This document shows positions 1 to 64,000 of a stretch of 64,000 nucleotides of DNA, in pieces (the first letter of the stretch is position 1; the number at the start of each line of letters is the position of its first letter). Source of the stretch: Hydrurus foetidus (Eukaryota); assembly GCA_900617105.1 (NCBI GenBank), contig UYFQ01000829.1:1-64000 (forward strand), written 5' to 3'. The position numbers were made by a program, and so were the translations under genes. The notes beneath the pieces are model-generated. The model was not told where the DNA came from. It made no database searches and worked only from the letters and a program-made list of their open reading frames with translations.

Positions 1-729
1 CCGGACGTCAACCAAGCAAAGCTTGCGGCGAAAGATGGGCAGAAGTTAACAGGGTTAACTCTGCACAAAAATTTGGTTTTGCTGAGATGAAACTCAAGCA
101 AGTATCGGGAGATAAATCTTAGTCACTCGGATTGAGTTATCTCAATCCGAGTGACAAAAGTTTACGGCAACCAGACTTCGGAGACTTGCTCGCGATAGTA
201 AAAATTGCTCGCAAACGAGAATGTCGAATAGAATTCGAGATTCTCAAAGCAGGTAATCGGTATGGGATTGCTGGGATGAAACTCAAGCAACCACAAAATA
301 GTCAAGTATCGGGAGATTCCGGGTGACTAAGTTTACGGCGACCAGACTTCGGAGACTTACTCGCGATAGTAAGAATTGCTCGCAAACGAGAATGTCGAAT
401 AAAATTCGAGATTCTCCACGCAAGTAATCGGGTGAGTTAGGGCGGCAGGGTAGTATAGAGGATGGTAGCTTAGAGTAGGAGGATAGGGTCTAAAGAAGAG
501 AAACTAAAGGAAGTAGATCTACTGTGACCTTGGAAGGCAAAAGAGAAGGGAAGTCTAAAGGCTAAAAGGAGCTAATTAGTTAGGGATGCAACAGAAGGTA
601 CGCTAGTAACTTCTGCAAGGCAGCACAAACTAGCTAGTGACTGATAGTCGTGGCTGTGAACACGAAGGTACTAAGGTGGAAACAGCATCTAATCGGCTGA
701 ATGGGGTAGCAGACCCTGAGGGAGCCACA
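1..729 (-). mobile_element. Partial LTR retrotransposon (element 0): 5' LTR 523-729 on the minus strand plus leader running off the window start; probably Gypsy-type
   Basis: 207-bp TG...CA segment. On the minus strand it shares CTAGCTAG, AGAAGTTA and TAACTAA motifs with the 206-bp LTR at 1405-1610. It is followed by the palindrome GTAGATCTAC (513-522) and a pyrimidine-rich leader, and it interrupts a Harbinger transposase at 730. The other LTR and the coding region are outside the window. Confidence 0.65.
150..431. repeat. Imperfect direct repeat (about 110 bp, period about 171 bp) in the leader of element 0
   Basis: GTTTACGGC(A/G)ACCAGACTTCGGAGACTT(G/A)CTCGCGATAGTAA...GAATGTCGAAT...TTCGAGATTCTC occurs at about 160-245 and 331-416. 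Confidence 0.9.
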
Positions 730-730
730 A

Positions 731-939
731 TACCCATTTGAATTTCAGAGTGATATCGTGCATTGTATGAGGACGACTTCTATCTCGAAGGAGTGGTAGA
801 AAATAATATTCAACCTGATGATCAGGCAGACGACGAGAACAAGGAAAATTACAATGCTTTAAAGCTGTGGCGCAATGGCATAGCTGATGCACTTTGGGCA
901 AATTATTTGATTGTTATGGCTCAGCAGAATATTCTGTAA
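731..939 (+). pseudogene. PIF/Harbinger transposase C-terminal fragment (frameshifted, interrupted by the LTR at 729)
   Basis: Manual translation gives YPFEFQSDIVHC, then a frame change, then ...ALKLWRNGIADALWANYLIVMAQQNIL*. This matches the YPxxxQxxIV and RxxIAxxxWxxY end of PIF-like transposases. Confidence 0.7.
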
Positions 940-1404
940 TTAAAATAATCAATCAACATCGATTACCTATTTAGTTATGGTGCTGCTTAAGTATCGAATA
1001 TCATACAGTAAATACTTCCGAAGAACTATTTTAGATGGTGAAACCACGAAACGTACTCGTACGGTACCGTACCGTACGAAAAACCAAAAATTGAAAATTT
1101 CGGAGAAGATTCGATCGGTTACTTGAAAAATTACAGGGGGTCGTGTCGAGAAGATTCAAAGCGCAAAATGGCAATTACAATTCGAGCTTCGCAAGAATGA
1201 AGGCAGCTCTCTGCTCCGCATCGAAGGAATTGAACTGGTTGACCAGGGATTCCTGTTCAGAAAGCAGACAAATGAAGCTCATGATTTGAGCAGATGTCAG
1301 AGTGGAGGTATGCTCCGCCTTGAAGAGGGCGACGGCTGACGCAAAAGGCGTCGTCCTTTCAGAAGACTTTTTCTGTTGGGAGATCACCTCCTGCAGAAGA
1401 GAGG

Positions 1405-1610
1405 TGTGGTCGGACCGGCTATACCGGGCCTACGGGCCGTACCGGACCTAGTCCCGATCCATCCGATCCTACCGCCTACTGAACACATACATCTCTAGCG
1501 CAGCTGCTAGCTAGCTCTAGCCTACTCGTAGAAGTTATCCTAGCTTCTAGCTTAGTCTTGTAACTAACTAACACCTCCATTCTATCGACCTACCTTCTAT
1601 CCGGACTACA
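1405..1610 (+). repeat. Gypsy-1 5' LTR (206 bp)
   Basis: Direct repeat of 7093-7299; TGTGGTCGG...GGACTACA. Confidence 0.97.
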
Positions 1611-2937
1611 ATAGCGCTATTCGTCCACTCTTTCTTCTGCTACTTCTCATTCCGTCTACTCGTCCCAACCTGTAGATAAGACTTCTGAGCTTCCGCTCAA
1701 CGACTTTCGAGCCGTTTTCTTCTGCAGCCATTGGCTCAGAAGACCTAGTCTAAGTTAGAGAAAGTCAGATTAACTGCTTTCTTGGAATCCCCGTGCATTG
1801 GGCTCTTCCAAACTTGACATTTTGGTCGAAGTTGATTTATCCTTCCCAAAAGTCATTTTAGACTTGCTCCGCTGGTCGATCGAATCACAGATTCATCACC
1901 AGAGACATAAGATTAGTCTATAGACTTCTTTTCGTCGACGTTGAGCAACGTCTTTGGCCTTAACGGTCACTCAGATTTTCTACCACTCTAAATTTGGCTT
2001 TCACGCCATAGAACTTTTCAGTTCAAGAGTTGGGTAGAATTGCTTTATTCTTTGTTACTGACGTTACAGTACCCGTTCGTGAACGAGGCGAAGCTCTGGA
2101 AAAATTTTCCTGAGCAGGGCTAACCTCTTCACAGAGATACAGCCATTTTTCTTCGGAGAACTATCTCGAGCGAATAAACGATTTCTGCTCATCTTTTGAG
2201 AATTCGCATGCGGACATCATTGTCCCTTCGGATAATGAACTCTAGTATCCTATAGAATCGTTTACACCGAGTTCTGATCGAATTCAAGATCATCCTGCTG
2301 AGTTATGGACTTAGCGCGACATCGTCGTTCTCGACTGATTTTTATCAGGTTTTGACCCAGAAAAGGTCAGGACCTATAGAAAGATGCATAACAGTCATAT
2401 GAACACGATCTGAAGCTTCTAATCTCTCGAATCGCTCTCAGTAGAGAGATATCGACGATTAAAGAAAATATCCTCCAAGGATTACTGACCATCCTGAGTT
2501 CGGGGTTCGAGCCCCAGTAGGGGTGGGTCACCTTTTCGTACATTTGAAAATGTCGTATTTTTTTTTTAGTTTTCAATATGTGGGCACACATTTTGTAACA
2601 ATTTAACAACAGATTTCAAGTCTTAACAAGATTTTGAGACTGTAAACATTTCAAAAAAAAAAAATTAAGGAGTGTTCCTCCAGCTTTAAGCGAAACTTTT
2701 TCATTGTAATATTTCTTACATTGCAAATGTTCTGTTGCTTTGCAACATGAATCAAAAGATCGTTAGTATGAACCGCTCTTTTCGTTCACGCTATCACGTT
2801 TCTCACACAGCTCTATGCTGAGTAAAATTATTGCAATGCAATATTACGCATTGATTGAAAAAGTGATCGTAAGTGCAATCAACCTTTTGCCTGCACACAA
2901 CACCGGTTAGCCATCAGAGCGCCGCTGATCAATCTGT

Positions 2938-3192
2938 GTGGGGTACAGCGAATTCATCAAGGGTTTTATTTCATTTTACATGATAAAAATTCTTAACGTT
3001 ATACACCTGTGTTATCCTGCCCGTAAGGCCATAACGGTGTGTAGCGGTCGCGACGATCAATGTAAAACTTGCGATTTTACAATCCTTTTTCATTCTTACA
3101 ATGGTGAATGCAATTGCATCAGCCTGCCCATAAGGGTATATCGACAGATTAATTTGCCGAGACAACACTCAGCCGGGACAAAACCAAGGTAG
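2938..3192 (+). pseudogene. Degenerate aspartic protease remnant of Gypsy-1
   Basis: ITVCSGRDDQC aligns by eye with KVCSGLDNHC in the Gypsy-2 protease. The catalytic DTG is absent and the ORF is not joined to pol. Confidence 0.5.
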
Positions 3193-3301
3193 ATCCTTGC
3201 CCAGGACTGCGTGGCTGTCACTTTCGATAATGATGTCTTTAATCTGACTGATATTCATTTCGATTGCATTCGGCATTTCTCCTGAGCTTAGCGCTGAGAA
3301 T

Positions 3302-6300
3302 ATGAGAAAGAGCGATGCTCGCAGACGCGAATTCGAAAGAAAAGAAGCTTTGGATAAACTCGATCCGTTGTTTCAACACAAATATACGCGTCGTATGATA
3401 GCGTTGGGTACCGAACCTGATACAGCCGTAGTCGAGTCTTTAACACCTCACTACGACAAGCTGAAATATCCAGGCGGTAAACCACCCTCTAAAAAGAGAG
3501 AAACACACGGATCTTTCGAGTATCCAAACAAGAAGAGCATATTGCATGGTCAATCTTCTTCGAAGAGCAACGTCTCTTGTGTCCATACAATGTCGACATG
3601 TAACGATACTCAGATGGAGATCGAGGGAGTCGCGACCCAAGATCCCTGTGGTGTTGTAGGTTGTGAGCGACTGAATAGTGTCACTACTATTCTCGCAAAA
3701 CGTACGGGTGATACACCGCACCTAGGTGGCGACCAGATTCCCACCCCTACAAACACTTCTGAGGACTCTGATACCTTAGACTATGTCACTGAGCCTTTAT
3801 GGCCCAGTGGTGTCGCACTCTCAGTTGACGAGATTGACGATGGCAAGATAGATACGTTTGCCCCCTTCTTGGCGGAGAAACCTAGTCAAGATGACTTGCC
3901 CAAAGGGCCAGAGGATTTCCTCAAAGAGATTACCTTTGAAGGAGATGAAAGCTTTCAAAGGAAGCTCCGAGAGCTCTGTTCTGAATATTCAGACATCTTC
4001 AGTGATCAATTAGCTGAGAAACCAGCGTCACTTAAACCCTTTGAGATTAACATCCCACTTGAGTTGTGGGAAAAAGACGAAAACCGTACGCCGGTACGTC
4101 CCCAGTCATCAACGAAAGAGGTTGCTCTCAAAGAAAACCTTGACGAGATGCTTGCATCAGGGGTTATAGAGCGATCAGATGCCGCTTATTACAGTCATCC
4201 TGTAATAGTAACTAAGTCACCCGGTAAATTTCGAACCTGCATCGATTACCGGCCACTTAATAGGTGTCTTAAGCCGGCCTCATTCCCGTTACCAAATATC
4301 AAACACCTCTTTGAGAGGATCGGTAATAAAAAACCGGATATTTTTGGTGTGATGGATTTAACCGCTGGTTACCATCAAGCACCGTTACACCCCGCACACC
4401 GCATTTTTACGGCATTCATATGCTTTGCGGGGGTATTTCAGTTTACGAGACTGCCCTTTGGTCCGTGTCGAGCCCCCTCTTACTTTCAAGAGCAGATGGT
4501 AACGGCGGTCCTCTATGGCCTTATCTATCATTGTTGCGAGATGTATCTCGACGATTGTATAGTATATGGCAAGGGTGAAGCAGAGTTTCTTACTAACTTG
4601 AAAAAAGTTTTTGCAAGATTTAGACTTAAGGGTCTAAGACTCAAAGCTAAAAAATGCCGTTTCGGCCTTCCACGTATTGAATACGTTGGCAGAGTCGTTG
4701 ACAAAGATGGTCTATCCATGTCAAAAGAGAAGATAGAAACAGTTTTAAACTTTTCTATACCTAAAAATTTAACCTTACTCAGGTCATTTTTGGGTTTAGC
4801 GAACTATTTTCGACAGTTTGTACCAATGCATTCCACTTTGGTTAAGCCAATGCAGGATATGATTGATCACTCTGCTCCGAGACGTTCTGCTGTAGTTTGG
4901 ACTCAAAAGAGCACCAACTCATTCGTTGACACAAAGATTGCTATATCTCGTTGTCCATTAATGTACTTCATTGATGACAATAAGTTAGACATCCGCTTGT
5001 ATACAGACGCATCCGACTTTGGTATCGGTGGGGTCTTATTCCAAGTTGTTGGTGCCATTTGGCAACCAATTGCTTTCATTAGCAAATCGTTGACACCTAC
5101 ACAAATAAGGTGGTCTACGATACAAAAAGAGGCTTATGCCATCTTCTATTGTTGTACACAACTCGATTATCTAATCAGAGATCGTACGTTCACTATCCAT
5201 ACGGATCATTTGAACATAACATATATGAAACAAAATCCTACCTCAATGGTGGCGAGATGGTTCATTGCTATGCAAGAACTAGATTTTACCGTGGTATTCG
5301 TACCCGGTACTTCGAATGTTTTGGCAGACGCACTGTCAAGGCTTTGTCCTAATCTGACAGAAATTGCTCTGCCATTACGAACAGAAGAATTGGAATTACT
5401 TCCTACTTCATCATCGTCTTTCACTGTATCAGCTCTGACGGTCATAGAACCAGCTTCAGACGATCAGTTAGAATACATTCAAATGTGCCACAATGCAATT
5501 GTCGGTCACAACGGCGTAGACCGTACCCTTACTCGGTTGTTTAGTTTACAACAAGTATGGAAACACATGAAACAACATGTACGTACGTTCATACAGAACT
5601 GTCCGTGTTGTCAAAAGTTGAGTGCAAAAGATCCTAAGATCAATGCGTCTCATTTTGCAACTTCAAATTATGCTATCTTCGATACGCTAAATGTTGACTA
5701 TATTGGTCCATTTCCTGACAAAGGTTATATCCTAGTCATCATCGATACATTCACACGATGGACAGAATTGTTCTGGTGTGCAGACGCAGATGCTAAATCA
5801 GCAGCTGACTGTTTGCTTGCGCATTTTGGTCGATTTGGATCACCAAATATGATTAGATCTGATCGAGGATCACATTTCGCAAATGAATTGATCAAAGAAT
5901 TCTTAGATCTTTGTGGAACACCACATAATCTCACCCTTGCTTACTCGAAACAAGAGAATGCAATTGTTGAAAGAGTCAACAAAGAGGTGAATAGACACTT
6001 AAGAGGTTTAGTTTTTGATAAACAAACCCTTGAGGGATATGCTAAGTCAATCCCTTTCGTGCAACGTATCATTAACAGTTCAGTTAATAGACGCACAGGT
6101 GTCTGCCCCGCTCATTTATTGTTCGGGAACAAACTTGATTTGAATCGTGGTATTCTCACTCCACACTTAAGTGTCGGAACACATTCAAGATCAACGTACA
6201 TATCAGATTTGATAAGTGTACAAGACGAAGTACTTGAAACTGCGGTTCAAACTTTGTTAAAAGCGGATGCTAAAAACGCCGCGTCAGCTGAATCAGCGAC

Positions 6301-6742
6301 TGTGTTCCCCGTGGGGTCATATGTCTTATGCCGATACACTGATCGACCTCCAACTCGATTACATACTAAGTGGCATGGCCCTTACTGTATTGTCTCCTTT
6401 AAGGGGTCCGAGTATGTTCTCGCAAATCTTGTAAACCACAAGACACGAAGTGTTCACGTCAAGAATTTGAAAATATTCAATTATGACCCAGAGGTAGATA
6501 TACCTGCTGACACTGCTCGTCGCGATTACATGGAGTTCGTGGTTGAGAAAGTTCTGGGTCACGCTGGTGACACCAAGAAACCGACTACAATGTCGTTCCA
6601 TGTTAAATGGCTCAACTACGATGACTCTCATAATACATGGGAGCCGTGGAAATCACTACGGCTCTGTGAAGCACTCCATGATTATTTACGGGATAACAAA
6701 ATGAAACATTTCATTCCCAAAAACATTGAGACATCAGCCTAA
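3302..6742 (+). CDS. pol: Gypsy pol: reverse transcriptase, RNase H, integrase, chromodomain (1146 aa, uninterrupted)
   Basis: RT motifs RTCIDYR, DLTAGYHQ, LPFG, YLDD. RNase H TDASDFGIG, KEAYA. Integrase HHCC, DYIGP, RSDRG, ENAIVER. GPY module. Chromodomain VEKVLGH...VKWLNY...NTWEP. Confidence 0.97.
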   Translation: MRKSDARRREFERKEALDKLDPLFQHKYTRRMIALGTEPDTAVVESLTPHYDKLKYPGGKPPSKKRETHGSFEYPNKKSILHGQSSSKSNVSCVHTMSTCNDTQMEIEGVATQDPCGVVGCERLNSVTTILAKRTGDTPHLGGDQIPTPTNTSEDSDTLDYVTEPLWPSGVALSVDEIDDGKIDTFAPFLAEKPSQDDLPKGPEDFLKEITFEGDESFQRKLRELCSEYSDIFSDQLAEKPASLKPFEINIPLELWEKDENRTPVRPQSSTKEVALKENLDEMLASGVIERSDAAYYSHPVIVTKSPGKFRTCIDYRPLNRCLKPASFPLPNIKHLFERIGNKKPDIFGVMDLTAGYHQAPLHPAHRIFTAFICFAGVFQFTRLPFGPCRAPSYFQEQMVTAVLYGLIYHCCEMYLDDCIVYGKGEAEFLTNLKKVFARFRLKGLRLKAKKCRFGLPRIEYVGRVVDKDGLSMSKEKIETVLNFSIPKNLTLLRSFLGLANYFRQFVPMHSTLVKPMQDMIDHSAPRRSAVVWTQKSTNSFVDTKIAISRCPLMYFIDDNKLDIRLYTDASDFGIGGVLFQVVGAIWQPIAFISKSLTPTQIRWSTIQKEAYAIFYCCTQLDYLIRDRTFTIHTDHLNITYMKQNPTSMVARWFIAMQELDFTVVFVPGTSNVLADALSRLCPNLTEIALPLRTEELELLPTSSSSFTVSALTVIEPASDDQLEYIQMCHNAIVGHNGVDRTLTRLFSLQQVWKHMKQHVRTFIQNCPCCQKLSAKDPKINASHFATSNYAIFDTLNVDYIGPFPDKGYILVIIDTFTRWTELFWCADADAKSAADCLLAHFGRFGSPNMIRSDRGSHFANELIKEFLDLCGTPHNLTLAYSKQENAIVERVNKEVNRHLRGLVFDKQTLEGYAKSIPFVQRIINSSVNRRTGVCPAHLLFGNKLDLNRGILTPHLSVGTHSRSTYISDLISVQDEVLETAVQTLLKADAKNAASAESATVFPVGSYVLCRYTDRPPTRLHTKWHGPYCIVSFKGSEYVLANLVNHKTRSVHVKNLKIFNYDPEVDIPADTARRDYMEFVVEKVLGHAGDTKKPTTMSFHVKWLNYDDSHNTWEPWKSLRLCEALHDYLRDNKMKHFIPKNIETSA

Positions 6743-7092
6743 GTTGCTGATCTCGAACGTATTATCTTTTGAAGATTTTTCCTAATTTTTCCCTCTATGA
6801 GGTTTTTATGGTTTTAGTCAGTAAAAATCTGACATAATTACGTATCGAGGTCTCGTGCGCAAGTACATGGTACTAGGCACCCACCTTATCACCTTGACCG
6901 ACCTACCACCAAGTCTATTTGTATAGATTTTTATTTTATATTATACATTTCAATGTATTATGAGATTTACAGATTTGTAATCTTTTTCTTTATTCTCCCT
7001 TTAGTTAGTTTTAGTTGTATTAGATTTTTGTACAAAACGTGGTGGTCGCGTCATAGGTTCTTTTTCTTCAGAAAAAAGATAAGTGGGGGTGA

Positions 7093-7299
7093 TGTGGTCG
7101 GACCGGCTATACCGGGCCTACGGGCCGTACCGGACCTAGTCCCGATCCATCCGATCCTACCGCCTACTGTACACATACATCTCTAGCGCAGCTGCTAGCT
7201 AGCTCTAGCCTACTCGTAGAAGTTATCCTAGCTTCTAGCTTAGAGCCTGTAACTAACTAACACCTCCATTCTATCGACCTACCTTCTATCCGAACTACA
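7093..7299 (+). repeat. Gypsy-1 3' LTR (207 bp)
   Basis: Direct repeat of 1405-1610. Confidence 0.97.
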
Positions 7300-8344
7300 G
7301 AGGCGAAGACGTTTACGGGCTTTTCCTTCGGCGTCTTCGGAGTCCTCACATAGGGTCTGATTATTCGCCCAACACTCTGACTCTTGACCACCGGTGACTT
7401 AAAACTATCTTTCACTTTTGCTTTGGATAGGACCTCGATTCCGGCAGAGTCGACAACCACGACGTCGCTGCAGCTGGTCTCCGGCGAAGCGAGAATCGCC
7501 TCCTCGGAGTCCTCCGTCGCAGGATCCACGCTGTGATCCTCCCAGGAATTCAAGGCAGCTGCGACAGGAGCTTTCATAATTGGACCTCCGGAGGCTTTAG
7601 CATAGTTTCCTGTAGCCGTGTCGACTGAAATTTAGAGTTTAAGATTTCCTTTGTTAATTTCGATAATTAAAAATTATTTTTCCCTTTATAAAATCAACGC
7701 TTCACTTACGGGAAAAAAGGATGCACAGTTCCTTGTAAAAAGGGAGAGGTGCCCTCGAAAACGCTTTGGGATGAGTTGCAAAGTAGGTGTTCAGCGCTTC
7801 TGGCGCGGCTGTCACCATACCCTTTGCATCCATTCCAAACCCGCTATTATTCGCAAACTGGTCGAATATCGTCCAGTTCTTTTTAAGCGACTCCACTTGA
7901 GAAGAAAGGATTTTCTTGTCGTAGGGCAGTCCTGTTTTCAGGGTGAAATCTGCCACTACTAACTTCCAAGCAGATTTTTTATTTTTGATGTTAGAATACC
8001 TACCATCAGAGTGCTCCAGAAGGCATTCGATGAGAACCTTGCGGTTCACATCGAGCCACTTCACGGAGCCCTCAACTTTAATCTGCACGCTGGACGACTT
8101 ATCAAGAACTGTGCTGAAGAGACGATCGTTACTGTCGATAAGAAAAGTTGCATCGCAGAAACTTTCAGATATCGCACTTCACGAATCAGGTGAATCGTTT
8201 CCAGCACAACTTTCTGTGAATTCTCGTGCCTCAACTTTTTTACCGAACAGCTTTTTCAGTAAAAAATTGAAGGCTCGAGAAACTACAGATTTTCTAAAAA
8301 ACTACAGTTTTTTGGTGGAATTTTCGTTTACCGAACGCACCCAT

Positions 8345-8703
8345 TGTCGGAGTCCACGCTTTAGTTCCACTGAATGGGCAACTAAATCCTTCCTGGGTCC
8401 TTCTGCAACTTCAACCTGGCGTCTGATCACTTTCCCGGGCTCAAGGCGAAAGTGGGTTTAGTTTGGAGTTTAAAGTAATTAACAATGCAACGTAGCTTAC
8501 ATCGTTCATGGAGACAGTCGAGAAATTCGATCTGTCCCGCACAGTCAAACATGGTGTACTTTCATTTTTAATGTTCCTGGATGTGGAAAAAGAACTTGGA
8601 CCGGTGGAGTAGCGACCTCCACGTGGCACACGACGTACGAAACGTCATTAAATGTACATACGTAATAACTTATACGGTTACTTATCACACAGTTATTCCG
8701 ACA
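8345..8703 (-). repeat. Copia-1 3' LTR (359 bp)
   Basis: Near-identical to 20099-20464 apart from a 7-bp indel and a few substitutions. Confidence 0.97.
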
Positions 8704-9786
8704 CACCCCTATGGCGTGAGTCGTCGGGTTGATGTATGTGGATATGAAAACGCAGTAGTTCAAAAATACTCCGTTTACATGGAGTTGCACAGGTGGTGTA
8801 TCATAGCATGATTTTGTAGGGTAGGGAAGTAGGGTAATGGTGAGGTTGGTGTTAGTTGTGACGTTAGATAATTTATTACACACAGGGTAATGTTAGTATC
8901 ATAAGGTCTGACTGATCCTCATGAAAGTAGAATTAAAAACGCGCTAAAAGATTTTTTAGTAACACACATAAGAATGCAATGAAGGCAATTTCCTAACTGG
9001 GTAAATCGCTGCACTCCGCACTTCTTTCTTGGGTCTGGTCCGCGCTCCTCGCTCGTCGTGTCTCTGTCAGGGTTTTCTTGGGGTCTTGAGTGTTTGGGTC
9101 TTGGTTTCGATTCTCACTTGACGGGGCAGTAGGAAAATGACGGAGGGGTAGGAGGAACAGATGGAGTCTTGGGGTCTTTGTCATGATGCGCACTGATGGG
9201 GTAGTAGGAATGGATGGAGGGGGGCAGCAGGAATGACGGAGTCTTGGGGTCTTCTGAATCAGTCTTCGGCTGAAGCGGACAGCGGTGGTTTAGTAGGGTA
9301 TGATGGAGGGGGGCAGTAGGGAGTGATGTAGTCTTGGTGTCTTCGTCGCTGGCATCAAGTCTTCTTCCCAGATGGGTATCGGAAGTGTGGGTTGGTCTTT
9401 TTCCGCGTGGGAGTAGGTGGTGGGTCCACGTGATCCTCAGTCTTGCAGCCTTCTGCATAGGTAATTGAGAGGGGGGGGATGTTGAGTAGCTGCTTCCTCA
9501 GCTTCCTAAATAGCTCCCCCTGCAATGGCTTGGTTAGGATATCGGCGATCATGTCAGTAGTAGGTAGGTAGACGATGTCGATATCGCCTGTGATAATCCT
9601 GTCGTGCAGGAAAAAGTACCGTATGTCGACGTGACGTGTACGTTCACTATTAGAACGACCGTTACGCATTAACTGTATCGTGGACTGGTTGTCCTGGTAC
9701 ACTAGTGCGGGAGGCTGTGGGTGTCCTTGGCTCTCCAGGAAATTCCTGGTCCATAGCACTTGGTTGGCGGCGTCGCTGAGTGCGAC

Positions 9787-10048
9787 TGTAGCCTTATTGC
9801 ATTCCTAAGGGGATACAATGTGTCTAGGTTAACTAGGTACAATAGGTATATTACGCCCAGATTCCACTTTTAGGTCTTAGTTCCACATATGACGTGAATG
9901 CACTTTAGCGTACACATCACTTGTAGATACTCAACTGTAAAATACTAACACAAGTTTACTCCACCTACCCTTTCTTCCCTTGCCCACCGCTTGCATCAAC
10001 CGACCACCACTTTTAGCTCCAACGTCCTAGGCCCCGCCCAAGACCACA
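9787..10048 (+). repeat. Gypsy-2 5' LTR
   Basis: Direct repeat of 15273-15534. Confidence 0.97.
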
Positions 10049-10084
10049 ATATCGATATTTGGTCGATACCAAAGTTTTTTTTTT

Positions 10085-11908
10085 TTGCGAGAAATCCATT
10101 TCTCCACGCCATCAATTTCAAATCCCATCACTCATATCCGACAGTCGAAGAAAATGGCTCTCCGACGCCAGGACAAGAGGATTAGCACCATCAACTCCCT
10201 TCGCCGACAACGACAGCCCCCTAGAGCTGTCGCCGTCGCCTTCCGACAACGTTACGAGGAGCACCACAATCGTGGAGGAGATAGCATCGAGTCTCCTGGG
10301 CCACCTGCGGCTCAGGACCCCGCCGGCGACCTGTCTGCACCGATTCCTCAGCGGAATTCGGAGCCTGCGGTCTCGTCTGTTATTGATGCTCCTGTTTTAT
10401 CTGCTTTATCCGCTCTAACGTTATCACCAGTTTCGACTGCGACACCAGCTTCGGCTGAGATACCAGCTTCGGCTGCGACACCAGATTCGTCTGCGACACC
10501 AGCTTCGGCTGAGATTCCTCGTTCGATGGCACCACCTCAGCACTATGTGCAAACGGGTGAGAGAGCTCCTAAGTTGAGCGCCGTGCCCTCTCGTCAGGAA
10601 GTACTACGGGTAATGGAGGTCCTCCTTTCAAATGGAACTCCATTTAAACCAGTTGATGTAATCCATGTTTCCAACCATCAATCGTTTACAACGCTTCTCA
10701 AGCGTAAGTTTGCAACTGATCCCGATCGTCGCGACTCCTGTAACAATTGGAAACATTGGTCGAATCAATTGTTCTGTAGAGAACTCAATCTCACAGTTCC
10801 TACATCAGCTGTCAATCGAACTGACAAGCTGAGTTTCATTGAAACTGTCTCTCAGGTCGCACTTCAATTCGACCTGAAGGATAAATCAGTGGAAGACAAG
10901 ACAGATCAGCTTTTAGCTGATATTGTTGATGGATTCCCTGATGCAACACCCGCTCTCCAACTTCAGGCAACCAAAATTCTAATCGATAAGTTGCCTGTCG
11001 AACCTATCAATTGGAGAGCAGTGTTACAGCGTAGTCTTAACAATACAACGCCAAGACTCATTACAATCGAAGACTTTCGATTCGTATGGCTTGCGCAGCT
11101 TGCTAAGCTACGAGAATCAATTGATGCCTTACGGTTCATTGATGTCTCTCCTTTGTATGGTGATCACTCTCGCCAAATCAAAGCTCCTCCTCGTTCCTCT
11201 CAGGACAAAATCAAAAAACGTCCACGAGAGAGCGAACAATCTGTGCAATCAGACAAGTCTGACAAATTCGAAAGACCTCTGTGCACAGGTTGTGGGAGAC
11301 TCGGCCATTTCGTCGCCACGTGTTTCTACACTACGTCTCCGTACTATAACAGTACAGACGCACCCTATATCAACTCTGAGGGTCATAAGCAGTTGTTGAA
11401 AGTCGATTCAAAGGCTAAGTTTATTCCAACTTTACCTAAGACATCGACCTCTTCTTCATCGTCTTCCTCTTCTTCTTCCTCTTCGTCAAAACCTGCTACT
11501 TCAACAGCAGACTCGACAAACGCTGCGAAGAAACACAAAGGTGAGCAACTATGCAACCTAAATTCATCATCTATTCTTTCCGATGATCCAGAACTTATTC
11601 CTTTCTTCGTATCTCCCCTCTCACAGGAGGTTATGCTGGAAAAAAGTAATAGAGTCTTTACTCTCCTGGACACCGGCTCTTTTGCTGGCAACTTTATACA
11701 TCGCCGCATTATAACTAATCATAATTTCACACAATTCGTTTCTAACTCTTCAAAGAAATTGTGTAAAGTTTGTAGTGGATTAGATAATCATTGTTATGAT
11801 ATTTCTGACACTATAGACTTAATTCTTTTTTATTTTTGCCCTGATTTAAATAATTATTATACTTTTCAAATCACGGCTTATGTTTTAAACGAATCAAAAT
11901 GGATTTAA
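10085..11908 (+). CDS. gag: Gypsy-2 gag-protease (likely ATG at about 10154)
   Basis: CCHC knuckle CTGCGRLGHFVATC, Ser-rich linker, protease LLDTGS. Confidence 0.85.
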   Translation: MREIHFSTPSISNPITHIRQSKKMALRRQDKRISTINSLRRQRQPPRAVAVAFRQRYEEHHNRGGDSIESPGPPAAQDPAGDLSAPIPQRNSEPAVSSVIDAPVLSALSALTLSPVSTATPASAEIPASAATPDSSATPASAEIPRSMAPPQHYVQTGERAPKLSAVPSRQEVLRVMEVLLSNGTPFKPVDVIHVSNHQSFTTLLKRKFATDPDRRDSCNNWKHWSNQLFCRELNLTVPTSAVNRTDKLSFIETVSQVALQFDLKDKSVEDKTDQLLADIVDGFPDATPALQLQATKILIDKLPVEPINWRAVLQRSLNNTTPRLITIEDFRFVWLAQLAKLRESIDALRFIDVSPLYGDHSRQIKAPPRSSQDKIKKRPRESEQSVQSDKSDKFERPLCTGCGRLGHFVATCFYTTSPYYNSTDAPYINSEGHKQLLKVDSKAKFIPTLPKTSTSSSSSSSSSSSSSKPATSTADSTNAAKKHKGEQLCNLNSSSILSDDPELIPFFVSPLSQEVMLEKSNRVFTLLDTGSFAGNFIHRRIITNHNFTQFVSNSSKKLCKVCSGLDNHCYDISDTIDLILFYFCPDLNNYYTFQITAYVLNESKWI

Positions 11909-11923
11909 TAGCAAGCAATTCGA

Positions 11924-14900
11924 ATGGGACGAAAAGCAATTCGCGAATTGAATTTATTTTCACGTTTCCCCGATCAAATATCTGCCAATGCTTCATCAAG
12001 CACTACCTCATTAGCGGAAGTTTTATCTTCTGAACAAGTGGATATAACGTGTGGCTGTCAGCCTAAGGAGAAGTTGCAACCCTCTGATGGCTCCCCAAAG
12101 GTCGATCCTTTAACCCAAAAGGTGAAACCGGCAGTAACCCAAATACATGTTATTCTAGCTTCACTAATACAAGAGTCTGAAAGACTTTTTGAGGCTGTGC
12201 CCCCTGATGAGGACGAAATCGACGACTCGATCAAGGACTCGTTTTCACCTTGGATAGATGAATTTCCTGATACTGACCCACTCTCGCTAATAAACTTAGC
12301 AGGTGATGAAGATCAGAAAAATAAACTTCGGTTACTAGTACACGAATTCAAGGATATATTTAGCAGTGAACTTTCGGCCACTCCTGCTGATATTCCACCC
12401 TTTGACTTTCATGTCAATGACGACCAATGGAGAGTTCCTAAAAATAGACAACCTCCATGGGCTAAATCAACAGTTGATCAAGCTGACATTCTCAGTCAAA
12501 TTAAAAAACTTGAAAAACAAAATATTGTTGAAAAATCGAACGCGGCTTATTATAGCCAAGTTTTACTAGTTCCTAAATCTGATGGAACTAAGCGCATGTG
12601 TATTGATTTTCGGAATCTCAACAATTGTACCGAAGATAAATCACATCCTATTCCACACATCGGTGAGATGTTGCGTAGAATAGGTGCACATAAAGCAAAA
12701 GTGTTTGCTGTACTTGACCTCACTCAAGGGTACCATCAAGCACCACTTACACTCGCTGCACGTGCTTATACTGCATTCATACTTTTCTGCGGAGTATATC
12801 AATTCACTCGTTTACCCTTTGGGCCTAAACAAGCACCCTCCTATTTCCAACAGATTATGACAACTGTTGTGTTAGCAGGGCTGATATACTCTATATGCGA
12901 AATGTACATAGATGATTGCAATGTTTTCGGTAAAGACATTGACGAACTTATTACTAGACTTCGTCTTGTGTTTGATCGATTTAGAAAACACAAAATATTC
13001 CTTAAACCGAATAAGTGTTATCTAGGCTATGCCGAAATAGATTATGTTGGCAAAGTTCTATCTGCAGATGGACTTAGAATGTCACAAGAAAAAATACGGA
13101 CTGTCTTAGATTTTCCTAAACCAGTACTATCTAAACAACTCAAAAGTTTTTTAGGATTGGTTAATTATTTTCATGACTTTGTTAGAAACGCTTCTACTGT
13201 TGTATACCCGTTACATCAGTTGCTTCTTAACTATAATAAGTATAAGAAAATAACTTGGACAATAGAAGCTCTCAGAGCATTCAATTTGATCAAATCTGAG
13301 ATTTCAAAATGCACGACTATGCACTTTTTAAGTGACACCGATCCGATATACTTGCACACTGATGCATCGGACTACGGTGTAGGTGCCTATCTTTTCCAGT
13401 TAGTTGACGGTCAAGAAACGCCCATAGCATTTGTCAGTAAATCACTTAACAAAGCTCAGCTTCGTTGGGCTGTTATACAAAAAGAAGCATATGCTATCTT
13501 TTATTCGTGCACGTATTTAAAATCGCTATTACGTGATCGTACGTTCACATTGCGTACAGATCATCGTAACTTGTTATACATCAAGGATAATTCAAATCCA
13601 ATGATTGTTCGGTGGTTTATGGCCTTATCCGAATATTCATTTAAAATTGAATATATACCTGGTGCTAACAATGATATAGCTGATTCGATGTCTCGACTCT
13701 GTCGCAATAACATGGTTGATTTCCCTCAGGAATATACTCCTGATGCAATCATGTCTGCTAATACTATTGAAAAATTCAAACTAACACGTGATCAGTACAA
13801 TACAATCAGTAAAGTACACAATTCACAAGTTGGGCATTTTGGCCTTGAGCGCACTTTAAAGCGTCTCATTGACAAAAGATAGTATGGCAATATATGCGTC
13901 AGCACGTCAGGTGGTTCATAGATCACTGTTCGTGTTGTCAGAAAATGAGTATGTTAAAGATACCAATACATGCTCATGGTTTCTCAACTTCTACTTACAC
14001 ACCTATGGAATGCCTTAACATAGACTTCATAGGACCGTTCCCAGACGGCGGGTACGTACTCGTAATTATCGATACGTTCACAAGATGGGTTGAACTGTTT
14101 CATACAGAAGATGCTACAGCACTTTCAACAGCTAAATGCCTCTTGCAACACTTCGGTCGTTTCGGCGCACCTCTCCAACTCCGTTCTGATAATGGGCCAC
14201 ACTTCATTTCCGAAGTTATTAGAGAGTTTCTAACTCTTATTGGCACTCAACATTGTCTTACTTTAGCATATTCTAAAGAAGAAAATGCTATTGTTGAGCG
14301 CATGAATAAAGAAGTTAATAGACATCTTCGTGCATTAACATTCGATAATGTCACACTAGAAGATTATAAAACGTCACTTCCATTTGTGCAACGAATTTTA
14401 AATTCTAATCACAGTGATCGTTTAAAAATATCATCTTCTCAACTTCTTTTCGGAAATGTACTAAAACTCGATAGAGGTATCTTTTACCTCCTGCTGAGCG
14501 AAATGTTACTGATGACAAACCTTTGTCAAAGCGTATGAGCAATCTACTCAAAACGCAAGACAGTCTTCTTAAAGCTTCTGCTAAAGAACTTCTTCGCACA
14601 GATTTGCTTCATCAAAGTCAGTCTCAAGTTTTTCAGCATGTAGATTATCCAAAAGACTCTTATGTCTTAGTGCACTATCGCGATGGATCCCTCCTTCACG
14701 TCTTCACACGCATTGGAGAGGCCCATTAAAAGTCGTTAGTGGCGAAAATTCGCGTTACACACTTTATGATTTAGTCACTCAGAAAACTTCAGAGTTTCAT
14801 GTTTCTGCAATGAAACCTTTTCTATTTGACCCTTCAATCACAAATCCGTTGGATGTTGCACGACGTGATCACATGGAATACTTTGTTGAAGACATTCTTG

Positions 14901-15073
14901 ATCATCGTGGCAAACACCAACGTACCCACATAGAGTTTTTAGTCAAATGGTTAAATTACCCTTCAGACAAAAACACTTGGGAACCTTATTCAAGTCTTCG
15001 TGATGTTGATAAACTTCATGATTATTTACGTCATAATAACATGACTAAATTAATCAATAAGCAACATAGATGA
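11924..15073 (+). pseudogene. pol: Gypsy-2 pol (RT-RH-IN-chromodomain) broken by frameshifts near 11900, 13880, 14480 and 14690
   Basis: YIDD, TDASDYGVG, DFIGP, RSDNG and VKWLNY...NTWEP are spread over ORFs 11924-13882, 13894-14538, 14523-14729 and 14810-15073. Confidence 0.93.
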
Positions 15074-15272
15074 CTTAATATATTTGAAACTTTATCCATG
15101 AGGATTCTCTCCTATTTTTTTACCTACCGGTCTTTTTTGGAGAGTTTAGTCAGTAAAAGTCTGACATCATCGTTTCATCTATATCTCATATATATGTTTT
15201 ACATATCTTTTCATTTTTTTCATTTTTTTTGTATATCATATCAAAGATCTTCAAAAAAGGAAGAAGGGGTAG

Positions 15273-15534
15273 TGTAGCCTTGTTGCATTCCTAAGGGGAT
15301 ACAATGTGTCTAGGTTAACTAGGTACAATAGGTATATTACGCCCAGATTCCACTTTTAGGTCTTAGTTCCACATATGACGTGAATGCACTTTAGCGTACA
15401 CATCACTTGTAGATACTCAACTGTAAAATACTAACACAAGTTTACTCCACCTACCCTTTCTTCCCTTGCCCACCGCTTGCATCAACCGACCACCACTTTT
15501 AGCTCCAACGTCCTAGGCCCCGCCCAAGACCACA
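15273..15534 (+). repeat. Gypsy-2 3' LTR
   Basis: Direct repeat of 9787-10048. Confidence 0.97.
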
Positions 15535-18500
15535 CGACTAGCTCAGCCTCTGTGCTGGACTTGGTCATCAGGCGCTGTGTCCCGCTCTTGGCATAAATTG
15601 CCCCCTTCCCCAGTGTGACCACGCTACCTGTGTGGCTTTTCATGTCGGGGTGTATGGCAAAGGATGCGTCGATATATGCAGTAACATGGATAGGTTCATG
15701 TACTTCAAATGTAATACCCATGTGCTGGGTACCCCGTATGTACTGGATCGTACGGGACAGCTTGTCGTAGTCATCCCTTTGGGGCTTTAGCACCCGCTTG
15801 GTGAGGAATGCTACAGCCGTGAGAATGTCCGGCCTAGTCCTCTTACTCAGGTACAGTAGCTTGGCTGTAATGGAGTGGAAACGCTCACGCAAGTCATCAG
15901 GTAATAATGGGTTAGATTCATCAGGTATAGCAAACAGGTTGGGTCGTGCAGGAGTGGTAGCCGTGCCCGGCATGTCCGTGCACCCCTCAATGAGATCTTT
16001 TACAAACCCTTCCATCGTCATCTTGACTACTCCTTCGTTATTGAAGTCGAAGGTCATACCTATGTAATTTAATACTTTGCCGCGGTGTTTGGTTAGACCG
16101 GGGTATATAGTTTCAATCTGCTTTATGACCTCATCCACGCAGGATTCGGTTGAAGCAGTAATAATCATGTCGTCAACATGAATCACTAATGAGGTTTGTG
16201 TGTTATCAGTTTCAGTTCTATTGAATACGCAGATGTCGTATTCGTTTGCAGTATAATTGAGTTTATTCAAATCGCTGGATAGTTTGTCATACCATAGCTT
16301 AGCAGATTCTACACATCCATGTAAAGCTTTCTTTAGTTTCACAATACATGTTCCATTCTTATTTATGTATTTGTTATATGTTGCGTCTATTTGTATTAGT
16401 GCAGCAGTCAGTTGTTTATTTAATCGCATGTATACAACATGGTCACCGGTCAGCGGCATATCGCTATTCAGAAATGCACCAGGGAAATCAACAGTGGCAA
16501 TAGCACGGTTCTGTTTAGCAGCAATCGCAGTTAGTATAAATACGCTGGATGTGCTAGCAGTAGGGGATGCACCGTTGTTATAAACATCTCTATCTTGTAG
16601 GTGCCCACCGGCTACTAATCTAGATTTCAGTTTTTCAAACATACCATCAGCCGTGTACTTTTCTTTTAGAAACATGCTACTCGGTATGATGGTGCGTTTT
16701 TGTTTAGGGGTAAGTGATTCATAAGTTACACCTTCCTATACATCCTTGTCGCACATTTGTTTTAATTCGGATGTAATGGAATCAACAGCTAGCACCCCTA
16801 ACTTATTAATTCCTTCACTAACAGTCATCTTATATAAGGATGTGTTTTTATAAAACATGCTACCAACATATTTCCTATTCCAATTACCTAGTTGGTGGTT
16901 TCTACCACTTCTACGCAACAAAGGTGAAACACTGTCTGGTAAATCATATTCTGTTTCTATTACTGAAGGTGGTGAGAATACTTCGGGTTGCGCAGTTACA
17001 TCGTCAAAGTCATTTTCATCATCACTTATTCCAAATATATCATCAATTAGTGCTTGATCGTATCTGGGTGAACGCTCATGTGTTTCGTATTGATTCGCAT
17101 CATCATGTGTGTGGTTATCGTAATATAGTTCGTCATTAGTATGAGTGGTGTCATTCGTATATAGTGTGTCATCTACATACTCATCTAATGTCGGTGGGTT
17201 GTTTTCATCGTACATATATTGTTGTGGCTCAGGGTATGTGTCATTGTCAACGTGTTGGTTGTCTTCAGTGATTTCATCGGTTTCTTCTGCGTCAGCAGAT
17301 TCGTCAATGGTATCATACTCAATGTCACCAATGTATTCAGGGTCATCGTCAACATCATCATCATCATCGAATACGGTGTGGCTATTCTCGAATACAGGTT
17401 GTTTAACATTGGCAGTTTTTCTATTCGCTGCCAGACTGTTTAAGTGTAACACAACTTCATTAGGCATGGGTAGTACGGTTGCTTTTGTACGTTTAACAAT
17501 TTGTTCATTTGCTAACAGCATGTAGTACCATGAACCTTCTAGATTGCCGGAGCTCATAAGTGCTATGGCCCCGGCTGTTCTTGGTTTGGTAGAGTTGTCA
17601 ATAACATCATTGTGCACTTGGACATAATCACCAAAACCGTGCTTAATCTCTTTATCTACATCAATCTTTCTACCGCTGAGTTTCTCTCGTGGGCTGATGT
17701 GATCTATAGAGTTACGTGTGGGAGCTAATACAATTCTACTGACTGCATACTTAACTAACCACACTTCAAGTTTCTCGCTTAATTCAAATGGCAGCGTGTT
17801 AATAACGGATCTGACTCTCTCTTTGATATGTCTAATCTTACGCTCCACTACGGCTACGGCTTCCCCGGCTCCGGTAACATCTAAAATGATACCTCTGAGA
17901 CTGACTTTGTTGTGGAACCATTCGGTGTTTATGGCGCCTTCACCGTCTACTCTTATCATCTTAATCTTAAAGTGATACTTAGTCATGCCTGCTATGGCTG
18001 TCTTTAGACTGTTCCATAGTGTCTTGTGATCTCTCTTGGCTAGCTTGCTAACAAACAGGAATTCAATAGGCTGTACAACTGATACTAGGTAAGGTATTTG
18101 GTTGACAAACATTATATCAATGTACATGATCTGTTCTGTCTTATACTCTGTGCCTATAAGAGGTAACTTCTCTTCTAGCTTAGCTTGGTGGCTAGTAGTT
18201 TTACCCTTTAGGGATCCAATGTCTGGTCCCCATATGTCTACTGCTCGGTGTACGTCTCGCGCAGTCACTTTACTGTTAGTCAAATTCCCTTGGGATATCA
18301 ACTTGATAGTTTGTGCTGCGCTAGCGTAACCTAGCCTACGCTGATAGTCTCTAGCTAGCGAAGCGTCTCTGACCTCTCTAACTGTATACTTCTTCTTTTT
18401 CTCTTCTACGGTTGTAACTAATAGTGGCATGCATTTAGTCACCATAGTGTCAAGGTTGCACTGGTATATATTCATAGATTCATCTCGTGAGAATCTGTAG

Positions 18501-18960
18501 AAATAATTACCAGTGACATCCTGTACTATGTAACAGTCATGGTCATGTAAGTACATAACATCAGTACAGTCACGTACAGCATTACCGAAAGACAGTATGT
18601 TACCAGCACAGTCAGGGCTATAATATACATTGCCAAACGCTGATTCGCCACGCTCCTTGACTATTAGCGGTTTTCCTTTCGGATTCACCCCGCTAACAAT
18701 CATGGGAGTAGTGGCAGATTTTACATTGTATAACAGGGATGAGTCGTTGAATACCGACTCACCAGCACAAGTATCAAGCAGTATGTGTTTTGTTTTAATT
18801 GCATTGTATATATTACAAGTGTTTGCACTAAATACAATACGGTCGCACGATTCAACCCCGCTAGTGGAGTCAGCCAAACGTGGACCGGTGGGGGTAAGTG
18901 CATGTACGGGTGTGTGTGTGTGTGGGGGTGCGTATGTGGGTGAGGAATAATGTAATGTGT

Positions 18961-20073
18961 TTAGTTTACCGATTTCGAGTGTCCACTGGCTGCTGATGCA
19001 GCCGATTGGCTCTCCTGGGCAGTGCACTCATATGCATAGTGTCCCGGTTCCTTACATGAATTACAGATCCCGGGTCGGGTGCCGTATCCCGGACGTTCAC
19101 CCTTCCCTTTTCCCGCATCCCCAGTTGACTTTCCCTTCTCTCTACCTACAGATTTTTCTCCTCCAGCTGTTTTCACTGCAAAGATATTAGATTGATTAGG
19201 TGGGCCCGTTCCGGCCGGTTTTCTGGGAGTCACCTTAGCCATCTCTAAGTACGCTTCATCTAGCGAATCTGGCCAGTCCTTGATCCCATGCTCGTAGTAT
19301 TCTACGAATTGTTTGTACCCCGAGTTGAGTCCCTTCATGAACTTCATGCCCGTGAGAAGATTCTCGTGTATGGTCATGGCCGGTGTATACACCGGCTCGA
19401 TCCCTAGGACCCGTTTGGTGTCATCGTATCCAGTCTTCAGGGCTTTGAAGCGCTGGTAGTAGTACTTAAGGACATCGTTGGGCTCCATTCTTACGGTCTC
19501 ATAGGCCATCCTTACCCGTAGTAGGTTCTCGTCTGCTCCCAGCTTCGGGTCGGACAGGTGGGTGAGTATGATGGCTCTCATGAATAACAGCGGGTTCTCC
19601 GCTGTGATCGCGGCCAGGCCCGGTTCAGTTTCGCGGATAGTCGCCTTAGACGTCTCGCTTATCTGACCTAGCATCAGGCCGAAGACCTGCTTCTTGTCGG
19701 TTTCTAGCTCCGTCATTTTCTTGTCGTAGAGGTCCAGTGATTTCTTCCATCTTGCAATTTGCATGAAGTTCGCGTCCTCCGCTATATCAGCAGGAGCCAC
19801 TAGGACGGGATACTCTCCCGGTATGCCTTCGTTCCCAAATATGTCACAAATGTCTGATTTATAGTTGGTCCGCGTATACTCTCTAAATTTTCTCATCCAT
19901 GCGCTTACGCTACCATGGTTCATTTCCTTCCCCAAATCCAGGAACGCGCCTATGGCCGCTACCGTTCCTGTTCGGGGTGGAGGCTTGAAGCCTCCACGGC
20001 CGGCATTGCCTCTGCCGCCGTTGGCAGGGCCGCCCTTGCCAGAAGGTTTCTTGTCTGCAGCTTTTCCTTTCAT
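18961..20073 (-). CDS. gag: Copia-1 gag
   Basis: RGG-rich N-terminus and CCHC knuckle CNSCKEPGHYAYEC; highly similar to gag at 59809-60929. Confidence 0.9.
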   Translation of the reverse strand: MKGKAADKKPSGKGGPANGGRGNAGRGGFKPPPRTGTVAAIGAFLDLGKEMNHGSVSAWMRKFREYTRTNYKSDICDIFGNEGIPGEYPVLVAPADIAEDANFMQIARWKKSLDLYDKKMTELETDKKQVFGLMLGQISETSKATIRETEPGLAAITAENPLLFMRAIILTHLSDPKLGADENLLRVRMAYETVRMEPNDVLKYYYQRFKALKTGYDDTKRVLGIEPVYTPAMTIHENLLTGMKFMKGLNSGYKQFVEYYEHGIKDWPDSLDEAYLEMAKVTPRKPAGTGPPNQSNIFAVKTAGGEKSVGREKGKSTGDAGKGKGERPGYGTRPGICNSCKEPGHYAYECTAQESQSAASAASGHSKSVN

Positions 20074-20098
20074 AGGATGAAAGTGCAATTGTTAATTA

Positions 20099-20464
20099 TG
20101 TCGGAGTCCACGCTTTAGTTCCACTGAATGGGCAACTAAATCCTTCCTGGGTCTGCTCTCCTTCTGCAACTTCAACCTGGCGTCTGATCACTTTCCCGGG
20201 CTCAAGGCGAAAGTGGGTTTGGTTTGGAGTTTAAAGTAATTAACAATGCAACGTAGCTTACATCGTTCATGGAGACAGTCGAGAAATTCGATCTGTCCCG
20301 CACAGTCAAACATGGTGTACTTTCATTTTTAATGTTCCTGGATGTGGAAAAAGAACTTGGACCAGTGGAGTAGCGACCTCCACGTGGCACACGACGTACG
20401 AAACGTCATTAAATGTACATACGTAATAACTTATACGGTTACTTATCACACAGTTATTCCGACA
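20099..20464 (-). repeat. Copia-1 5' LTR (366 bp)
   Basis: Repeat of 8345-8703; related to 59419-59783. Confidence 0.97.
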
Positions 20465-20690
20465 CCCATTACGTTTACGGTATTGTCGCAACCCAGCGAA
20501 GACTTCAACAAATTTCGGTTGTTTACTTCGTGATCATTCCGCCGCGTGTAGTCACTGTGTATCCATTCCCAATGACTCTTCATATTGCTCAAGAGATGTC
20601 TTATCATATCTCTTCAACATGCCACTTCGAGGTCGGTGTGCATTCGTCGTTTTTTCACTCTGCTCGTTGGAAGACTGAGCTGGGGGAGCC

Positions 20691-21937
20691 TTGATTGGCT
20701 TACAGTTCCGTGTGCCCTCCGCGAGTCTATTGCGTTCGGGATGCCTTTCGTATTACGACGACAGCGTAGTGTCAGTAACCACCACGACAAATATAACGTC
20801 CTGCGGTGGTCCAAATCTATTCGTCGGCGTCGGATGTTTTGAAAGTGCCACATTTGTTGTAGGTGCTTATGCACCAGCGACGGAGATCTTCTCTCAGAGT
20901 ATCCTGAATACTGCGCGTCTTTACGATGGAGTGTACTGGTACTACTCTGTTGGACGTTATCTTGGTTTCTCTGAGAAAGCTGATCTGGATCCATTGGTTG
21001 CTAAGGGCTATTCTAGCATGGGCAGCGACCATCAAATGATACGAGTATCGATCAAGGAAGTGTGTCGCACGCATTTGTCAGCAACGAATCGTGGAAGCTG
21101 AGAAAAGGCATATATAGCTGCCCAGAGGGTATGTTGACTCTTAGTTACTACTTAATTGAAAGCGATCAGAGAGATTTGAATTATGCTACTGTCCTCATTT
21201 AGTGATGTTAGGCTGACCGACTTATTGGCTGACTCCTGTATTCCGTTCCATTTGCAGACATCATGCCATTGAAAGCTTTGACGTCTAACAATCCTTCATC
21301 GAAAGCCGTACTCACTAATGCTGCACAACTCGACCGTGCTCCTCTAGCAACATCGGCTTGTCAGTTCAGTTCTTCTATAATCGCTAACCAGGTATGACTT
21401 CCATCCTGGAACCCACTCAACTGAATATCAACTGTTACAGATATGAATGTGACTGTTCTTGTGTATGATTGCACCTCTTAGTGGATCCATCTAGGCTCTG
21501 CTACGAACTTAATGAAGGCATGTGTGAGGAGCTTCATGGAGCTTATTGCCAATATGTCAGCCAATACTGACAGCTTCCAGTGGATAGGGTACAACGAAAC
21601 GGTGTCGTATGTAGAAAGTGCGACCATCTATGAGTACCACATCAGATGCACGATATCCATGTGTGAAAGTGTTGAGGGCCAGACACGCAGAGCTCTGGAG
21701 GCTTCGATACAGAACGAGACGTACGATGAAGCATTGTCGCAGTGCCTCGGCAGAGTGCTGAGCGGTGTGTCTGGTAGCTTTGCGTCAACACGAAGTGCCT
21801 TGCCTACATTAGACACAGTATTGATATCATCTACTCTTATGGAGTCGACGGATGGACCAACGGCGTGTCCCACTCCACGGTCTACCTGGGTATTCAAAAA
21901 TGGTGAGAAGCACTGCGATGAATACTGTGTTATTTGA
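20691..21937 (+). pseudogene. Degenerate multi-exon gene for a probable secreted/surface protein
   Basis: CGGPNLFVG...GAYA...DGVYWYYSVGRYLGFS resembles an uncharacterised protist extracellular module. A downstream exon ends in PTACPTP. Intron-like GTATGA...TAG at about 21392-21481. Reading frames are broken. Confidence 0.4.
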
Positions 21938-22792
21938 ACGTTGGCTGAGTGTTTCATATTTGTTTGTTTGTGGCGCTTTCTGTGTCGCTGTTCATACACA
22001 TATACTAGTCGTTTTGTACTATTATGATAGCACATTATACTGCAGTATTGCGTTGCGTGACAGCTGAGTAGTCGCTCTAAGTGTTACTTGCCACTCGTTG
22101 CGAACCACTTAGAATGGTGAGGCATGCAAGTTGATAGCAACATCATATATCAAGGCCCTCACATCTTACAGCACCTCACATGCCACCAAGCTATCTATCC
22201 TATGTGCTATATCTCGATACTTCAAGCAACACATCGTACACGAGCACAAATAAATCATCTTAACGCTTATGATTTCACCTTTTGTTCTTTCTTTACACTA
22301 CCATTTCCTTTCTTCATACTTGTTCGAGGTAGAGAAGTATCGTCCCTTCTTTATTGCACTCCGACCTGTCATCGCACTGTTGTCCCTTCTGTACATCTAC
22401 GTCTTGCGCAGAGGTTGGTGTCTTAACTCGGATGGAAGACTGAGATGTAAGTCACGTGCAGTGGTGTGCAGTGCGGTGCTTGAGTGGTGTTGTATCACAC
22501 TGCACTGTTGCCTATCACATAGCAGACAAGTGTTCAGGTGAACCCATTTCTTACCTCCCCTTTCTTTCACTCTATTTTATTGTTTAGGTCGCGCAGTGCG
22601 CCTACCTGACGCCGCTGTTCCACTGCCGTTCTTTCAGCTACTTATAGTAGAAGCATGTGATCTGTTCGATCGCATTTGCGCAGCAAATTGTCCATGTTGG
22701 TTTGCACCACTCAAGATTATTATCGTATTGACATTATCCGCGATTTTTTTGCTTTTGCGTACATATTCTCGGCATTTGTGACATCTTCGTAA

Positions 22793-23110
22793 ATGATTGT
22801 GATCTCAATAGTGTTTGCTGTTGGCTACTCAGTTGCGTACCTATTCTATATGGCGAGTTGCGGTCTATTATTCCGATTCGTGGAGTTCACTGGATTGTCC
22901 TGTTGCGTGGGTCGATGTGGATGGACTGTGGACGAAGGGGGACCCGAGGGACTGGGCTTCCCAGAAGGGCAAAGATTTTCAGGTGTTAAAAGTGGTTGCG
23001 ATCTATGTAGCTCTTCTTTTGCTTGTCTGGTTGGAAAATCGAGTGGAGGGGATGGAGGCGGAGACGGAGGAGGGGATGGAGGCGGAGACGGAGGAGGGGA
23101 TGGTGGGTGA
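22793..23110 (+). CDS. Small hydrophobic protein with (GGDG)n tail, or last exon of a larger gene; paralog of 25570-25848
   Basis: GYSVAYLFYMASCGLLFRFVEF...CGWTVDEGGP..GF; homologous to the ORF on the opposite strand. Confidence 0.55.
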   Translation: MIVISIVFAVGYSVAYLFYMASCGLLFRFVEFTGLSCCVGRCGWTVDEGGPEGLGFPEGQRFSGVKSGCDLCSSSFACLVGKSSGGDGGGDGGGDGGGDGGGDGG

Positions 23111-24413
23111 TCTTTCACACCTTCGTGTCACCTCGATCGACGGCCATGCGATGTGCTGTACACCGCCATCTTCTTCTGGCTATTTCGATATGATTTAATC
23201 TTTAGAACGACTGATATCTTGTCTAGACTGTCTTAACTAATATAATCTGTGTTGACGGTTACTTTTACCGGAGATAACGGTTGCTTCGACTGATATTCGG
23301 TATAGTTGATGCTCGACTTCATTCTTGTTTCTTGTCATGTCATATCTAGAGGCTATCGGACTAAGACGACTAGAACTTGAGCTAGAGAGCCTTTACAGAT
23401 GATACGTGCCCGTTTCAATTGTAATCGACTAATGGATTGCATTCGGAACAAGTGTATGACCACATCACTTCACTTTACTTCACTAATTACTCTAAGCTCT
23501 TTTCAGAGGAACATTCGCAATGACTCCTTTTTTGCGAATTTGTGAGAGAAAGAGGGAGAGTCTGAGTGATGGTGAGGGGAACGTTTGTATAGTTTGTTTC
23601 AATCTTTAACACAATAATTTGTTGCAGATTATATTACTGGTGTGCAATGGGTCGCAGCTGTCGGTCGGTGTGTCGATATGAACTTGGATTAGCCATGCAA
23701 CCGTTAGTCCATCGCATGGGGTGGTATTCAATTGTAACCACGGGATGATCATTAAGTTGATTAAATTGCGTCAGATGGTATTGTTGTTTTGTACACCGTA
23801 TACTCATTCAAGAAGAGTGAGTTGGTTCGGGTTTCGCCTTTCTCATTGATCGATTAGTATCGATAAAATCGCTTCTATAAGAGTTTTATCTGGAATAATC
23901 TTATCCTTGATGAAAATTCGAATATTCAATTATTCACGATCGATCTTGCAACTCCACGATCCGATCAATGAAATTCATTTGTGGAGAAGGGACCATCAAT
24001 GAAATTAATCGTCAACACGAAGAATGTTCGGAAGTATTCACGCGTTGCGGTTAGCGCAGAGCAGAGCCTAAAATCTTTATTACATTGCCCTGTTGTTGTA
24101 GTCACAGCTAAAAAGGGTTTACACGATAGCCTGTTGCGTCGATAGCCATGGTCGTTAAGGATTATTGAGAAACCCGAAAGAAAGAGAAAAGAGTTTGTAA
24201 GACGCATGAGCGTGGTGGATTAATGCGACAGCAGCAGTACGACGGCCAGACGGACAGAAAGAGATCGCTAGAACGAAATTCATTCCACACAAGGGGATAA
24301 CAATGTAAAGTTATTCTAATCATGACAGGATAAAGCGGGCCATGTAATTTTGCTGTGACAGTGTTCACATTATGTACACGTAAACATTTACATACGGTCA
24401 CCGAGAGATTCAA

Positions 24414-24896
24414 TTAGCTTGATTTCTGCAATTTACCCAAAATGGATAAAATTTGAGTCGATAGAATCGGCTGCCCCTTCTTCGTTCGTTTCATTCGCTC
24501 TCTCCTCTGCACTTCTCGAAGCTCATTTTTCTTCTTAATTGTGACAGTCAGTTCCTGTGACTGTAATACAGCCTCTGCTTTCAAACTTGCTTTCTTCCCT
24601 GCTTCCTCCGATGCACTCTTAAACGGATTCCCTTGTTTAGGAAGGACTTTTGTCGATTTCAGCTGCTCCCGTTCTTTGCTAAGAGGTGCCTTTCTACCTT
24701 CGTAAGTCTCTAAATTCACTCTATCGCTCACTATACCCTCCGCTTTGCAGAGTTTAGCGTAATCCCGCAACATCTTCGACTTTTCGTTCCTTTTTCTTTC
24801 ATCGTCCTCCTTCTTTTTTTGATTGAATGCCGCTTTGCCTGTCGCAAACTTGTGGATAGAGACGACATGATGTTTCGCGGAGGGCCTTCGACTCAT
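24414..24896 (-). CDS. FYV7/TAP26 (CCDC59)-like rRNA-processing protein, 160 aa
   Basis: Lys/Arg-rich coiled coil with family-like motifs LRDYAKLCKAEG and C-terminal KRTKKGQPILSTQILSILGKLQ. Confidence 0.7.
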   Translation of the reverse strand: MSRRPSAKHHVVSIHKFATGKAAFNQKKKEDDERKRNEKSKMLRDYAKLCKAEGIVSDRVNLETYEGRKAPLSKEREQLKSTKVLPKQGNPFKSASEEAGKKASLKAEAVLQSQELTVTIKKKNELREVQRRERMKRTKKGQPILSTQILSILGKLQKSS

Positions 24897-25569
24897 GATA
24901 CGGATTACTCCAGATTTTACGCGCGTTGAGCCAATTTTACGACCTACTGAATCCTAACACAAGGATGGTGAAAACTGCAGTTGGACTGGACAGCGTAGGT
25001 TATAAAGATGAAATGTTGTTGATAACTTATCTTGAAACTTCCATCATGAAAGCCGAAAGGGCATTTTGATGGTGGGTAAAAAATAAAAAACAGCGTGAGT
25101 TCCGGTTCACGGTTACGGCTACTCCGCTTCATTTTGGATCTGGGATGTGAGTTCTATCCCACGGGACATTTCTTGTATATGTTCTACTTACATAACATAC
25201 TTCATTCGATTTTTCTGTTGCGCTACAGTGCGTTCTACAGGTACCTCTTCTCTTCAAAGTTTGTAAATAAGTTGTGTTGGTTCAGCGATTTTTTTGAAAT
25301 TATTTGAAATCTACTTAAATTATTATTTTTTAAATCTAGAATTCTGTCGTGACATAAACAGTATGTTAGATATTGTCATCATCCGCGGAAAAAAACCCAT
25401 GGTACATCTAGTATTTCAAAGATTTACTTCTACAGAAAATATCATTAAGACCACTTAGTGTGTTAGGAAACGCATGACAATGAGTAAGTGCAATAAGCCT
25501 GAGTACTTGAGATTTCAAACCAAAATAACTTCATAAAACCCTAAAATTAAGACTTCGACGACTCGCCAA

Positions 25570-25848
25570 TTACCCATCCCCATCCCCTCCATCTCCTCCA
25601 CCTTCATCCCTATGGACATAGCCGGGAGGCCTCTCAAATATTGGAGTAGGAAAATTAATTTTATGCCCCATTCTGCCATGTGAAAAACCCTGTTTATTTG
25701 GACCCCCTAAATCAACGGTATAACATCCACATTCAACCAGAAAAAAGGAATAGGGCTCAAATTCTACGAAGCGGAATAAATACCCAAAACTCAAAACATG
25801 GAATAGGTAGCAGACTGAATAGCCAACAATGAGGATACCGAGTTCCAT
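25570..25848 (-). CDS. Small hydrophobic protein with Gly/Asp tail; paralog of 22793-23110
   Basis: GYSVCYLFHVLSFGYLFRFVEF...CGCYTVDLGGP..GF...GGGDGGDGDG. Confidence 0.6.
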   Translation of the reverse strand: MELGILIVGYSVCYLFHVLSFGYLFRFVEFEPYSFFLVECGCYTVDLGGPNKQGFSHGRMGHKINFPTPIFERPPGYVHRDEGGGDGGDGDG

Positions 25849-26344
25849 TCTGTCAGCGAGAAACTCTAATCCGTTATACAGATGAAATGCAGTCTCTTTG
25901 AGACAAGAGCCAATGAGCTTAAATGGTACAAGCGAACACGGATAATCTGCTTGATTTTCTTCTTGTGTTACTGCAGGAATCGGATCAAAGTCGCTTCCTC
26001 AACGCCAATTCGTATCACGTATATTCGGTATTGCCACTGTTATACCGTAATAATCACAGTTGTATAGTATTTATCCGGTACTTGGTACCAAAGGACTAGC
26101 TTTTAGTACAAACGTCATATTTACATTTGGGTAGCTACTCTCTCGCCTATGCAACAACTCAGAGCCAGTCAAATTGCATGCGCATGACGTCTGAGATCTT
26201 ATTAATATACGGCAGGTAGAAATGATGTGTAACCTGCATTTATGCTTTGTGGCCATTTTGCCAGTTTCTAATTCTTAAAAAGAATATACTAACCAAATTC
26301 CTCTATCTTCGTTTGGCCACCCACGATATGTCCTCCCGACTTCG

Positions 26345-26606
26345 TGCCCAAGGCGACTCACAGAGACAAAGTACAAAATACAAAATTTGAGTATTTTTTT
26401 GGTGATATTTGGCGCAACTTTGTCTCGCCGATTTGCCAGACAAATTTTCTCGTCTTTTTGTCATGGAGAGACCTGACAAAGTTGAAACACGAAAAAATTG
26501 ATTTTTATTTTTTGTTTTATTCACCACAAGGTACAATAGAGCGAGACAAAGTCAACAAAAACTCCAATTTTGTACTTTATTTTTTGTACTCCCACAAGGA
26601 ATGCAC
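26345..26606. mobile_element. Degraded Harbinger-type MITE
   Basis: GTACAAAATACAAAATTTG near the left end and AATTTTGTAC...TTTTGTACTCCCAC near the right resemble the ends of element 52903-55491; followed by TAA. Confidence 0.45.
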
Positions 26607-26985
26607 TAACATGATCGACATACGAAAATAAAATTATGCGTGGCAAATGATTCCCCACCAGCACATCTTCATAATAAGCTAGAAACTGCATATTTAATGC
26701 GGAAAACTCCTATACTTGGGCTGCATAAGTACTGGTCACATGAACCAAGACAATTTAGTTGTGACTTCCTACGAGTAAGTATATCAAATCACTCTCAAGT
26801 ATTCCTGGTAATTCCATACGCAAAGTTTAGTGTAGTGCGCACTGATCTTTGAAACATTACTTGAAGTACTGCCGAAAAATGTGTGAAATTACTGATATTT
26901 TAGCGAATCGCCAACACCGTGTAACTTGACTTTCTACTTCTTCTTGAGTGATATATCCCCCATGATTCGGCTAATGATTACACGC

Positions 26986-27079
26986 CTCCAAGGCGTGCAG
27001 CCTCTAGTCGATAGAACAATGTAGATAAGGGAAGTCGGCAAAATTGATCCGTAACCTCAGTATGAGGATTGGCTTTGAG
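26986..27079 (+). pseudogene. Dispersed 28S (LSU) rRNA fragment, about 95 bp
   Basis: CTCCAAGG...CAGCCTCTAGTCGATAGAACAATGTAGATAAGGGAAGTCGGCAAAATTGATCCGTAAC...AGGATTGGCT matches a conserved eukaryotic LSU segment; flanks are not rDNA. Confidence 0.9.
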
Positions 27080-27937
27080 CGTCTATCAGATGCGTTATTC
27101 AGAGCTTGACGTGAAACCTCGATCATTGAAAGGAGTTGTGGGCGGAAGTCTGAGAGGTATTATGGGCCGAGAAGTTAGAGAAGCCCTAATAAGTGGCAAG
27201 ATCTGGAGGGACTTTCATTACACACTTTCGACAGCACAGAGAAGAGAGTTCAGAGTTGAAAGCTGTGTAACACGCAGTGGACGTTATAAGAAAATGGTCG
27301 TTAAACTGATCTCTTTGGAATACATCATTCTTCATTCCTCACATCGTGATTAGAGTACGTGAATACTATCATCTAACATCGCTGTGCTGCACCTTATAAT
27401 GCCCTGTACATACATCACTGGAAAAAGTTGGAAAAGTGATTTCTCGCGTCCCCACTCGGTTGGCAAAATTTTTACGAGTAGTAAAAGAACTTAGATTGTG
27501 AAGAATGTAAATGTTGTATAAATTTACAACAAAACTTGGACTATGTATACACAATTGCCACCTCCACAAACACATGTATTCATATCGGCAAGGAGAATAG
27601 AAAAGAAGCGTGTTCAAGATATGGAAGATGTCATAATCTTCCAGATGACATTTCCGTATAGAAATCTTAGAAAAATTGGTGCTATAATCGTCTAATGGTG
27701 TACTAAATTACAAACATACAAAGTTTACAAATACAAAATTTCGCTCTCAACCGTATACATTCATTAATCAAATAGAATCAAAACTAAATTAAAATATCGA
27801 TGGAGATCGTTATCTCATCAATTTATGCAGACACGTACAACAGATAAGCACGTATGATTTCCACAACCGCACAGTACAGTATAGTGAGACGCTGGATCAG
27901 AGTCCGCCTCTCACTGCGTATCTATGAGAACGTACGT

Positions 27938-30900
27938 TTAAGAAACTAGGATGGCGTACTTACTCCACCAAGAAGACACGGATTTCTCCAGGAATCCGAC
28001 GTTAAAACTTCCCTTCGCTTCAAGGCAACTTTCTCTCTGTGTACTCGCCACAGTGGTAGTGAAAGCTGCTGTACTGATGAGGGCTTTTAAATGGCCTATC
28101 TCGATTGGAGAAGGGGAAAATGCCCAGATAAATACAACAGCGCTGCCACCTGGCATTATAGCCCTAAAATAGAGGGAATATGAAAAAAGGGATGAGGGAG
28201 GGAGGGAGGGAGGGAGAGAGAGATAGCGAGGGAGATGGCGAGAGAGGAAGGGAGGGAGAGAGGGAGGGAGAGAGGGAGGGAGGGATTCTAGGAATGTATG
28301 ATTTGCAAATGCTTAACAAAATCAAAACAAATTAAAATTCAGGCAGTAAAAAGGTTTCATGAACACTCACACAACACTTGATCAGAAACATTCCCAGGCT
28401 CCTCGTTTATTCCAGGTCCGCATTTAATCTGGACCCACCCCTGTACACGACTACAAACTGTACCGTACTGTTTTCAGTTTCAGTACAGTACAGTTTATTG
28501 TCGTGTGTAGAGGTGGGTCCAGATTAAACGTGGATCTGTAATAAAGGAGGAGCCTTGACTTCGTAGAGTGGGGGAAAGTGTCCAAGTCGATTCTGTTTGG
28601 AAGAAATATCATGGCTGAACTAGACCAGACTTAAGTCTTCATTTGTGCAGCATGGGATACAATGTGTGGACTTTGTACCTAGATTCTGCTTCATATCCAG
28701 TAGCTATCGAGCCCAGTAAAAGAACATTCTTCCCATGTACAATTTGCACCCTGGATATCTGCAGTGGTGAAAGGGATTTGTTGATGATAACCGTAGCACA
28801 GCACCTGGACGCCTGCAAGCCTGAGTGAGTGCAGTGCCACTCCCAGACCAGGCGCCACACACTCTCATCCAGCTGTGCCCATGTGAGATACCCGCTGTCC
28901 ATTCGCCCTGCTATTCTCTTCAGTACGTCACACTCAGGACCGATTATTCTCCGCAACACAGTGGCATTCGCAAATCCGAACCTGTACCCCTCTATCAACC
29001 CTGCAGGTGACATCGCTTTTGCCTGTTGTTTCTCGAGGTCCAGTCTACCGGCAGTGGATGATGTACTTCTTTCTACAGTCACGAGATCGGATGGAATGAT
29101 GTGGCCAGGACTGCCCATTCTGTGTGCGTTGTGAGCTAGTGCAGCGTACGCCTTAACAGCTGCATGGCGACTACCGCAAGGAATCATAACGGCTTCCGTC
29201 TCGCCCCCGTACAACACCACACCCACACTGTTCAACAACACGTAGCAGTGACTGATATTCGCCCATGTCCTGCCCCATAGGGATTTAGGCTTTCTCCAGT
29301 ATACATACGTTTCGCTGAGAACAATTGCTTCCCCTGCATTGTCCAAGGGAATGTAGCTCAGGAAGACATCTTCGTATCCGATGCTCTTAGACCGCTTACT
29401 GACGAACTCTTGAGCGAATGCTGCCTCCAAATTGAGAGGAACTAATACCAAATCCGAGGCGTCACTAGCTGACCTCTCGAACGCTCTGGGGGGACGGACA
29501 AGAACATGCACACTCGCCACACCCACTTGGTTAGACACTCCGCTGTAAGGGTGATGAGAAATGAAAATTGAGAAATGACGCAGATGATGAGTGGGCATGA
29601 AGCAGCCAATCAATTAGTGAATTAGTCACTCAGTGAGCCAGTGATGGATTGTCAGTCAAGCGTCACGCAGATATGGGTGTGTGTGACAGTAAAGCAAATG
29701 CATTGACGATAGTGCGAGCAACTCGTCAGATACACACACGCACACACAGATGCGCACAGACTTTTTGCGGCAACAAATGTAAAAGTGCATCTTGTGCCAT
29801 GACGCAACACCTTCACGAGAATCCCATCCCATCCCATCCCATGATATCATATCAAACCACATTCAATCTTATCCCATATCATCCCATTACACCACACCAC
29901 ACCACACCACATCACATTATGTTGCACCACACTAGAACACAACCCATCATATCACATCACACCACGCACAACACTTCACGTACCTCGCCACCGAGGTCAG
30001 TCCGTCTGTGATGCCCATGACTGGTTTCACAGCAGCTCCAATCAGACCGAGTCCTAGACCCCTAAAAAAACCCTGCACCCCATTCTTACGGGCCTATTCA
30101 GCGGGATACAGATATGAAAGAAAAGATAAGTGGAATGATATTATAAAAGTTTGCATTGATTCAACAACGCCGCATTATCTGGTGGTGTGATAGATTGTAT
30201 TCTGCACACATACTACTGGTTACCGACACCGCACTACCTCCCTCTCTTTGTCACTGATACTCACTCACCCACTACCTCTCCATCTGATTCTCTCTCATAC
30301 ACACACCATCCCTCTATCTCACACTACCCTCCTCCCTCCCTCCCTCTCTCCCCCTCCTCTCTCTCCCTCCCTCCCTCTAACTCACTCACTGACGCACCTC
30401 TTCGAATGGTTTGGTGACCAATCCGCTTACGCCGGAAGTTATACCGGAAATGACACTCTCGCTCCCGTCCAGTATTCCATCCATAATTCCCCCTCTATTA
30501 GCCCTATTTCTCTGTCTTTTCAGCGCCCTTCTTCTCACGTATTCGGAGTCACCGGTGAGCAGGGAGATCCCCTTAGAGGCGGTACCCACGATTGCCACAG
30601 TAGAATTCATCGCACCACTACAAGTACGTAAGTACAGATTATAAATACGTGAATTACACTAGATATTTAGAGAATATACTCCATTACTTTTGAAGGATAA
30701 ATTGATGAATGAGTCACAATATCCGACAATAAGCACTATGTAGAATATTGAGCAGATGTGTGGTGTACATAAGTACACACTAAACGCGCAAATCAGGCGT
30801 ACACTGCAATAAAATACACAGTTGCATTGTTCTGTGACACTTAAGTGCTGATGTGTGGTTTCGGCATTCTTTATCTCAAAGCTTTCAAACAAAAAATACA

Positions 30901-33900
30901 AAAAATTGTGGAAAAGATTGATTATTTGTCAAAGAAAAGTTCAGCAGGACGGCTCGTAGAACAAATCTGACATTTGAATTCGTGCATACCTGACGACATT
31001 CGCCAACAGGTGAGATGTGCCCCGTCCCAGGCCAACGACAAAATCCTGTGGACCCAGGACCGCACCTGGAATCAAGAGTTGTTATACGGTTTGTGAGCGG
31101 ATGTTGAGGATGCTGTTGGTCGTTAAGTAGAACGGAGAGACGTGGAGGAGGAGGGTAAGGGGAGGGGAAGTGGGGGCATGCATTTAGTTGGAAGTAGAGA
31201 CGACATCAATGTCATAGCGATCACTATATCGAGTGTAAGCACGAGTTTCAGACAAGAACAAGAACACTAGTAACAATATTATCATCATATCCATTATCGT
31301 GCAGTGAGTATAAAAACGACAATATTGTGTCGGTTATACCTGCTGTCAATCACAGAGTAGAACGAGGAGCAAATGACTATCAGCCCATCAATCAAATTTA
31401 ACAAAAAGTACCTTGATATGGCTCATAGAAAAATGACTTCACGCCGCTACCCACTTTCCGTGCAAACCCCATCGGGGATCCGATCACAGTCAGGGATCCT
31501 GGGACAGGAGGGAGGGAGGAAGGGAGGGAGGGAGATAGGGAGGGAAGAAAAGAGAAAGATGGGGCGGAGGGAAATAGAGTGAGAGAGGGGGTTAGGGAGG
31601 GAGTAAGAGTGAGAGAGGGTAAGAGCGAGCAAAATACAGTGGAGATATGCTTAAGTGGGTCAGAAAAGGGTGGAGTAGGGAGGTGGAGAGTGATACTGAT
31701 TGCTTGCAGAATGCACGTGTAAATAATGAGGATAAATAGCACTGCAGCCCCCAAAGCGCTAACCTGATAATGTCATGCATTTCTACGAGATCGCATGGCA
31801 GGTGTGTGGGCAGACACCACAGCATAGCACAGCACAGCACAGCACAGCACTGCACTGCACAACACTGCAGCACACCACACCACATCATACTATACTACAT
31901 CACACAACAAAGATATACCAGCGATCTGCGCCAGCTGTGACTGGAGATCCATCAGCGTCTTGTGTGCGATCAAATCCACAAGAGAGCCCCACGACTCGAA
32001 AACATCTTCAACTTCAAAGGATTTCAGCCGTAACTGCATACGGTCAACTCCGGCCAAGGAGGTCAGGAAGTTTAGCGCAGTAGTTTGAAACGAGTTCTCT
32101 CCTGTCTTGCGTGGAAAGGCAGTCTGCACAAATGTTAGTGTGATTTTAACTGGGTGTATCACGAGTTTTTCAATGCACATTTTAGAGGCCTGTGCGCTGA
32201 GTTGTGATCGATACACATCCACCGACGCATCTCTCTCACACGGGCTTGTTATGTTGAAGTTGAAGTTCTCCATCCATTTCTCTGGACTTGAAGTTGCTGC
32301 TGCTTGTTCGTGGTCTATAAAGTGCAGCTGCGAGATGAGGTCTACGTAAAGCAGTTGGATTGTCGCTGATTCCACCTCAAGAGCAAGTGGCAGTATCCTG
32401 TATGGAAGAAGGGAGAGAGGGAGGGGTAGTGAGAGAGGGGTAATGGGGGTGTAAGAGGGAGGGAGTAAGTGTTTTAAATGCTTGCTGGTGAAAGCGAGGG
32501 AGAAAGGTAGGATAGAAGTTAAGGGCGTAGTGTGAGTGGGTAATCGAGGAAGTGAGATAGGGTTTTGTGAGTGGGTGAAGGGAAAGTGAGAGACACAGAA
32601 AGTATGCTTCACGGCGAGAGCTATGGGGTGGGAATGAGGAAGGCAAAGGTTCGCAGAGAAACTGGTAATGTGTGCTCTTTCTGTTGAGTTGCTGTGATTC
32701 TTGGCACTTGTTTGAAGAAAGTAGATTCAACCAGAATTCGACATGCGATAGAAAGACAAAACTACTCTGATTTGAAACACATAACTTCACGTACCTGATG
32801 GCAACATATTTCAAAATAGAGGAAGAAGAGGACGAAGTAGATCCGTCAGAACTCTCTCCAACTAACTCCTCGATCAAAGTCATTTGAAGCCAAGGCACCT
32901 CGCCCTTTGACCATGAGTCGAGTTTACACTGGGCAATATGTTCGTTTTTATCGACTTCATTCTCACCAACATCATCATCATTTTCTTGACCACGTTGAAA
33001 TAGATCAACGCTTTTATGTATTTCTTTCTTTGTGCTGTGTAGCAGTACAGGATACACCACAGTCTCTGAGTAGTTGTCAACTTGAAGATCGGTTATCATA
33101 AATTCAAATGACCGCATAGAACCCTTCGTCTTCACTCTGCCTTCCAGGCCATCTATATACATACTAAAAAACTCTCTTCTAATCGGCTTTTCAACCACTA
33201 AAGAAAGGCCAAAAGATGCCAACCCAAAACTCAATCCGAACGAACGTACACCTTCTGTACTTACTGGTGACGTGCTACTAGAAGATTGTGAGTTCTTGGA
33301 ATTTGACGACCCAGGATCCACAGATCGGGATATGAGCAGTACTCTTCCTCCTCCTTCTGCCAGCACAGATAGCACTATTTCCCCTTGTGCTCCTACTCTA
33401 TTGCTGTTGTCAGGCAGACGTAACTGCTCACCTGCATTCAGTAGGTCTAATCGGGCTATTCTCAGTCTCTCTCCTGCCAGGCTAGTACCTGCTGTTACTA
33501 GGATGTCGCTGCTGGAGTCTGGATCTGCCCATCCGTAAGGTGTGCTGTGATATGGCGCAACACACACATCAAACGCAGCCTTATCCACCCCCATTTGATC
33601 CGTCTCAATATCCGCTTGTTTGATCGTAACGTACACATCAGAGTCATTGCGTACGGACAGTGCTGCCCCCTTCACCTGTGTGGCCTGCCACACCACTATC
33701 ATCACGGAACACGGATCCAAGGTCTCCGCAGCCTTCACTTCAATCACCACCACATACGGCTCGCATGCATTAGGTCTGGTGTTCGAATCCCGCCTAGGGA
33801 GATGAATAACCCTGCGTCCTAACTCATTCAAATCAATGCATCCTAAACTCCATAGGGTGTTTGTCGTTCTTATTTGCACACTAGTGCCTGAGGACACTTT

Positions 33901-36900
33901 TGATTTATGCCATCCTTGTGATTGATAAGGAGAGATTTCTACTATTTCTTGAGATCCTCTCTGTGCCAGCATCAGCGATTCTTCGAGACAATTTACGATG
34001 CAATATCTACAGCAAGTAATACGTGCGTTAGTGACATAGTGTACTGGAGAGTGAGGATAAAGATGACAATTATATGATGATCAAAATGATAATGAATTAC
34101 CCCTGCGATTGTAACAGAAGCAGAAGCAACAGCAATCATGTAAACACAAGAAGAGAAGAGAAGAGAACATCATCGCGCCCCTCACCAGCAAAAATAAGAC
34201 ACAACAAATAAAACAAACAAGCAAACAAACACGCACTCACACGCACGCACACTTACAAACACACTCACACTCAATTCTGCTCTGCAGTCTCATTTACCTG
34301 GAAGTGATGGTGAGCATTTGAGTGAAGCTAAACAGTCCCGGCATATGACAGATGGAATAGGAGAGTTGATAAGCCTTCATTGTAACCCAGTCAACCACTT
34401 CGAAGGACCCTGTGTGGGGGCTAGTGGTCATGTCTATGTTGAACTCATCACTCCACACCTCGCCTGACAGCAATCCAACAGACACATTGTCGTCCACAGC
34501 GTGATAGAGTGTCACACCACTCCCCCCTTCTATCCAGTTCAAACTTGCACGTGTACGGTCATACGTGCTATTGTACGTTACTTCCTCGTACAACTTCTTT
34601 AGATGTATATTTTTGTCGTTTGAAAGTGTTACAGTCATGTTCTCCTTCGTAGCGTCCGGATTAATGGGTTGTGTGTGGCGAATCAGAGGGGGGACTATTG
34701 ATGGTGACGTGGCGGACAATTGCTCTTCTGTAGGGGCAGGGATAACGAACACACAGTACATAGACTGAGTGTCCTTACTCCAACTACCCCTCAGCTGCAC
34801 GCACGCCCCCTTCTCGTAGTACTTACCGTATATACCGTAGAACATCTCCTGAAGTATGCCGGATTGAGCAGACCGTGCAACGGCTTGATCCCGTACTTTC
34901 CGGTATTCCTCTTCAAGCACCCATTTGGGTGGGGACTTTATAGTTCGCATGTCAATGAGCACTAGAACAATGCTGGGACGGGTGACAGTGAACTTTATGT
35001 GCACCTTAGATCGAGTCATTCTGTCGTCATAGGCTGTACGTACGCACTGGTGTCCGTTCAAATAAGGAGGGAGATGGGTCCATCTGAACTCTCTGTCACT
35101 GTACACCCTATCCCCCACCCACGCCCTCACTACACTGTACTGCCTTGCAGAGTGCACTGTGAATTCTCTGATGCAATTCACACCTATTTTCCTCTCCTTG
35201 TCCCCCTCCCCTTCTTCAATCCCATGTCCCTCCCCTTCTCCCTCTTCGTCTCCGTCAAGAGAGCAAACAGAGATGGAGTCGCTTGAGCACACACTGCCGT
35301 CATCGCTATCCATGCGGTCTGCACAACTTTGATGCAACTTGTCTTCACCTCCACCTGCACCGTCCTTGCCAATGCTACACTTTCTATCATTTACGACTTC
35401 AGTACCAGTAAGAGAAACACCGATAATTCCCGATTCGGTATTAGATTCATATATTTCTTCGGATGAGAGAATAGCAGGGACCGGACCAGTGCTGGGGAGG
35501 GCGGAGTTTTTGCCGCATTTAGCCGTAAGTCTCCCTGCAGCTCTTACAGCTGCCCTTCTTTTTTTCTTCTCTACATTCGAAACTTTCGGTTTACCGGCAG
35601 CGGGAAATGTACTGTCTGATTGAGTGGAGAGACAAGTGGTTGTGCGTGTGAGCTCCTCTTTATTTCCTTGCCCTCTGCCGGTCCAGAGTAGTACCCCTAG
35701 CCCTCCTGTCCTATCTAACAGCACTCCTTTGCTGCACACACACACTTCAACAGTACCAGTCGCACTGTCCGTCTTAACAAGCATTGTCAGTATAACTGCC
35801 ACATTCCCCGCTACGTCCAATATCGTAACTGCAGTGGGGTCGGGGTTTAACGGGTCAATTTTCTGTTGTGCACTCCATTGATTGTTTCCTAATCGAAATG
35901 AAATCTTTGGCAAGAATGACAGGCTGATATTGGTGAGTTTGCAAGTCGCTCCTGCGAGGAGATATCCTCCGTCTCTGTTGATGTCAGTGGAGTTGCATGT
36001 GTACTGTATGTGACAGGGCAACCTGTTGGCTATTGTGACGAATGGCACGATTGATATCTGCAGTGATATGCTCTTTTGCACGCCAATTATTCTCATGCAT
36101 ACGGGACTGGTCTCTTCTCTGTACCCCCCAATTCCACTCCCACCCCCGTCACTATCACCACCATCACCATCACCACCACCACCACCACTATTGCCGCTGC
36201 TGCTGTCAGCACTGTCGGAAGTATCGGGTGTATCGGCAGTCAGACCCTCGCAATGCACATCACGCGTCGTACTGACATCATGTGTGTGCATACAACACGG
36301 CACACTCTGACTCCAATTAAACGGAAAACTTGTCGGTTTCATTCTTATCAGAGACGCACTTGCTTGTAGGAGTGGAATGTGGAAGGTCTGGTTCTCCTCT
36401 ATAGGGCCGAATTCAATAGTCCCGGTCCAAGCTGACCCCTCTAACGCTATCATGACAGAGAAGGGCATATTGTTTAAGACCATTAATCCGGACCTGATAT
36501 CCACTTTTCTAGTGCCGCTTTGAAGGATTTGTACGTCCCAGAATACCGTAAGTGGCCGGTATCTCTCGTCTATACTGCTGGCGATAGGCACTCTAGTCCT
36601 GTGCCATCTCCTCCTTCTCACACAGTCCATAGCGCGACTCACCCTCCTCTTACTGGCAATTGAGAACCCTGCAAAGCTTGCTGCATATTCCCATCCGTCA
36701 CTGTCGATTTCATCACCGTTTATTGTGGAATCTAGGTCTACGGTCCACTGGTCCAGCCACTCCCACTTATCGCTCAGCAGTTCAACCGTGTGAATGTCTT
36801 TGTCTCTACTGCCTATGCAGGAAGCATCCGTCCAAGTAAAGGGATCACCCGGTAGGTACGGCTGTCTCCATCTGCAGTTAATGGTGAGAAATACGGAGGT

Positions 36901-37067
36901 GCGATTACTCGGTTGATGTGTGTATGTGATAGACAGATGGGAGATTGAAAATCGGTGACGTGTGCGAAATTGTAACCGTACGAAAGACCAAGACCATACT
37001 ACCGCTTCACGAATTGCATTTTCATACGCACATACAGACACGCACACATGCACACAGATACGCAGAC

Positions 37068-37128
<61 letters not shown>

Positions 37129-40100
37129 AACAAACAGGCAGACAAACAAACAAACAAACAAACAAACAAACAAACAAATAAATTGAGCTACTAACCTGCC
37201 CATAATGGGATCATATCGAGCACTCTCGTATACCTCCTCCACTATCGGTTCATACACAATTGGCAAGGAGACTAATTGTTGACCCCCATCGGAACTGGTT
37301 TCACCCCCCGGAAAATCCCTCCCCCCCATAGGGACGAGTTTAGGATAAAGATTGCAAGCTCTTGGTCTGCTGATGTTAAATGGTAGATGACGTACTGGTT
37401 GTCTCTCCTCACGAAACGTTCCGAAGAAATTCAAATCAACCACAGCGGGAATGTTCCGCAAAGAAAAAGAAGAACGTGTGTGAGTTTTTGATCCAAGAAC
37501 CCGAGGCACAGGTTTTGATTGATTTCCTTTGAGGATCATTATTTGTACCCCTGTTGCACTGTCGCATATTTCGATCGGAATGTCAGTTCCTAAGAAATTG
37601 CTGATAAGAACGTCAGGCACTTCTTCTCTCTCCGTAACGTTCTGAGATCGGAACACAGAGGAATAGGCTTGAAGGAGAACGCCAAGCATAGCACCTGACA
37701 CAGACAATTGCATGGTGTGGTCTGACTTTATCTCCACGCTTGACCCGAGCACCCATAACGTCAGAGAAAGAGAAGGATGCCATCTATCCATGATTGGCTC
37801 CCACACAGATATTTTCGGATTGTAAAAATCAGCACTCATAATAACCGATCCCTCTCCTCTCGTAGTCAATTCATTTCCTTCAGCAAAGAACGTACACCCG
37901 TACAGTGTTGTACGTACTAGAGGAACGTTCTGGCCATTGTAGTCGTTTATTCCCACCAGTGAAGTAGCTCCCATATTCAGGGACATTGAAAAAGTGGGGG
38001 AAGGCCCTGGGGTATCCTCACCTGATGAGATTTTACCCCCAGGGTTCTGGGTATTTTCCGATGTTGAGGATTCCTTTTTCACAGTAGTGTCAGTAGCTTG
38101 TATGGGTGTTGATGTGGTGGGTGTAGGGGGTGGTTCTATGAGAGACCGTCTGGTCAGGATAGACTCAGCTAACATCATATCGCTGATGGAAACTCTGGCA
38201 TCAATCCTGTCCAAATCAATAGACATTATAGAGGACAGTACAATAGAATTCATGGACCTTCTTCTCAGATTAAATTCCATCCCCATAGGGTCGATAATGG
38301 GTTGGGGATACCAAGCTGCCATACTGCGTAGAACGAACACTTCTTGATTGTGTACGGACACATGCAGTGACTCTCTTAACTCTCTATTCTGAGCTTTTGT
38401 AAGAACACTGATACCAGGATACCATCTATTTTCTCTACTGTAGTGCACTTGTATGCTGCAAGACCCCACTATTGCCTTGGACTCGTCAGTAGTAGGATCT
38501 TCAAGGAATATTATACGGGGATGGGCAACATTGACTATCACACTCATGGTAGTGGAGGATGTATACGGAACAGGATCAGAGGATGTGTGTGCGGTGTTCA
38601 CCGGTGTGGTGCACTGGTCATAGGCATACGTAGCGAGGGCAGGTGAGTTGTGTTTGCCCTGGGGGGAGGGAAGGGGTACTTCAGAGGGGAGAGGAGCTAG
38701 CTTATAGGCAGTGTCGACATCATAGTTGTCATCGATGTTGTTGATGTTGTTCACAGAGTCATTGTTTCTGGTACTACTTTCCTGAACAGTAGATGTACGG
38801 TATAATTGGCCGGATATCTTCTCAACATTACTCACCACTCCCCCTTCTACTATCTCTTCACCCTTTACCACCTCTTTGTTTTCCTTCACATCCTGACGTA
38901 AGGCAATCGGCACGTCATGACTCTTCTCAGCGATGATGTCAGATGTCTCAGGGCATGCACTGTCTGAGCCACACACACTGTCAGTATCCGGTCCATCCGG
39001 TTGCGCAGGAGGAGAAGCGATGAGATCCAGCACGGCAAAAGCATTGTCCATAGCCACATAGCTCAGGTCCAGTATCGTGTCAATAGACACAAAGGAGGTC
39101 ACGTTGAGAACAGTCACATCCACCGTACTGATATTCGAACTCGTCTGTGCGTACGTTACATGCAGTAGATCAGGAGGCGTTTCATTGGATGAATTTTTCC
39201 TCTCTGCCTCTACATCTTCCTCCACTACCTCTTTCTCTTTCTCGCGCTGTGCATCACCCACAGATTGAGAAACTGCATCAACCGATCTGCGCCAACCCGC
39301 AACGCTAGCATTCATGTCAACTACAGGACAGAACACTTTCTTGAAGACATAATCAGCACTGGCAACACGCGCATCAATTATATCCAATGACCTCAACTTG
39401 ACATCTGCCCTCACTAACTGCAGAATGTCTATGTCGGCACGTAGATCCAAGATCTGCAAAGTGAACGCACTTGCTAAGGGTGCGCCTTCTGTGTCCAGTG
39501 TTGAAGTACGTAAGAGGTCAAGAGTGACGTTGCTGACCGTGATGGCGATGTGCATTCCGATCAACTCCTGTAGGCAGCTGTCGGCTTCTTGAGGGTCAAG
39601 GGTTCGAGATGTCAGCGAGTCGGTGCTTTGATTTTGAAGATGTGCGTGTGTGTGTTCCTCTTTCTTCTCCTTCTCCTCTCCTCCTTCTCCTTCTGTGACT
39701 TTATTTTTGTGTCTGTGTGCATTCCTTCTTGTTTTGTGCGTGTTGGTAGTGGGGAGAGAGATGAGGGTGTCTTGAAAGGAGTGTCTGGATATTCCGTTGA
39801 TAAATGGGTGGATAAAGGGGTCGGAATCTGGTCAGGGGTCTGGTCCAAGGTCTGGACAGGGTTTGGGGTCGAAGTCTTTTTCGTGAGAAGTACAACCAAG
39901 AACGGACGTAGATGCATAATAGTGTTAACATCAAAATTAAGTCCGAGAGTAGCGAACTCGACAACGACTTCAGTCGCGTGTCTTTTGTAGAAGGGGGACA
40001 GACGGCTGGACATATTAGTGTACGAAATGTGGATCAGACTTTTCTCTCCTCGGGGTGTGCGTGCCAAGTCCCGCTGAGCATCCGATCTCAGGGAGTCTTG

Positions 40101-43100
40101 GATTGACAACTCGTTGAGGTCGAAAAATATCTGAAGGTGTTTAGTGAGAGATGGAGAGGAAGGAGGGAGGGAGGGAGGAAGGAAGAAAGGAAGGAGGAAG
40201 AAGGAAGGAGGGAGGGAGGGAGGAAGGAGGAGGAAGGAGGGAGGAAGGGAGGAGGGAGGAAGGAGGGAGGAAGGGAGGGGGGTGGAAGGAAGGAAGGAAG
40301 GAAGGAAGGAAGGAAGGAAGGAAGGAAGGAAGGAAGGAAGGAAGGAAGGAAGGAAGGAAGGAAGGAAGGAAGGAAGGAAGGAAGGAAGGAAGGAATGGAG
40401 GGAGTGGGTGAGTGTGAGGGAGATGATATGATGCGTCACGATGTCTTAGACATGACTACATGATGGAGTATAGAGGAGTATAGAGGGATTATTAGGCGCG
40501 TAAATAGAGAATATTGATGCTGATAGTTTTGTATTGCAAGCACTGATAAGGTACAAAATGACCGCATGCGGTGCCGTTTTACACTACACCATATATTGTC
40601 TAGCACTTCACAAGTAGCCGCATACATCATCCCAAGCGTGACACTGATGTCCAATGTTAAGAGTTATGAGACAATACCATCACCCGCCACTCAGTAAAGC
40701 ACAGCACAGTATTTTTTCAAATTGAGGTGATGGATTCTCAAGTTCAAATGTCAAATCTGATAAAGTACTCCAAGATATAAAAATCGAAATCTCATCTCAA
40801 TGTTACTGACCTGCATATCGTAAGGTCGGAATAAAATCTTCATCTCAAGCATACGTAAAGCAAGCACTAAATGTCTTCCCTTGGGCACATCATACGTCAG
40901 GTCCAATGCAACTTCGCTAATTTTCAAATTTATCACCATACTTATAAGTGCTGGATCTTGGACCTCAACCACGGAATCTGCATCTAGATCTCCCTCGGGA
41001 GAAGGAAAGCCCGAGCCGGTATTAGCTAATATGGCCCCTAAGTTGTCGGATATTGAGAGATCGAGATCATCGTCCTCTACTTCCCTTCTTCTCATCCCCC
41101 CCTCTTCTGTCTCCTTTCTTGTTCTCATCCCTTTGGGTATGTGGCCGTACAAGAGTCCGATACGGTCAGGGGGGGACTCAGGAGGGGTCCCGTAAATATC
41201 CCCGTCCCCGTCTTTTTCTAAATCCTCGTCAGGGACTCTATCTAATACCGCACTGTCAATGCGTGGTGTGTTGAAATAGTTATCTCTTCCTCCTCCTATT
41301 TCTTTCCCTCCTTCTCTGTCCCTTTCTCTCTCCATGTCCTTCTCCATTTCTCTCTCTATCTCTTCCCTAGTATGGGTGCTAACTTCAGAGGGGGTCAGGG
41401 TCGGGACAATTCTTGGGGTCCGTGTGTAGGTCGGAACTGAAACGGGTGAGGGGGGTAGCATAGCCCGATCTGCAGCAGCGACGGAATTGAGGCAACTGTG
41501 CCTTGAGAACGTTTCACTGATGATGGGCATCATTTGAAGCAGTCTGGCGAGCTTCGAAGTGTCCAGTTCTCCCCTCACTTCTGGACTGACTTGCACGTCC
41601 ACTGTCATGTCTGCCGATGAAGTGTCTGTCGTCTGCACCTTAGCCGTGATGTCGAAGGGCTGCGATAGATGTTGAATTGCAATATTTAGACTCAAGATGT
41701 GTATTCAATGCATTTGACACGAGGTGAGATATTGATGACTCAATTGACGAGACATACAAAGTTGTTGCATGTGAATGGATGAGTCCGCTGAGTAGGCCAA
41801 CAGGCACACAACTCAAAATAAACGCTAAAAACACTAACACACACATTCATTTCACTTTTAAAAAATGCAAGATGCGCTGAACGTCGTCATCATCATCAAC
41901 ATCGTCACTAAATCAAACAGAATAAATAAATAAAATGAGAATGAAACACTAATACCTTGATCAAATACAAAGAAGATTCTTTAAAGCCGTACATGCCCTG
42001 TACGGTACGTGGCATGAAAGCGTTCACATCCCTGAGGGTCACATCCCACGTCATACCCAAAGGGCCGAAAAATCCCTGTTGAAGATGGTATTTAGTAGCA
42101 CATTCAGGTATTGTGACTGATAAGGATCGCATTTGCTTTAGGAGCCGGGTTGAGATTATTCATATATAGTAACCTCGATTTTATATGATTAGGGAAAAAG
42201 CAGGTGCCTCTGTTCCGCAATAGCGAGGAAATGCATTGTGGTGTAGTGCAGTGTGATGTGGTGCATTGTAGTGCAGTGTAGTGTCTTGTAGTGTGGTGCT
42301 GTGCAGTGGTGGAGTGGTGTGTAGTGTAGTGCAAGTGTGTAGTGCAGTGTAGTGTGATGTGATGTGGTGCAGCATAGTACGGTGCAGTGCAGTGTAGTGT
42401 GTCGTTGTGTGACATGGTGTGGTATGGTGCAGTGTGATAAAGTATGATGCAGTACAGTGTGTTGTGGTGTGTGACAATGATATCACATAGAGCTAGACAC
42501 AAGATGCGTTTTACGAGTACTACCGCGGATCAAATAATATAGCGGATGATACGATGCATATGCGATGAGAAGAGTATCCTGGAGGAGTAATGATAGCACA
42601 CGTACATACTTACCCGCACTGCCAGATATCCGGAATCTAGTAGGAGGCACCCACGGTCCGATGAGTCGTCATGCGGGATGATAATGTTGGGTGCTTGGAC
42701 GTCAAACACGATTTCAAACCCTCCGTCCTGCATGCTTTGCTGAGCAGTGGGAGTGTTGTTCACATCGCCCACACCCTCTCTGACTCCTTCTATCACTCTC
42801 ACACCTGTTACCGCATCTGTGTCTGTATTTTTCTCTTCTTTCTCACTCTCTTTTCTGTCCCTACTCTCTCTCGTTTTTCTTTTCTTTATTCCGCCTACCG
42901 TCTCTTCTTCATCACCATCCACCACACTACCTCTTCTACTCTCTTTCACAACACCCTCACCATCGCCTTCATCATAATCGTCAACTACTCGAAATTTAAA
43001 ATCAATTTCATCCGATCCCGACTGGGAACCTTCTATGAAAAATTGAGAAGACTTTCTTCTTAATTCCTTAGGAAACATTTTTTTCTTGGGAGAAAAAGAA

Positions 43101-45508
43101 TTCGGAACAGATTGAAATCCTTTTGAGAATTTCTTAGAATCTGTTTTTGTAGTTGAAGTTGAACTTGGTGTTGAAGTTGGTGTTGAAGAAGAGGCAGGAG
43201 CGAGGAACATTCCTATGAGTTGCTGTACGCATAATTTATTTACGGCTATTTCTAGCGGTAATGCGGACAGTTTTACGGCCGTTTTTCCGTTCAGATTTTC
43301 GTATGTAATGGACATAGTTGGATTTGTGTCGTGCTTTACTGAGGCGGTTACGTCATCAAGATGTGTACCTACCGCCTTGCGTACGTCACCAAGATAAGCG
43401 CCGTTATCACTTGTACTAGCAATTTTAGTGGGACTGACAATTGCAGTGTTACTGATGTTTACATTTATTTTCTTCTTTTCTTGACATTTATCAGAATCAT
43501 TATCGCCCTCTAATTCATTTTCTTTTTCGCTGTCATTTTTACTTTCTGTGTTTGCGATGAAACTAGAACGAGTACTCGCATTTGTCTTAACAGAAATAAT
43601 ATTTTTCAAAGAGGGATTAGGAGAGATATTGTCGACTATGAGGAGGTCTCCCATACGCACTGTAGCGGTCACACCCCACGTGCTGACGTCAGCCAGAAGA
43701 GTCAGAGTCATTGTAGCTGAAGCAACTGACGCACCTGCTATCAACACTTCAAGGGAAGAGCTTGTGGTGAGTGAGAGGCGAAAAAGAGAGGCACTCTTGT
43801 CACCACTCATGACTTCATCTTTCTCTTCTAGAGATGATATTATACTGGCGATTGAGACATCTCCTTTCAGATCGTCTCCATCTCCATCTCCTTCTTCTCC
43901 CTCTCTTTCTTCTTCACCTGCAACCTCACCTCTACCTCCCCCAACCTCTGCCACACCATCCAACACAGCACCACTACCCCCAACACTATTTCTCCTCTTC
44001 TTCCCATTCGCTGCCGTTTTAGATTCCAGACCAACTGCCCATCCGATCCAAGTTCTCTGACCAGAATTATCCAAAGGGACATTTTTAGCAATTTCCCCCT
44101 GAATTTTAGAAAGTTCCTCACGTTCTTTCCTAAGATTTATTCTGCGACAGTCATTGTGCAACTCTTTAGCAGCAGCGTGCCGGAATATAACCAATGCTCT
44201 TAAGGGCATTCTTACTTCCATTTCTTGAGATTCTTTTTTCTCAGATGGTGTGCGTATGTCCATTAGTCCTGTCTCACCCGATATCGTTTTGCTCAGTTTG
44301 ACTAGTTTTATGTATCGCCCCCTCTTGATTATCATTTTGCATGCGTACTTCCACCACGCTCTGGCATTCTGAGGAGTGTTCGGACGGACGTACGGTCTGT
44401 ACATGTGCGGCTGTCTTTTTCTCTCCGTCACTCCTATCATCTCCATAGTACGTAATAACTGCAGATACTGAACTCTGTCGATTCTCATAGGAAGATTTGT
44501 GCTCTCAACAACCATGTCGAACTTAGGAATGTTCTCCGCAGTTCTTTCATTGTGAGTGAGACGAATTATCAAGTTGTTGGCGGGGTGAAGAATATACATC
44601 ATTTCGCCAAATAAAGAATTGTCTGCACCGCTAAGACCAGGATAGACATATTCCTGCATCTTAGCAGACCAGCTGGTGAAAGTCTCATTGCTTAGAATAA
44701 CAGATTTTGTCATCCAATAAAATCCGAAGTTGGACACATTTGCCATTTTTCGAATCGATGATGAGGGCTTATTAATATCCCTTGCCACAAATTTCTCGCG
44801 CCATTTTTCGTCGCAAGTAGCAAGAGTGAAGGAATTCAAGGTAATTCCCGCAGAAAATGGCGTACCAGGTATAGTCTGCGAGTCCTCGTATCGAAGATGA
44901 ACATTCCTCAAAGTTATCTCAATGTTATCAATTATCTTCGAAGTCCACTGCTGCATGTACGTTGCTCGAGCTATCGGGGTGGTCGCAGGAGGAGTCTGTC
45001 CTCTCGTAGTAGAGCCTTCAATATGATGAGGTTCAGAGACAATCGTATCTCCAGAAGGTCCCCAAGAGGAGAAATCAATGAACCGATCAACCATCCTCAA
45101 TTTCTGCATTTTCGCTGCAATTACTCTCTTTTTGGTCTCCTCCTTGTCAAGCGCAGCTAGATTCAGCGGACCAACTTGTAGATTAACTCCATCAATGATG
45201 ACCTTCACAGGACTATTGAGCAAAGCTGTCCACGGAATAGTGATATCGAGCGTCTTAATCTCTCCATGCAAAATCGATATATCGAAATTCCGTAGCAACT
45301 TGTGCGTTTTCAGCTGCATACAGAAGTTTAAATGAATATGAATAAAGCTCTTTGCTTTCAGGAAACATGAGCAGTTGAATACCTTTAAATCCTTAAGTGC
45401 TATATGACCACTCCAGACAGCCAAACTGAGATCCAAGTTATCTTCATTTAGCTCAATAAACTCGCCTAAAACTTTCACAAGCACATCGAGCAGTAGCCTC
45501 TTCGCCAT
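27938..45508 (-). CDS. VPS13: VPS13-family lipid transfer protein, multi-exon
   Basis: Chorein-N (LGEFIE...VWSGHIALKDL...IPWTALLNSPVKVIIDGV; IIDNIEITLRNVHLRYED). WEPIMDRW. VAB/SHR-BD-like repeats. DLQVDN. ATG2_C-like region (IGSPMGFARKVGSGVKSFFYEPYQG, GLVTKPFE). Many GT-AG introns with simple repeats. Apparent frameshift near 39675. Confidence 0.93.
28394..28557. mobile_element. Foldback/MITE-like long inverted repeat in a VPS13 intron
   Basis: About 80-bp arms AGGCTCCTC...TTTAATCTGGACCCACC...AAACTGTAC and GTACAGTTT...GGTGGGTCCAGATTAAA...GAGGAGCCT with a short loop; no clean TSD. Confidence 0.7.
37062..37177. repeat. (CAGA)n(CAAA)n microsatellite in a VPS13 intron
   Basis: Directly visible. 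Confidence 0.95.
40150..40402. repeat. (GGAA)n / GA-rich microsatellite in a VPS13 intron
   Basis: Directly visible. Confidence 0.95.
42235..42472. repeat. Degenerate pentanucleotide (GTGYA-type) repeat in a VPS13 intron; similar tracts at 29880-29975 and 31815-31905
   Basis: Directly visible. Confidence 0.85.
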
Positions 45509-45824
45509 GGCGGCTGCGGATGGCTTCCAGATAAAGTCCTTTTCAACGTATGACTTTGATGTGGGCTGAGATGCGAATGCAGGTATATCGGCAGAGTCTT
45601 CTAATATTGCGAGCTGCGATGCTGAGTGTAACGTACAGGGGTGCCAGCTTGTGTACTAGCTGTCTGTCTACCCGGATACTAGACTCGGACCCCGGACCCA
45701 ACCAACGCTCGTTGAAATAAATTCTAACATGGACTCAACCGTTTGGACTAGGTATACGTACATAGTCATTGTGTGTCGCAAATATTTGGGTAGTATGAAT
45801 AGTCCCCTCGAAAGGTGATCAATG

Positions 45825-46210
45825 ACGTAAATATGCCACTTATTACCCTGAAAGCTTTGGTCGTTTCACAGAAATTAGATCCCTCTCTTCCCAAACGGTC
45901 TACAATCCAGCAGCTTTCTCTGCGAAGTAGAGTAATCGCACAAAAAAATCCGTTTCTCAGGAATGAGATCCCTTTCTTCCCAAATGTGTCAATCCGAAGC
46001 GAAATCAACAAAATTGAGGTCATCTATCACGTAAATATGCCACTAATTACCCTGGAAGCTTTGGTCTCGTCCCGACGATGATGCTGTAAGCGTTTACCTT
46101 CCCAATTATGTAAATTATTCAGAAACAAAATCCCTGGCTTCCCAGCCAATCCCCGGCTTTCCAGGAGCCGATCCCAGGCTTCCCAGGAAAAAATCCCTGT
46201 CTTCCCAGAA
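45825..46210. repeat. Repeat-rich segment, probably a TE remnant
   Basis: ACGTAAATATGCCACT.ATTACCCTG.AAGCTTTGGTC at about 45826 and 46029; ATCCC.GGCTTCCCAG repeated four times at about 46128-46208. Confidence 0.6.
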
Positions 46211-48166
46211 AAAAAAACCGACTAAAAAAAAAACGTCATCTTTAATTTTTAAAAAGCAGGAGCGCGATCCGGATAAGTGACAAAATGATCAAATTTCAAA
46301 AAAAAATCAATAAAAATCGGTAGACTCTCCCTTTGTACTCTGTACAAACGGTTGAGAATAAAACGGTCTTTTGGATTTGGGCGATAGATGGACGAATTAA
46401 CGAAAGGAGGAAAGGACGGATCGATCTGAGATGCCTGGTTTTGTGTTTGGTGTGTTGTGTGAAACCCGCCCCTTTGGCTCTCTTGACCAGGCTTGACCAA
46501 TACTTAATTGTCCATATAATGTTGACCGAAAATTGCGAGACATTCATTGATGACATTAGTTCCCTGACGGAGTTCATTAATCATTAATGAGGCATTATAA
46601 TGTACACAATTAATTGTTACAGTACAGTACTACAATACAATGAAATACTACATTGTAATAGTAAATTGTTACAATACAGCGCTACAATACAATGAAATAC
46701 TACATTGTAATAGTAAATTGTCGCAATAAATGTGCTAAATTTCCTTGTTTACCAGAACCAACTGGTCAGACATGTCTGAAGTCTGGATCAGCATCTAAAG
46801 TCGCTTAATTGATACCGTTAATTAACACATTATAATGTATCATTATAATGACCTGAAACCAGAAACTCATTAGGCCACATTAGGCCGGTCCCTATGTACA
46901 ACGGAATTCCCCCGAACAAGAACAGGATTTGCGAAATTCTTGATTTTGATCCATGAATTCTCTCGAAATCCTGCTCCATTTTTTTTCCAGCTCGGTTGGA
47001 ACAGGAAAAATGGCCCGAAATCTCGTTCGAGACCGAGCAGGAATTGAAAAACCGTAGAGTGCCCTATTATTTGTAATTTTTTTATGCTGTGTGTGGTATT
47101 AGAGTCATTTTGTCGGACATCTCAACTCCATCGACCACATAGCTATCACTCCATATCAGCAGAGCACAACTTTACCAATTGTAGTCCAATCTTCCCGATT
47201 GTTTTTGAATCCGAAGCTGCAGTGACCATTGCTCCTGCAACCTTACCGTTGACTTTTGAATTTCTAAAACGCTTCAGGTGATTTCGAATTCCTGAAACGT
47301 TCCTGATGGCATGACTTCTGATATCCGAGCTTTTCTACACTCGATCCCATTGGAATCAAATTCTGAAAATTTGAGAGATGCTTGCAAAGAATGTGTAATC
47401 TTCGAATCTGAGATGCTCTCTAGAGCGGCACAACAATTCTGACTTTCATTTTGATTATCAGAAATGCAGGCAGTCATTTCGATTTCATCGCGAGGGAGGG
47501 GCACGTTCGCATTGAGGAAGACTATCAAAGTGCTGAAGAATACCATCTGTGATCTTAGGAGAAATCCTGTCAATCCGCATGGTTAGAATATTGAAATGTG
47601 ATTGGGAGTCTTACAAAAAGTGTTCTTGTCGCGCCATATGTGATAACAAAACGACTTCATAAAACGACTTCACAGATCGAACTATAAATTGTATAACGAA
47701 GTGTTAAACTGATTATAATGCATGTAGATTCAAATTGCATTCAAGTGCTTGCACCTTCGGAGGAAGCTGCCGTGTTGCCAGCGAATTATCTTTCCGGCGA
47801 GCAGTTATGTCATGTCAGCCGCGATGTAGCACTTGTATTGTCTTTGTTCATGGATACCCCACCCATGTATATAAACGATTTGAATGAGTATGGAGTAGGT
47901 TTTTACTTCAAATGCGTTCTCTTGGAAGATTCAAATCATCGTGAGGATGGATTTCGAATCAAAATAATTGTTCACTCAGTAAATTCCGACTCATGGACAG
48001 ATGAGATCATAGAAACTTTAAAAAACAATAAAATAAAGTACGTGAAGCATCTGAGATTTAAATGCTGATTATTTGGGCGATTTCTTTGCAGCATATTTAC
48101 AATCGTTTGTTTTTCAAATATTAAGTTGCGCCATCTAAAATACTAAAAATGAGTGTTAGGTGAATA

Positions 48167-50466
48167 TCACATTTCATCATCAGTATCAGTATCATCATCA
48201 TCATCGATCATATCATTATGTCTCACATAATAATTTAAAACAGCTCTCTCTACAGCCTCAGTTTCTTCTTCTATTCCAGTACGTACACCCTCTCTCGGAT
48301 CGTAAGTACCTTCTGGTGCTATCTGCATCGTTCCGCAGCTTTCTTCCTTGACGTATACTTTAAAGTTTGGAGGTAAAGAGTTGTCTTCCTGCGGCATTGG
48401 CAGAGTCCCAGTTTTAATAAAGGTCCGATTGATGCAGTCTTTAAATTTTTGCTCACGAAACTCTTGTCCAAACAGTCGGAATAGGTCGGTAATACCTTCG
48501 ATCTGTGTAGGCTTTGGAGGGTCAAATTCAGCATTTTTTCTCTCAGCTACTGGAAGCTTGTTGTCTTCTTCCCTCTCTTTTTTAAAAACTTGAAAGCTGT
48601 TGTAAAGCCTGTTTGCACGATTAGTCCGAATATGGGCCTTTAGGGGACCATTGACAACAAGATCCAGGACCTGTAATTCCGAAGTCATGTTTCTTGGAAG
48701 GTAAGCGACATCAATCCCGATATCATCTATTACATCCCTAACAGTTTTAGTCTTATGGCTTCCACAGTTGTCATTCCATAGCAGCATTTTTCCTAGTTTT
48801 TCCTTGATTGGTTTCATAACAATTTCAAACCACAGTACCATTCTGACTGTGTCATTCCATGCTTTATGTTGACTTGTTATTACGTGACCCGTTTCTTGGT
48901 GAATTATGTATACCACTCTATGCAGAGCTGTTACTCCTGTTATTGTCATCATTTTCTCCCATGTAAACTTTGACCATCCATCGTCGACGGTAAAACCCGG
49001 TTTCTTGTGTAGCTCACGGATAACTGTCATTTTGCTCTGATCCGGCCGTTTTTCGGAACTCACAGAATGTTTCATAATCATCATCAACGGTGCGAAATCA
49101 CCAGCTGCATTTACTGCCACCACAGCAGTTATTCTCATCTTATCGTTTGATATTCCGATGTTCGTTGCTCTCTTCTGATTTGCCGGACAAAAAATGTGTG
49201 TGGGTCCGATAGCCCATGTGAACGCAGTTTCATCGAAGTTGAACGTGGTTGTTGCATCATGTACATTGTCGATGTAAAGTTGCTGTCCAATATCAAGTAC
49301 GTATGCTATTTCCTCATCGTCTGGAACATCTTTATCTTCTTTCGTAATCTTGCGCCTTGTCAGCCCCCCTCTTCTAAGGAATCCTTGTGTCCACTTATGG
49401 GAGAATTGCAGCTCCTTGATCTTTGTGTTTTGAATCCAATGAATTCTGCTCTACACGTCTTTAGCAGCTTCTTCGATTATGGCGTAGGAATAAGTAACAT
49501 TGACTAGTACCCGAACTTCTTTTTCATCACCCTGAGAAGTGTAAGTACATAGTAGGTTGAGTTAGGGAACGTACGCACTTCTTATCAAAGACCCGAATAC
49601 ACACTTACAAATAAAATCTTTATTACCTTCTTATTGAATACACACAGCATTAAATTTCCCCACACCTCCGATTCGAATACTTCATCTACTTTCCTTCCAG
49701 CTCGCTGACTTTCACTGTCTTTTAAATCGTACCAACGATTGATCGTACGTCTTGTAATTTGAGAGTAATATTTTGAATTCTGCAATATTTTTATTGCTAC
49801 TTTTGCAGCTAGTTTATTCGCATGTTTATGATCTCTTTCTTTAGCAACTTCTCTTATTATTCCATAGAGTGAAAGGACCTTCTCTTGGTCTTCCTCAGAG
49901 AATATTACGTACTTGTCAGGTATCGCCGATAGGGCATCAAGAACCCTCATATCATCCATAAAATCATTATGTAGTCCTATTGAATCGTCCTCTTCATCGC
50001 TACTACTACTGTCACTGTTAATTTCAATATCTTCATTCTCATTTTCATTTTGTTTCATTTTTCCTTTCTTGGATTTCTTTAATGCAGACTCTAAGTAGAA
50101 GTCCGCATGCTTTTTTCCAAAAAGTTTTTCAGTATTTGCAATTATTTTGTCGGCACTATTTTGCGTTGCTCTGCGTGATAATTTCGACGGCGATTTTCTT
50201 GTTATTAATTTACAATTTGGTGTTTCGATTTCATTCTGTTCGGCTATTTGGGCAGTCTCTATTTCTGATATGAGTGGTAAATACAGCGCGGCGAAAACTG
50301 AACTAGCTGTATGGTGAGATGAGATTCCATAATTGCTTCTCAACATCAATTCATCACGTATAATTGCTACCCTAGACATCACGCTATCGTGCGATTCATC
50401 AGTTGTAGGGTTATGCAACGATGTAAAAATGATTTCTGTGCTTCTCCCTGACGCTGCTGTGCACAA
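48167..50466 (-). pseudogene. pogo/Fot1/CENP-B-like (DDE_1) transposase, DD35D; intron about 49534-49626; one premature TAG near 49452
   Basis: HTH FSHKWTQGFLRRGGLTRRKIT; FNFDET; RITAVVAVNAAG; AWND; DNCGSH; LPRNMTSELQVLD. 35 residues counted between the second and third Asp. Confidence 0.88.
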
Positions 50467-50579
50467 CGGACGGAGAACCTAACTCTGAGATCGATCCAAC
50501 TTCGCTGGATGTCAGCGCGAGAGAGCGCTTCCAAGAAGACAGCAAGAGCAGAGAGGAAGATCAAACCATCGAGAAAGAG

Positions 50580-51587
50580 ATGTGCAACATCTTGCTTCTC
50601 TCGATCATAGCAGTAGTCCAGGTGATAGAGGGGTGCGGATATCTGTCGGGGGATCCCGTCGACATAGCTTTAGATACGGCAGCCATTGAGGCGTGCCTTA
50701 AGATGAGCTCAGATGAGTTTGTGGGCATCAGCAGAGAGAGGGTAATGCTCATCAGCGACTTCTTGCCCTACTTACCTAAGTCGGGTCCTCTGTCTAACGT
50801 CGAGAGTCTTTGTGAAGACTCCTGTTCAGCGAAGTCTTTGAGCAGGACTAGAAGATTCTATGTCCTCAACGAGGACTTCAGAACGTTGTTGACTCCTCAT
50901 AGGGCAGATCTGCCTGCGGCCACTCTGGACTCTTGCAAGAATCTCTACGCTCACGCTTCGGAGATGATGTTCCCAACTCCACCCTCTGGCAGGATGAGCT
51001 CTGTTAGGATTCTGGACTCCAGGAAGAAAGATCTTACGATCATGGGAGGCGAGTTCATGAGACTGACCGAGAGGATGGCCTGCAACGTTCCCTCGAGTTT
51101 CATTCTCCTAGTCTCGTCACGAGACAATGCTCATGTCCTGTCGTTGTTAACAGCTCGACCAGAGGTCGAGAATCGAGCAAGATATGAACCCTCTGTCAAC
51201 AAGAGCTTAGAGTTGAGGAACCTCATGGGACAGATACTGTCCTGCAGATCATTAGATGTTCCCAGAGAGGTGGAAGCCTTTGCGCACTCGAGTCGAGGGA
51301 GGATCTATTTCATGACTTCCAACGTTAGAGACATCATCGATGCCGAGCTAAGCTCCATCGCAAACAAGCACAAGGTGACTGTGCTCTACCTCGGAGCAGA
51401 GCTAAGTCGTTTTGAAGAGAGTTACCTAACCGAAGAGTTGGGCTTGGTCGACGTCACAGACTCTCTACTCACTAGACCTCCTATGCCGTGGATAGTGGAC
51501 ACTAGCGTGCCTTCCGATATGCCTATAAGGTGCTATTGCGCAGAGAATCTGGCCTGCGGAGTAGGACTTCAGTGCCTCAACATATAG
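50580..51587 (+). CDS. Hypothetical intronless protein, probably 5'-truncated, of foreign origin
   Basis: 335-aa ORF; frame stays open upstream to about 50433; stop codon directly abuts the stop of the convergent RNAP-like ORF; no recognisable domain. Confidence 0.6.
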   Translation: MCNILLLSIIAVVQVIEGCGYLSGDPVDIALDTAAIEACLKMSSDEFVGISRERVMLISDFLPYLPKSGPLSNVESLCEDSCSAKSLSRTRRFYVLNEDFRTLLTPHRADLPAATLDSCKNLYAHASEMMFPTPPSGRMSSVRILDSRKKDLTIMGGEFMRLTERMACNVPSSFILLVSSRDNAHVLSLLTARPEVENRARYEPSVNKSLELRNLMGQILSCRSLDVPREVEAFAHSSRGRIYFMTSNVRDIIDAELSSIANKHKVTVLYLGAELSRFEESYLTEELGLVDVTDSLLTRPPMPWIVDTSVPSDMPIRCYCAENLACGVGLQCLNI

Positions 51588-52448
51588 TCATCTGAATTCC
51601 ATGCTTATGCCATCCTTCTGGTACATCATGAGAGCAAAGCTAATCGTCGAGTGCCTTGTGGTCACAAGGCCACAGTCAGAGACGCTAGGGCTCTCGTTTC
51701 CGATGGCTTTACCCTTAGGGTCGCAGTCGCACAGGAATTGAAGGCATCTGCACGCATTGCACACGTACGCGGTGACCGCGTCGCTCCTGAGAGTGAACTC
51801 CTTTAAAACGTTGGTCAGACCGTTGCCCAACATCTGCTGAATCTCCATCTCTCCCAGGGTCACAGACCCTCCCGCTTGTTTGCCCCTAAGGGAAGTTCTA
51901 GTGAACTTGGTAGACTCGATCCTCGTGTACTGGAGCTTGTCGTTAGTCATGAAGGGAGACTGCATCAATCTGATGATTCCATAGTTACACGTGGATGCCT
52001 CGCTAACGTAGTTGCTCTCTCTCCCGAAGCACTGTGTCCAGTGGGACACATGATCACCTCGACCATAAGTGAACTTCGATTCGTAGTCGCTCATGAGCTC
52101 CATACTCCTTTGCTGGAAGTCGATGCTCTGCATCTCTTCAGTATCGGGGCATATGAAGTGCAAGTACTCTAAAGGACCTTTATCTACGTGCAACATTAGC
52201 ACTGTTGTAAGTCCTCTCTTCGAAATTCCACGTGTAAATATTTGCAATCCATGCTTCAATGCGACGCAATGAACACGTAAATTTGGCGTTTCAGAATACT
52301 GTAAAACATTCAATGAAGCGGCTAGCTGTTCAGCCGACCACTGTTCACGTATGTTCCCCAAAGTAACTACATGTCTAGCTATCACTATTGCGACCATAAA
52401 GGCGCAATAGTCTATCACTAGCTCATATTCCTTCGCTTTTGCTTTCAT
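51588..52448 (-). CDS. Chimeric ORF whose C-terminal about 190 aa resemble the C-terminus of a highly divergent RNA polymerase beta/RPB2 subunit
   Basis: GIIRLMQSPFMTNDKLQYTR...RGKQAGGSVTLGEMEIQQMLGNG...LKEFTLRSD...VCNAC..LCDC parallels RPB2 HMVDDK.H.R...GR...GGLRFGEME...L.ERL...SD...VCxxC zinc ribbon. Confidence 0.75.
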   Translation of the reverse strand: MKAKAKEYELVIDYCAFMVAIVIARHVVTLGNIREQWSAEQLAASLNVLQYSETPNLRVHCVALKHGLQIFTRGISKRGLTTVLMLHVDKGPLEYLHFICPDTEEMQSIDFQQRSMELMSDYESKFTYGRGDHVSHWTQCFGRESNYVSEASTCNYGIIRLMQSPFMTNDKLQYTRIESTKFTRTSLRGKQAGGSVTLGEMEIQQMLGNGLTNVLKEFTLRSDAVTAYVCNACRCLQFLCDCDPKGKAIGNESPSVSDCGLVTTRHSTISFALMMYQKDGISMEFR

Positions 52449-53117
52449 TTCTCCTGATATGAGGGAGGTTCCAGAAAGTTAGAATAACTGTTCTCCCATC
52501 TAGAGAGCACTTTTGAACCGTTTAATTAGCACTTTTTGACGACACATTCAACCCTCAAATCTTACCGAAACAGTGTCAATACTCCGCAATGAGTTCGAGA
52601 GTTGCAGAACCTTAAAGTTTTGAGATGGTGCGCCGTGCAAAATATTACCGAGCAACAGTCGATCACCAGAAAAGATTAGGCAGCCCAGAAGCAGATATCA
52701 CACAGCTCCACACCATGTCAACGAATTTCATTGATATGGATTACCCATCGAGATAGTTGTGTTCCTTTGAGGACACCATTATTGTGACATCATGGTCGAT
52801 GTCGCCAAAAATGATCGTAATACCGTAAAAAATTACAAATAATAGGGCACTCTACGGAACCGAAATCCTGTTCCTTTTTCAAATGAATTCCGGTGTACAT
52901 AAGGCCCTTCCTAGTGGAGTACAAATTACAAAATACAAAATTTGAAAATTTTTGAACTTTTATTTTTGTACTTTGTACCTCTACGGTTGTAGTGGTTGAC
53001 AAAATACGAAAGCTCTGTTTTGTATCTTTTTTAAACCTCACGTTTGTAGTGGATGTCATTTTACAAAACACAAATTTCAACCTCCAAATTTTTTTGCCAC
53101 CACCTCAATTCTGCAAG

Positions 53118-53953
53118 ATGGTCAAAAACAAGGTTATGCAAGCCAAATCCAAGTCCGTGAAGAAACTTCTCGAGAAACTCAAAGCTCCCCAGTTGAAGGC
53201 GTTGCAGTATCTTCTTGCTGCAAATGCCTATGTCTCAATTATTGAGGGATCTGCTCGGAGAAAGAAGACGCAGAAAGAAGACATGGAAATGTGAGTTGTT
53301 TAAACTCTGATTATAGCATTTTAACCTCTCAAGAACTCATCAATTTGATTGTCACTTGATAGATTATACCATGGTGATGGCGGCGACCAGCTTGGTCAAG
53401 TCAACCAACTGTTGAATAGGAATAATCGCTATAAAGTCTTATGGGACGGAGATAAATTTGGTTCTGGGTTTGGGATTTTTAGCGGTGTTACCAAAAATTC
53501 CGTCAAGGAAATCATCAATATGCCGACCACTTGAGTTCATATGCAGAAACACTTGAGTTCATTCTGGGATCTAATGGAGAACCTGTACCTGAACCAGTGT
53601 ATCAATCCTCCATTCCAATGCATCAGCCTACCATTGTGCCATCAGCATCTACTCACCTTTTCAGTAAGAAACCATCTCTACCTGTTGGACTCAAAAGCTC
53701 TGCCCCCAGCGAGCTTCGTAAAGTTAAATAGAAGATTGCAGCTCAGGCCCCAGTGAACGCACTAGCAAACACCGTCATTGGCAGCAGCGGAAGCAGCAGC
53801 AGCAGAATGAGCATCGGGAGCAGCGGGAGCAAAAGGGACAGCAACCAAGAGAAATCCAGCAGTAGCAGCAGTAGCAACAGTAGCAGCAGCAGCAGCAGCA
53901 GCAACAAGGAAGGCAAGAGGTTAGTGAAAAAGAGAACTACTCATAGTGTTTAA
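53118..53953 (+). pseudogene. Harbinger accessory ORF2 remnant (intron about 53291-53362, frameshifts)
   Basis: MVKNKVMQAKSK...; GTGAGT...TAG intron; Ser-rich tail; convergent with the transposase. Confidence 0.5.
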
Positions 53954-54233
53954 TTGATTTATAACTTGCATTGTTACAATTGGTTTTTGTATTGTGTACT
54001 CCACTACGATCGAGAGGTACAAAAATCAGGATACAAAAAAAGGAAAAATAAATATGCTTCGAAAGTATGAGAATATAAGTTGAAACTTGTTAATATAATT
54101 ATGTGAATAGATTTAACGATAAATAAAGTTTAAAATTTTGTATGTTTATTTTGTACTCCACTACAATCGAACGGATACAAAATAAGAATGAATAAATACA
54201 ATACATGATAGACAAGGACTTAAAAACATTAAC

Positions 54234-55218
54234 CTAGAGCCATTTGACGGAAGATGAATCTTTGGAAGGGCATATCAGTGAGGTCCACGATGGATACCCT
54301 CCATCAACAAGAATCCAGGCACCTTTGTAGTTCTCCTCTATACCCCTTTCATTATACAGAGAGAACACATTGTCAGCAAGATAATTACTTCTCTGAATGT
54401 CGGTAATGAAGTCATCAAATCGGACTGTAGTAGTATCGTTCCATCGTCCCGGGAAGCCAACAGTTGTTGCAAGTATCTGCCGGCGGTGATTGACAACAAG
54501 TTGATATGCACGAGTTGTATGAGAATCCTTTCCCCAAGATTCTGATTCTTTAAGCGCGCATAGCACTTCTCCATTATAATGTGAGTAACATCTGCAGACC
54601 CAATACATCCATCGAATGCCGCCGCCTTAAACTCTGACATATGATCTCTGATTTCTTCTTCAGTTTCTGAGCGTTTCACCTACATGGGATAGGAAACTCC
54701 CTGCAAGCTTTGACAAACAAATTGAAGAAAACGCGATGTGACTCCTCAGATACCCCTGTAGCCTCGGCGATATCGTCAAAAGTCCACCCTCTTCCTAGAT
54801 AGCGCAAAGCACCCAGAATGAATAAATCCAATGGAATCCCAGGTTGGTGACATGCATTCCGCCGTTCGTAAGTGGGAAACCATTTTTGCTCTCTCGCCAG
54901 TTTCACTAGACCTTGAAACTTGGCGTCGGGCATCCTGAATCGTCGCCTGAACTGGGCGTATTGACTTTTATTTTTGAACCAACCGACTCCAGATACATAT
55001 CTTCGGTACCATTCCGACTTCACAGCTTGGAATGGATCATACCCTTGATAGTTCCTTGCAGCATATGGTCTTTTTTCTTTAACAACTACTTGTTTCTGTT
55101 CTTCTTTACCCTCTTCATCCTCCTCGTCATCATTTCTATCTCGTTTCCTTCTATACGCAGCCCATTTATCAAATACGACGATTCCTTCATCATCAAAGAT
55201 ACTAGTGAACCTCTCCAT
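54234..55218 (-). pseudogene. Harbinger (DDE_Tnp_4/Plant_tran-like) transposase, frameshifted and 3'-truncated
   Basis: FRRRFRMP; LGALRYLGRGWTFDDIAEATGVSEE; GCIGSADVTHI; PGRWND; ILVDGGY. Confidence 0.9.
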
Positions 55219-55608
55219 CTCAAATCAACTTTCAGATGTTGAATTGATGTTGATTAGGAGGAGCTGTTAGTAATATAAATATTTTTTTTCTAATTATGTA
55301 CCTGTACAATCGAGGTACAAAAAAGCTCAAGAATTTTGTCACAAGGGGCCTGTTTTGTACCTCGACAAAACAGGAAATTTACTTTTTTTTAATTTTTTTG
55401 TTTTTTGTACTCCACTACAATCAAGAATACAAGTAAGAGGTACAAAACAGGAATTTTGTATTTTGTATTTTGTACTCCACTGGGACCGACCTAAGGACCG
55501 GCCTTAACTGGTTGGTCAAACCTGCTCTTGACAACTCGAAATTAAGGCTCACTCCTCAGTTCTCAATTCACTGAGGTAGCAGGCATAGATTCACAAAACT
55601 CCATCACC

Positions 55609-56275
55609 ATGTCTTATCTGCTCGCGCATCTTCGGTCTGGATGGGCAGTCGATCAGGCGATTCTGTCGGAAGAACAGAGAGTTGTAATTTTACGTTTTGG
55701 ACACGACTGGGACCCTGTATGTAAGTGTTCTTGTGCTTCTGAGACTTGCTGCGGCCTTCCTCCTCGACGAAAGCATCCTACCCTTCATACCCTGCGAAAC
55801 TCGATGAAAAAAGTAGATGATCTTATTCCGTTTTAGATCACTAGCGCCTAAAAGGCTTTGACGCGATTCTTCATCATGGCATAATAGAATGAAAGTGAAT
55901 CATATGTGCCATACGGCGAATACTAAATTCTTTGCGCACATTTATTTCATCGCAACAGGCATGGAAATGGACGAAGTGCTGTGCGGCATCGCAGACGACG
56001 TCAAGAACTTCGCCACTGTCTACTTAATCGATATATCTGAAGTTCCAGATTTCAATACAATGTACGAGTTGTATGACCCTTGCACGGTTATGTTTTTCTT
56101 CCGAAATAAGCATATCATGATAGATTTAGGGACAGGAAACAACAACAAAATTAATTGGGCATTTAACTCGAAGCAGGAGATGATTGATATTGTGGAGACT
56201 GTTTATAGGGGTGCTAGAAAAGGAAGGGGGTTGGTGATATCACCGAAGGACTACAGTACAAAATACAAGTATTAA
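55609..56275 (+). CDS. DIM1: U5 snRNP thioredoxin-like protein Dim1/TXNL4A, 142 aa; exons 55609-55720 and 55959-56275
   Basis: MSYLLAHLRSGWAVDQAILSEEQRVVILRFGHDWDPVCMEMDEVL...YELYDPCTVMFFFRNKHIMIDLGTGNNNKINWA...KDYSTKYKY; GTAAGT...ACAG intron. Confidence 0.98.
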
Positions 56276-56946
56276 TTCTCTGAAAAGTTGGCTGGAAAGT
56301 GTAATGATGTCATAGGATTTCACAGATGGCATGTATCCTTTCCCTTTTTAAGAACAGACATCTGTTGACACTGTACATTTGCAGATAGTTATGTATACTC
56401 ACCTTCTCATGTGTATACCGAACAATGATAGTAGAGCATTGCACCTTCTTCCATGCCACATCAATGTTAGATCCAGTTACACATGGCGCATACGATCTGA
56501 TGCGCCATTTCAGACTTAGTGCTGTACTTATTTCCCCTGATATTCTTACCTTATTTACTGTCGTTTGTAAGAGTAAGAAATATGACACCGTGGCTGTTGA
56601 CTCGTTTTGAACTCTCGATGCAATTTTATTGCGAAATATATTAGAAGCGCCTTTTCGCCTCACTGTAAAAGAAGAGATTTGGATTGAAACTGAAAATGAA
56701 ATTGAAAAGTGACTACTTCCACTTTCAAGAAAAAATATAATGCGTCGTAACAAAGGATCGTGTTGTGCGGAATCGAAGGTATAGGGTCATGCTGTTGAAG
56801 TTGAAGTTGGTCTGTACTGTATGTGCAGTCGCTCTGTATCTGTTGCTGTACGGTATAGTACCGCACAATACTGTACGTTACGGTGGACGGTAGTGAGAGG
56901 TGTGGAGTAGTGTGATGGGATGTCATGTACAGTCCAGTATCGTCTC

Positions 56947-59304
56947 CTAGATCACTGCAATGGCGCTTGATGATGAATGAGGACGAGAAGTGTTGAAGAA
57001 TATTCTCAATTCAATGGGAGGAAGGGGTGGGGGTGGGGGGTGCCGTACCACGTATATCGGAACTACCACATTATCTTCAAATAATTTAAACCATCTGGAA
57101 AACACTCCTTTACCAGCTTTATATCTCACCCGATGAAAATCTTCTTCACTTCTCGGACTATTTATTCTATAATTCTTTTTCTCTGCTGCACCACGGGATG
57201 CACTCATTTTGTCTTCACCTCTGAACTTCACATTTGGCTGCTTAGGTAGCATTTCTTCCATTCCTAGCAATTCACTGTCACCTTCAGAGAATTTACTCGG
57301 TTCTGAGTGCTTACTGTCTCCTGAGGAGGAGGAAGATGGGACCTTCTCACGGTGACATTCAGACAGTATACCGGACTCAATATTAAGTTGACTTCCAAAT
57401 GAATTGTTTCTGGCCTCATGTGATTCGAGAACCGGGTTTGGGAAATTCATTTTATCAGACGAATTTCTGATACTTCCAGGGTTGCTTTCAAATCCATATG
57501 ATTCTGACGATCTTTCTCCGCTTTCCATCGCATCAGAATCATCATTGCGCCTTATATTTTTACCCGGATTTATTCTCTTTTTCAGTATATAATTGCTGCC
57601 GTTTATATAGTCGGTGGAGAGGTGGTCAGTGCAAGGAGCAGTCTGAGTTTTATCATTCCCATGTTTGTCTCTTTCTCTCTCTATCTTAAAGAAGTCAATA
57701 GCTGCTTGTGTGAGCGCTCCACAGATGAACAAGTTCGTGAGAACGATAAAAGATGTCGCGAAATAAATGTTCTCAGCGCTACCAAGATTTTTCGGAAACA
57801 TTTCTGCAGCAGCATACGCAACCGGTCCACGTAATCCAGCTAACATCAAAATGTGCTGTGCATTCATGTTGATGTACAGCGGTTTCGCTACTTTTGAAGT
57901 TGTGCTCTCATCGTCTGCGCTTGCAGCGTCCAGCTCCATCGCCTCGATTTCGTTGGTAGATCCGTCCTCAGAAGGCGTAACGGTTTCTGAAACGGAATAA
58001 CAGCAGTAGAACTTCATCGCACCGTTATAAACATTCGTCACATAGGACAGTGGATAGATTTGAGCCGCCCTGCTGAGTATGGTGAGTAAAATAGACCAAC
58101 ACATGAACTTTGCGTCGATGTGTTTCGAACTGCTTATTAGTCTCCTCGCCAGTGACATTCCGATGCAAAAGAAGACGAAGGTCTCTATAAAACGGGATAA
58201 TACTGATAGATTGAGGAAGAGGCTCTCTTTGTCGCTCATGCTGATGATACCACCGATTTCTAAGCAGTATCGAAATGAGATCGCAGCGAACATGCACGAG
58301 ATAATACCCGACAACTCCAACACATTGCAACTCAAATACGAGATATAGATGAGAGGAATGACATAGCAGATAATCATGTTCTTGTTTTCTCTGATTTTGT
58401 TCAGTTTGTAGAGGTATGCTGCTATGCCGCCTATCAGTGATCCGATGCTCATAGAGGCAAGAAGTGAGACGAGCAAATACACAGTCGCACCCAGACCAAC
58501 ATTAACTGACATCTTCTTTTTCGCCAGAATTGATAGAAATATCCTGTACAGAATGATGGATACTGCATCGTCTATGGTAGATGCGCCGTAGACGATGGCG
58601 CTCAGGGAAGGGTCAACTTTCAAATCAGCGAAAACAGCCAAAGTGGAAACAGGATCTGTTGAGCTTATCAAAGCGCCAAATGCTAAACACTCCATCAATG
58701 AAATACTCAGCGAAAAATGGAAACTTCCCGCAAAATACAGCCCGTAACCAAAAACAAGAGCATTTATGCATGTTCCGATGTTAGCAAATATCGTTATAGC
58801 GAACCAATTCGAGAAAAAGTGCGACCGATCTTGATCAAAGCCCGCTTGAAATATGAGGGGCGGCAGCAAAGACCAGAAAAAGAAGTCGGCGTCAAAGTTA
58901 TTCGCAATATCTGTATATCCATACGTTGATGTTATAACCGAGAGTAGCGCGCCAATAATGATGGCCACTCCAGGTGTTGATAAATGGTAAATTTTCCATA
59001 GTACAATAGACCTACTTCCTATCCACAGAACAATCACGAGGGAGAGGAAGTAGAGCAGACTGAATAGCTGGGTTTTGACGACTGGATCATTTTGAAAAGA
59101 GCTGAGGCCCCAGCCACCGAAGCTGCTTGATGTCGCTACGGCGGTAGAATTGCTCGACATAGAAGCACGGCGGAAAATTGCGGAATTTTCGACGTGTTTA
59201 ACGAGTGCTTCGCGATTTTGGACGCGCCAGGAATATGTGGTAACATCACTGGCATTAGCCTGTAGGAGGTCGTCGACTAGAGAATAAAGTAACGCATCCA
59301 TCAT
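56947..59304 (-). CDS. Na+/H+ exchanger (CPA1, NHE8/NHX-like), 785 aa, apparently intronless
   Basis: FFFWSLLPPLIFQAG, FGALISSTDPVSTLAVF, LSGIIS, AGLRGPVAYA; many TM helices; Ser-rich tail. Confidence 0.92.
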   Translation of the reverse strand: MMDALLYSLVDDLLQANASDVTTYSWRVQNREALVKHVENSAIFRRASMSSNSTAVATSSSFGGWGLSSFQNDPVVKTQLFSLLYFLSLVIVLWIGSRSIVLWKIYHLSTPGVAIIIGALLSVITSTYGYTDIANNFDADFFFWSLLPPLIFQAGFDQDRSHFFSNWFAITIFANIGTCINALVFGYGLYFAGSFHFSLSISLMECLAFGALISSTDPVSTLAVFADLKVDPSLSAIVYGASTIDDAVSIILYRIFLSILAKKKMSVNVGLGATVYLLVSLLASMSIGSLIGGIAAYLYKLNKIRENKNMIICYVIPLIYISYLSCNVLELSGIISCMFAAISFRYCLEIGGIISMSDKESLFLNLSVLSRFIETFVFFCIGMSLARRLISSSKHIDAKFMCWSILLTILSRAAQIYPLSYVTNVYNGAMKFYCCYSVSETVTPSEDGSTNEIEAMELDAASADDESTTSKVAKPLYINMNAQHILMLAGLRGPVAYAAAEMFPKNLGSAENIYFATSFIVLTNLFICGALTQAAIDFFKIERERDKHGNDKTQTAPCTDHLSTDYINGSNYILKKRINPGKNIRRNDDSDAMESGERSSESYGFESNPGSIRNSSDKMNFPNPVLESHEARNNSFGSQLNIESGILSECHREKVPSSSSSGDSKHSEPSKFSEGDSELLGMEEMLPKQPNVKFRGEDKMSASRGAAEKKNYRINSPRSEEDFHRVRYKAGKGVFSRWFKLFEDNVVVPIYVVRHPPPPPLPPIELRIFFNTSRPHSSSSAIAVI

Positions 59305-59418
59305 CTAAAAAAAGGTTGAATGTTGTTTGGCAACAGAAGTTTCGTTGGGGCCGACAAAATTTGGTGGAATATGTGGCATTTTTCCAAAATTAAAAAAGTT
59401 TTTGGACCCTGGACCCTG

Positions 59419-59783
59419 TGTCGGAATAACTGTGTGTTAAGTAACCGTATAAGTTACTACGTATGTACATTTGATGACGTTTCATCGTCTGTGCCGTGTG
59501 GGGGTCGCTACTCCACCGGTCCAAGTTCCCTTTAACCCAGGAACATCAAAAGGAATGAAAGTACACCATGTTTGACTGTGCGGGACAGCGCGATCTTTTC
59601 GCCTGTCTCCATGAACAATGTAAGACACGTTGCATTGTTAATTACCTTAAACCTCACACCAGCACAGCTTTCTTCTCGAGCCGAGTCAGCTGCTAGCGGA
59701 GGTGTTGAAGTTGCAGAAGAAGATCGTACGCAGGAGGGATCTAGTAGACCATTCAGTGAGACTGAAGTCCAAGACTTACGACA
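59419..59783 (+). repeat. Copia-2 5' LTR (365 bp)
   Basis: TGTCGGAATAAC...TTACGACA. Confidence 0.93.
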
Positions 59784-59808
59784 TAATTAACAAAATATCT
59801 CAGACACC

Positions 59809-60929
59809 ATGAGTGCCCGAGGAAGAGGCAGAAACAACAATCCCGCTGGTGGGCGAGCAAACCCTGCCAACGGCGGCAGAGGTAACGCCGGCCGCGGCGG
59901 TACGAGGCCACCTCCTCGAACTGGAACGAAGCCAGAAATTGGCGCTTTCCTGGACCTGGGAAAAGAAATGAACCACGGTAGCGTAAGCGCGTGGATGAGA
60001 AAGTTCAGAGAGTATACCAGAACTAACTACAAATCGGAGATCAGCGAGATATTCGGCACTGAAGGAATACCTGGGAGTATCCGGAGTTTGAACCCCCAGA
60101 GGACATCGCAGCAAACGCTGGATTCATGGAATCCACAAGATGGAAAAGAGCATTAGAGCTCTCTGACAGCAAAGTGGAAAGGCTACGAGAGGACAAAGCA
60201 CAAGTCTTCGGACTCATGCTAGGGCAAGTCAGCGAGCAGTCAAAATCCACTATACGGGAAACTGAAAGCGGGGCTACCGCAATGTTAGAGGAAGACCCAC
60301 TGCTGCTACTAAGAGCGATTATCTTGACCCACCTTTCAGACCCACGTCTAGGTGCAGATCAGAACCTGCTGCGAGTACGTATGGCGTATGAGACTGTTCG
60401 GATGGAACCAAACGACCTACTGAAGTACTACTACCAACGCTTCAAAGCGTTGAAGACTGGCTATGAAGATACAATGCGATCACTAGAAGTGATGCCGGAG
60501 TACAACGAAGCTATGATAGCGCACAACGATACGCTTACAGCTATGAAGTTTATGAACGGTTTGAATGCCGGTTATAAACACTATGTGGAATATTATGAAC
60601 ATAGGTTGAAAGATTGGCCGGACACGTTAGAGGACGCGTACCTCGAGATGGCCAAGGTCACCCCCAAGAGACCTTCGGGGGCGTCCCCACCCGGCCAGAC
60701 AAATGTGTTCGCAACAAAATCAGTAGCTGGTGAGAAAACAGCCGGTACTGGGAGTGAGAAGGGAAAACCTAATGGGAACGGGGGCAGAGGGAGGGGTGGA
60801 CGTACGGGGTACGGCACCCGTCCCGGGAATTGTAACAAATGCAAAGAGCCCGGACACTACTCATACGAGTGCACGGCCCAGGAGAGCCAAGCGGCTGCAT
60901 CAGCAGCCAGTGGAAAATCGGTAAACTAA
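59809..60929 (+). pseudogene. gag: Copia-2 gag, one frameshift near 60075
   Basis: IGAFLDLGKEMNHGSVSAWMRKFREY is identical to Copia-1; knuckle CNKCKEPGHYSYEC. Confidence 0.9.
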
Positions 60930-62816
60930 GCAAGATACATTATTCCTCACCTGTACAATCACCCACACTTACACCTATACATACACCTGCACTTACATTC
61001 ACACATACACCCGTACATACACACACCGATCCTCCATGTTTGGCTGATTCCACTAGCGGAATTGAAACATGTGATCATATTGTTTTTAGTGTCAACACAT
61101 GTAATATATATCATGCGATTAGAGTAAGACACATCCTGCTTGACACATGTGCTGGTGAGTCGGTATTCAACGACTCATCCCTGCTGTATAATGTCGAACA
61201 CGCACCCACACCTATGATTGTTAGCGGGGTGAATCCGAAAGGAAAACCGCTGATAATCAAGAAACGTGGGGTGTCGGCGTTCGGCAATGTTTATTATAGC
61301 CCTGACTGTGCTGGTAATATACTATCCTTTGGTAATGCTGTACGTGACTGTCCTGATGTTAAGTACTTACATGAGTACGATTGTTATATAGTACAGGATG
61401 TCAGTGGAAAATATTTTTATAGATTTTCACGTGATGAGACTATGAATATTTACCAGTGTAACCTTGACACAATGGTAACAGAGTGTATGCCAATGTTAGT
61501 TACTACAGTAGACGAGAGAAAAAAGAAATATACAGTAAGAGAGGTCAGAGACGCGTCGTTAGCCAGAGACTACCAGCGTAGATTAGGATACGCTAGCGCA
61601 GCACAAACTATTAAGTTGATATCCCAAGGGAATTTGACTAACAGCAAAGTGACTGCGCGAGACGTACATAGAGCAATTGACATATGGGGATCTGACGTGG
61701 GATCCCTTAAGGGGAAGACCACTAGTCACCAAGCTAAGATAGAAGAGAAACTTCCAGTGACAGGAAGAGAACACGAAACAGAACAGATAATGTATATAGA
61801 TATTATGTTTGTTAATCAGATACCTTACCTAGTCACAGTTGTGCAGCCAATCGAGTTTCTATTTGTAAGTAAATTAGCAAAGAGAGATGAGAAAACATTA
61901 TAAAACAGTCTAAAGACAGCTATAGCTAGCATGACAAAGTATAATTTCAGAATAAAATGATTCAAGTTGACGGTGAAGGCGGTATAAATACAGAATGGTT
62001 CCATAACAAAGTCGGTTTAAGAGGAATTGTATTAGACACGACTGGAGCTGAGGAAACCGTAGCCGTAGTGGAGCGTAAGATTAGGCATATTAATGAAAGA
62101 GTCAGATCAGTTGTTAATACGCTACCATTCGATTTAAGTGAGAAGCTCGAAGTGTGGTTAGTTAAGTATGCAGTCAGTAGAATTGTATTAGCTCCCACAC
62201 GTAACTCTAACAATCACATCAGCCCACGAGAGAAACTTAGTGGTGGAAAGATTGATGTAGATAAAGAGATTAAACATGGCTTCGGTGACTATGTGCAAGT
62301 GCATAATGATGTTATCGATAATTCCACTAAACCAAGAACTTCCGGGGCCATAGCACTTATGAGCTCCGGTAATCTAGAAGGTTCATGGTATTACATGCTG
62401 CTTGCCAATGAACAGATAGTTAAGAGAACTAAGGCTACTGTTCTACCCATGCCCAATGAAGTAATGTTGCATTTGAATAAACTTGCTTTGAACAGAAAAA
62501 CTGCCAATGTTAAGTCACCTGTATTTGAGAATAGCCAAACAGTTTTCGATGATGATGACGATGTTGAAGATGACAATGATTACATTGGTGATGTCGAATA
62601 CGAAATTGTCGATGAAAATGCTAACGCAGATTACACCGATCAAATAATTGAAGATGACGATCACAATGATAATGAAACACATCTTGAATCACAACTCGAT
62701 ATGTCTGATGAAAATCACCCACCCACATTAGATGAGTATGTAGACGACACACTATATGTGAACGACACTGTGTATGATAATGACGAACCCTATTATGTTG
62801 ACACACATGACACCAC
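60920..62816 (+). pseudogene. pol: Copia-2 pol (protease-integrase); stop at 61901-61903, frameshift near 61955, truncated by insertion
   Basis: LLDTCA, LKGKTT, YIDIMFV, VDGEG, VERKIR. Confidence 0.9.
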
Positions 62817-64000
62817 TGTAAGACTAAATACAAGATGTCACCTTCTAGCGTTCGCAGCGAAGGTGGAGAAGCAGCTGCAGGCTACTGTCTCAATTCAGTG
62901 AGCTATCGAGTAGACGAAGCTGTGAAGTACAACGATTCAATGTTTTGAATCGGTGTATTAATACCAATGTCATTATCATCGATGTCGGATTTGTTATTTG
63001 TATCTCTAATTGGTGTTGGATCAAACGGTATATTCTGTTTTGTTGATTTGATATTAGTCGATCCAGATTTATTAACAATTTTGTTATTGTTAATCACATT
63101 TGGATGTATTTTCGCTGGAATAGGATTTTCAGGGGTTCGATTCTGAATAATGCAAGGTATTACAGATACAGGGTGTATTGGAATAGCTGGAGTTGCTAGT
63201 TGTTGTTCAGAATCTTTTTCAACTACCTTGTTAGCTGGTAGGACTGCAGAGATATCGTTATTGATATTCTGGTGTAAATTAGAAAAGTCAAGATCGGATG
63301 GGTACTCGTCCGTGTAATTATAATTATTGTCTTTGTCGAAAATGACGTCCTTACTTGTCCTAATTTTGCCGAAGATTCCGGTTGGTAGTATTTCGATGAC
63401 CTTAAAACAAGGCTCGAGCGTTCTCGATAAATCGTAACCAACGAATCTGGCTTTGTATGCACGAGGAAAACCGATTTTTCCTTTCCTATCTTCAAGCGCG
63501 ATGTGAACCCAACATAAGCTCCAAAAGGCCTTGAGGTTCTTGAGGATTACATGCTTTCCAGTGATGAGATGATACGGTGATGTCTTGATTGCTGAATGGT
63601 AATTGAATGCATGGGTGATGCATGTATACTCAAAGGCAAGATCCCAGAACTTCTGTGGTACTGACATCCCTAAAGGTTGCATGGTGATGTTGCACTTCAT
63701 CGATAAGACGCCTACTGCACGTTCTGCGATTCCATTTGCATGTTTGTCGCGAGGTGGTGTTGGCTCAAGTCGATATCCGAAGTTGTGAAGGCATTGAAGG
63801 AATTCAGCTGACCGATAAGATTTCTCTGCATCGGCTCTGATGAATCGGTCTACGCCTGGAAGCGAGGGCTTCCACTCAGGATGTGATTGGAAGAGGGTGG
63901 AGAAGCTTTTGACAAGTTCTGCAGCTCCCCGGTCTTTCGTGAAGCATGGATAACTTCGTCTTGTAGATAAGTCCGTGATGATATCGCAGTACTTATAACC
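62817..64000 (-). mobile_element. Copia-3: unrelated Ty1/Copia element (integrase region) nested in Copia-2; appears to lack RT/RNase H
   Basis: Minus-strand frame IITDLSTRR...IRADAEKSY...HANGIAERAVG...PQKFWDLA...SPYHLITG...FVGYD...RTSKDVIFD. The frame ends at 62903, only about 85 bp from a terminal ...TTACA at 62817. Confidence 0.8.

Follow-up and report, generated by a model that had tools for sequence, protein, structure and literature searches.

The DNA analyzed here, termed the window, consists of 64,000 nt of Hydrurus foetidus contig UYFQ01000829.1. Two LTR retrotransposons, Gypsy-1 and Gypsy-2, and the LTR and leader of another, element 0, are found close to its left end (Table 1); the coding part of element 0 is outside of the window. 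Gypsy-1 and Gypsy-2 display the order RT, RNase H and integrase with a C-terminal chromodomain, as in Ty3/Gypsy chromoviruses. The RVT_1 domain and the Gypsy domain order place them outside of the Copia superfamily, and the best relative with a solved structure is Ty3. TG...CA LTRs, a polypurine tract and a target duplication, which are chromovirus criteria, are all present. By domain order and chromodomain Gypsy-1 and Gypsy-2 are chromodomain Gypsy LTR retrotransposons. Their RNase H domain carries the DAS, E and DH motifs. Upstream of pol, the gag of Gypsy-1 is mostly unrecognizable; the match to the closest full relative is limited to residues 543-614 of the latter, at positions 2944-3156. 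The probable gag of Gypsy-2 is a stop-to-stop frame (10031-11908) that has no Pfam match. An Rfam search of positions 1-21000 gave one match, at chance level.

Table 1. Coordinates of element 0, Gypsy-1 and Gypsy-2 features in the window.
Feature	Position	Strand	Remarks
Element 0 leader	1..512	-	cut by window edge; internal repeat 146-260/318-431
Element 0 palindrome GTAGATCTAC	513..522	-	primer-site position; 12 nt counting 512 and 523
Element 0 5′ LTR, TGTGG...TCACA	523..729	-	207 bp; diverse contig loose ends at 523 and 729
Gypsy-1 left target duplication GAGG	1401..1404	+	right copy 7300-7303
Gypsy-1 5′ LTR	1405..1610	+	97.6% identity to 7093-7299
Gypsy-1 palindrome ATAGCGCTAT	1611..1620	+	12 nt counting 1610 and 1621
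Gypsy-1 pol frame: RT, RNase H, integrase, chromodomain	3248..6742	+	Pfam
Gypsy-1 3′ UTR two-stem motif, conserved in clade	6771..6835	+	limits approximate
Gypsy-1 polypurine tract	7070..7092	+	
Gypsy-1 3′ LTR	7093..7299	+	
Gypsy-2 left target duplication CGAC	9783..9786	+	right copy 15535-15538
Gypsy-2 5′ LTR	9787..10048	+	99.6% identity to 15273-15534
Gypsy-2 coding region, four frames: probable gag, RT-RNase H, integrase, chromodomain	10031..15073	+	
Gypsy-2 palindrome ATATCGATAT	10049..10058	+	12 nt counting 10048 and 10059
Gypsy-2 3′ UTR two-stem motif	15099..15167	+	limits approximate
Gypsy-2 polypurine tract	15253..15272	+	
Gypsy-2 3′ LTR	15273..15534	+	

Both copies of the 4-bp target duplications that the initial annotation had assigned to Gypsy-1 and Gypsy-2 are present. 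The element ends are confirmed by empty-site joints in three of four public runs, the data of which consist of contigs only; the joints skip 5899 bases (Gypsy-1) and 5752 bases (Gypsy-2), i.e., the element plus 4. One contig that spans the Gypsy-1 junction comes from a run that is only guessed to be RNA, and it is no evidence of transcription.

Element 0 had been read as a minus-strand 5′ LTR and not a plus-strand 3′ LTR. This orientation is borne out by the loose contig ends at both LTR borders and by a conserved pyrimidine run behind position 735 (15 contigs, agreement 0.93), which is a minus-strand polypurine tract; thus positions 513-522 follow a minus-strand 5′ LTR. The leader has no gag match, so that gag homology gave nothing on orientation. 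Its summed read depth in the public runs is high. No variants at 1% or above are listed at positions 512-523 in four runs.

A perfect 10-nt palindrome directly abuts each of the three 5′ LTRs, as had been claimed. Single palindromes of this length are common in the window (81 found, 67.5 expected at 0.00105 per site); the probability of three at three prespecified sites is approximately 1e-9. In all three elements the last A of the LTR pairs with the T that follows the 10-mer, and the palindrome is therefore really 12 nt. The same A-T closing pair is found in 38 of 42 junctions from the window and its relatives. Sequences on both sides of the palindrome can also pair, GGAC with GTCC across an internal loop around ATAGCGCTAT in Gypsy-1, and GACCA with TGGTC across a one-base bulge around ATATCGATAT in Gypsy-2. 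The flanks that follow the 3′ LTRs of Gypsy-1 and Gypsy-2 have no palindrome, and second copies of the palindrome elsewhere in the element were not found, with the exception of tandem or circular repeats and one 8-mer.

Relatives were taken from the best 80 of 165 matches of a metagenome scan over 38 of 64 parts, and 103 loci were fetched; the sources of related elements include runs of biofilm, sediment and freshwater. The polypurine tract served to define LTR starts, because LTR-pair detection mostly failed in these loci, where short-read contigs collapse or cut the LTRs. The initial annotation had named the presence of palindromes in relatives as a check, and a perfect palindrome after CA or TA, 150-420 nt from the LTR start, was present in 26 of 26 loci where an LTR so defined is followed by gag, under a rule widened to TA ends after misses had been seen (17 of 26 by the narrower first rule, CA only and at least 10 nt). 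The chance expectation is 1.58 loci (100 dinucleotide shuffles each), and with near-duplicates merged the 26 loci represent about 21 distinct families. In L071, L072 and L078 the match consists of an 8-mer plus a CA/TG pair.

Several sites were set aside from the count of 26 loci after the output had been seen. Five purine-rich ones (L051:683, L087:635, L087:1186, L093:571 and L081:77) have a gag match and no palindrome, and are not copies of the LTR start of their own locus; L100:107, dropped as well, has no gag match. When all rows with a gag match are counted the palindrome is found in 29 of 34, and with L081 restored in 26 of 27 loci. LTR-like starts in L019, L068, L084, L085 and L100, with at least 300 nt downstream, show neither gag nor palindrome, and most are read as 3′ LTRs with flank. 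L097, the only locus where both LTR ends are clean, has a palindrome behind its 5′ LTR and lacks one behind its 3′ LTR.

The 42 junctions (23 from the blind set, 16 others and the 3 of the window) were selected for having a palindrome, and display 24 different ones, many nearly pure A/T. Lengths are 10 nt (n=30), 12 nt (n=9), 8 nt (n=2) and 14 nt (n=1). Thus the constant length noted in the initial annotation fails across the clade, and the terminal CA of the LTR, present in the window elements, is replaced by TA in some families. What does persist is the pattern of compensatory change, whereby the symmetry is kept and the sequence is not, with two-sided changes at every pair. Among the 30 10-mers, all four Watson-Crick forms are represented at the two inner pairs. 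On an RT tree of 27 rows these pairs have undergone at least 11 and at least 14 changes, the innermost at least 14, always on both sides; this is a quick tree of relatives without named chromovirus references, and its rows include neither L055a nor L033, nor element 0, which has no pol in the window. Two-sided differences are also found between close sisters (L049/L050/L060, L054/L055b/L051, L087/L101 and L047/L048). The outer positions show a weak preference, RTA...TAY, in most 10-mers.

The flanks tend to covary as well. The pairing of U5 with its own leader has a score of -7.7 kcal/mol vs. -6.2 kcal/mol with swapped partners and is the better one in 31 of 42 junctions, and 0 of 10000 permutations were as good in a comparison that ignores relatedness. 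No such pairing is seen in 11 of the 42, and that of element 0, over a 9-nt window, scores no better than with swapped partners. Predicted dimer energies are favorable, as they are for any palindrome, and hence uninformative on function.

Neither a full-tRNA primer site nor one of the Tf1 type accompanies these palindromes. The claims that none starts with TGG and that the cognate LTR holds no full complement both extend to the larger set: TGG is found within the first 8 bases after the LTR in 0 of 42 junctions, and a Tf1-type LTR complement of at least 10 nt to a site 0-5 nt after the LTR likewise in 0 of 42, the maximum being 9 nt (in 3 junctions the LTR was represented by only the final 200 nt ahead of the site). 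A second arm of the type found in GalEa elements was seen in 0 of 42 junctions, with near-copies of one mismatch allowed, within 60 nt. The 64-kb window has no tRNA genes.

These observations suggest, with a likelihood that we place slightly short of even, that the primer is the partner RNA within the packaged genomic dimer and that the palindrome replaces the tRNA site. The two RNAs would pair antiparallel via the palindrome, and the duplex would extend into U5 and leader through the A-T pair and the bulged arm. Cleavage of one strand, probably by the RNase H of the element as in Tf1, whose RNase H reportedly cleaves an RNA duplex, would fall on or beside the 3′ edge of the palindrome. The resulting 3′-OH would be opposite the last base of the partner's U5, such that minus-strand DNA would begin directly at the end of the LTR. 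Against this reading, a long 5′ fragment (R-U5-palindrome) would have to serve as the primer, plus-strand synthesis would have to be stopped from running on into the U5 of that primer, and if both RNAs were cut the second-strand transfer would lose homology. In the next generation the two strands of the site would have different origins, namely primer and template. A one-sided mutation would then give two symmetric mismatches, the repair of which could restore the palindrome or yield a fully compensated one. Such strand-by-strand inheritance with mismatch repair would explain the fast two-sided turnover. The repair step predicts one-sided or mirror intermediates; none were seen at 1% or above in the element 0 family (four runs). 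With respect to known systems, Ty1 RNA is packaged as a dimer (PMC3592414), and the flank pairing predicted here may be comparable to duplexes described beside the Tf1 primer duplex (PMC10085805).

Sequence symmetry by itself would fit priming, dimerization or a symmetric protein site alike. The palindrome may be a dimer-initiation signal only, i.e., a kissing loop closed by the U5/leader stem, with a different primer in use. A palindrome in a stem-closed loop is the architecture of the retroviral DIS, the Ty1 PAL motifs are candidates for such a signal (PMC3592414), and the central covariation fits. However the palindrome fills the exact primer position without a spacer, no other primer site is evident by the TGG and LTR complement counts, and a primer must anneal next to U5, which is on the palindrome; the retroviral DIS, as described in the available text of PMC5445492, comes in addition to a PBS. 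This explanation is considered unlikely. A two-fold site for a protein dimer (Gag, RT, integrase or a host factor, on dsRNA or cDNA), or a by-product of copying that rewrites one half from the other, with priming that does without a base-paired RNA primer, appears quite unlikely. The perfect central symmetry and weak outer preference fit a two-fold site, and copying would also give partial U5/leader arms, but the length of 8-14 nt and the freely varying inner letters are unlike most protein sites, and protein- or DNA-primed LTR retrotransposons are not among the three primer types given in the available text of PMC6317226.

A fold-back in cis, with a single RNA that forms a hairpin here, undergoes cleavage 3′ of the palindrome and starts synthesis on its own U5, would be served equally well by the flank pairing, and for the six junctions with folds listed the predicted monomer hairpins have energies of -3 to -6 kcal/mol. 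However four central bases are in the loop in four of the six folds, and more in the other two, and yet these looped centers stay complementary through at least 11 and at least 14 changes, where unconstrained centers are expected to be fully complementary in less than 1 of 10 elements. A hairpin cannot pair its own center, thus the constraint on a paired center points to two molecules, and cis priming is thought very unlikely. It is highly unlikely that host tRNA fragments or other RNAs of the host are the partners of these sites and that the symmetry is incidental. Half-tRNA priming is known in Copia lineages (PMC6317226, PMC10886601), but the three sites of the window and the 24 of the clade are all perfectly symmetric, many nearly pure A/T, and a separate host RNA would be required for every one of them. 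What a host partner would be expected to leave is seen in the two Copia elements of the same window, which have in common a fixed, non-symmetric 10-mer at the primer-site position. With respect to priming by a partner RNA, the earlier proposal of two co-packaged RNAs that pair through the palindrome is favored over a hairpin by the conserved central pairs. Its designation as a third priming mode does not hold, as half-tRNA priming is already the third of the three known LTR primer types (PMC6317226), and the proposed mode would come fourth, or count as self-priming in trans.

A prior description had not been known to the initial annotation, and in the freely accessible literature searched there is none of a palindrome at the primer position for Gypsy; the available text of Kojima 2024 (PMC10886601) yielded no passage on palindromes. 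However a palindrome at the same position is in print for the fungal GalEa elements of Ty1/copia, the Conserved Hairpin Site (Donnart et al. 2017, PMC5445492). As here, GalEa has no tRNA site and no LTR complement, and the palindrome is directly after the 5′ LTR, includes its last A and is proposed as the primer site, with no mechanism given in the text available to us. The differences are that GalEa is a Copia element with a nearly fixed palindrome of 10 nt including the A (85% of families have one of two sequences) and a second inverse arm 12-41 nt downstream of it, whereas the present elements are Gypsy with 24 sequences of 8-14 nt after the LTR and no second arm. Tf1, sushi and Tcn1 are likewise chromodomain Gypsy elements with a site adjoining the LTR; they are tRNA-free, with U5/leader duplexes and element RNA as the primer (PMC6317226, PMC4600332, PMC10085805), as would be the case here. 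However their primer, as described there, is the transcript 5′ end, in cis, and complementary to a non-palindromic site, a complement that is absent here, and members of the group in fission yeast make 5-bp duplications as opposed to the 4 bp of the window elements. The Skipper chromoviruses of dictyostelids (PMC5006619) also have a chromodomain and neither TGG nor LTR complement, and their priming is unexplained in the text at hand; they have a polypyrimidine stretch, in contrast to the palindromic first 10 bases of the present elements, whose pyrimidine content does not exceed 60%. The retroviral DIS and Ty1 PAL palindromes let two genomic RNAs pair (PMC3592414), as is proposed here, but as reported these are 6-nt motifs away from, and additional to, the tRNA site, and not at the primer position itself.

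For LTR elements that lack both a tRNA site and a Tf1-type self-primer, as with Skipper and GalEa, the published literature leaves open how reverse transcription starts. The clade described here adds a feature missing from those cases, namely two-sided change extending through the center of the site, and this narrows the mechanism to two-molecule pairing or a two-fold site. Judged from sequence, it is a nearly even possibility that these elements use a fourth way to start LTR reverse transcription, where dimerization and priming would be a single act at a single site, which the replication cycle itself would keep palindromic as its letters drift. If so, a primer class would be added to the three listed, and the RNA dimer would gain a direct role in priming; if the fungal GalEa elements work alike, this would have arisen more than once, in both Gypsy and Copia. 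Annotation tools based on tRNA would then miss or misjudge a widespread and recently active group of elements.

Directly after the LTR ends of the Gypsy elements lie the 10-mers at 513-522 (element 0, the minus-strand element cut by the window edge), 1611-1620 (Gypsy-1) and 10049-10058 (Gypsy-2). All three are perfectly self-complementary, as the initial annotation had claimed. The window has many perfect palindromes of 10 nt (81 counted against 67.5 expected). Even so, any single site has a probability of 0.00105 of carrying one by chance, and all three sites together about 1e-9. No palindrome follows the 3′ LTR of Gypsy-1 or of Gypsy-2.

Gypsy-1 and Gypsy-2 code for RT, RNase H, integrase and chromodomain, arranged in Gypsy order, and their RT-RNase H regions share 47.7% identity over 440 residues. 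Contigs in three of four public runs skip 5899 (Gypsy-1) or 5752 (Gypsy-2) bases, i.e., the element plus four. These joints fix the ends and bear out the 4-bp target duplications previously assigned; thus empty alleles exist. Gag is not recognisable at 1621-2943 of Gypsy-1, yet reads cover this region at high copy number. Depth falls near 2140-2670, which suggests a private segment or an insertion there, and this copy may be non-autonomous. In Gypsy-2 an in-frame stop (TAA TAG, 11906-11911) separates the probable gag frame from the pol frame.

The coding part of element 0 lies beyond the window edge and its leader, the internal side of the junction, showed no gag match in a homology comparison; contigs of four runs were therefore examined over 470-790. 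The contigs leave for unrelated flanks at 523 and 729, which gives an LTR of 207 bp. A conserved pyrimidine run extends behind 735 (agreement 0.93 among 15 contigs from a single run), and in a second run two contigs have CTACCCC directly after the LTR end; read on the minus strand, this is a polypurine tract that ends like that of Gypsy-2. Therefore the internal 3′ end of element 0 is to the right, and the assignment as a minus-strand 5′ LTR followed directly by 513-522 is upheld. No variants of at least 1% are listed at 512-523 in the four runs, but this carries little weight, as variation is confined to about 24 of the 260 positions.

Features of the window
Feature	Position	Strand	Remarks
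Gypsy-1 LTRs	1405-1610, 7093-7299	+	target duplication GAGG
Gypsy-1 3′ UTR motif	6771-6835		approximate limits
Gypsy-2 LTRs	9787-10048, 15273-15534	+	target duplication CGAC
Gypsy-2 3′ UTR motif	15099-15167		approximate limits
First Copia element	8345-20465	-	LTRs 8345-8704, 20099-20465; 5-bp duplication CCCAT; contains Gypsy-2 inserted within
VPS13-like exons	32377-45655	-	host-side gene
DDE_1 transposase	48167-49450	-	host-side gene	
Rpb2 domain-7, weak match	51588-52478	-	host-side gene
Short repeats, partly inverted	around 52900-55500		
Na/H exchanger	56947-59304	-	host-side gene
Second Copia element	59417-62810	+	77% identical to first Copia

With Gypsy-1 pol as query, 560 relatives were obtained, almost all of them metagenomic proteins. 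An alignment of 44 was used to fetch 103 loci, with a metagenome scan that covered 38 of 64 parts and from which the top 80 of 165 were retained. LTRs are collapsed or cut in most of these contigs. The LTR start was set by a polypurine tract plus TGT, and the LTR was taken as 5′-type if a gag match lay downstream. In 26 of 26 loci with a 5′-type LTR, CA or TA is followed immediately by a perfect palindrome of 10-14 nt, 150-420 nt from the LTR start, where shuffled sequences under the identical rule predict 1.58 loci; TA ends were added to the rule after misses were inspected (CA only, 17 of 26), in three of the matches an 8-mer is extended by the CA/TG pair, and merging near-duplicates leaves about 21 families. 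Five rows that matched gag but had no palindrome were left out as not LTR starts; retaining them gives 29 of 34 rows. In L097, the sole locus with both LTR ends set by alignment, the palindrome is found only after the 5′ copy.

The LTR apparently ends in TA in L012, L052, L056-L058, L062, L089, L093 and L098. LTR and internal regions alternate in tandem (LTR-internal-LTR-internal) in L051, L055, L065 and L071, which may be true arrays or assembly collapse; in L055 the two related LTRs each have a different palindrome. L002-L043 are eukaryotic retrotransposon contigs located in bacterial genome bins, most likely through binning contamination.

Among 42 curated junctions there are 24 different palindromes. 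The constant length noted initially holds for the window, but not for the clade, where 30 are of 10 nt, nine of 12, two of 8 and one of 14. Among the 10-mers, A-T, T-A and A-T predominate at the three outer positions, and every Watson-Crick form occurs at pairs 4 and 5. These two pairs vary on both sides with symmetry kept, as compensatory change predicts, with at least 11 and at least 14 changes among the 27 10-mer rows of a quickly built RT tree that has 39 rows. Sister elements inside clusters of 70-80% identity also have palindromes that differ by two-sided changes. The final A of the LTR is opposite a T in 38 of 42 junctions. Pairing between the U5 (LTR-side) flank and the leader flank of the same junction is better than with swapped partners in 31 of 42 (0 of 10000 permutations, kinship ignored); element 0 belongs to the other 11. 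The feature is real and clade-wide, and the covariation is unusually clean.

The conserved 3′ UTR motif, which in the clade begins roughly 75-210 nt downstream of pol, consists of GATT, a stem closed before TTTTA, a covarying hairpin (arms GTCAG/CTGAC, GTGAG/CTCAC, GTGG/CCAC, GTCCG/CGGAC) and A. It is also found in L009, L018, L019, L033, L037, L038, L063, L064, L070, L080, L083, L085 and L086. Across 15 hand-picked sequences, pairing in the first stem is better for the native partner (0 of 3000 permutations); a loose hairpin rule matched 36 of 65 segments, in part by chance. No match was found in Rfam. A packaging, export or translation signal is possible.

TGG is missing from the first 8 bases of all 42 junctions, and complements within the LTR reach no more than 9 nt, short of the 10-nt self-priming criterion of PMC6317226, which gives three primer types; both absences had been noted initially for the three elements of the window. 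Published accounts cover self-priming chromoviruses of the Tf1/sushi type (PMC4600332), half-tRNA priming in Copia lineages (PMC10886601), Ty1 dimers with PAL motifs (PMC3592414) and the priming of Skipper, left unexplained there (PMC5006619); hairpin priming is discussed as ancestral in PMC3601003. Closest among published cases comes the Conserved Hairpin Site (PMC5445492), found in GalEa Copia elements of fungi, with which bivalve TRIMs have been compared (PMC6934838). There the palindrome likewise takes in the last A of the LTR and a second arm follows, with no model offered; the Hydrurus elements are Gypsy and have no second arm. Neither a GalEa-type second arm nor a Skipper-type pyrimidine run was found in the junctions examined. 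Full-text searches, which took in few subscription papers and neither Repbase nor GyDB, brought up no palindromic primer site in Gypsy elements.

The palindrome adjoins U5, the position where a primer must end. Predicted monomer folds leave its central bases unpaired, as a hairpin in cis would, yet the centre has kept its complementarity despite many changes. This calls for a second molecule, or else for a site of two-fold symmetry, and a cis hairpin is very unlikely. A host RNA fragment binding the site is hardly credible, as host RNAs are fixed and could not easily match 24 symmetric sites, three within one window. By contrast, a single non-symmetric 10-mer, TAATTAACAA, is common to both Copia elements of the window at this position; judged by eye, it could pair with an Asn (GUU) anticodon loop, which would point to half-tRNA priming. 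A dimerisation signal, with priming by another primer, is unlikely, and a two-fold protein site or a copying by-product distinctly so.

The simplest reading, with somewhat less than an even chance of being correct, is that two packaged genomic RNAs would pair through the palindrome. A cut in one of them at the 3′ edge of the palindrome, probably made by RNase H, which reportedly has a role in Tf1 priming, would give a new 3′ end that primes on the partner RNA. Each strand of the new site would then derive from a different RNA, so that compensatory change would go faster. The stopping of plus-strand synthesis on a long primer would have to be accounted for. As in Tf1 (PMC10085805), element RNA would be the primer and flanking duplexes would form; unlike in Tf1, the proposed pairing is in trans. 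The site would represent a new form of tRNA-free priming with partial precedent in Copia.

What the first reader, a model, noticed from the sequence alone, without database searches (positions are those of the whole stretch)
20088..20247. Copia-1 has a Tf1-like self-priming architecture: its PBS is the exact complement of 11 nt inside its own LTR
Seen (minus strand): the 5' LTR is followed directly by TAATTAACAAT (20098-20088), not a TGG-type PBS. The LTR contains ATTGTTAATTA at 20247-20237, the perfect 11-nt reverse complement, 149 nt from the LTR end and in an initiator-like context TTGC^ATT. Known: in S. pombe Tf1 the first 11 nt of the transcript anneal to the PBS and are cut off by RNase H to act as primer; this is established for the Tf1/sushi Gypsy lineage. 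Inference: a Ty1/Copia lineage has convergently evolved tRNA-independent self-priming. The primer 3' end would pair with the first PBS base and extend into U5, which is the correct polarity. I am not aware of this being described in Copia.
Basis: partly seen in the sequence, partly recalled or inferred. Interest (0 to 1): 0.88.

Follow-up and report, generated by a model that had tools for sequence, protein, structure and literature searches.

The report
Self-priming Copia retrotransposon clade
This Copia-type jumping gene has no tRNA-binding site; instead the 11 bases next to its left repeat pair perfectly with a stretch inside that repeat, and about thirty distant relatives keep this pairing with different letters, so the whole group likely starts copying itself with the first bases of its own RNA, as the yeast element Tf1 does.

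Summary
A young, now broken Copia element (LTRs 20464-20099 and 8703-8345, TSD ATGGG) has an 11-nt PBS (20098-20088) that is the perfect complement of 20247-20237 in its own LTR. A second family member in the window (LTR 59419-59783) keeps a 10-bp duplex. Among 39 elements with an LTR-gag junction (median RT identity about 41%), 30 have a perfect 10-21 bp LTR/PBS duplex starting right after the LTR end. There are 28 different PBS 10-mers, none with TGG; controls give 0-3 of 39. In 27 of 30 the LTR arm starts at a CA, matching an initiator. This rules out chance and a tRNA primer and supports Tf1-like self-priming across a large protist Copia clade. Transcription start and RNase H cleavage are inferred, not measured; the start may be 20246 rather than 20247. 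The novelty claim is partly wrong: self-priming was already proposed for plant Copia (Houba, Osr-1, TAR; PMC6317226). My searches found no paper describing it for this diatom-like lineage. This scan has noted the same architecture before in several diatom genomes. Independence from TAR was not tested on a tree.

The parts
20099..20464 (-). 5' LTR of Copia element A (366 nt; U3 about 20464-20248, R-U5 about 20247-20099 if the TSS is as inferred)
   Evidence: direct repeat with 8345-8703, TG..CA ends, TSD
20237..20247 (-). Predicted self-primer: 11 nt (or 10 nt from 20246) at an initiator-like CA
   Evidence: exact complement of the PBS; identical in element D although R-U5 is only 69% identical; CA context in 27 of 30 elements
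20088..20098 (-). PBS at offset 0 after the LTR, no TGG
18961..20073 (-). gag ORF, 370 aa, C-terminal CCHC knuckle; start codon 25 nt after the LTR end
   Evidence: (zf-CCHC E 7.8e-4)
16736..19027 (-). pol, first part (protease and integrase by recalled motifs; no Pfam hit), in the -1 frame relative to gag, ending at an in-frame stop
15535..16735 (-). Copia-type RT and start of RNase H
   Evidence: Pfam RVT_2 E 5.8e-22
9787..15534 (+). Nested Gypsy chromovirus B (262-nt LTRs, 4-bp TSD CGAC) inserted in the RNase H region of A
9478..9786 (-). Rest of the RNase H region of A (ADILTK motif)
8704..8710 (-). Short polypurine tract plus 2 nt before the 3' LTR; same motif in relatives
8345..8703 (-). 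3' LTR of A (359 nt), with the second copy of the 11-mer at 8486-8476
20465..20469 (-). Target-site duplication ATGGG (other copy at 8340-8344)
59419..59783 (+). 5' LTR of sister element D (same family, interrupted near 62830); self-primer copy at 59634-59644
59784..59793 (+). PBS of element D, 10-bp complement of its LTR arm (the 5'-most A is unpaired)

Best explanation
This is a Copia retrotransposon whose PBS pairs perfectly with a 10-11 nt stretch inside its own LTR, and it likely primes reverse transcription with that stretch, predicted to be the 5' end of its own RNA, instead of a host tRNA. Steps: (1, inferred) Pol II starts at the CA initiator at 20247/20246. (2, shown in sequence and by folding) the first 10-11 nt pair with the PBS, closing a loop of about 140 nt of R-U5. 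(3, inferred by analogy with Tf1) RNase H cuts after the paired stretch and frees a 3'-OH at the first PBS base. (4, inferred) RT copies U5-R, jumps to the 3' R and takes U3 plus the primer sequence from the 3' LTR. (5, inferred) the plus strand copies the RNA primer into the new PBS, which would write any primer mutation into the PBS and explain the tight covariation. The architecture is shared across a large, mostly protist-looking Copia clade, with primers of 10-21 nt.
For: 30 of 39 elements have a perfect duplex of 10 bp or more at offset 0 (31 scored; the L041 hit lay in gag and was discarded). Controls: direct 3 of 39, reverse 0 of 39, complement 2 of 39, cross-locus 51 of 1480, true PBS of X against LTR of Y 6 of 930, 2 of which are the A/D pair. 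With the LTR end chosen blind to pairing, 24 of 39 reach 10 bp, 23 of them at offset 0. There are 28 distinct PBS 10-mers among 30, none with TGG, and duplex GC is 16%. The 5' edge is at a CA in 27 of 30 against a 9.5% background (binomial 8e-25), and pairing never runs 5' of that A. The diatom initiator-like motif is TCAH+1W (PMC4686930, passages). The signature lies on all main branches of the 52-row RT clade; median pairwise identity is 41%. A's nearest relatives show 2 (L042) and 4 (L072) paired changes in an 11-nt arm. A against D: U3 86%, primer 11 of 11, R-U5 69%, gag 70%, pol 77%, and other subfamilies in host-run contigs part from A 6-8 nt after the primer. This puts the U3/R border at the primer. 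Tf1 mechanism: PMC7175516, passages.
Against: No TSS, cleavage or primer was observed. No RNA holder was listed, and only contigs could be laid. Nine of 39 elements miss the 10-bp rule: L037, L064, L071 and L041 reach 9 bp, L044 14 bp at offset 1 under the blind rule, L078 11 bp at offset 3 by eye, and L048, L085, L102 show nothing clear. A common variant at 20245 (third primer base) in host-run contigs, for example 47,073 of 64,804 summed depth in X2, has no matching PBS change among the 40 rows shown, with 91 rows hidden; whether it is compensated is open. L002 differs from its near-duplicate L003 by one uncompensated (G-U) change in the arm. The A duplex is weak (-7.6 kcal/mol), and D's duplex is not in the minimum-energy fold of the longer RNA (probability about 0.55).
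Confidence: 0.8

Rival explanations
1. The same LTR stretch is the primer, but it comes from the 3' R copy or from a second packaged RNA (for example a short or cleaved transcript), not from in-cis cleavage of the 5' end.
For: The sequence is present in both LTRs, so covariation alone cannot tell the source. An earlier scan note (e1-7857552) proposes this for a Gypsy clade.
Against: The arm's 5' edge is fixed at an initiator-like CA in 27 of 30, while its 3' edge varies from 10 to 21 nt. That is what a capped 5' end predicts; a 3' end gives no reason for it. The in-cis duplex has mean pair probability of 0.75 or more in 28 of 30 predicted leaders.
Confidence: 0.11
2. The duplex is a conserved structural element (RNA circularisation, packaging, dimerisation or translation control just upstream of the gag start), and priming uses something else.
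For: The PBS lies within about 17-70 nt of the gag start in most elements. Other lineages have unexplained hairpins at the PBS position (fungal GalEa, PMC5445492; Gypsy B and C here).
Against: The 3' arm starts exactly at the first base after the LTR's terminal CA (offset 0 in 23 of 24 blind cases). Only a primer fixes that position, because it defines the LTR end. No other PBS is present (0 of 30 with TGG).
Confidence: 0.06
3. The PBS binds a tRNA half: the arm resembles a tRNA-Asn(GTT) anticodon loop, and tRNA halves prime Drosophila copia, Osser and Bianca.
For: The window's 11-mer fits a YT-GTT-AA pattern (recalled tRNA layout). Half-tRNA priming is known in Copia. The host tRNA set was not available (no genome).
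Against: Only A and D of 30 have that pattern. The nearest relatives change the would-be anticodon together with the LTR copy. There are 28 different PBS 10-mers. No tRNA was found in the window, and there is no tRNA-like Rfam match over the LTR.
Confidence: 0.02
4. Chance complement between AT-rich sequences.
For: The duplexes are 84% AT, and the cross-locus test reaches 10 bp in 3.4% of pairs.
Against: About 2e-4 for this element alone; 30 of 39 against 0-3 of 39 in matched controls.
Confidence: 0.01

Closest known systems
Tf1/Tf2 of Schizosaccharomyces pombe and the Tf1/sushi group, incl. Tcn1 (Ty3/Gypsy chromoviruses)
   Same: PBS complementary to an LTR-internal stretch, no tRNA site, 11-nt arm in this element, same polarity (Tf1 mechanism from PMC7175516 passages).
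   Different: This element is Copia: RVT_2 RT, integrase before RT, no chromodomain. Arms in the clade run 10-21 nt and are very AT-rich. Tf1 priming is proven by experiment; here it is inferred. A U5-IR-like flanking stem was not established.
Plant TAR lineage of Ty1/Copia (Houba, Osr-1, Fourf)
   Same: Copia elements with predicted self-priming. This element passes the published rule used for TAR: 10 bp or more, starting 0-5 bp after the LTR (PMC6317226).
   Different: This clade lacks the Pfam domains that a mainstream Copia in the same scan shows (Retrotran_gag_2, Pol_BBD, SH3_retrovirus; L018 against L002, L010, P0190 and window ORF). Its RVT_2 score is low (77-101 against 145 bits), and its nearest Atlas clusters are eukaryotic with diatoms commonest (very few members have a taxon). 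It is probably a separate lineage; not tested on a tree.
Diatom CoDi elements (CoDiI / CoDiII lineages, Maumus et al. 2009)
   Same: Divergent Copia of stramenopile type; size (6.4 kb without the nested element) and LTR length within the reported range; Atlas neighbours are diatom clusters.
   Different: The paper's main text does not discuss PBS, tRNA or self-priming; its supplement was unreadable. No named CoDi sequence was available, so the subgroup is not assigned.
Fungal GalEa Copia with a Conserved Hairpin Site
   Same: Copia without a tRNA PBS.
   Different: GalEa has a palindrome plus downstream hairpin, and the authors found no LTR complement (PMC5445492). Here the partner lies inside the LTR.

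Membership tests
Ty1/Copia LTR retrotransposon | TG..CA LTR pair with TSD and polypurine tract | tested here: met
Ty1/Copia LTR retrotransposon | Copia-type RT (RVT_2) | tested here: met
   E 5.8e-22, above the curated cut-off
Ty1/Copia LTR retrotransposon | Order PR-IN-RT-RH | tested here: inconclusive
   RT then RH shown. PR and IN upstream are read from recalled motifs only; Pfam gave no hit.
Self-priming LTR elements (works like Tf1) | 10 bp or more complement between the PBS position (0-5 bp after the LTR) and the 5' LTR | tested here: met
   11 bp at offset 0; 30 of 39 elements
Self-priming LTR elements (works like Tf1) | No tRNA-complementary PBS | tested here: met
   0 of 30 with TGG, 28 distinct 10-mers; the host tRNA set itself was not available
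Self-priming LTR elements (works like Tf1) | The complementary arm is the 5' end of the transcript | tested here: inconclusive
   Indirect only: CA initiator context in 27 of 30 and identity border; no raw RNA reads
Self-priming LTR elements (works like Tf1) | RNase H cleavage releases the primer | not testable with these tools
   needs biochemistry or degradome data
Tf1/sushi group (membership) | Ty3/Gypsy RT (RVT_1), integrase after RNase H, chromodomain | tested here: not met
   RVT_2, no chromodomain; not a member
Plant TAR lineage | Clusters with Houba/Osr-1/Fourf in RT-RH-INT trees | not testable with these tools
   no TAR reference sequence could be fetched
Plant TAR lineage | Mainstream Copia Pfam architecture (recalled as typical of plant Copia) | tested here: not met
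   absent in 4 of 4 clade proteins, present in outgroup L018
CoDiI / CoDiII diatom lineages | RT clusters with named CoDi elements | tested here: inconclusive
   Atlas neighbours are diatom-containing clusters, scores 0.95-0.96, with a taxon known for only 0-7 members each; no named CoDi reference

The most novel reading that the evidence does not exclude
A large, ancient Copia clade of stramenopiles and other protists primes entirely without tRNA, using a capped 10-21 nt piece of its own transcript. It arrived at this independently of both Tf1/sushi and plant TAR, so a Copia RT/RNase H cuts an RNA-RNA duplex, and primer and PBS co-evolve automatically because the primer templates the next PBS.
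Probability: 0.55. Interest if true: 0.72.

Novelty: new variant of a known kind. Interest (0 to 1): 0.57.

Why it matters
Self-priming is proven only for Tf1 and, in Copia, only predicted for the plant TAR lineage. A whole divergent Copia clade with about 30 different, covarying primer/PBS pairs shows that tRNA independence is a stable, clade-wide strategy. It bears on whether self-priming or tRNA priming came first in LTR elements, a question raised in PMC3601003. It predicts the exact start site and cut site for each family, which makes RNA-RNA cleavage by a Copia RNase H testable in a transformable diatom. In practice, LTR finders that require a tRNA PBS will miss or down-rank these abundant elements.

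Tried and rejected
No whole genome is held, so there was no copy survey or host tRNA comparison. No RNA holder was listed among sequencing runs; this says nothing about expression. laid contigs only, which cannot show starts or cuts. Whether the common variant at 20245 is matched in the PBS stays open. Scans that found nothing: viral contigs with the integrase region and the RT alignment, and metagenome contigs with the Gag alignment. So no DNA was obtained for the close Gag relatives at 40-99% identity. ARAGORN found no tRNA in the window; Rfam over 19900-20600 gave only a chance-level scaRNA match (E 0.48). My first blind LTR-end rule (best terminal inverted repeat anywhere within 800 nt) often picked CAACA inside gag and was replaced by rules bounded by the gag start. 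The RT tree is the quick version, with no bootstrap and no TAR, CoDi or Ty1 references, so it cannot place the clade or give a direction of change. A 1-nt-bulged extension of the duplex 5' of 20247 (seen) was rejected as a primer extension because D lacks it. No look-alike earlier finding exists for this DNA itself.

Full report
Observation. On the minus strand the window holds a Copia element (A) from 20464 to 8345. Its LTRs are 20464-20099 (366 nt) and 8703-8345 (359 nt), differing by 2 substitutions and one 7-nt indel, with a 5-bp TSD, ATGGG. It encodes a 370-aa Gag with a CCHC knuckle, a pol region in the -1 frame, and an RVT_2 reverse transcriptase (E 5.8e-22). It is broken by an in-frame stop at 16736 and by a Gypsy chromovirus nested in RNase H (9787-15534). 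The 11 nt right after the 5' LTR (20098-20088) are the exact reverse complement of 20247-20237, 149 nt from the LTR end. In 200,000 Markov simulations of the LTR the 11-mer appeared 36 times.

A second copy of the family. Against A its U3 is 86% identical, the 11-nt arm 100%, R-U5 69%, gag 70% and the PR-IN region 77%. Its PBS keeps 10 of the 11 pairs; the 5'-most A is unpaired.

Relatives. An RT alignment of 107 proteins retrieved 24 loci from prokaryote genome bins, which I read as stray eukaryotic contigs. It also retrieved 78 loci from metagenomes (the best 80 of 520 confirmed matches, from 12 of 64 parts of the collection). Of these 102 loci, 39 had a stretch from RNase H through one LTR towards gag on the contig; 63 were dropped as too short or lacking it. 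Two near-duplicates (L002, L011) were removed and A and D added, giving n = 39. LTR starts were found by the conserved polypurine-TGTTG motif. For each CA between LTR start + 100 and the gag start I asked how far the following bases pair perfectly with the upstream LTR. 31 of 39 reached 10 bp. One (L041) was a hit inside gag and was discarded, leaving 30; at its true end L041 has 9 bp. The same search for direct, reversed or complemented matches gave 3, 0 and 2 of 39. Cross-locus pairs gave 51 of 1480, and true PBSs against other elements' LTRs gave 6 of 930, two being the A/D pair. When the LTR end was chosen without looking at pairing, 24 of 39 reached 10 bp, 23 at offset 0; that rule picks the wrong CA in several known positives, so it is a lower bound. 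The 30 PBSs hold 28 different 10-mers, none has TGG, and duplex GC is 16%. RT identity among the 32 rows with 9 bp or more has median 41% (31-74%), and the signature is on all main branches of the 52-row clade in a quick tree. Kin share traits, so these are not 30 independent origins; but because the letters differ, the pairing has been re-established many times. A's own subclade (support 99) shows it directly: L042 has 2 and L072 has 4 paired changes relative to A.

Is the LTR arm the 5' end of the RNA? This was not measured. Three indirect signs agree. First, in all 30 the arm begins at, or one base after, an A, and in 27 of 30 that A follows a C, against 9.5% at random LTR positions; T is the commonest base before the C (20 of 29). 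This matches the diatom initiator-like motif TCAH+1W (PMC4686930, passages). That motif puts +1 on the base after the A, which would fit the 11 of 30 elements, including D, in which the A is unpaired. So the start may be 20246 and the primer 10 nt. Second, the 5' edge is fixed while the length varies from 10 to 21 nt. Third, U3 plus the arm is more similar between A and D than pol is, and host-run contigs of other subfamilies leave A's sequence at 20229-20231, 6-8 nt after the arm. That is where a strand-transfer crossover would fall if R began at the arm. The predicted leader folds with the duplex at mean pair probability 0.75 or more in 28 of 30 elements.

Against, or open. Nine of 39 miss the 10-bp rule; four of them reach 9 bp and three (L048, L085, L102) show nothing clear. 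A variant at 20245 is common in host-run contigs (X2 47,073 of 64,804; X3 50,324 of 92,926; X4 2,476 of 3,515 summed depth). No matching change at 20090 was among the 40 rows shown, with 91 hidden. Those subfamilies have a different R-U5 and may not lie on A's PBS at all, so this is unresolved. L002 has one uncompensated G-U change relative to L003. A's duplex is only -7.6 kcal/mol, and D's is absent from the minimum-energy fold of the longer RNA. No RNA data could be laid.

Mechanism. In Tf1 the first 11 bases pair with the PBS and RNase H cuts between bases 11 and 12 (PMC7175516, passages). I infer the same here (0.8). Shown: the duplex, its position, its covariation and the absence of a tRNA site. 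Inferred: the start site, the cut and the use as primer. One consequence, also inferred, explains the covariation: the progeny's arm is copied from the 3' LTR and the progeny's PBS can be copied from the primer, so a tolerated mutation in the arm is written into the PBS one round later. Rivals: the same stretch supplied from the 3' end or a second RNA (0.11), a structural role only (0.06), a tRNA-Asn half (0.02; the anticodon-like pattern occurs in only 2 of 30), and chance (0.01).

Comparison with what is known. It works like Tf1 but is not a Tf1/sushi member. Self-priming in Copia is not new. Neumann et al. [quoted passage not shown] Whether this clade is independent of TAR could not be tested on a tree. 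Indirectly, four clade proteins lack the Gag, protease and SH3 Pfam domains that a mainstream Copia in the same scan carries, and the nearest Atlas clusters are eukaryotic with diatoms commonest (few members have a taxon). This points to a CoDi-like lineage; the CoDi paper's main text does not mention PBS or self-priming (PMC2806351: passages and section 18), and its supplement, which lists structural features, could not be read and may bear on novelty. Searches for self-priming with copia plus diatom, stramenopile, algae, Houba, CoDi-I or 'tRNA-independent' returned no paper describing it for this lineage; the library lacks most subscription journals. The host is unidentified; a stramenopile is my inference from the element's neighbours. 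This scan's earlier notes report the same architecture in several diatom genomes, read after my own counts; they are not independent support.

Verdict. A real feature, very probably Tf1-like self-priming, and a property of a whole divergent Copia clade rather than of one element. It is a new variant of a known kind: the mechanism is known, Copia precedent exists in plants as a prediction, and this lineage appears undescribed. Interest 0.57.

Noticed in passing
window 10049-10058 (+) and 1611-1620 (+): Both Gypsy chromoviruses in the window (B, 9787-15534; C, 1405-7299) have neither a tRNA PBS nor an LTR complement (longest 4 and 6 bp). Each has a perfect 10-nt palindrome right after the LTR, inside a short hairpin with U5, and a 4-bp TSD. 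This recalls the fungal GalEa hairpin site: a third, unexplained way of priming.
   Followed up: partly
L017, L018, L019 (after the LTR end, about 540-600 nt past RNase H): A distant mainstream-type Copia family also has a 12-nt palindrome directly after the LTR, flanked by an inverted repeat, and no TGG.
   Followed up: no
window 18961-18975 (-) and 60915-60929 (+): gag and pol overlap with pol in the -1 frame. In both A and D a G GTA AAC heptamer sits just before the gag stop, with no downstream structure; 16 of 21 Gag relatives checked end in Asn. Possible -1 frameshift, unusual for Copia (recalled); most distant relatives have one long ORF.
   Followed up: partly
window 20248-20464: U3 is shared by many subfamilies with different R-U5 and gag: summed contig depth is far higher over U3 than over gag, and A/D identity is 86% in U3 against 77% in pol. 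This suggests U3 swapping at strand transfer.
   Followed up: partly
window 62830-64000: Element D is cut off by unrelated sequence that looks like the reverse strand of another retroelement integrase region.
   Followed up: no
window 51588-52478 (-) and 48167-50478 (-): An intronless ORF with a weak RNA polymerase Rpb2 domain 7 match (E 8.5e-6, below the curated cut-off) lies next to a DDE_1 transposase; possibly a relic of a virus or linear plasmid.
   Followed up: no
window 28639-45655 (-) and 56947-59304 (-): Host genes: a large VPS13-like gene in several exons with microsatellite-rich introns, and a Na+/H+ exchanger.
   Followed up: no
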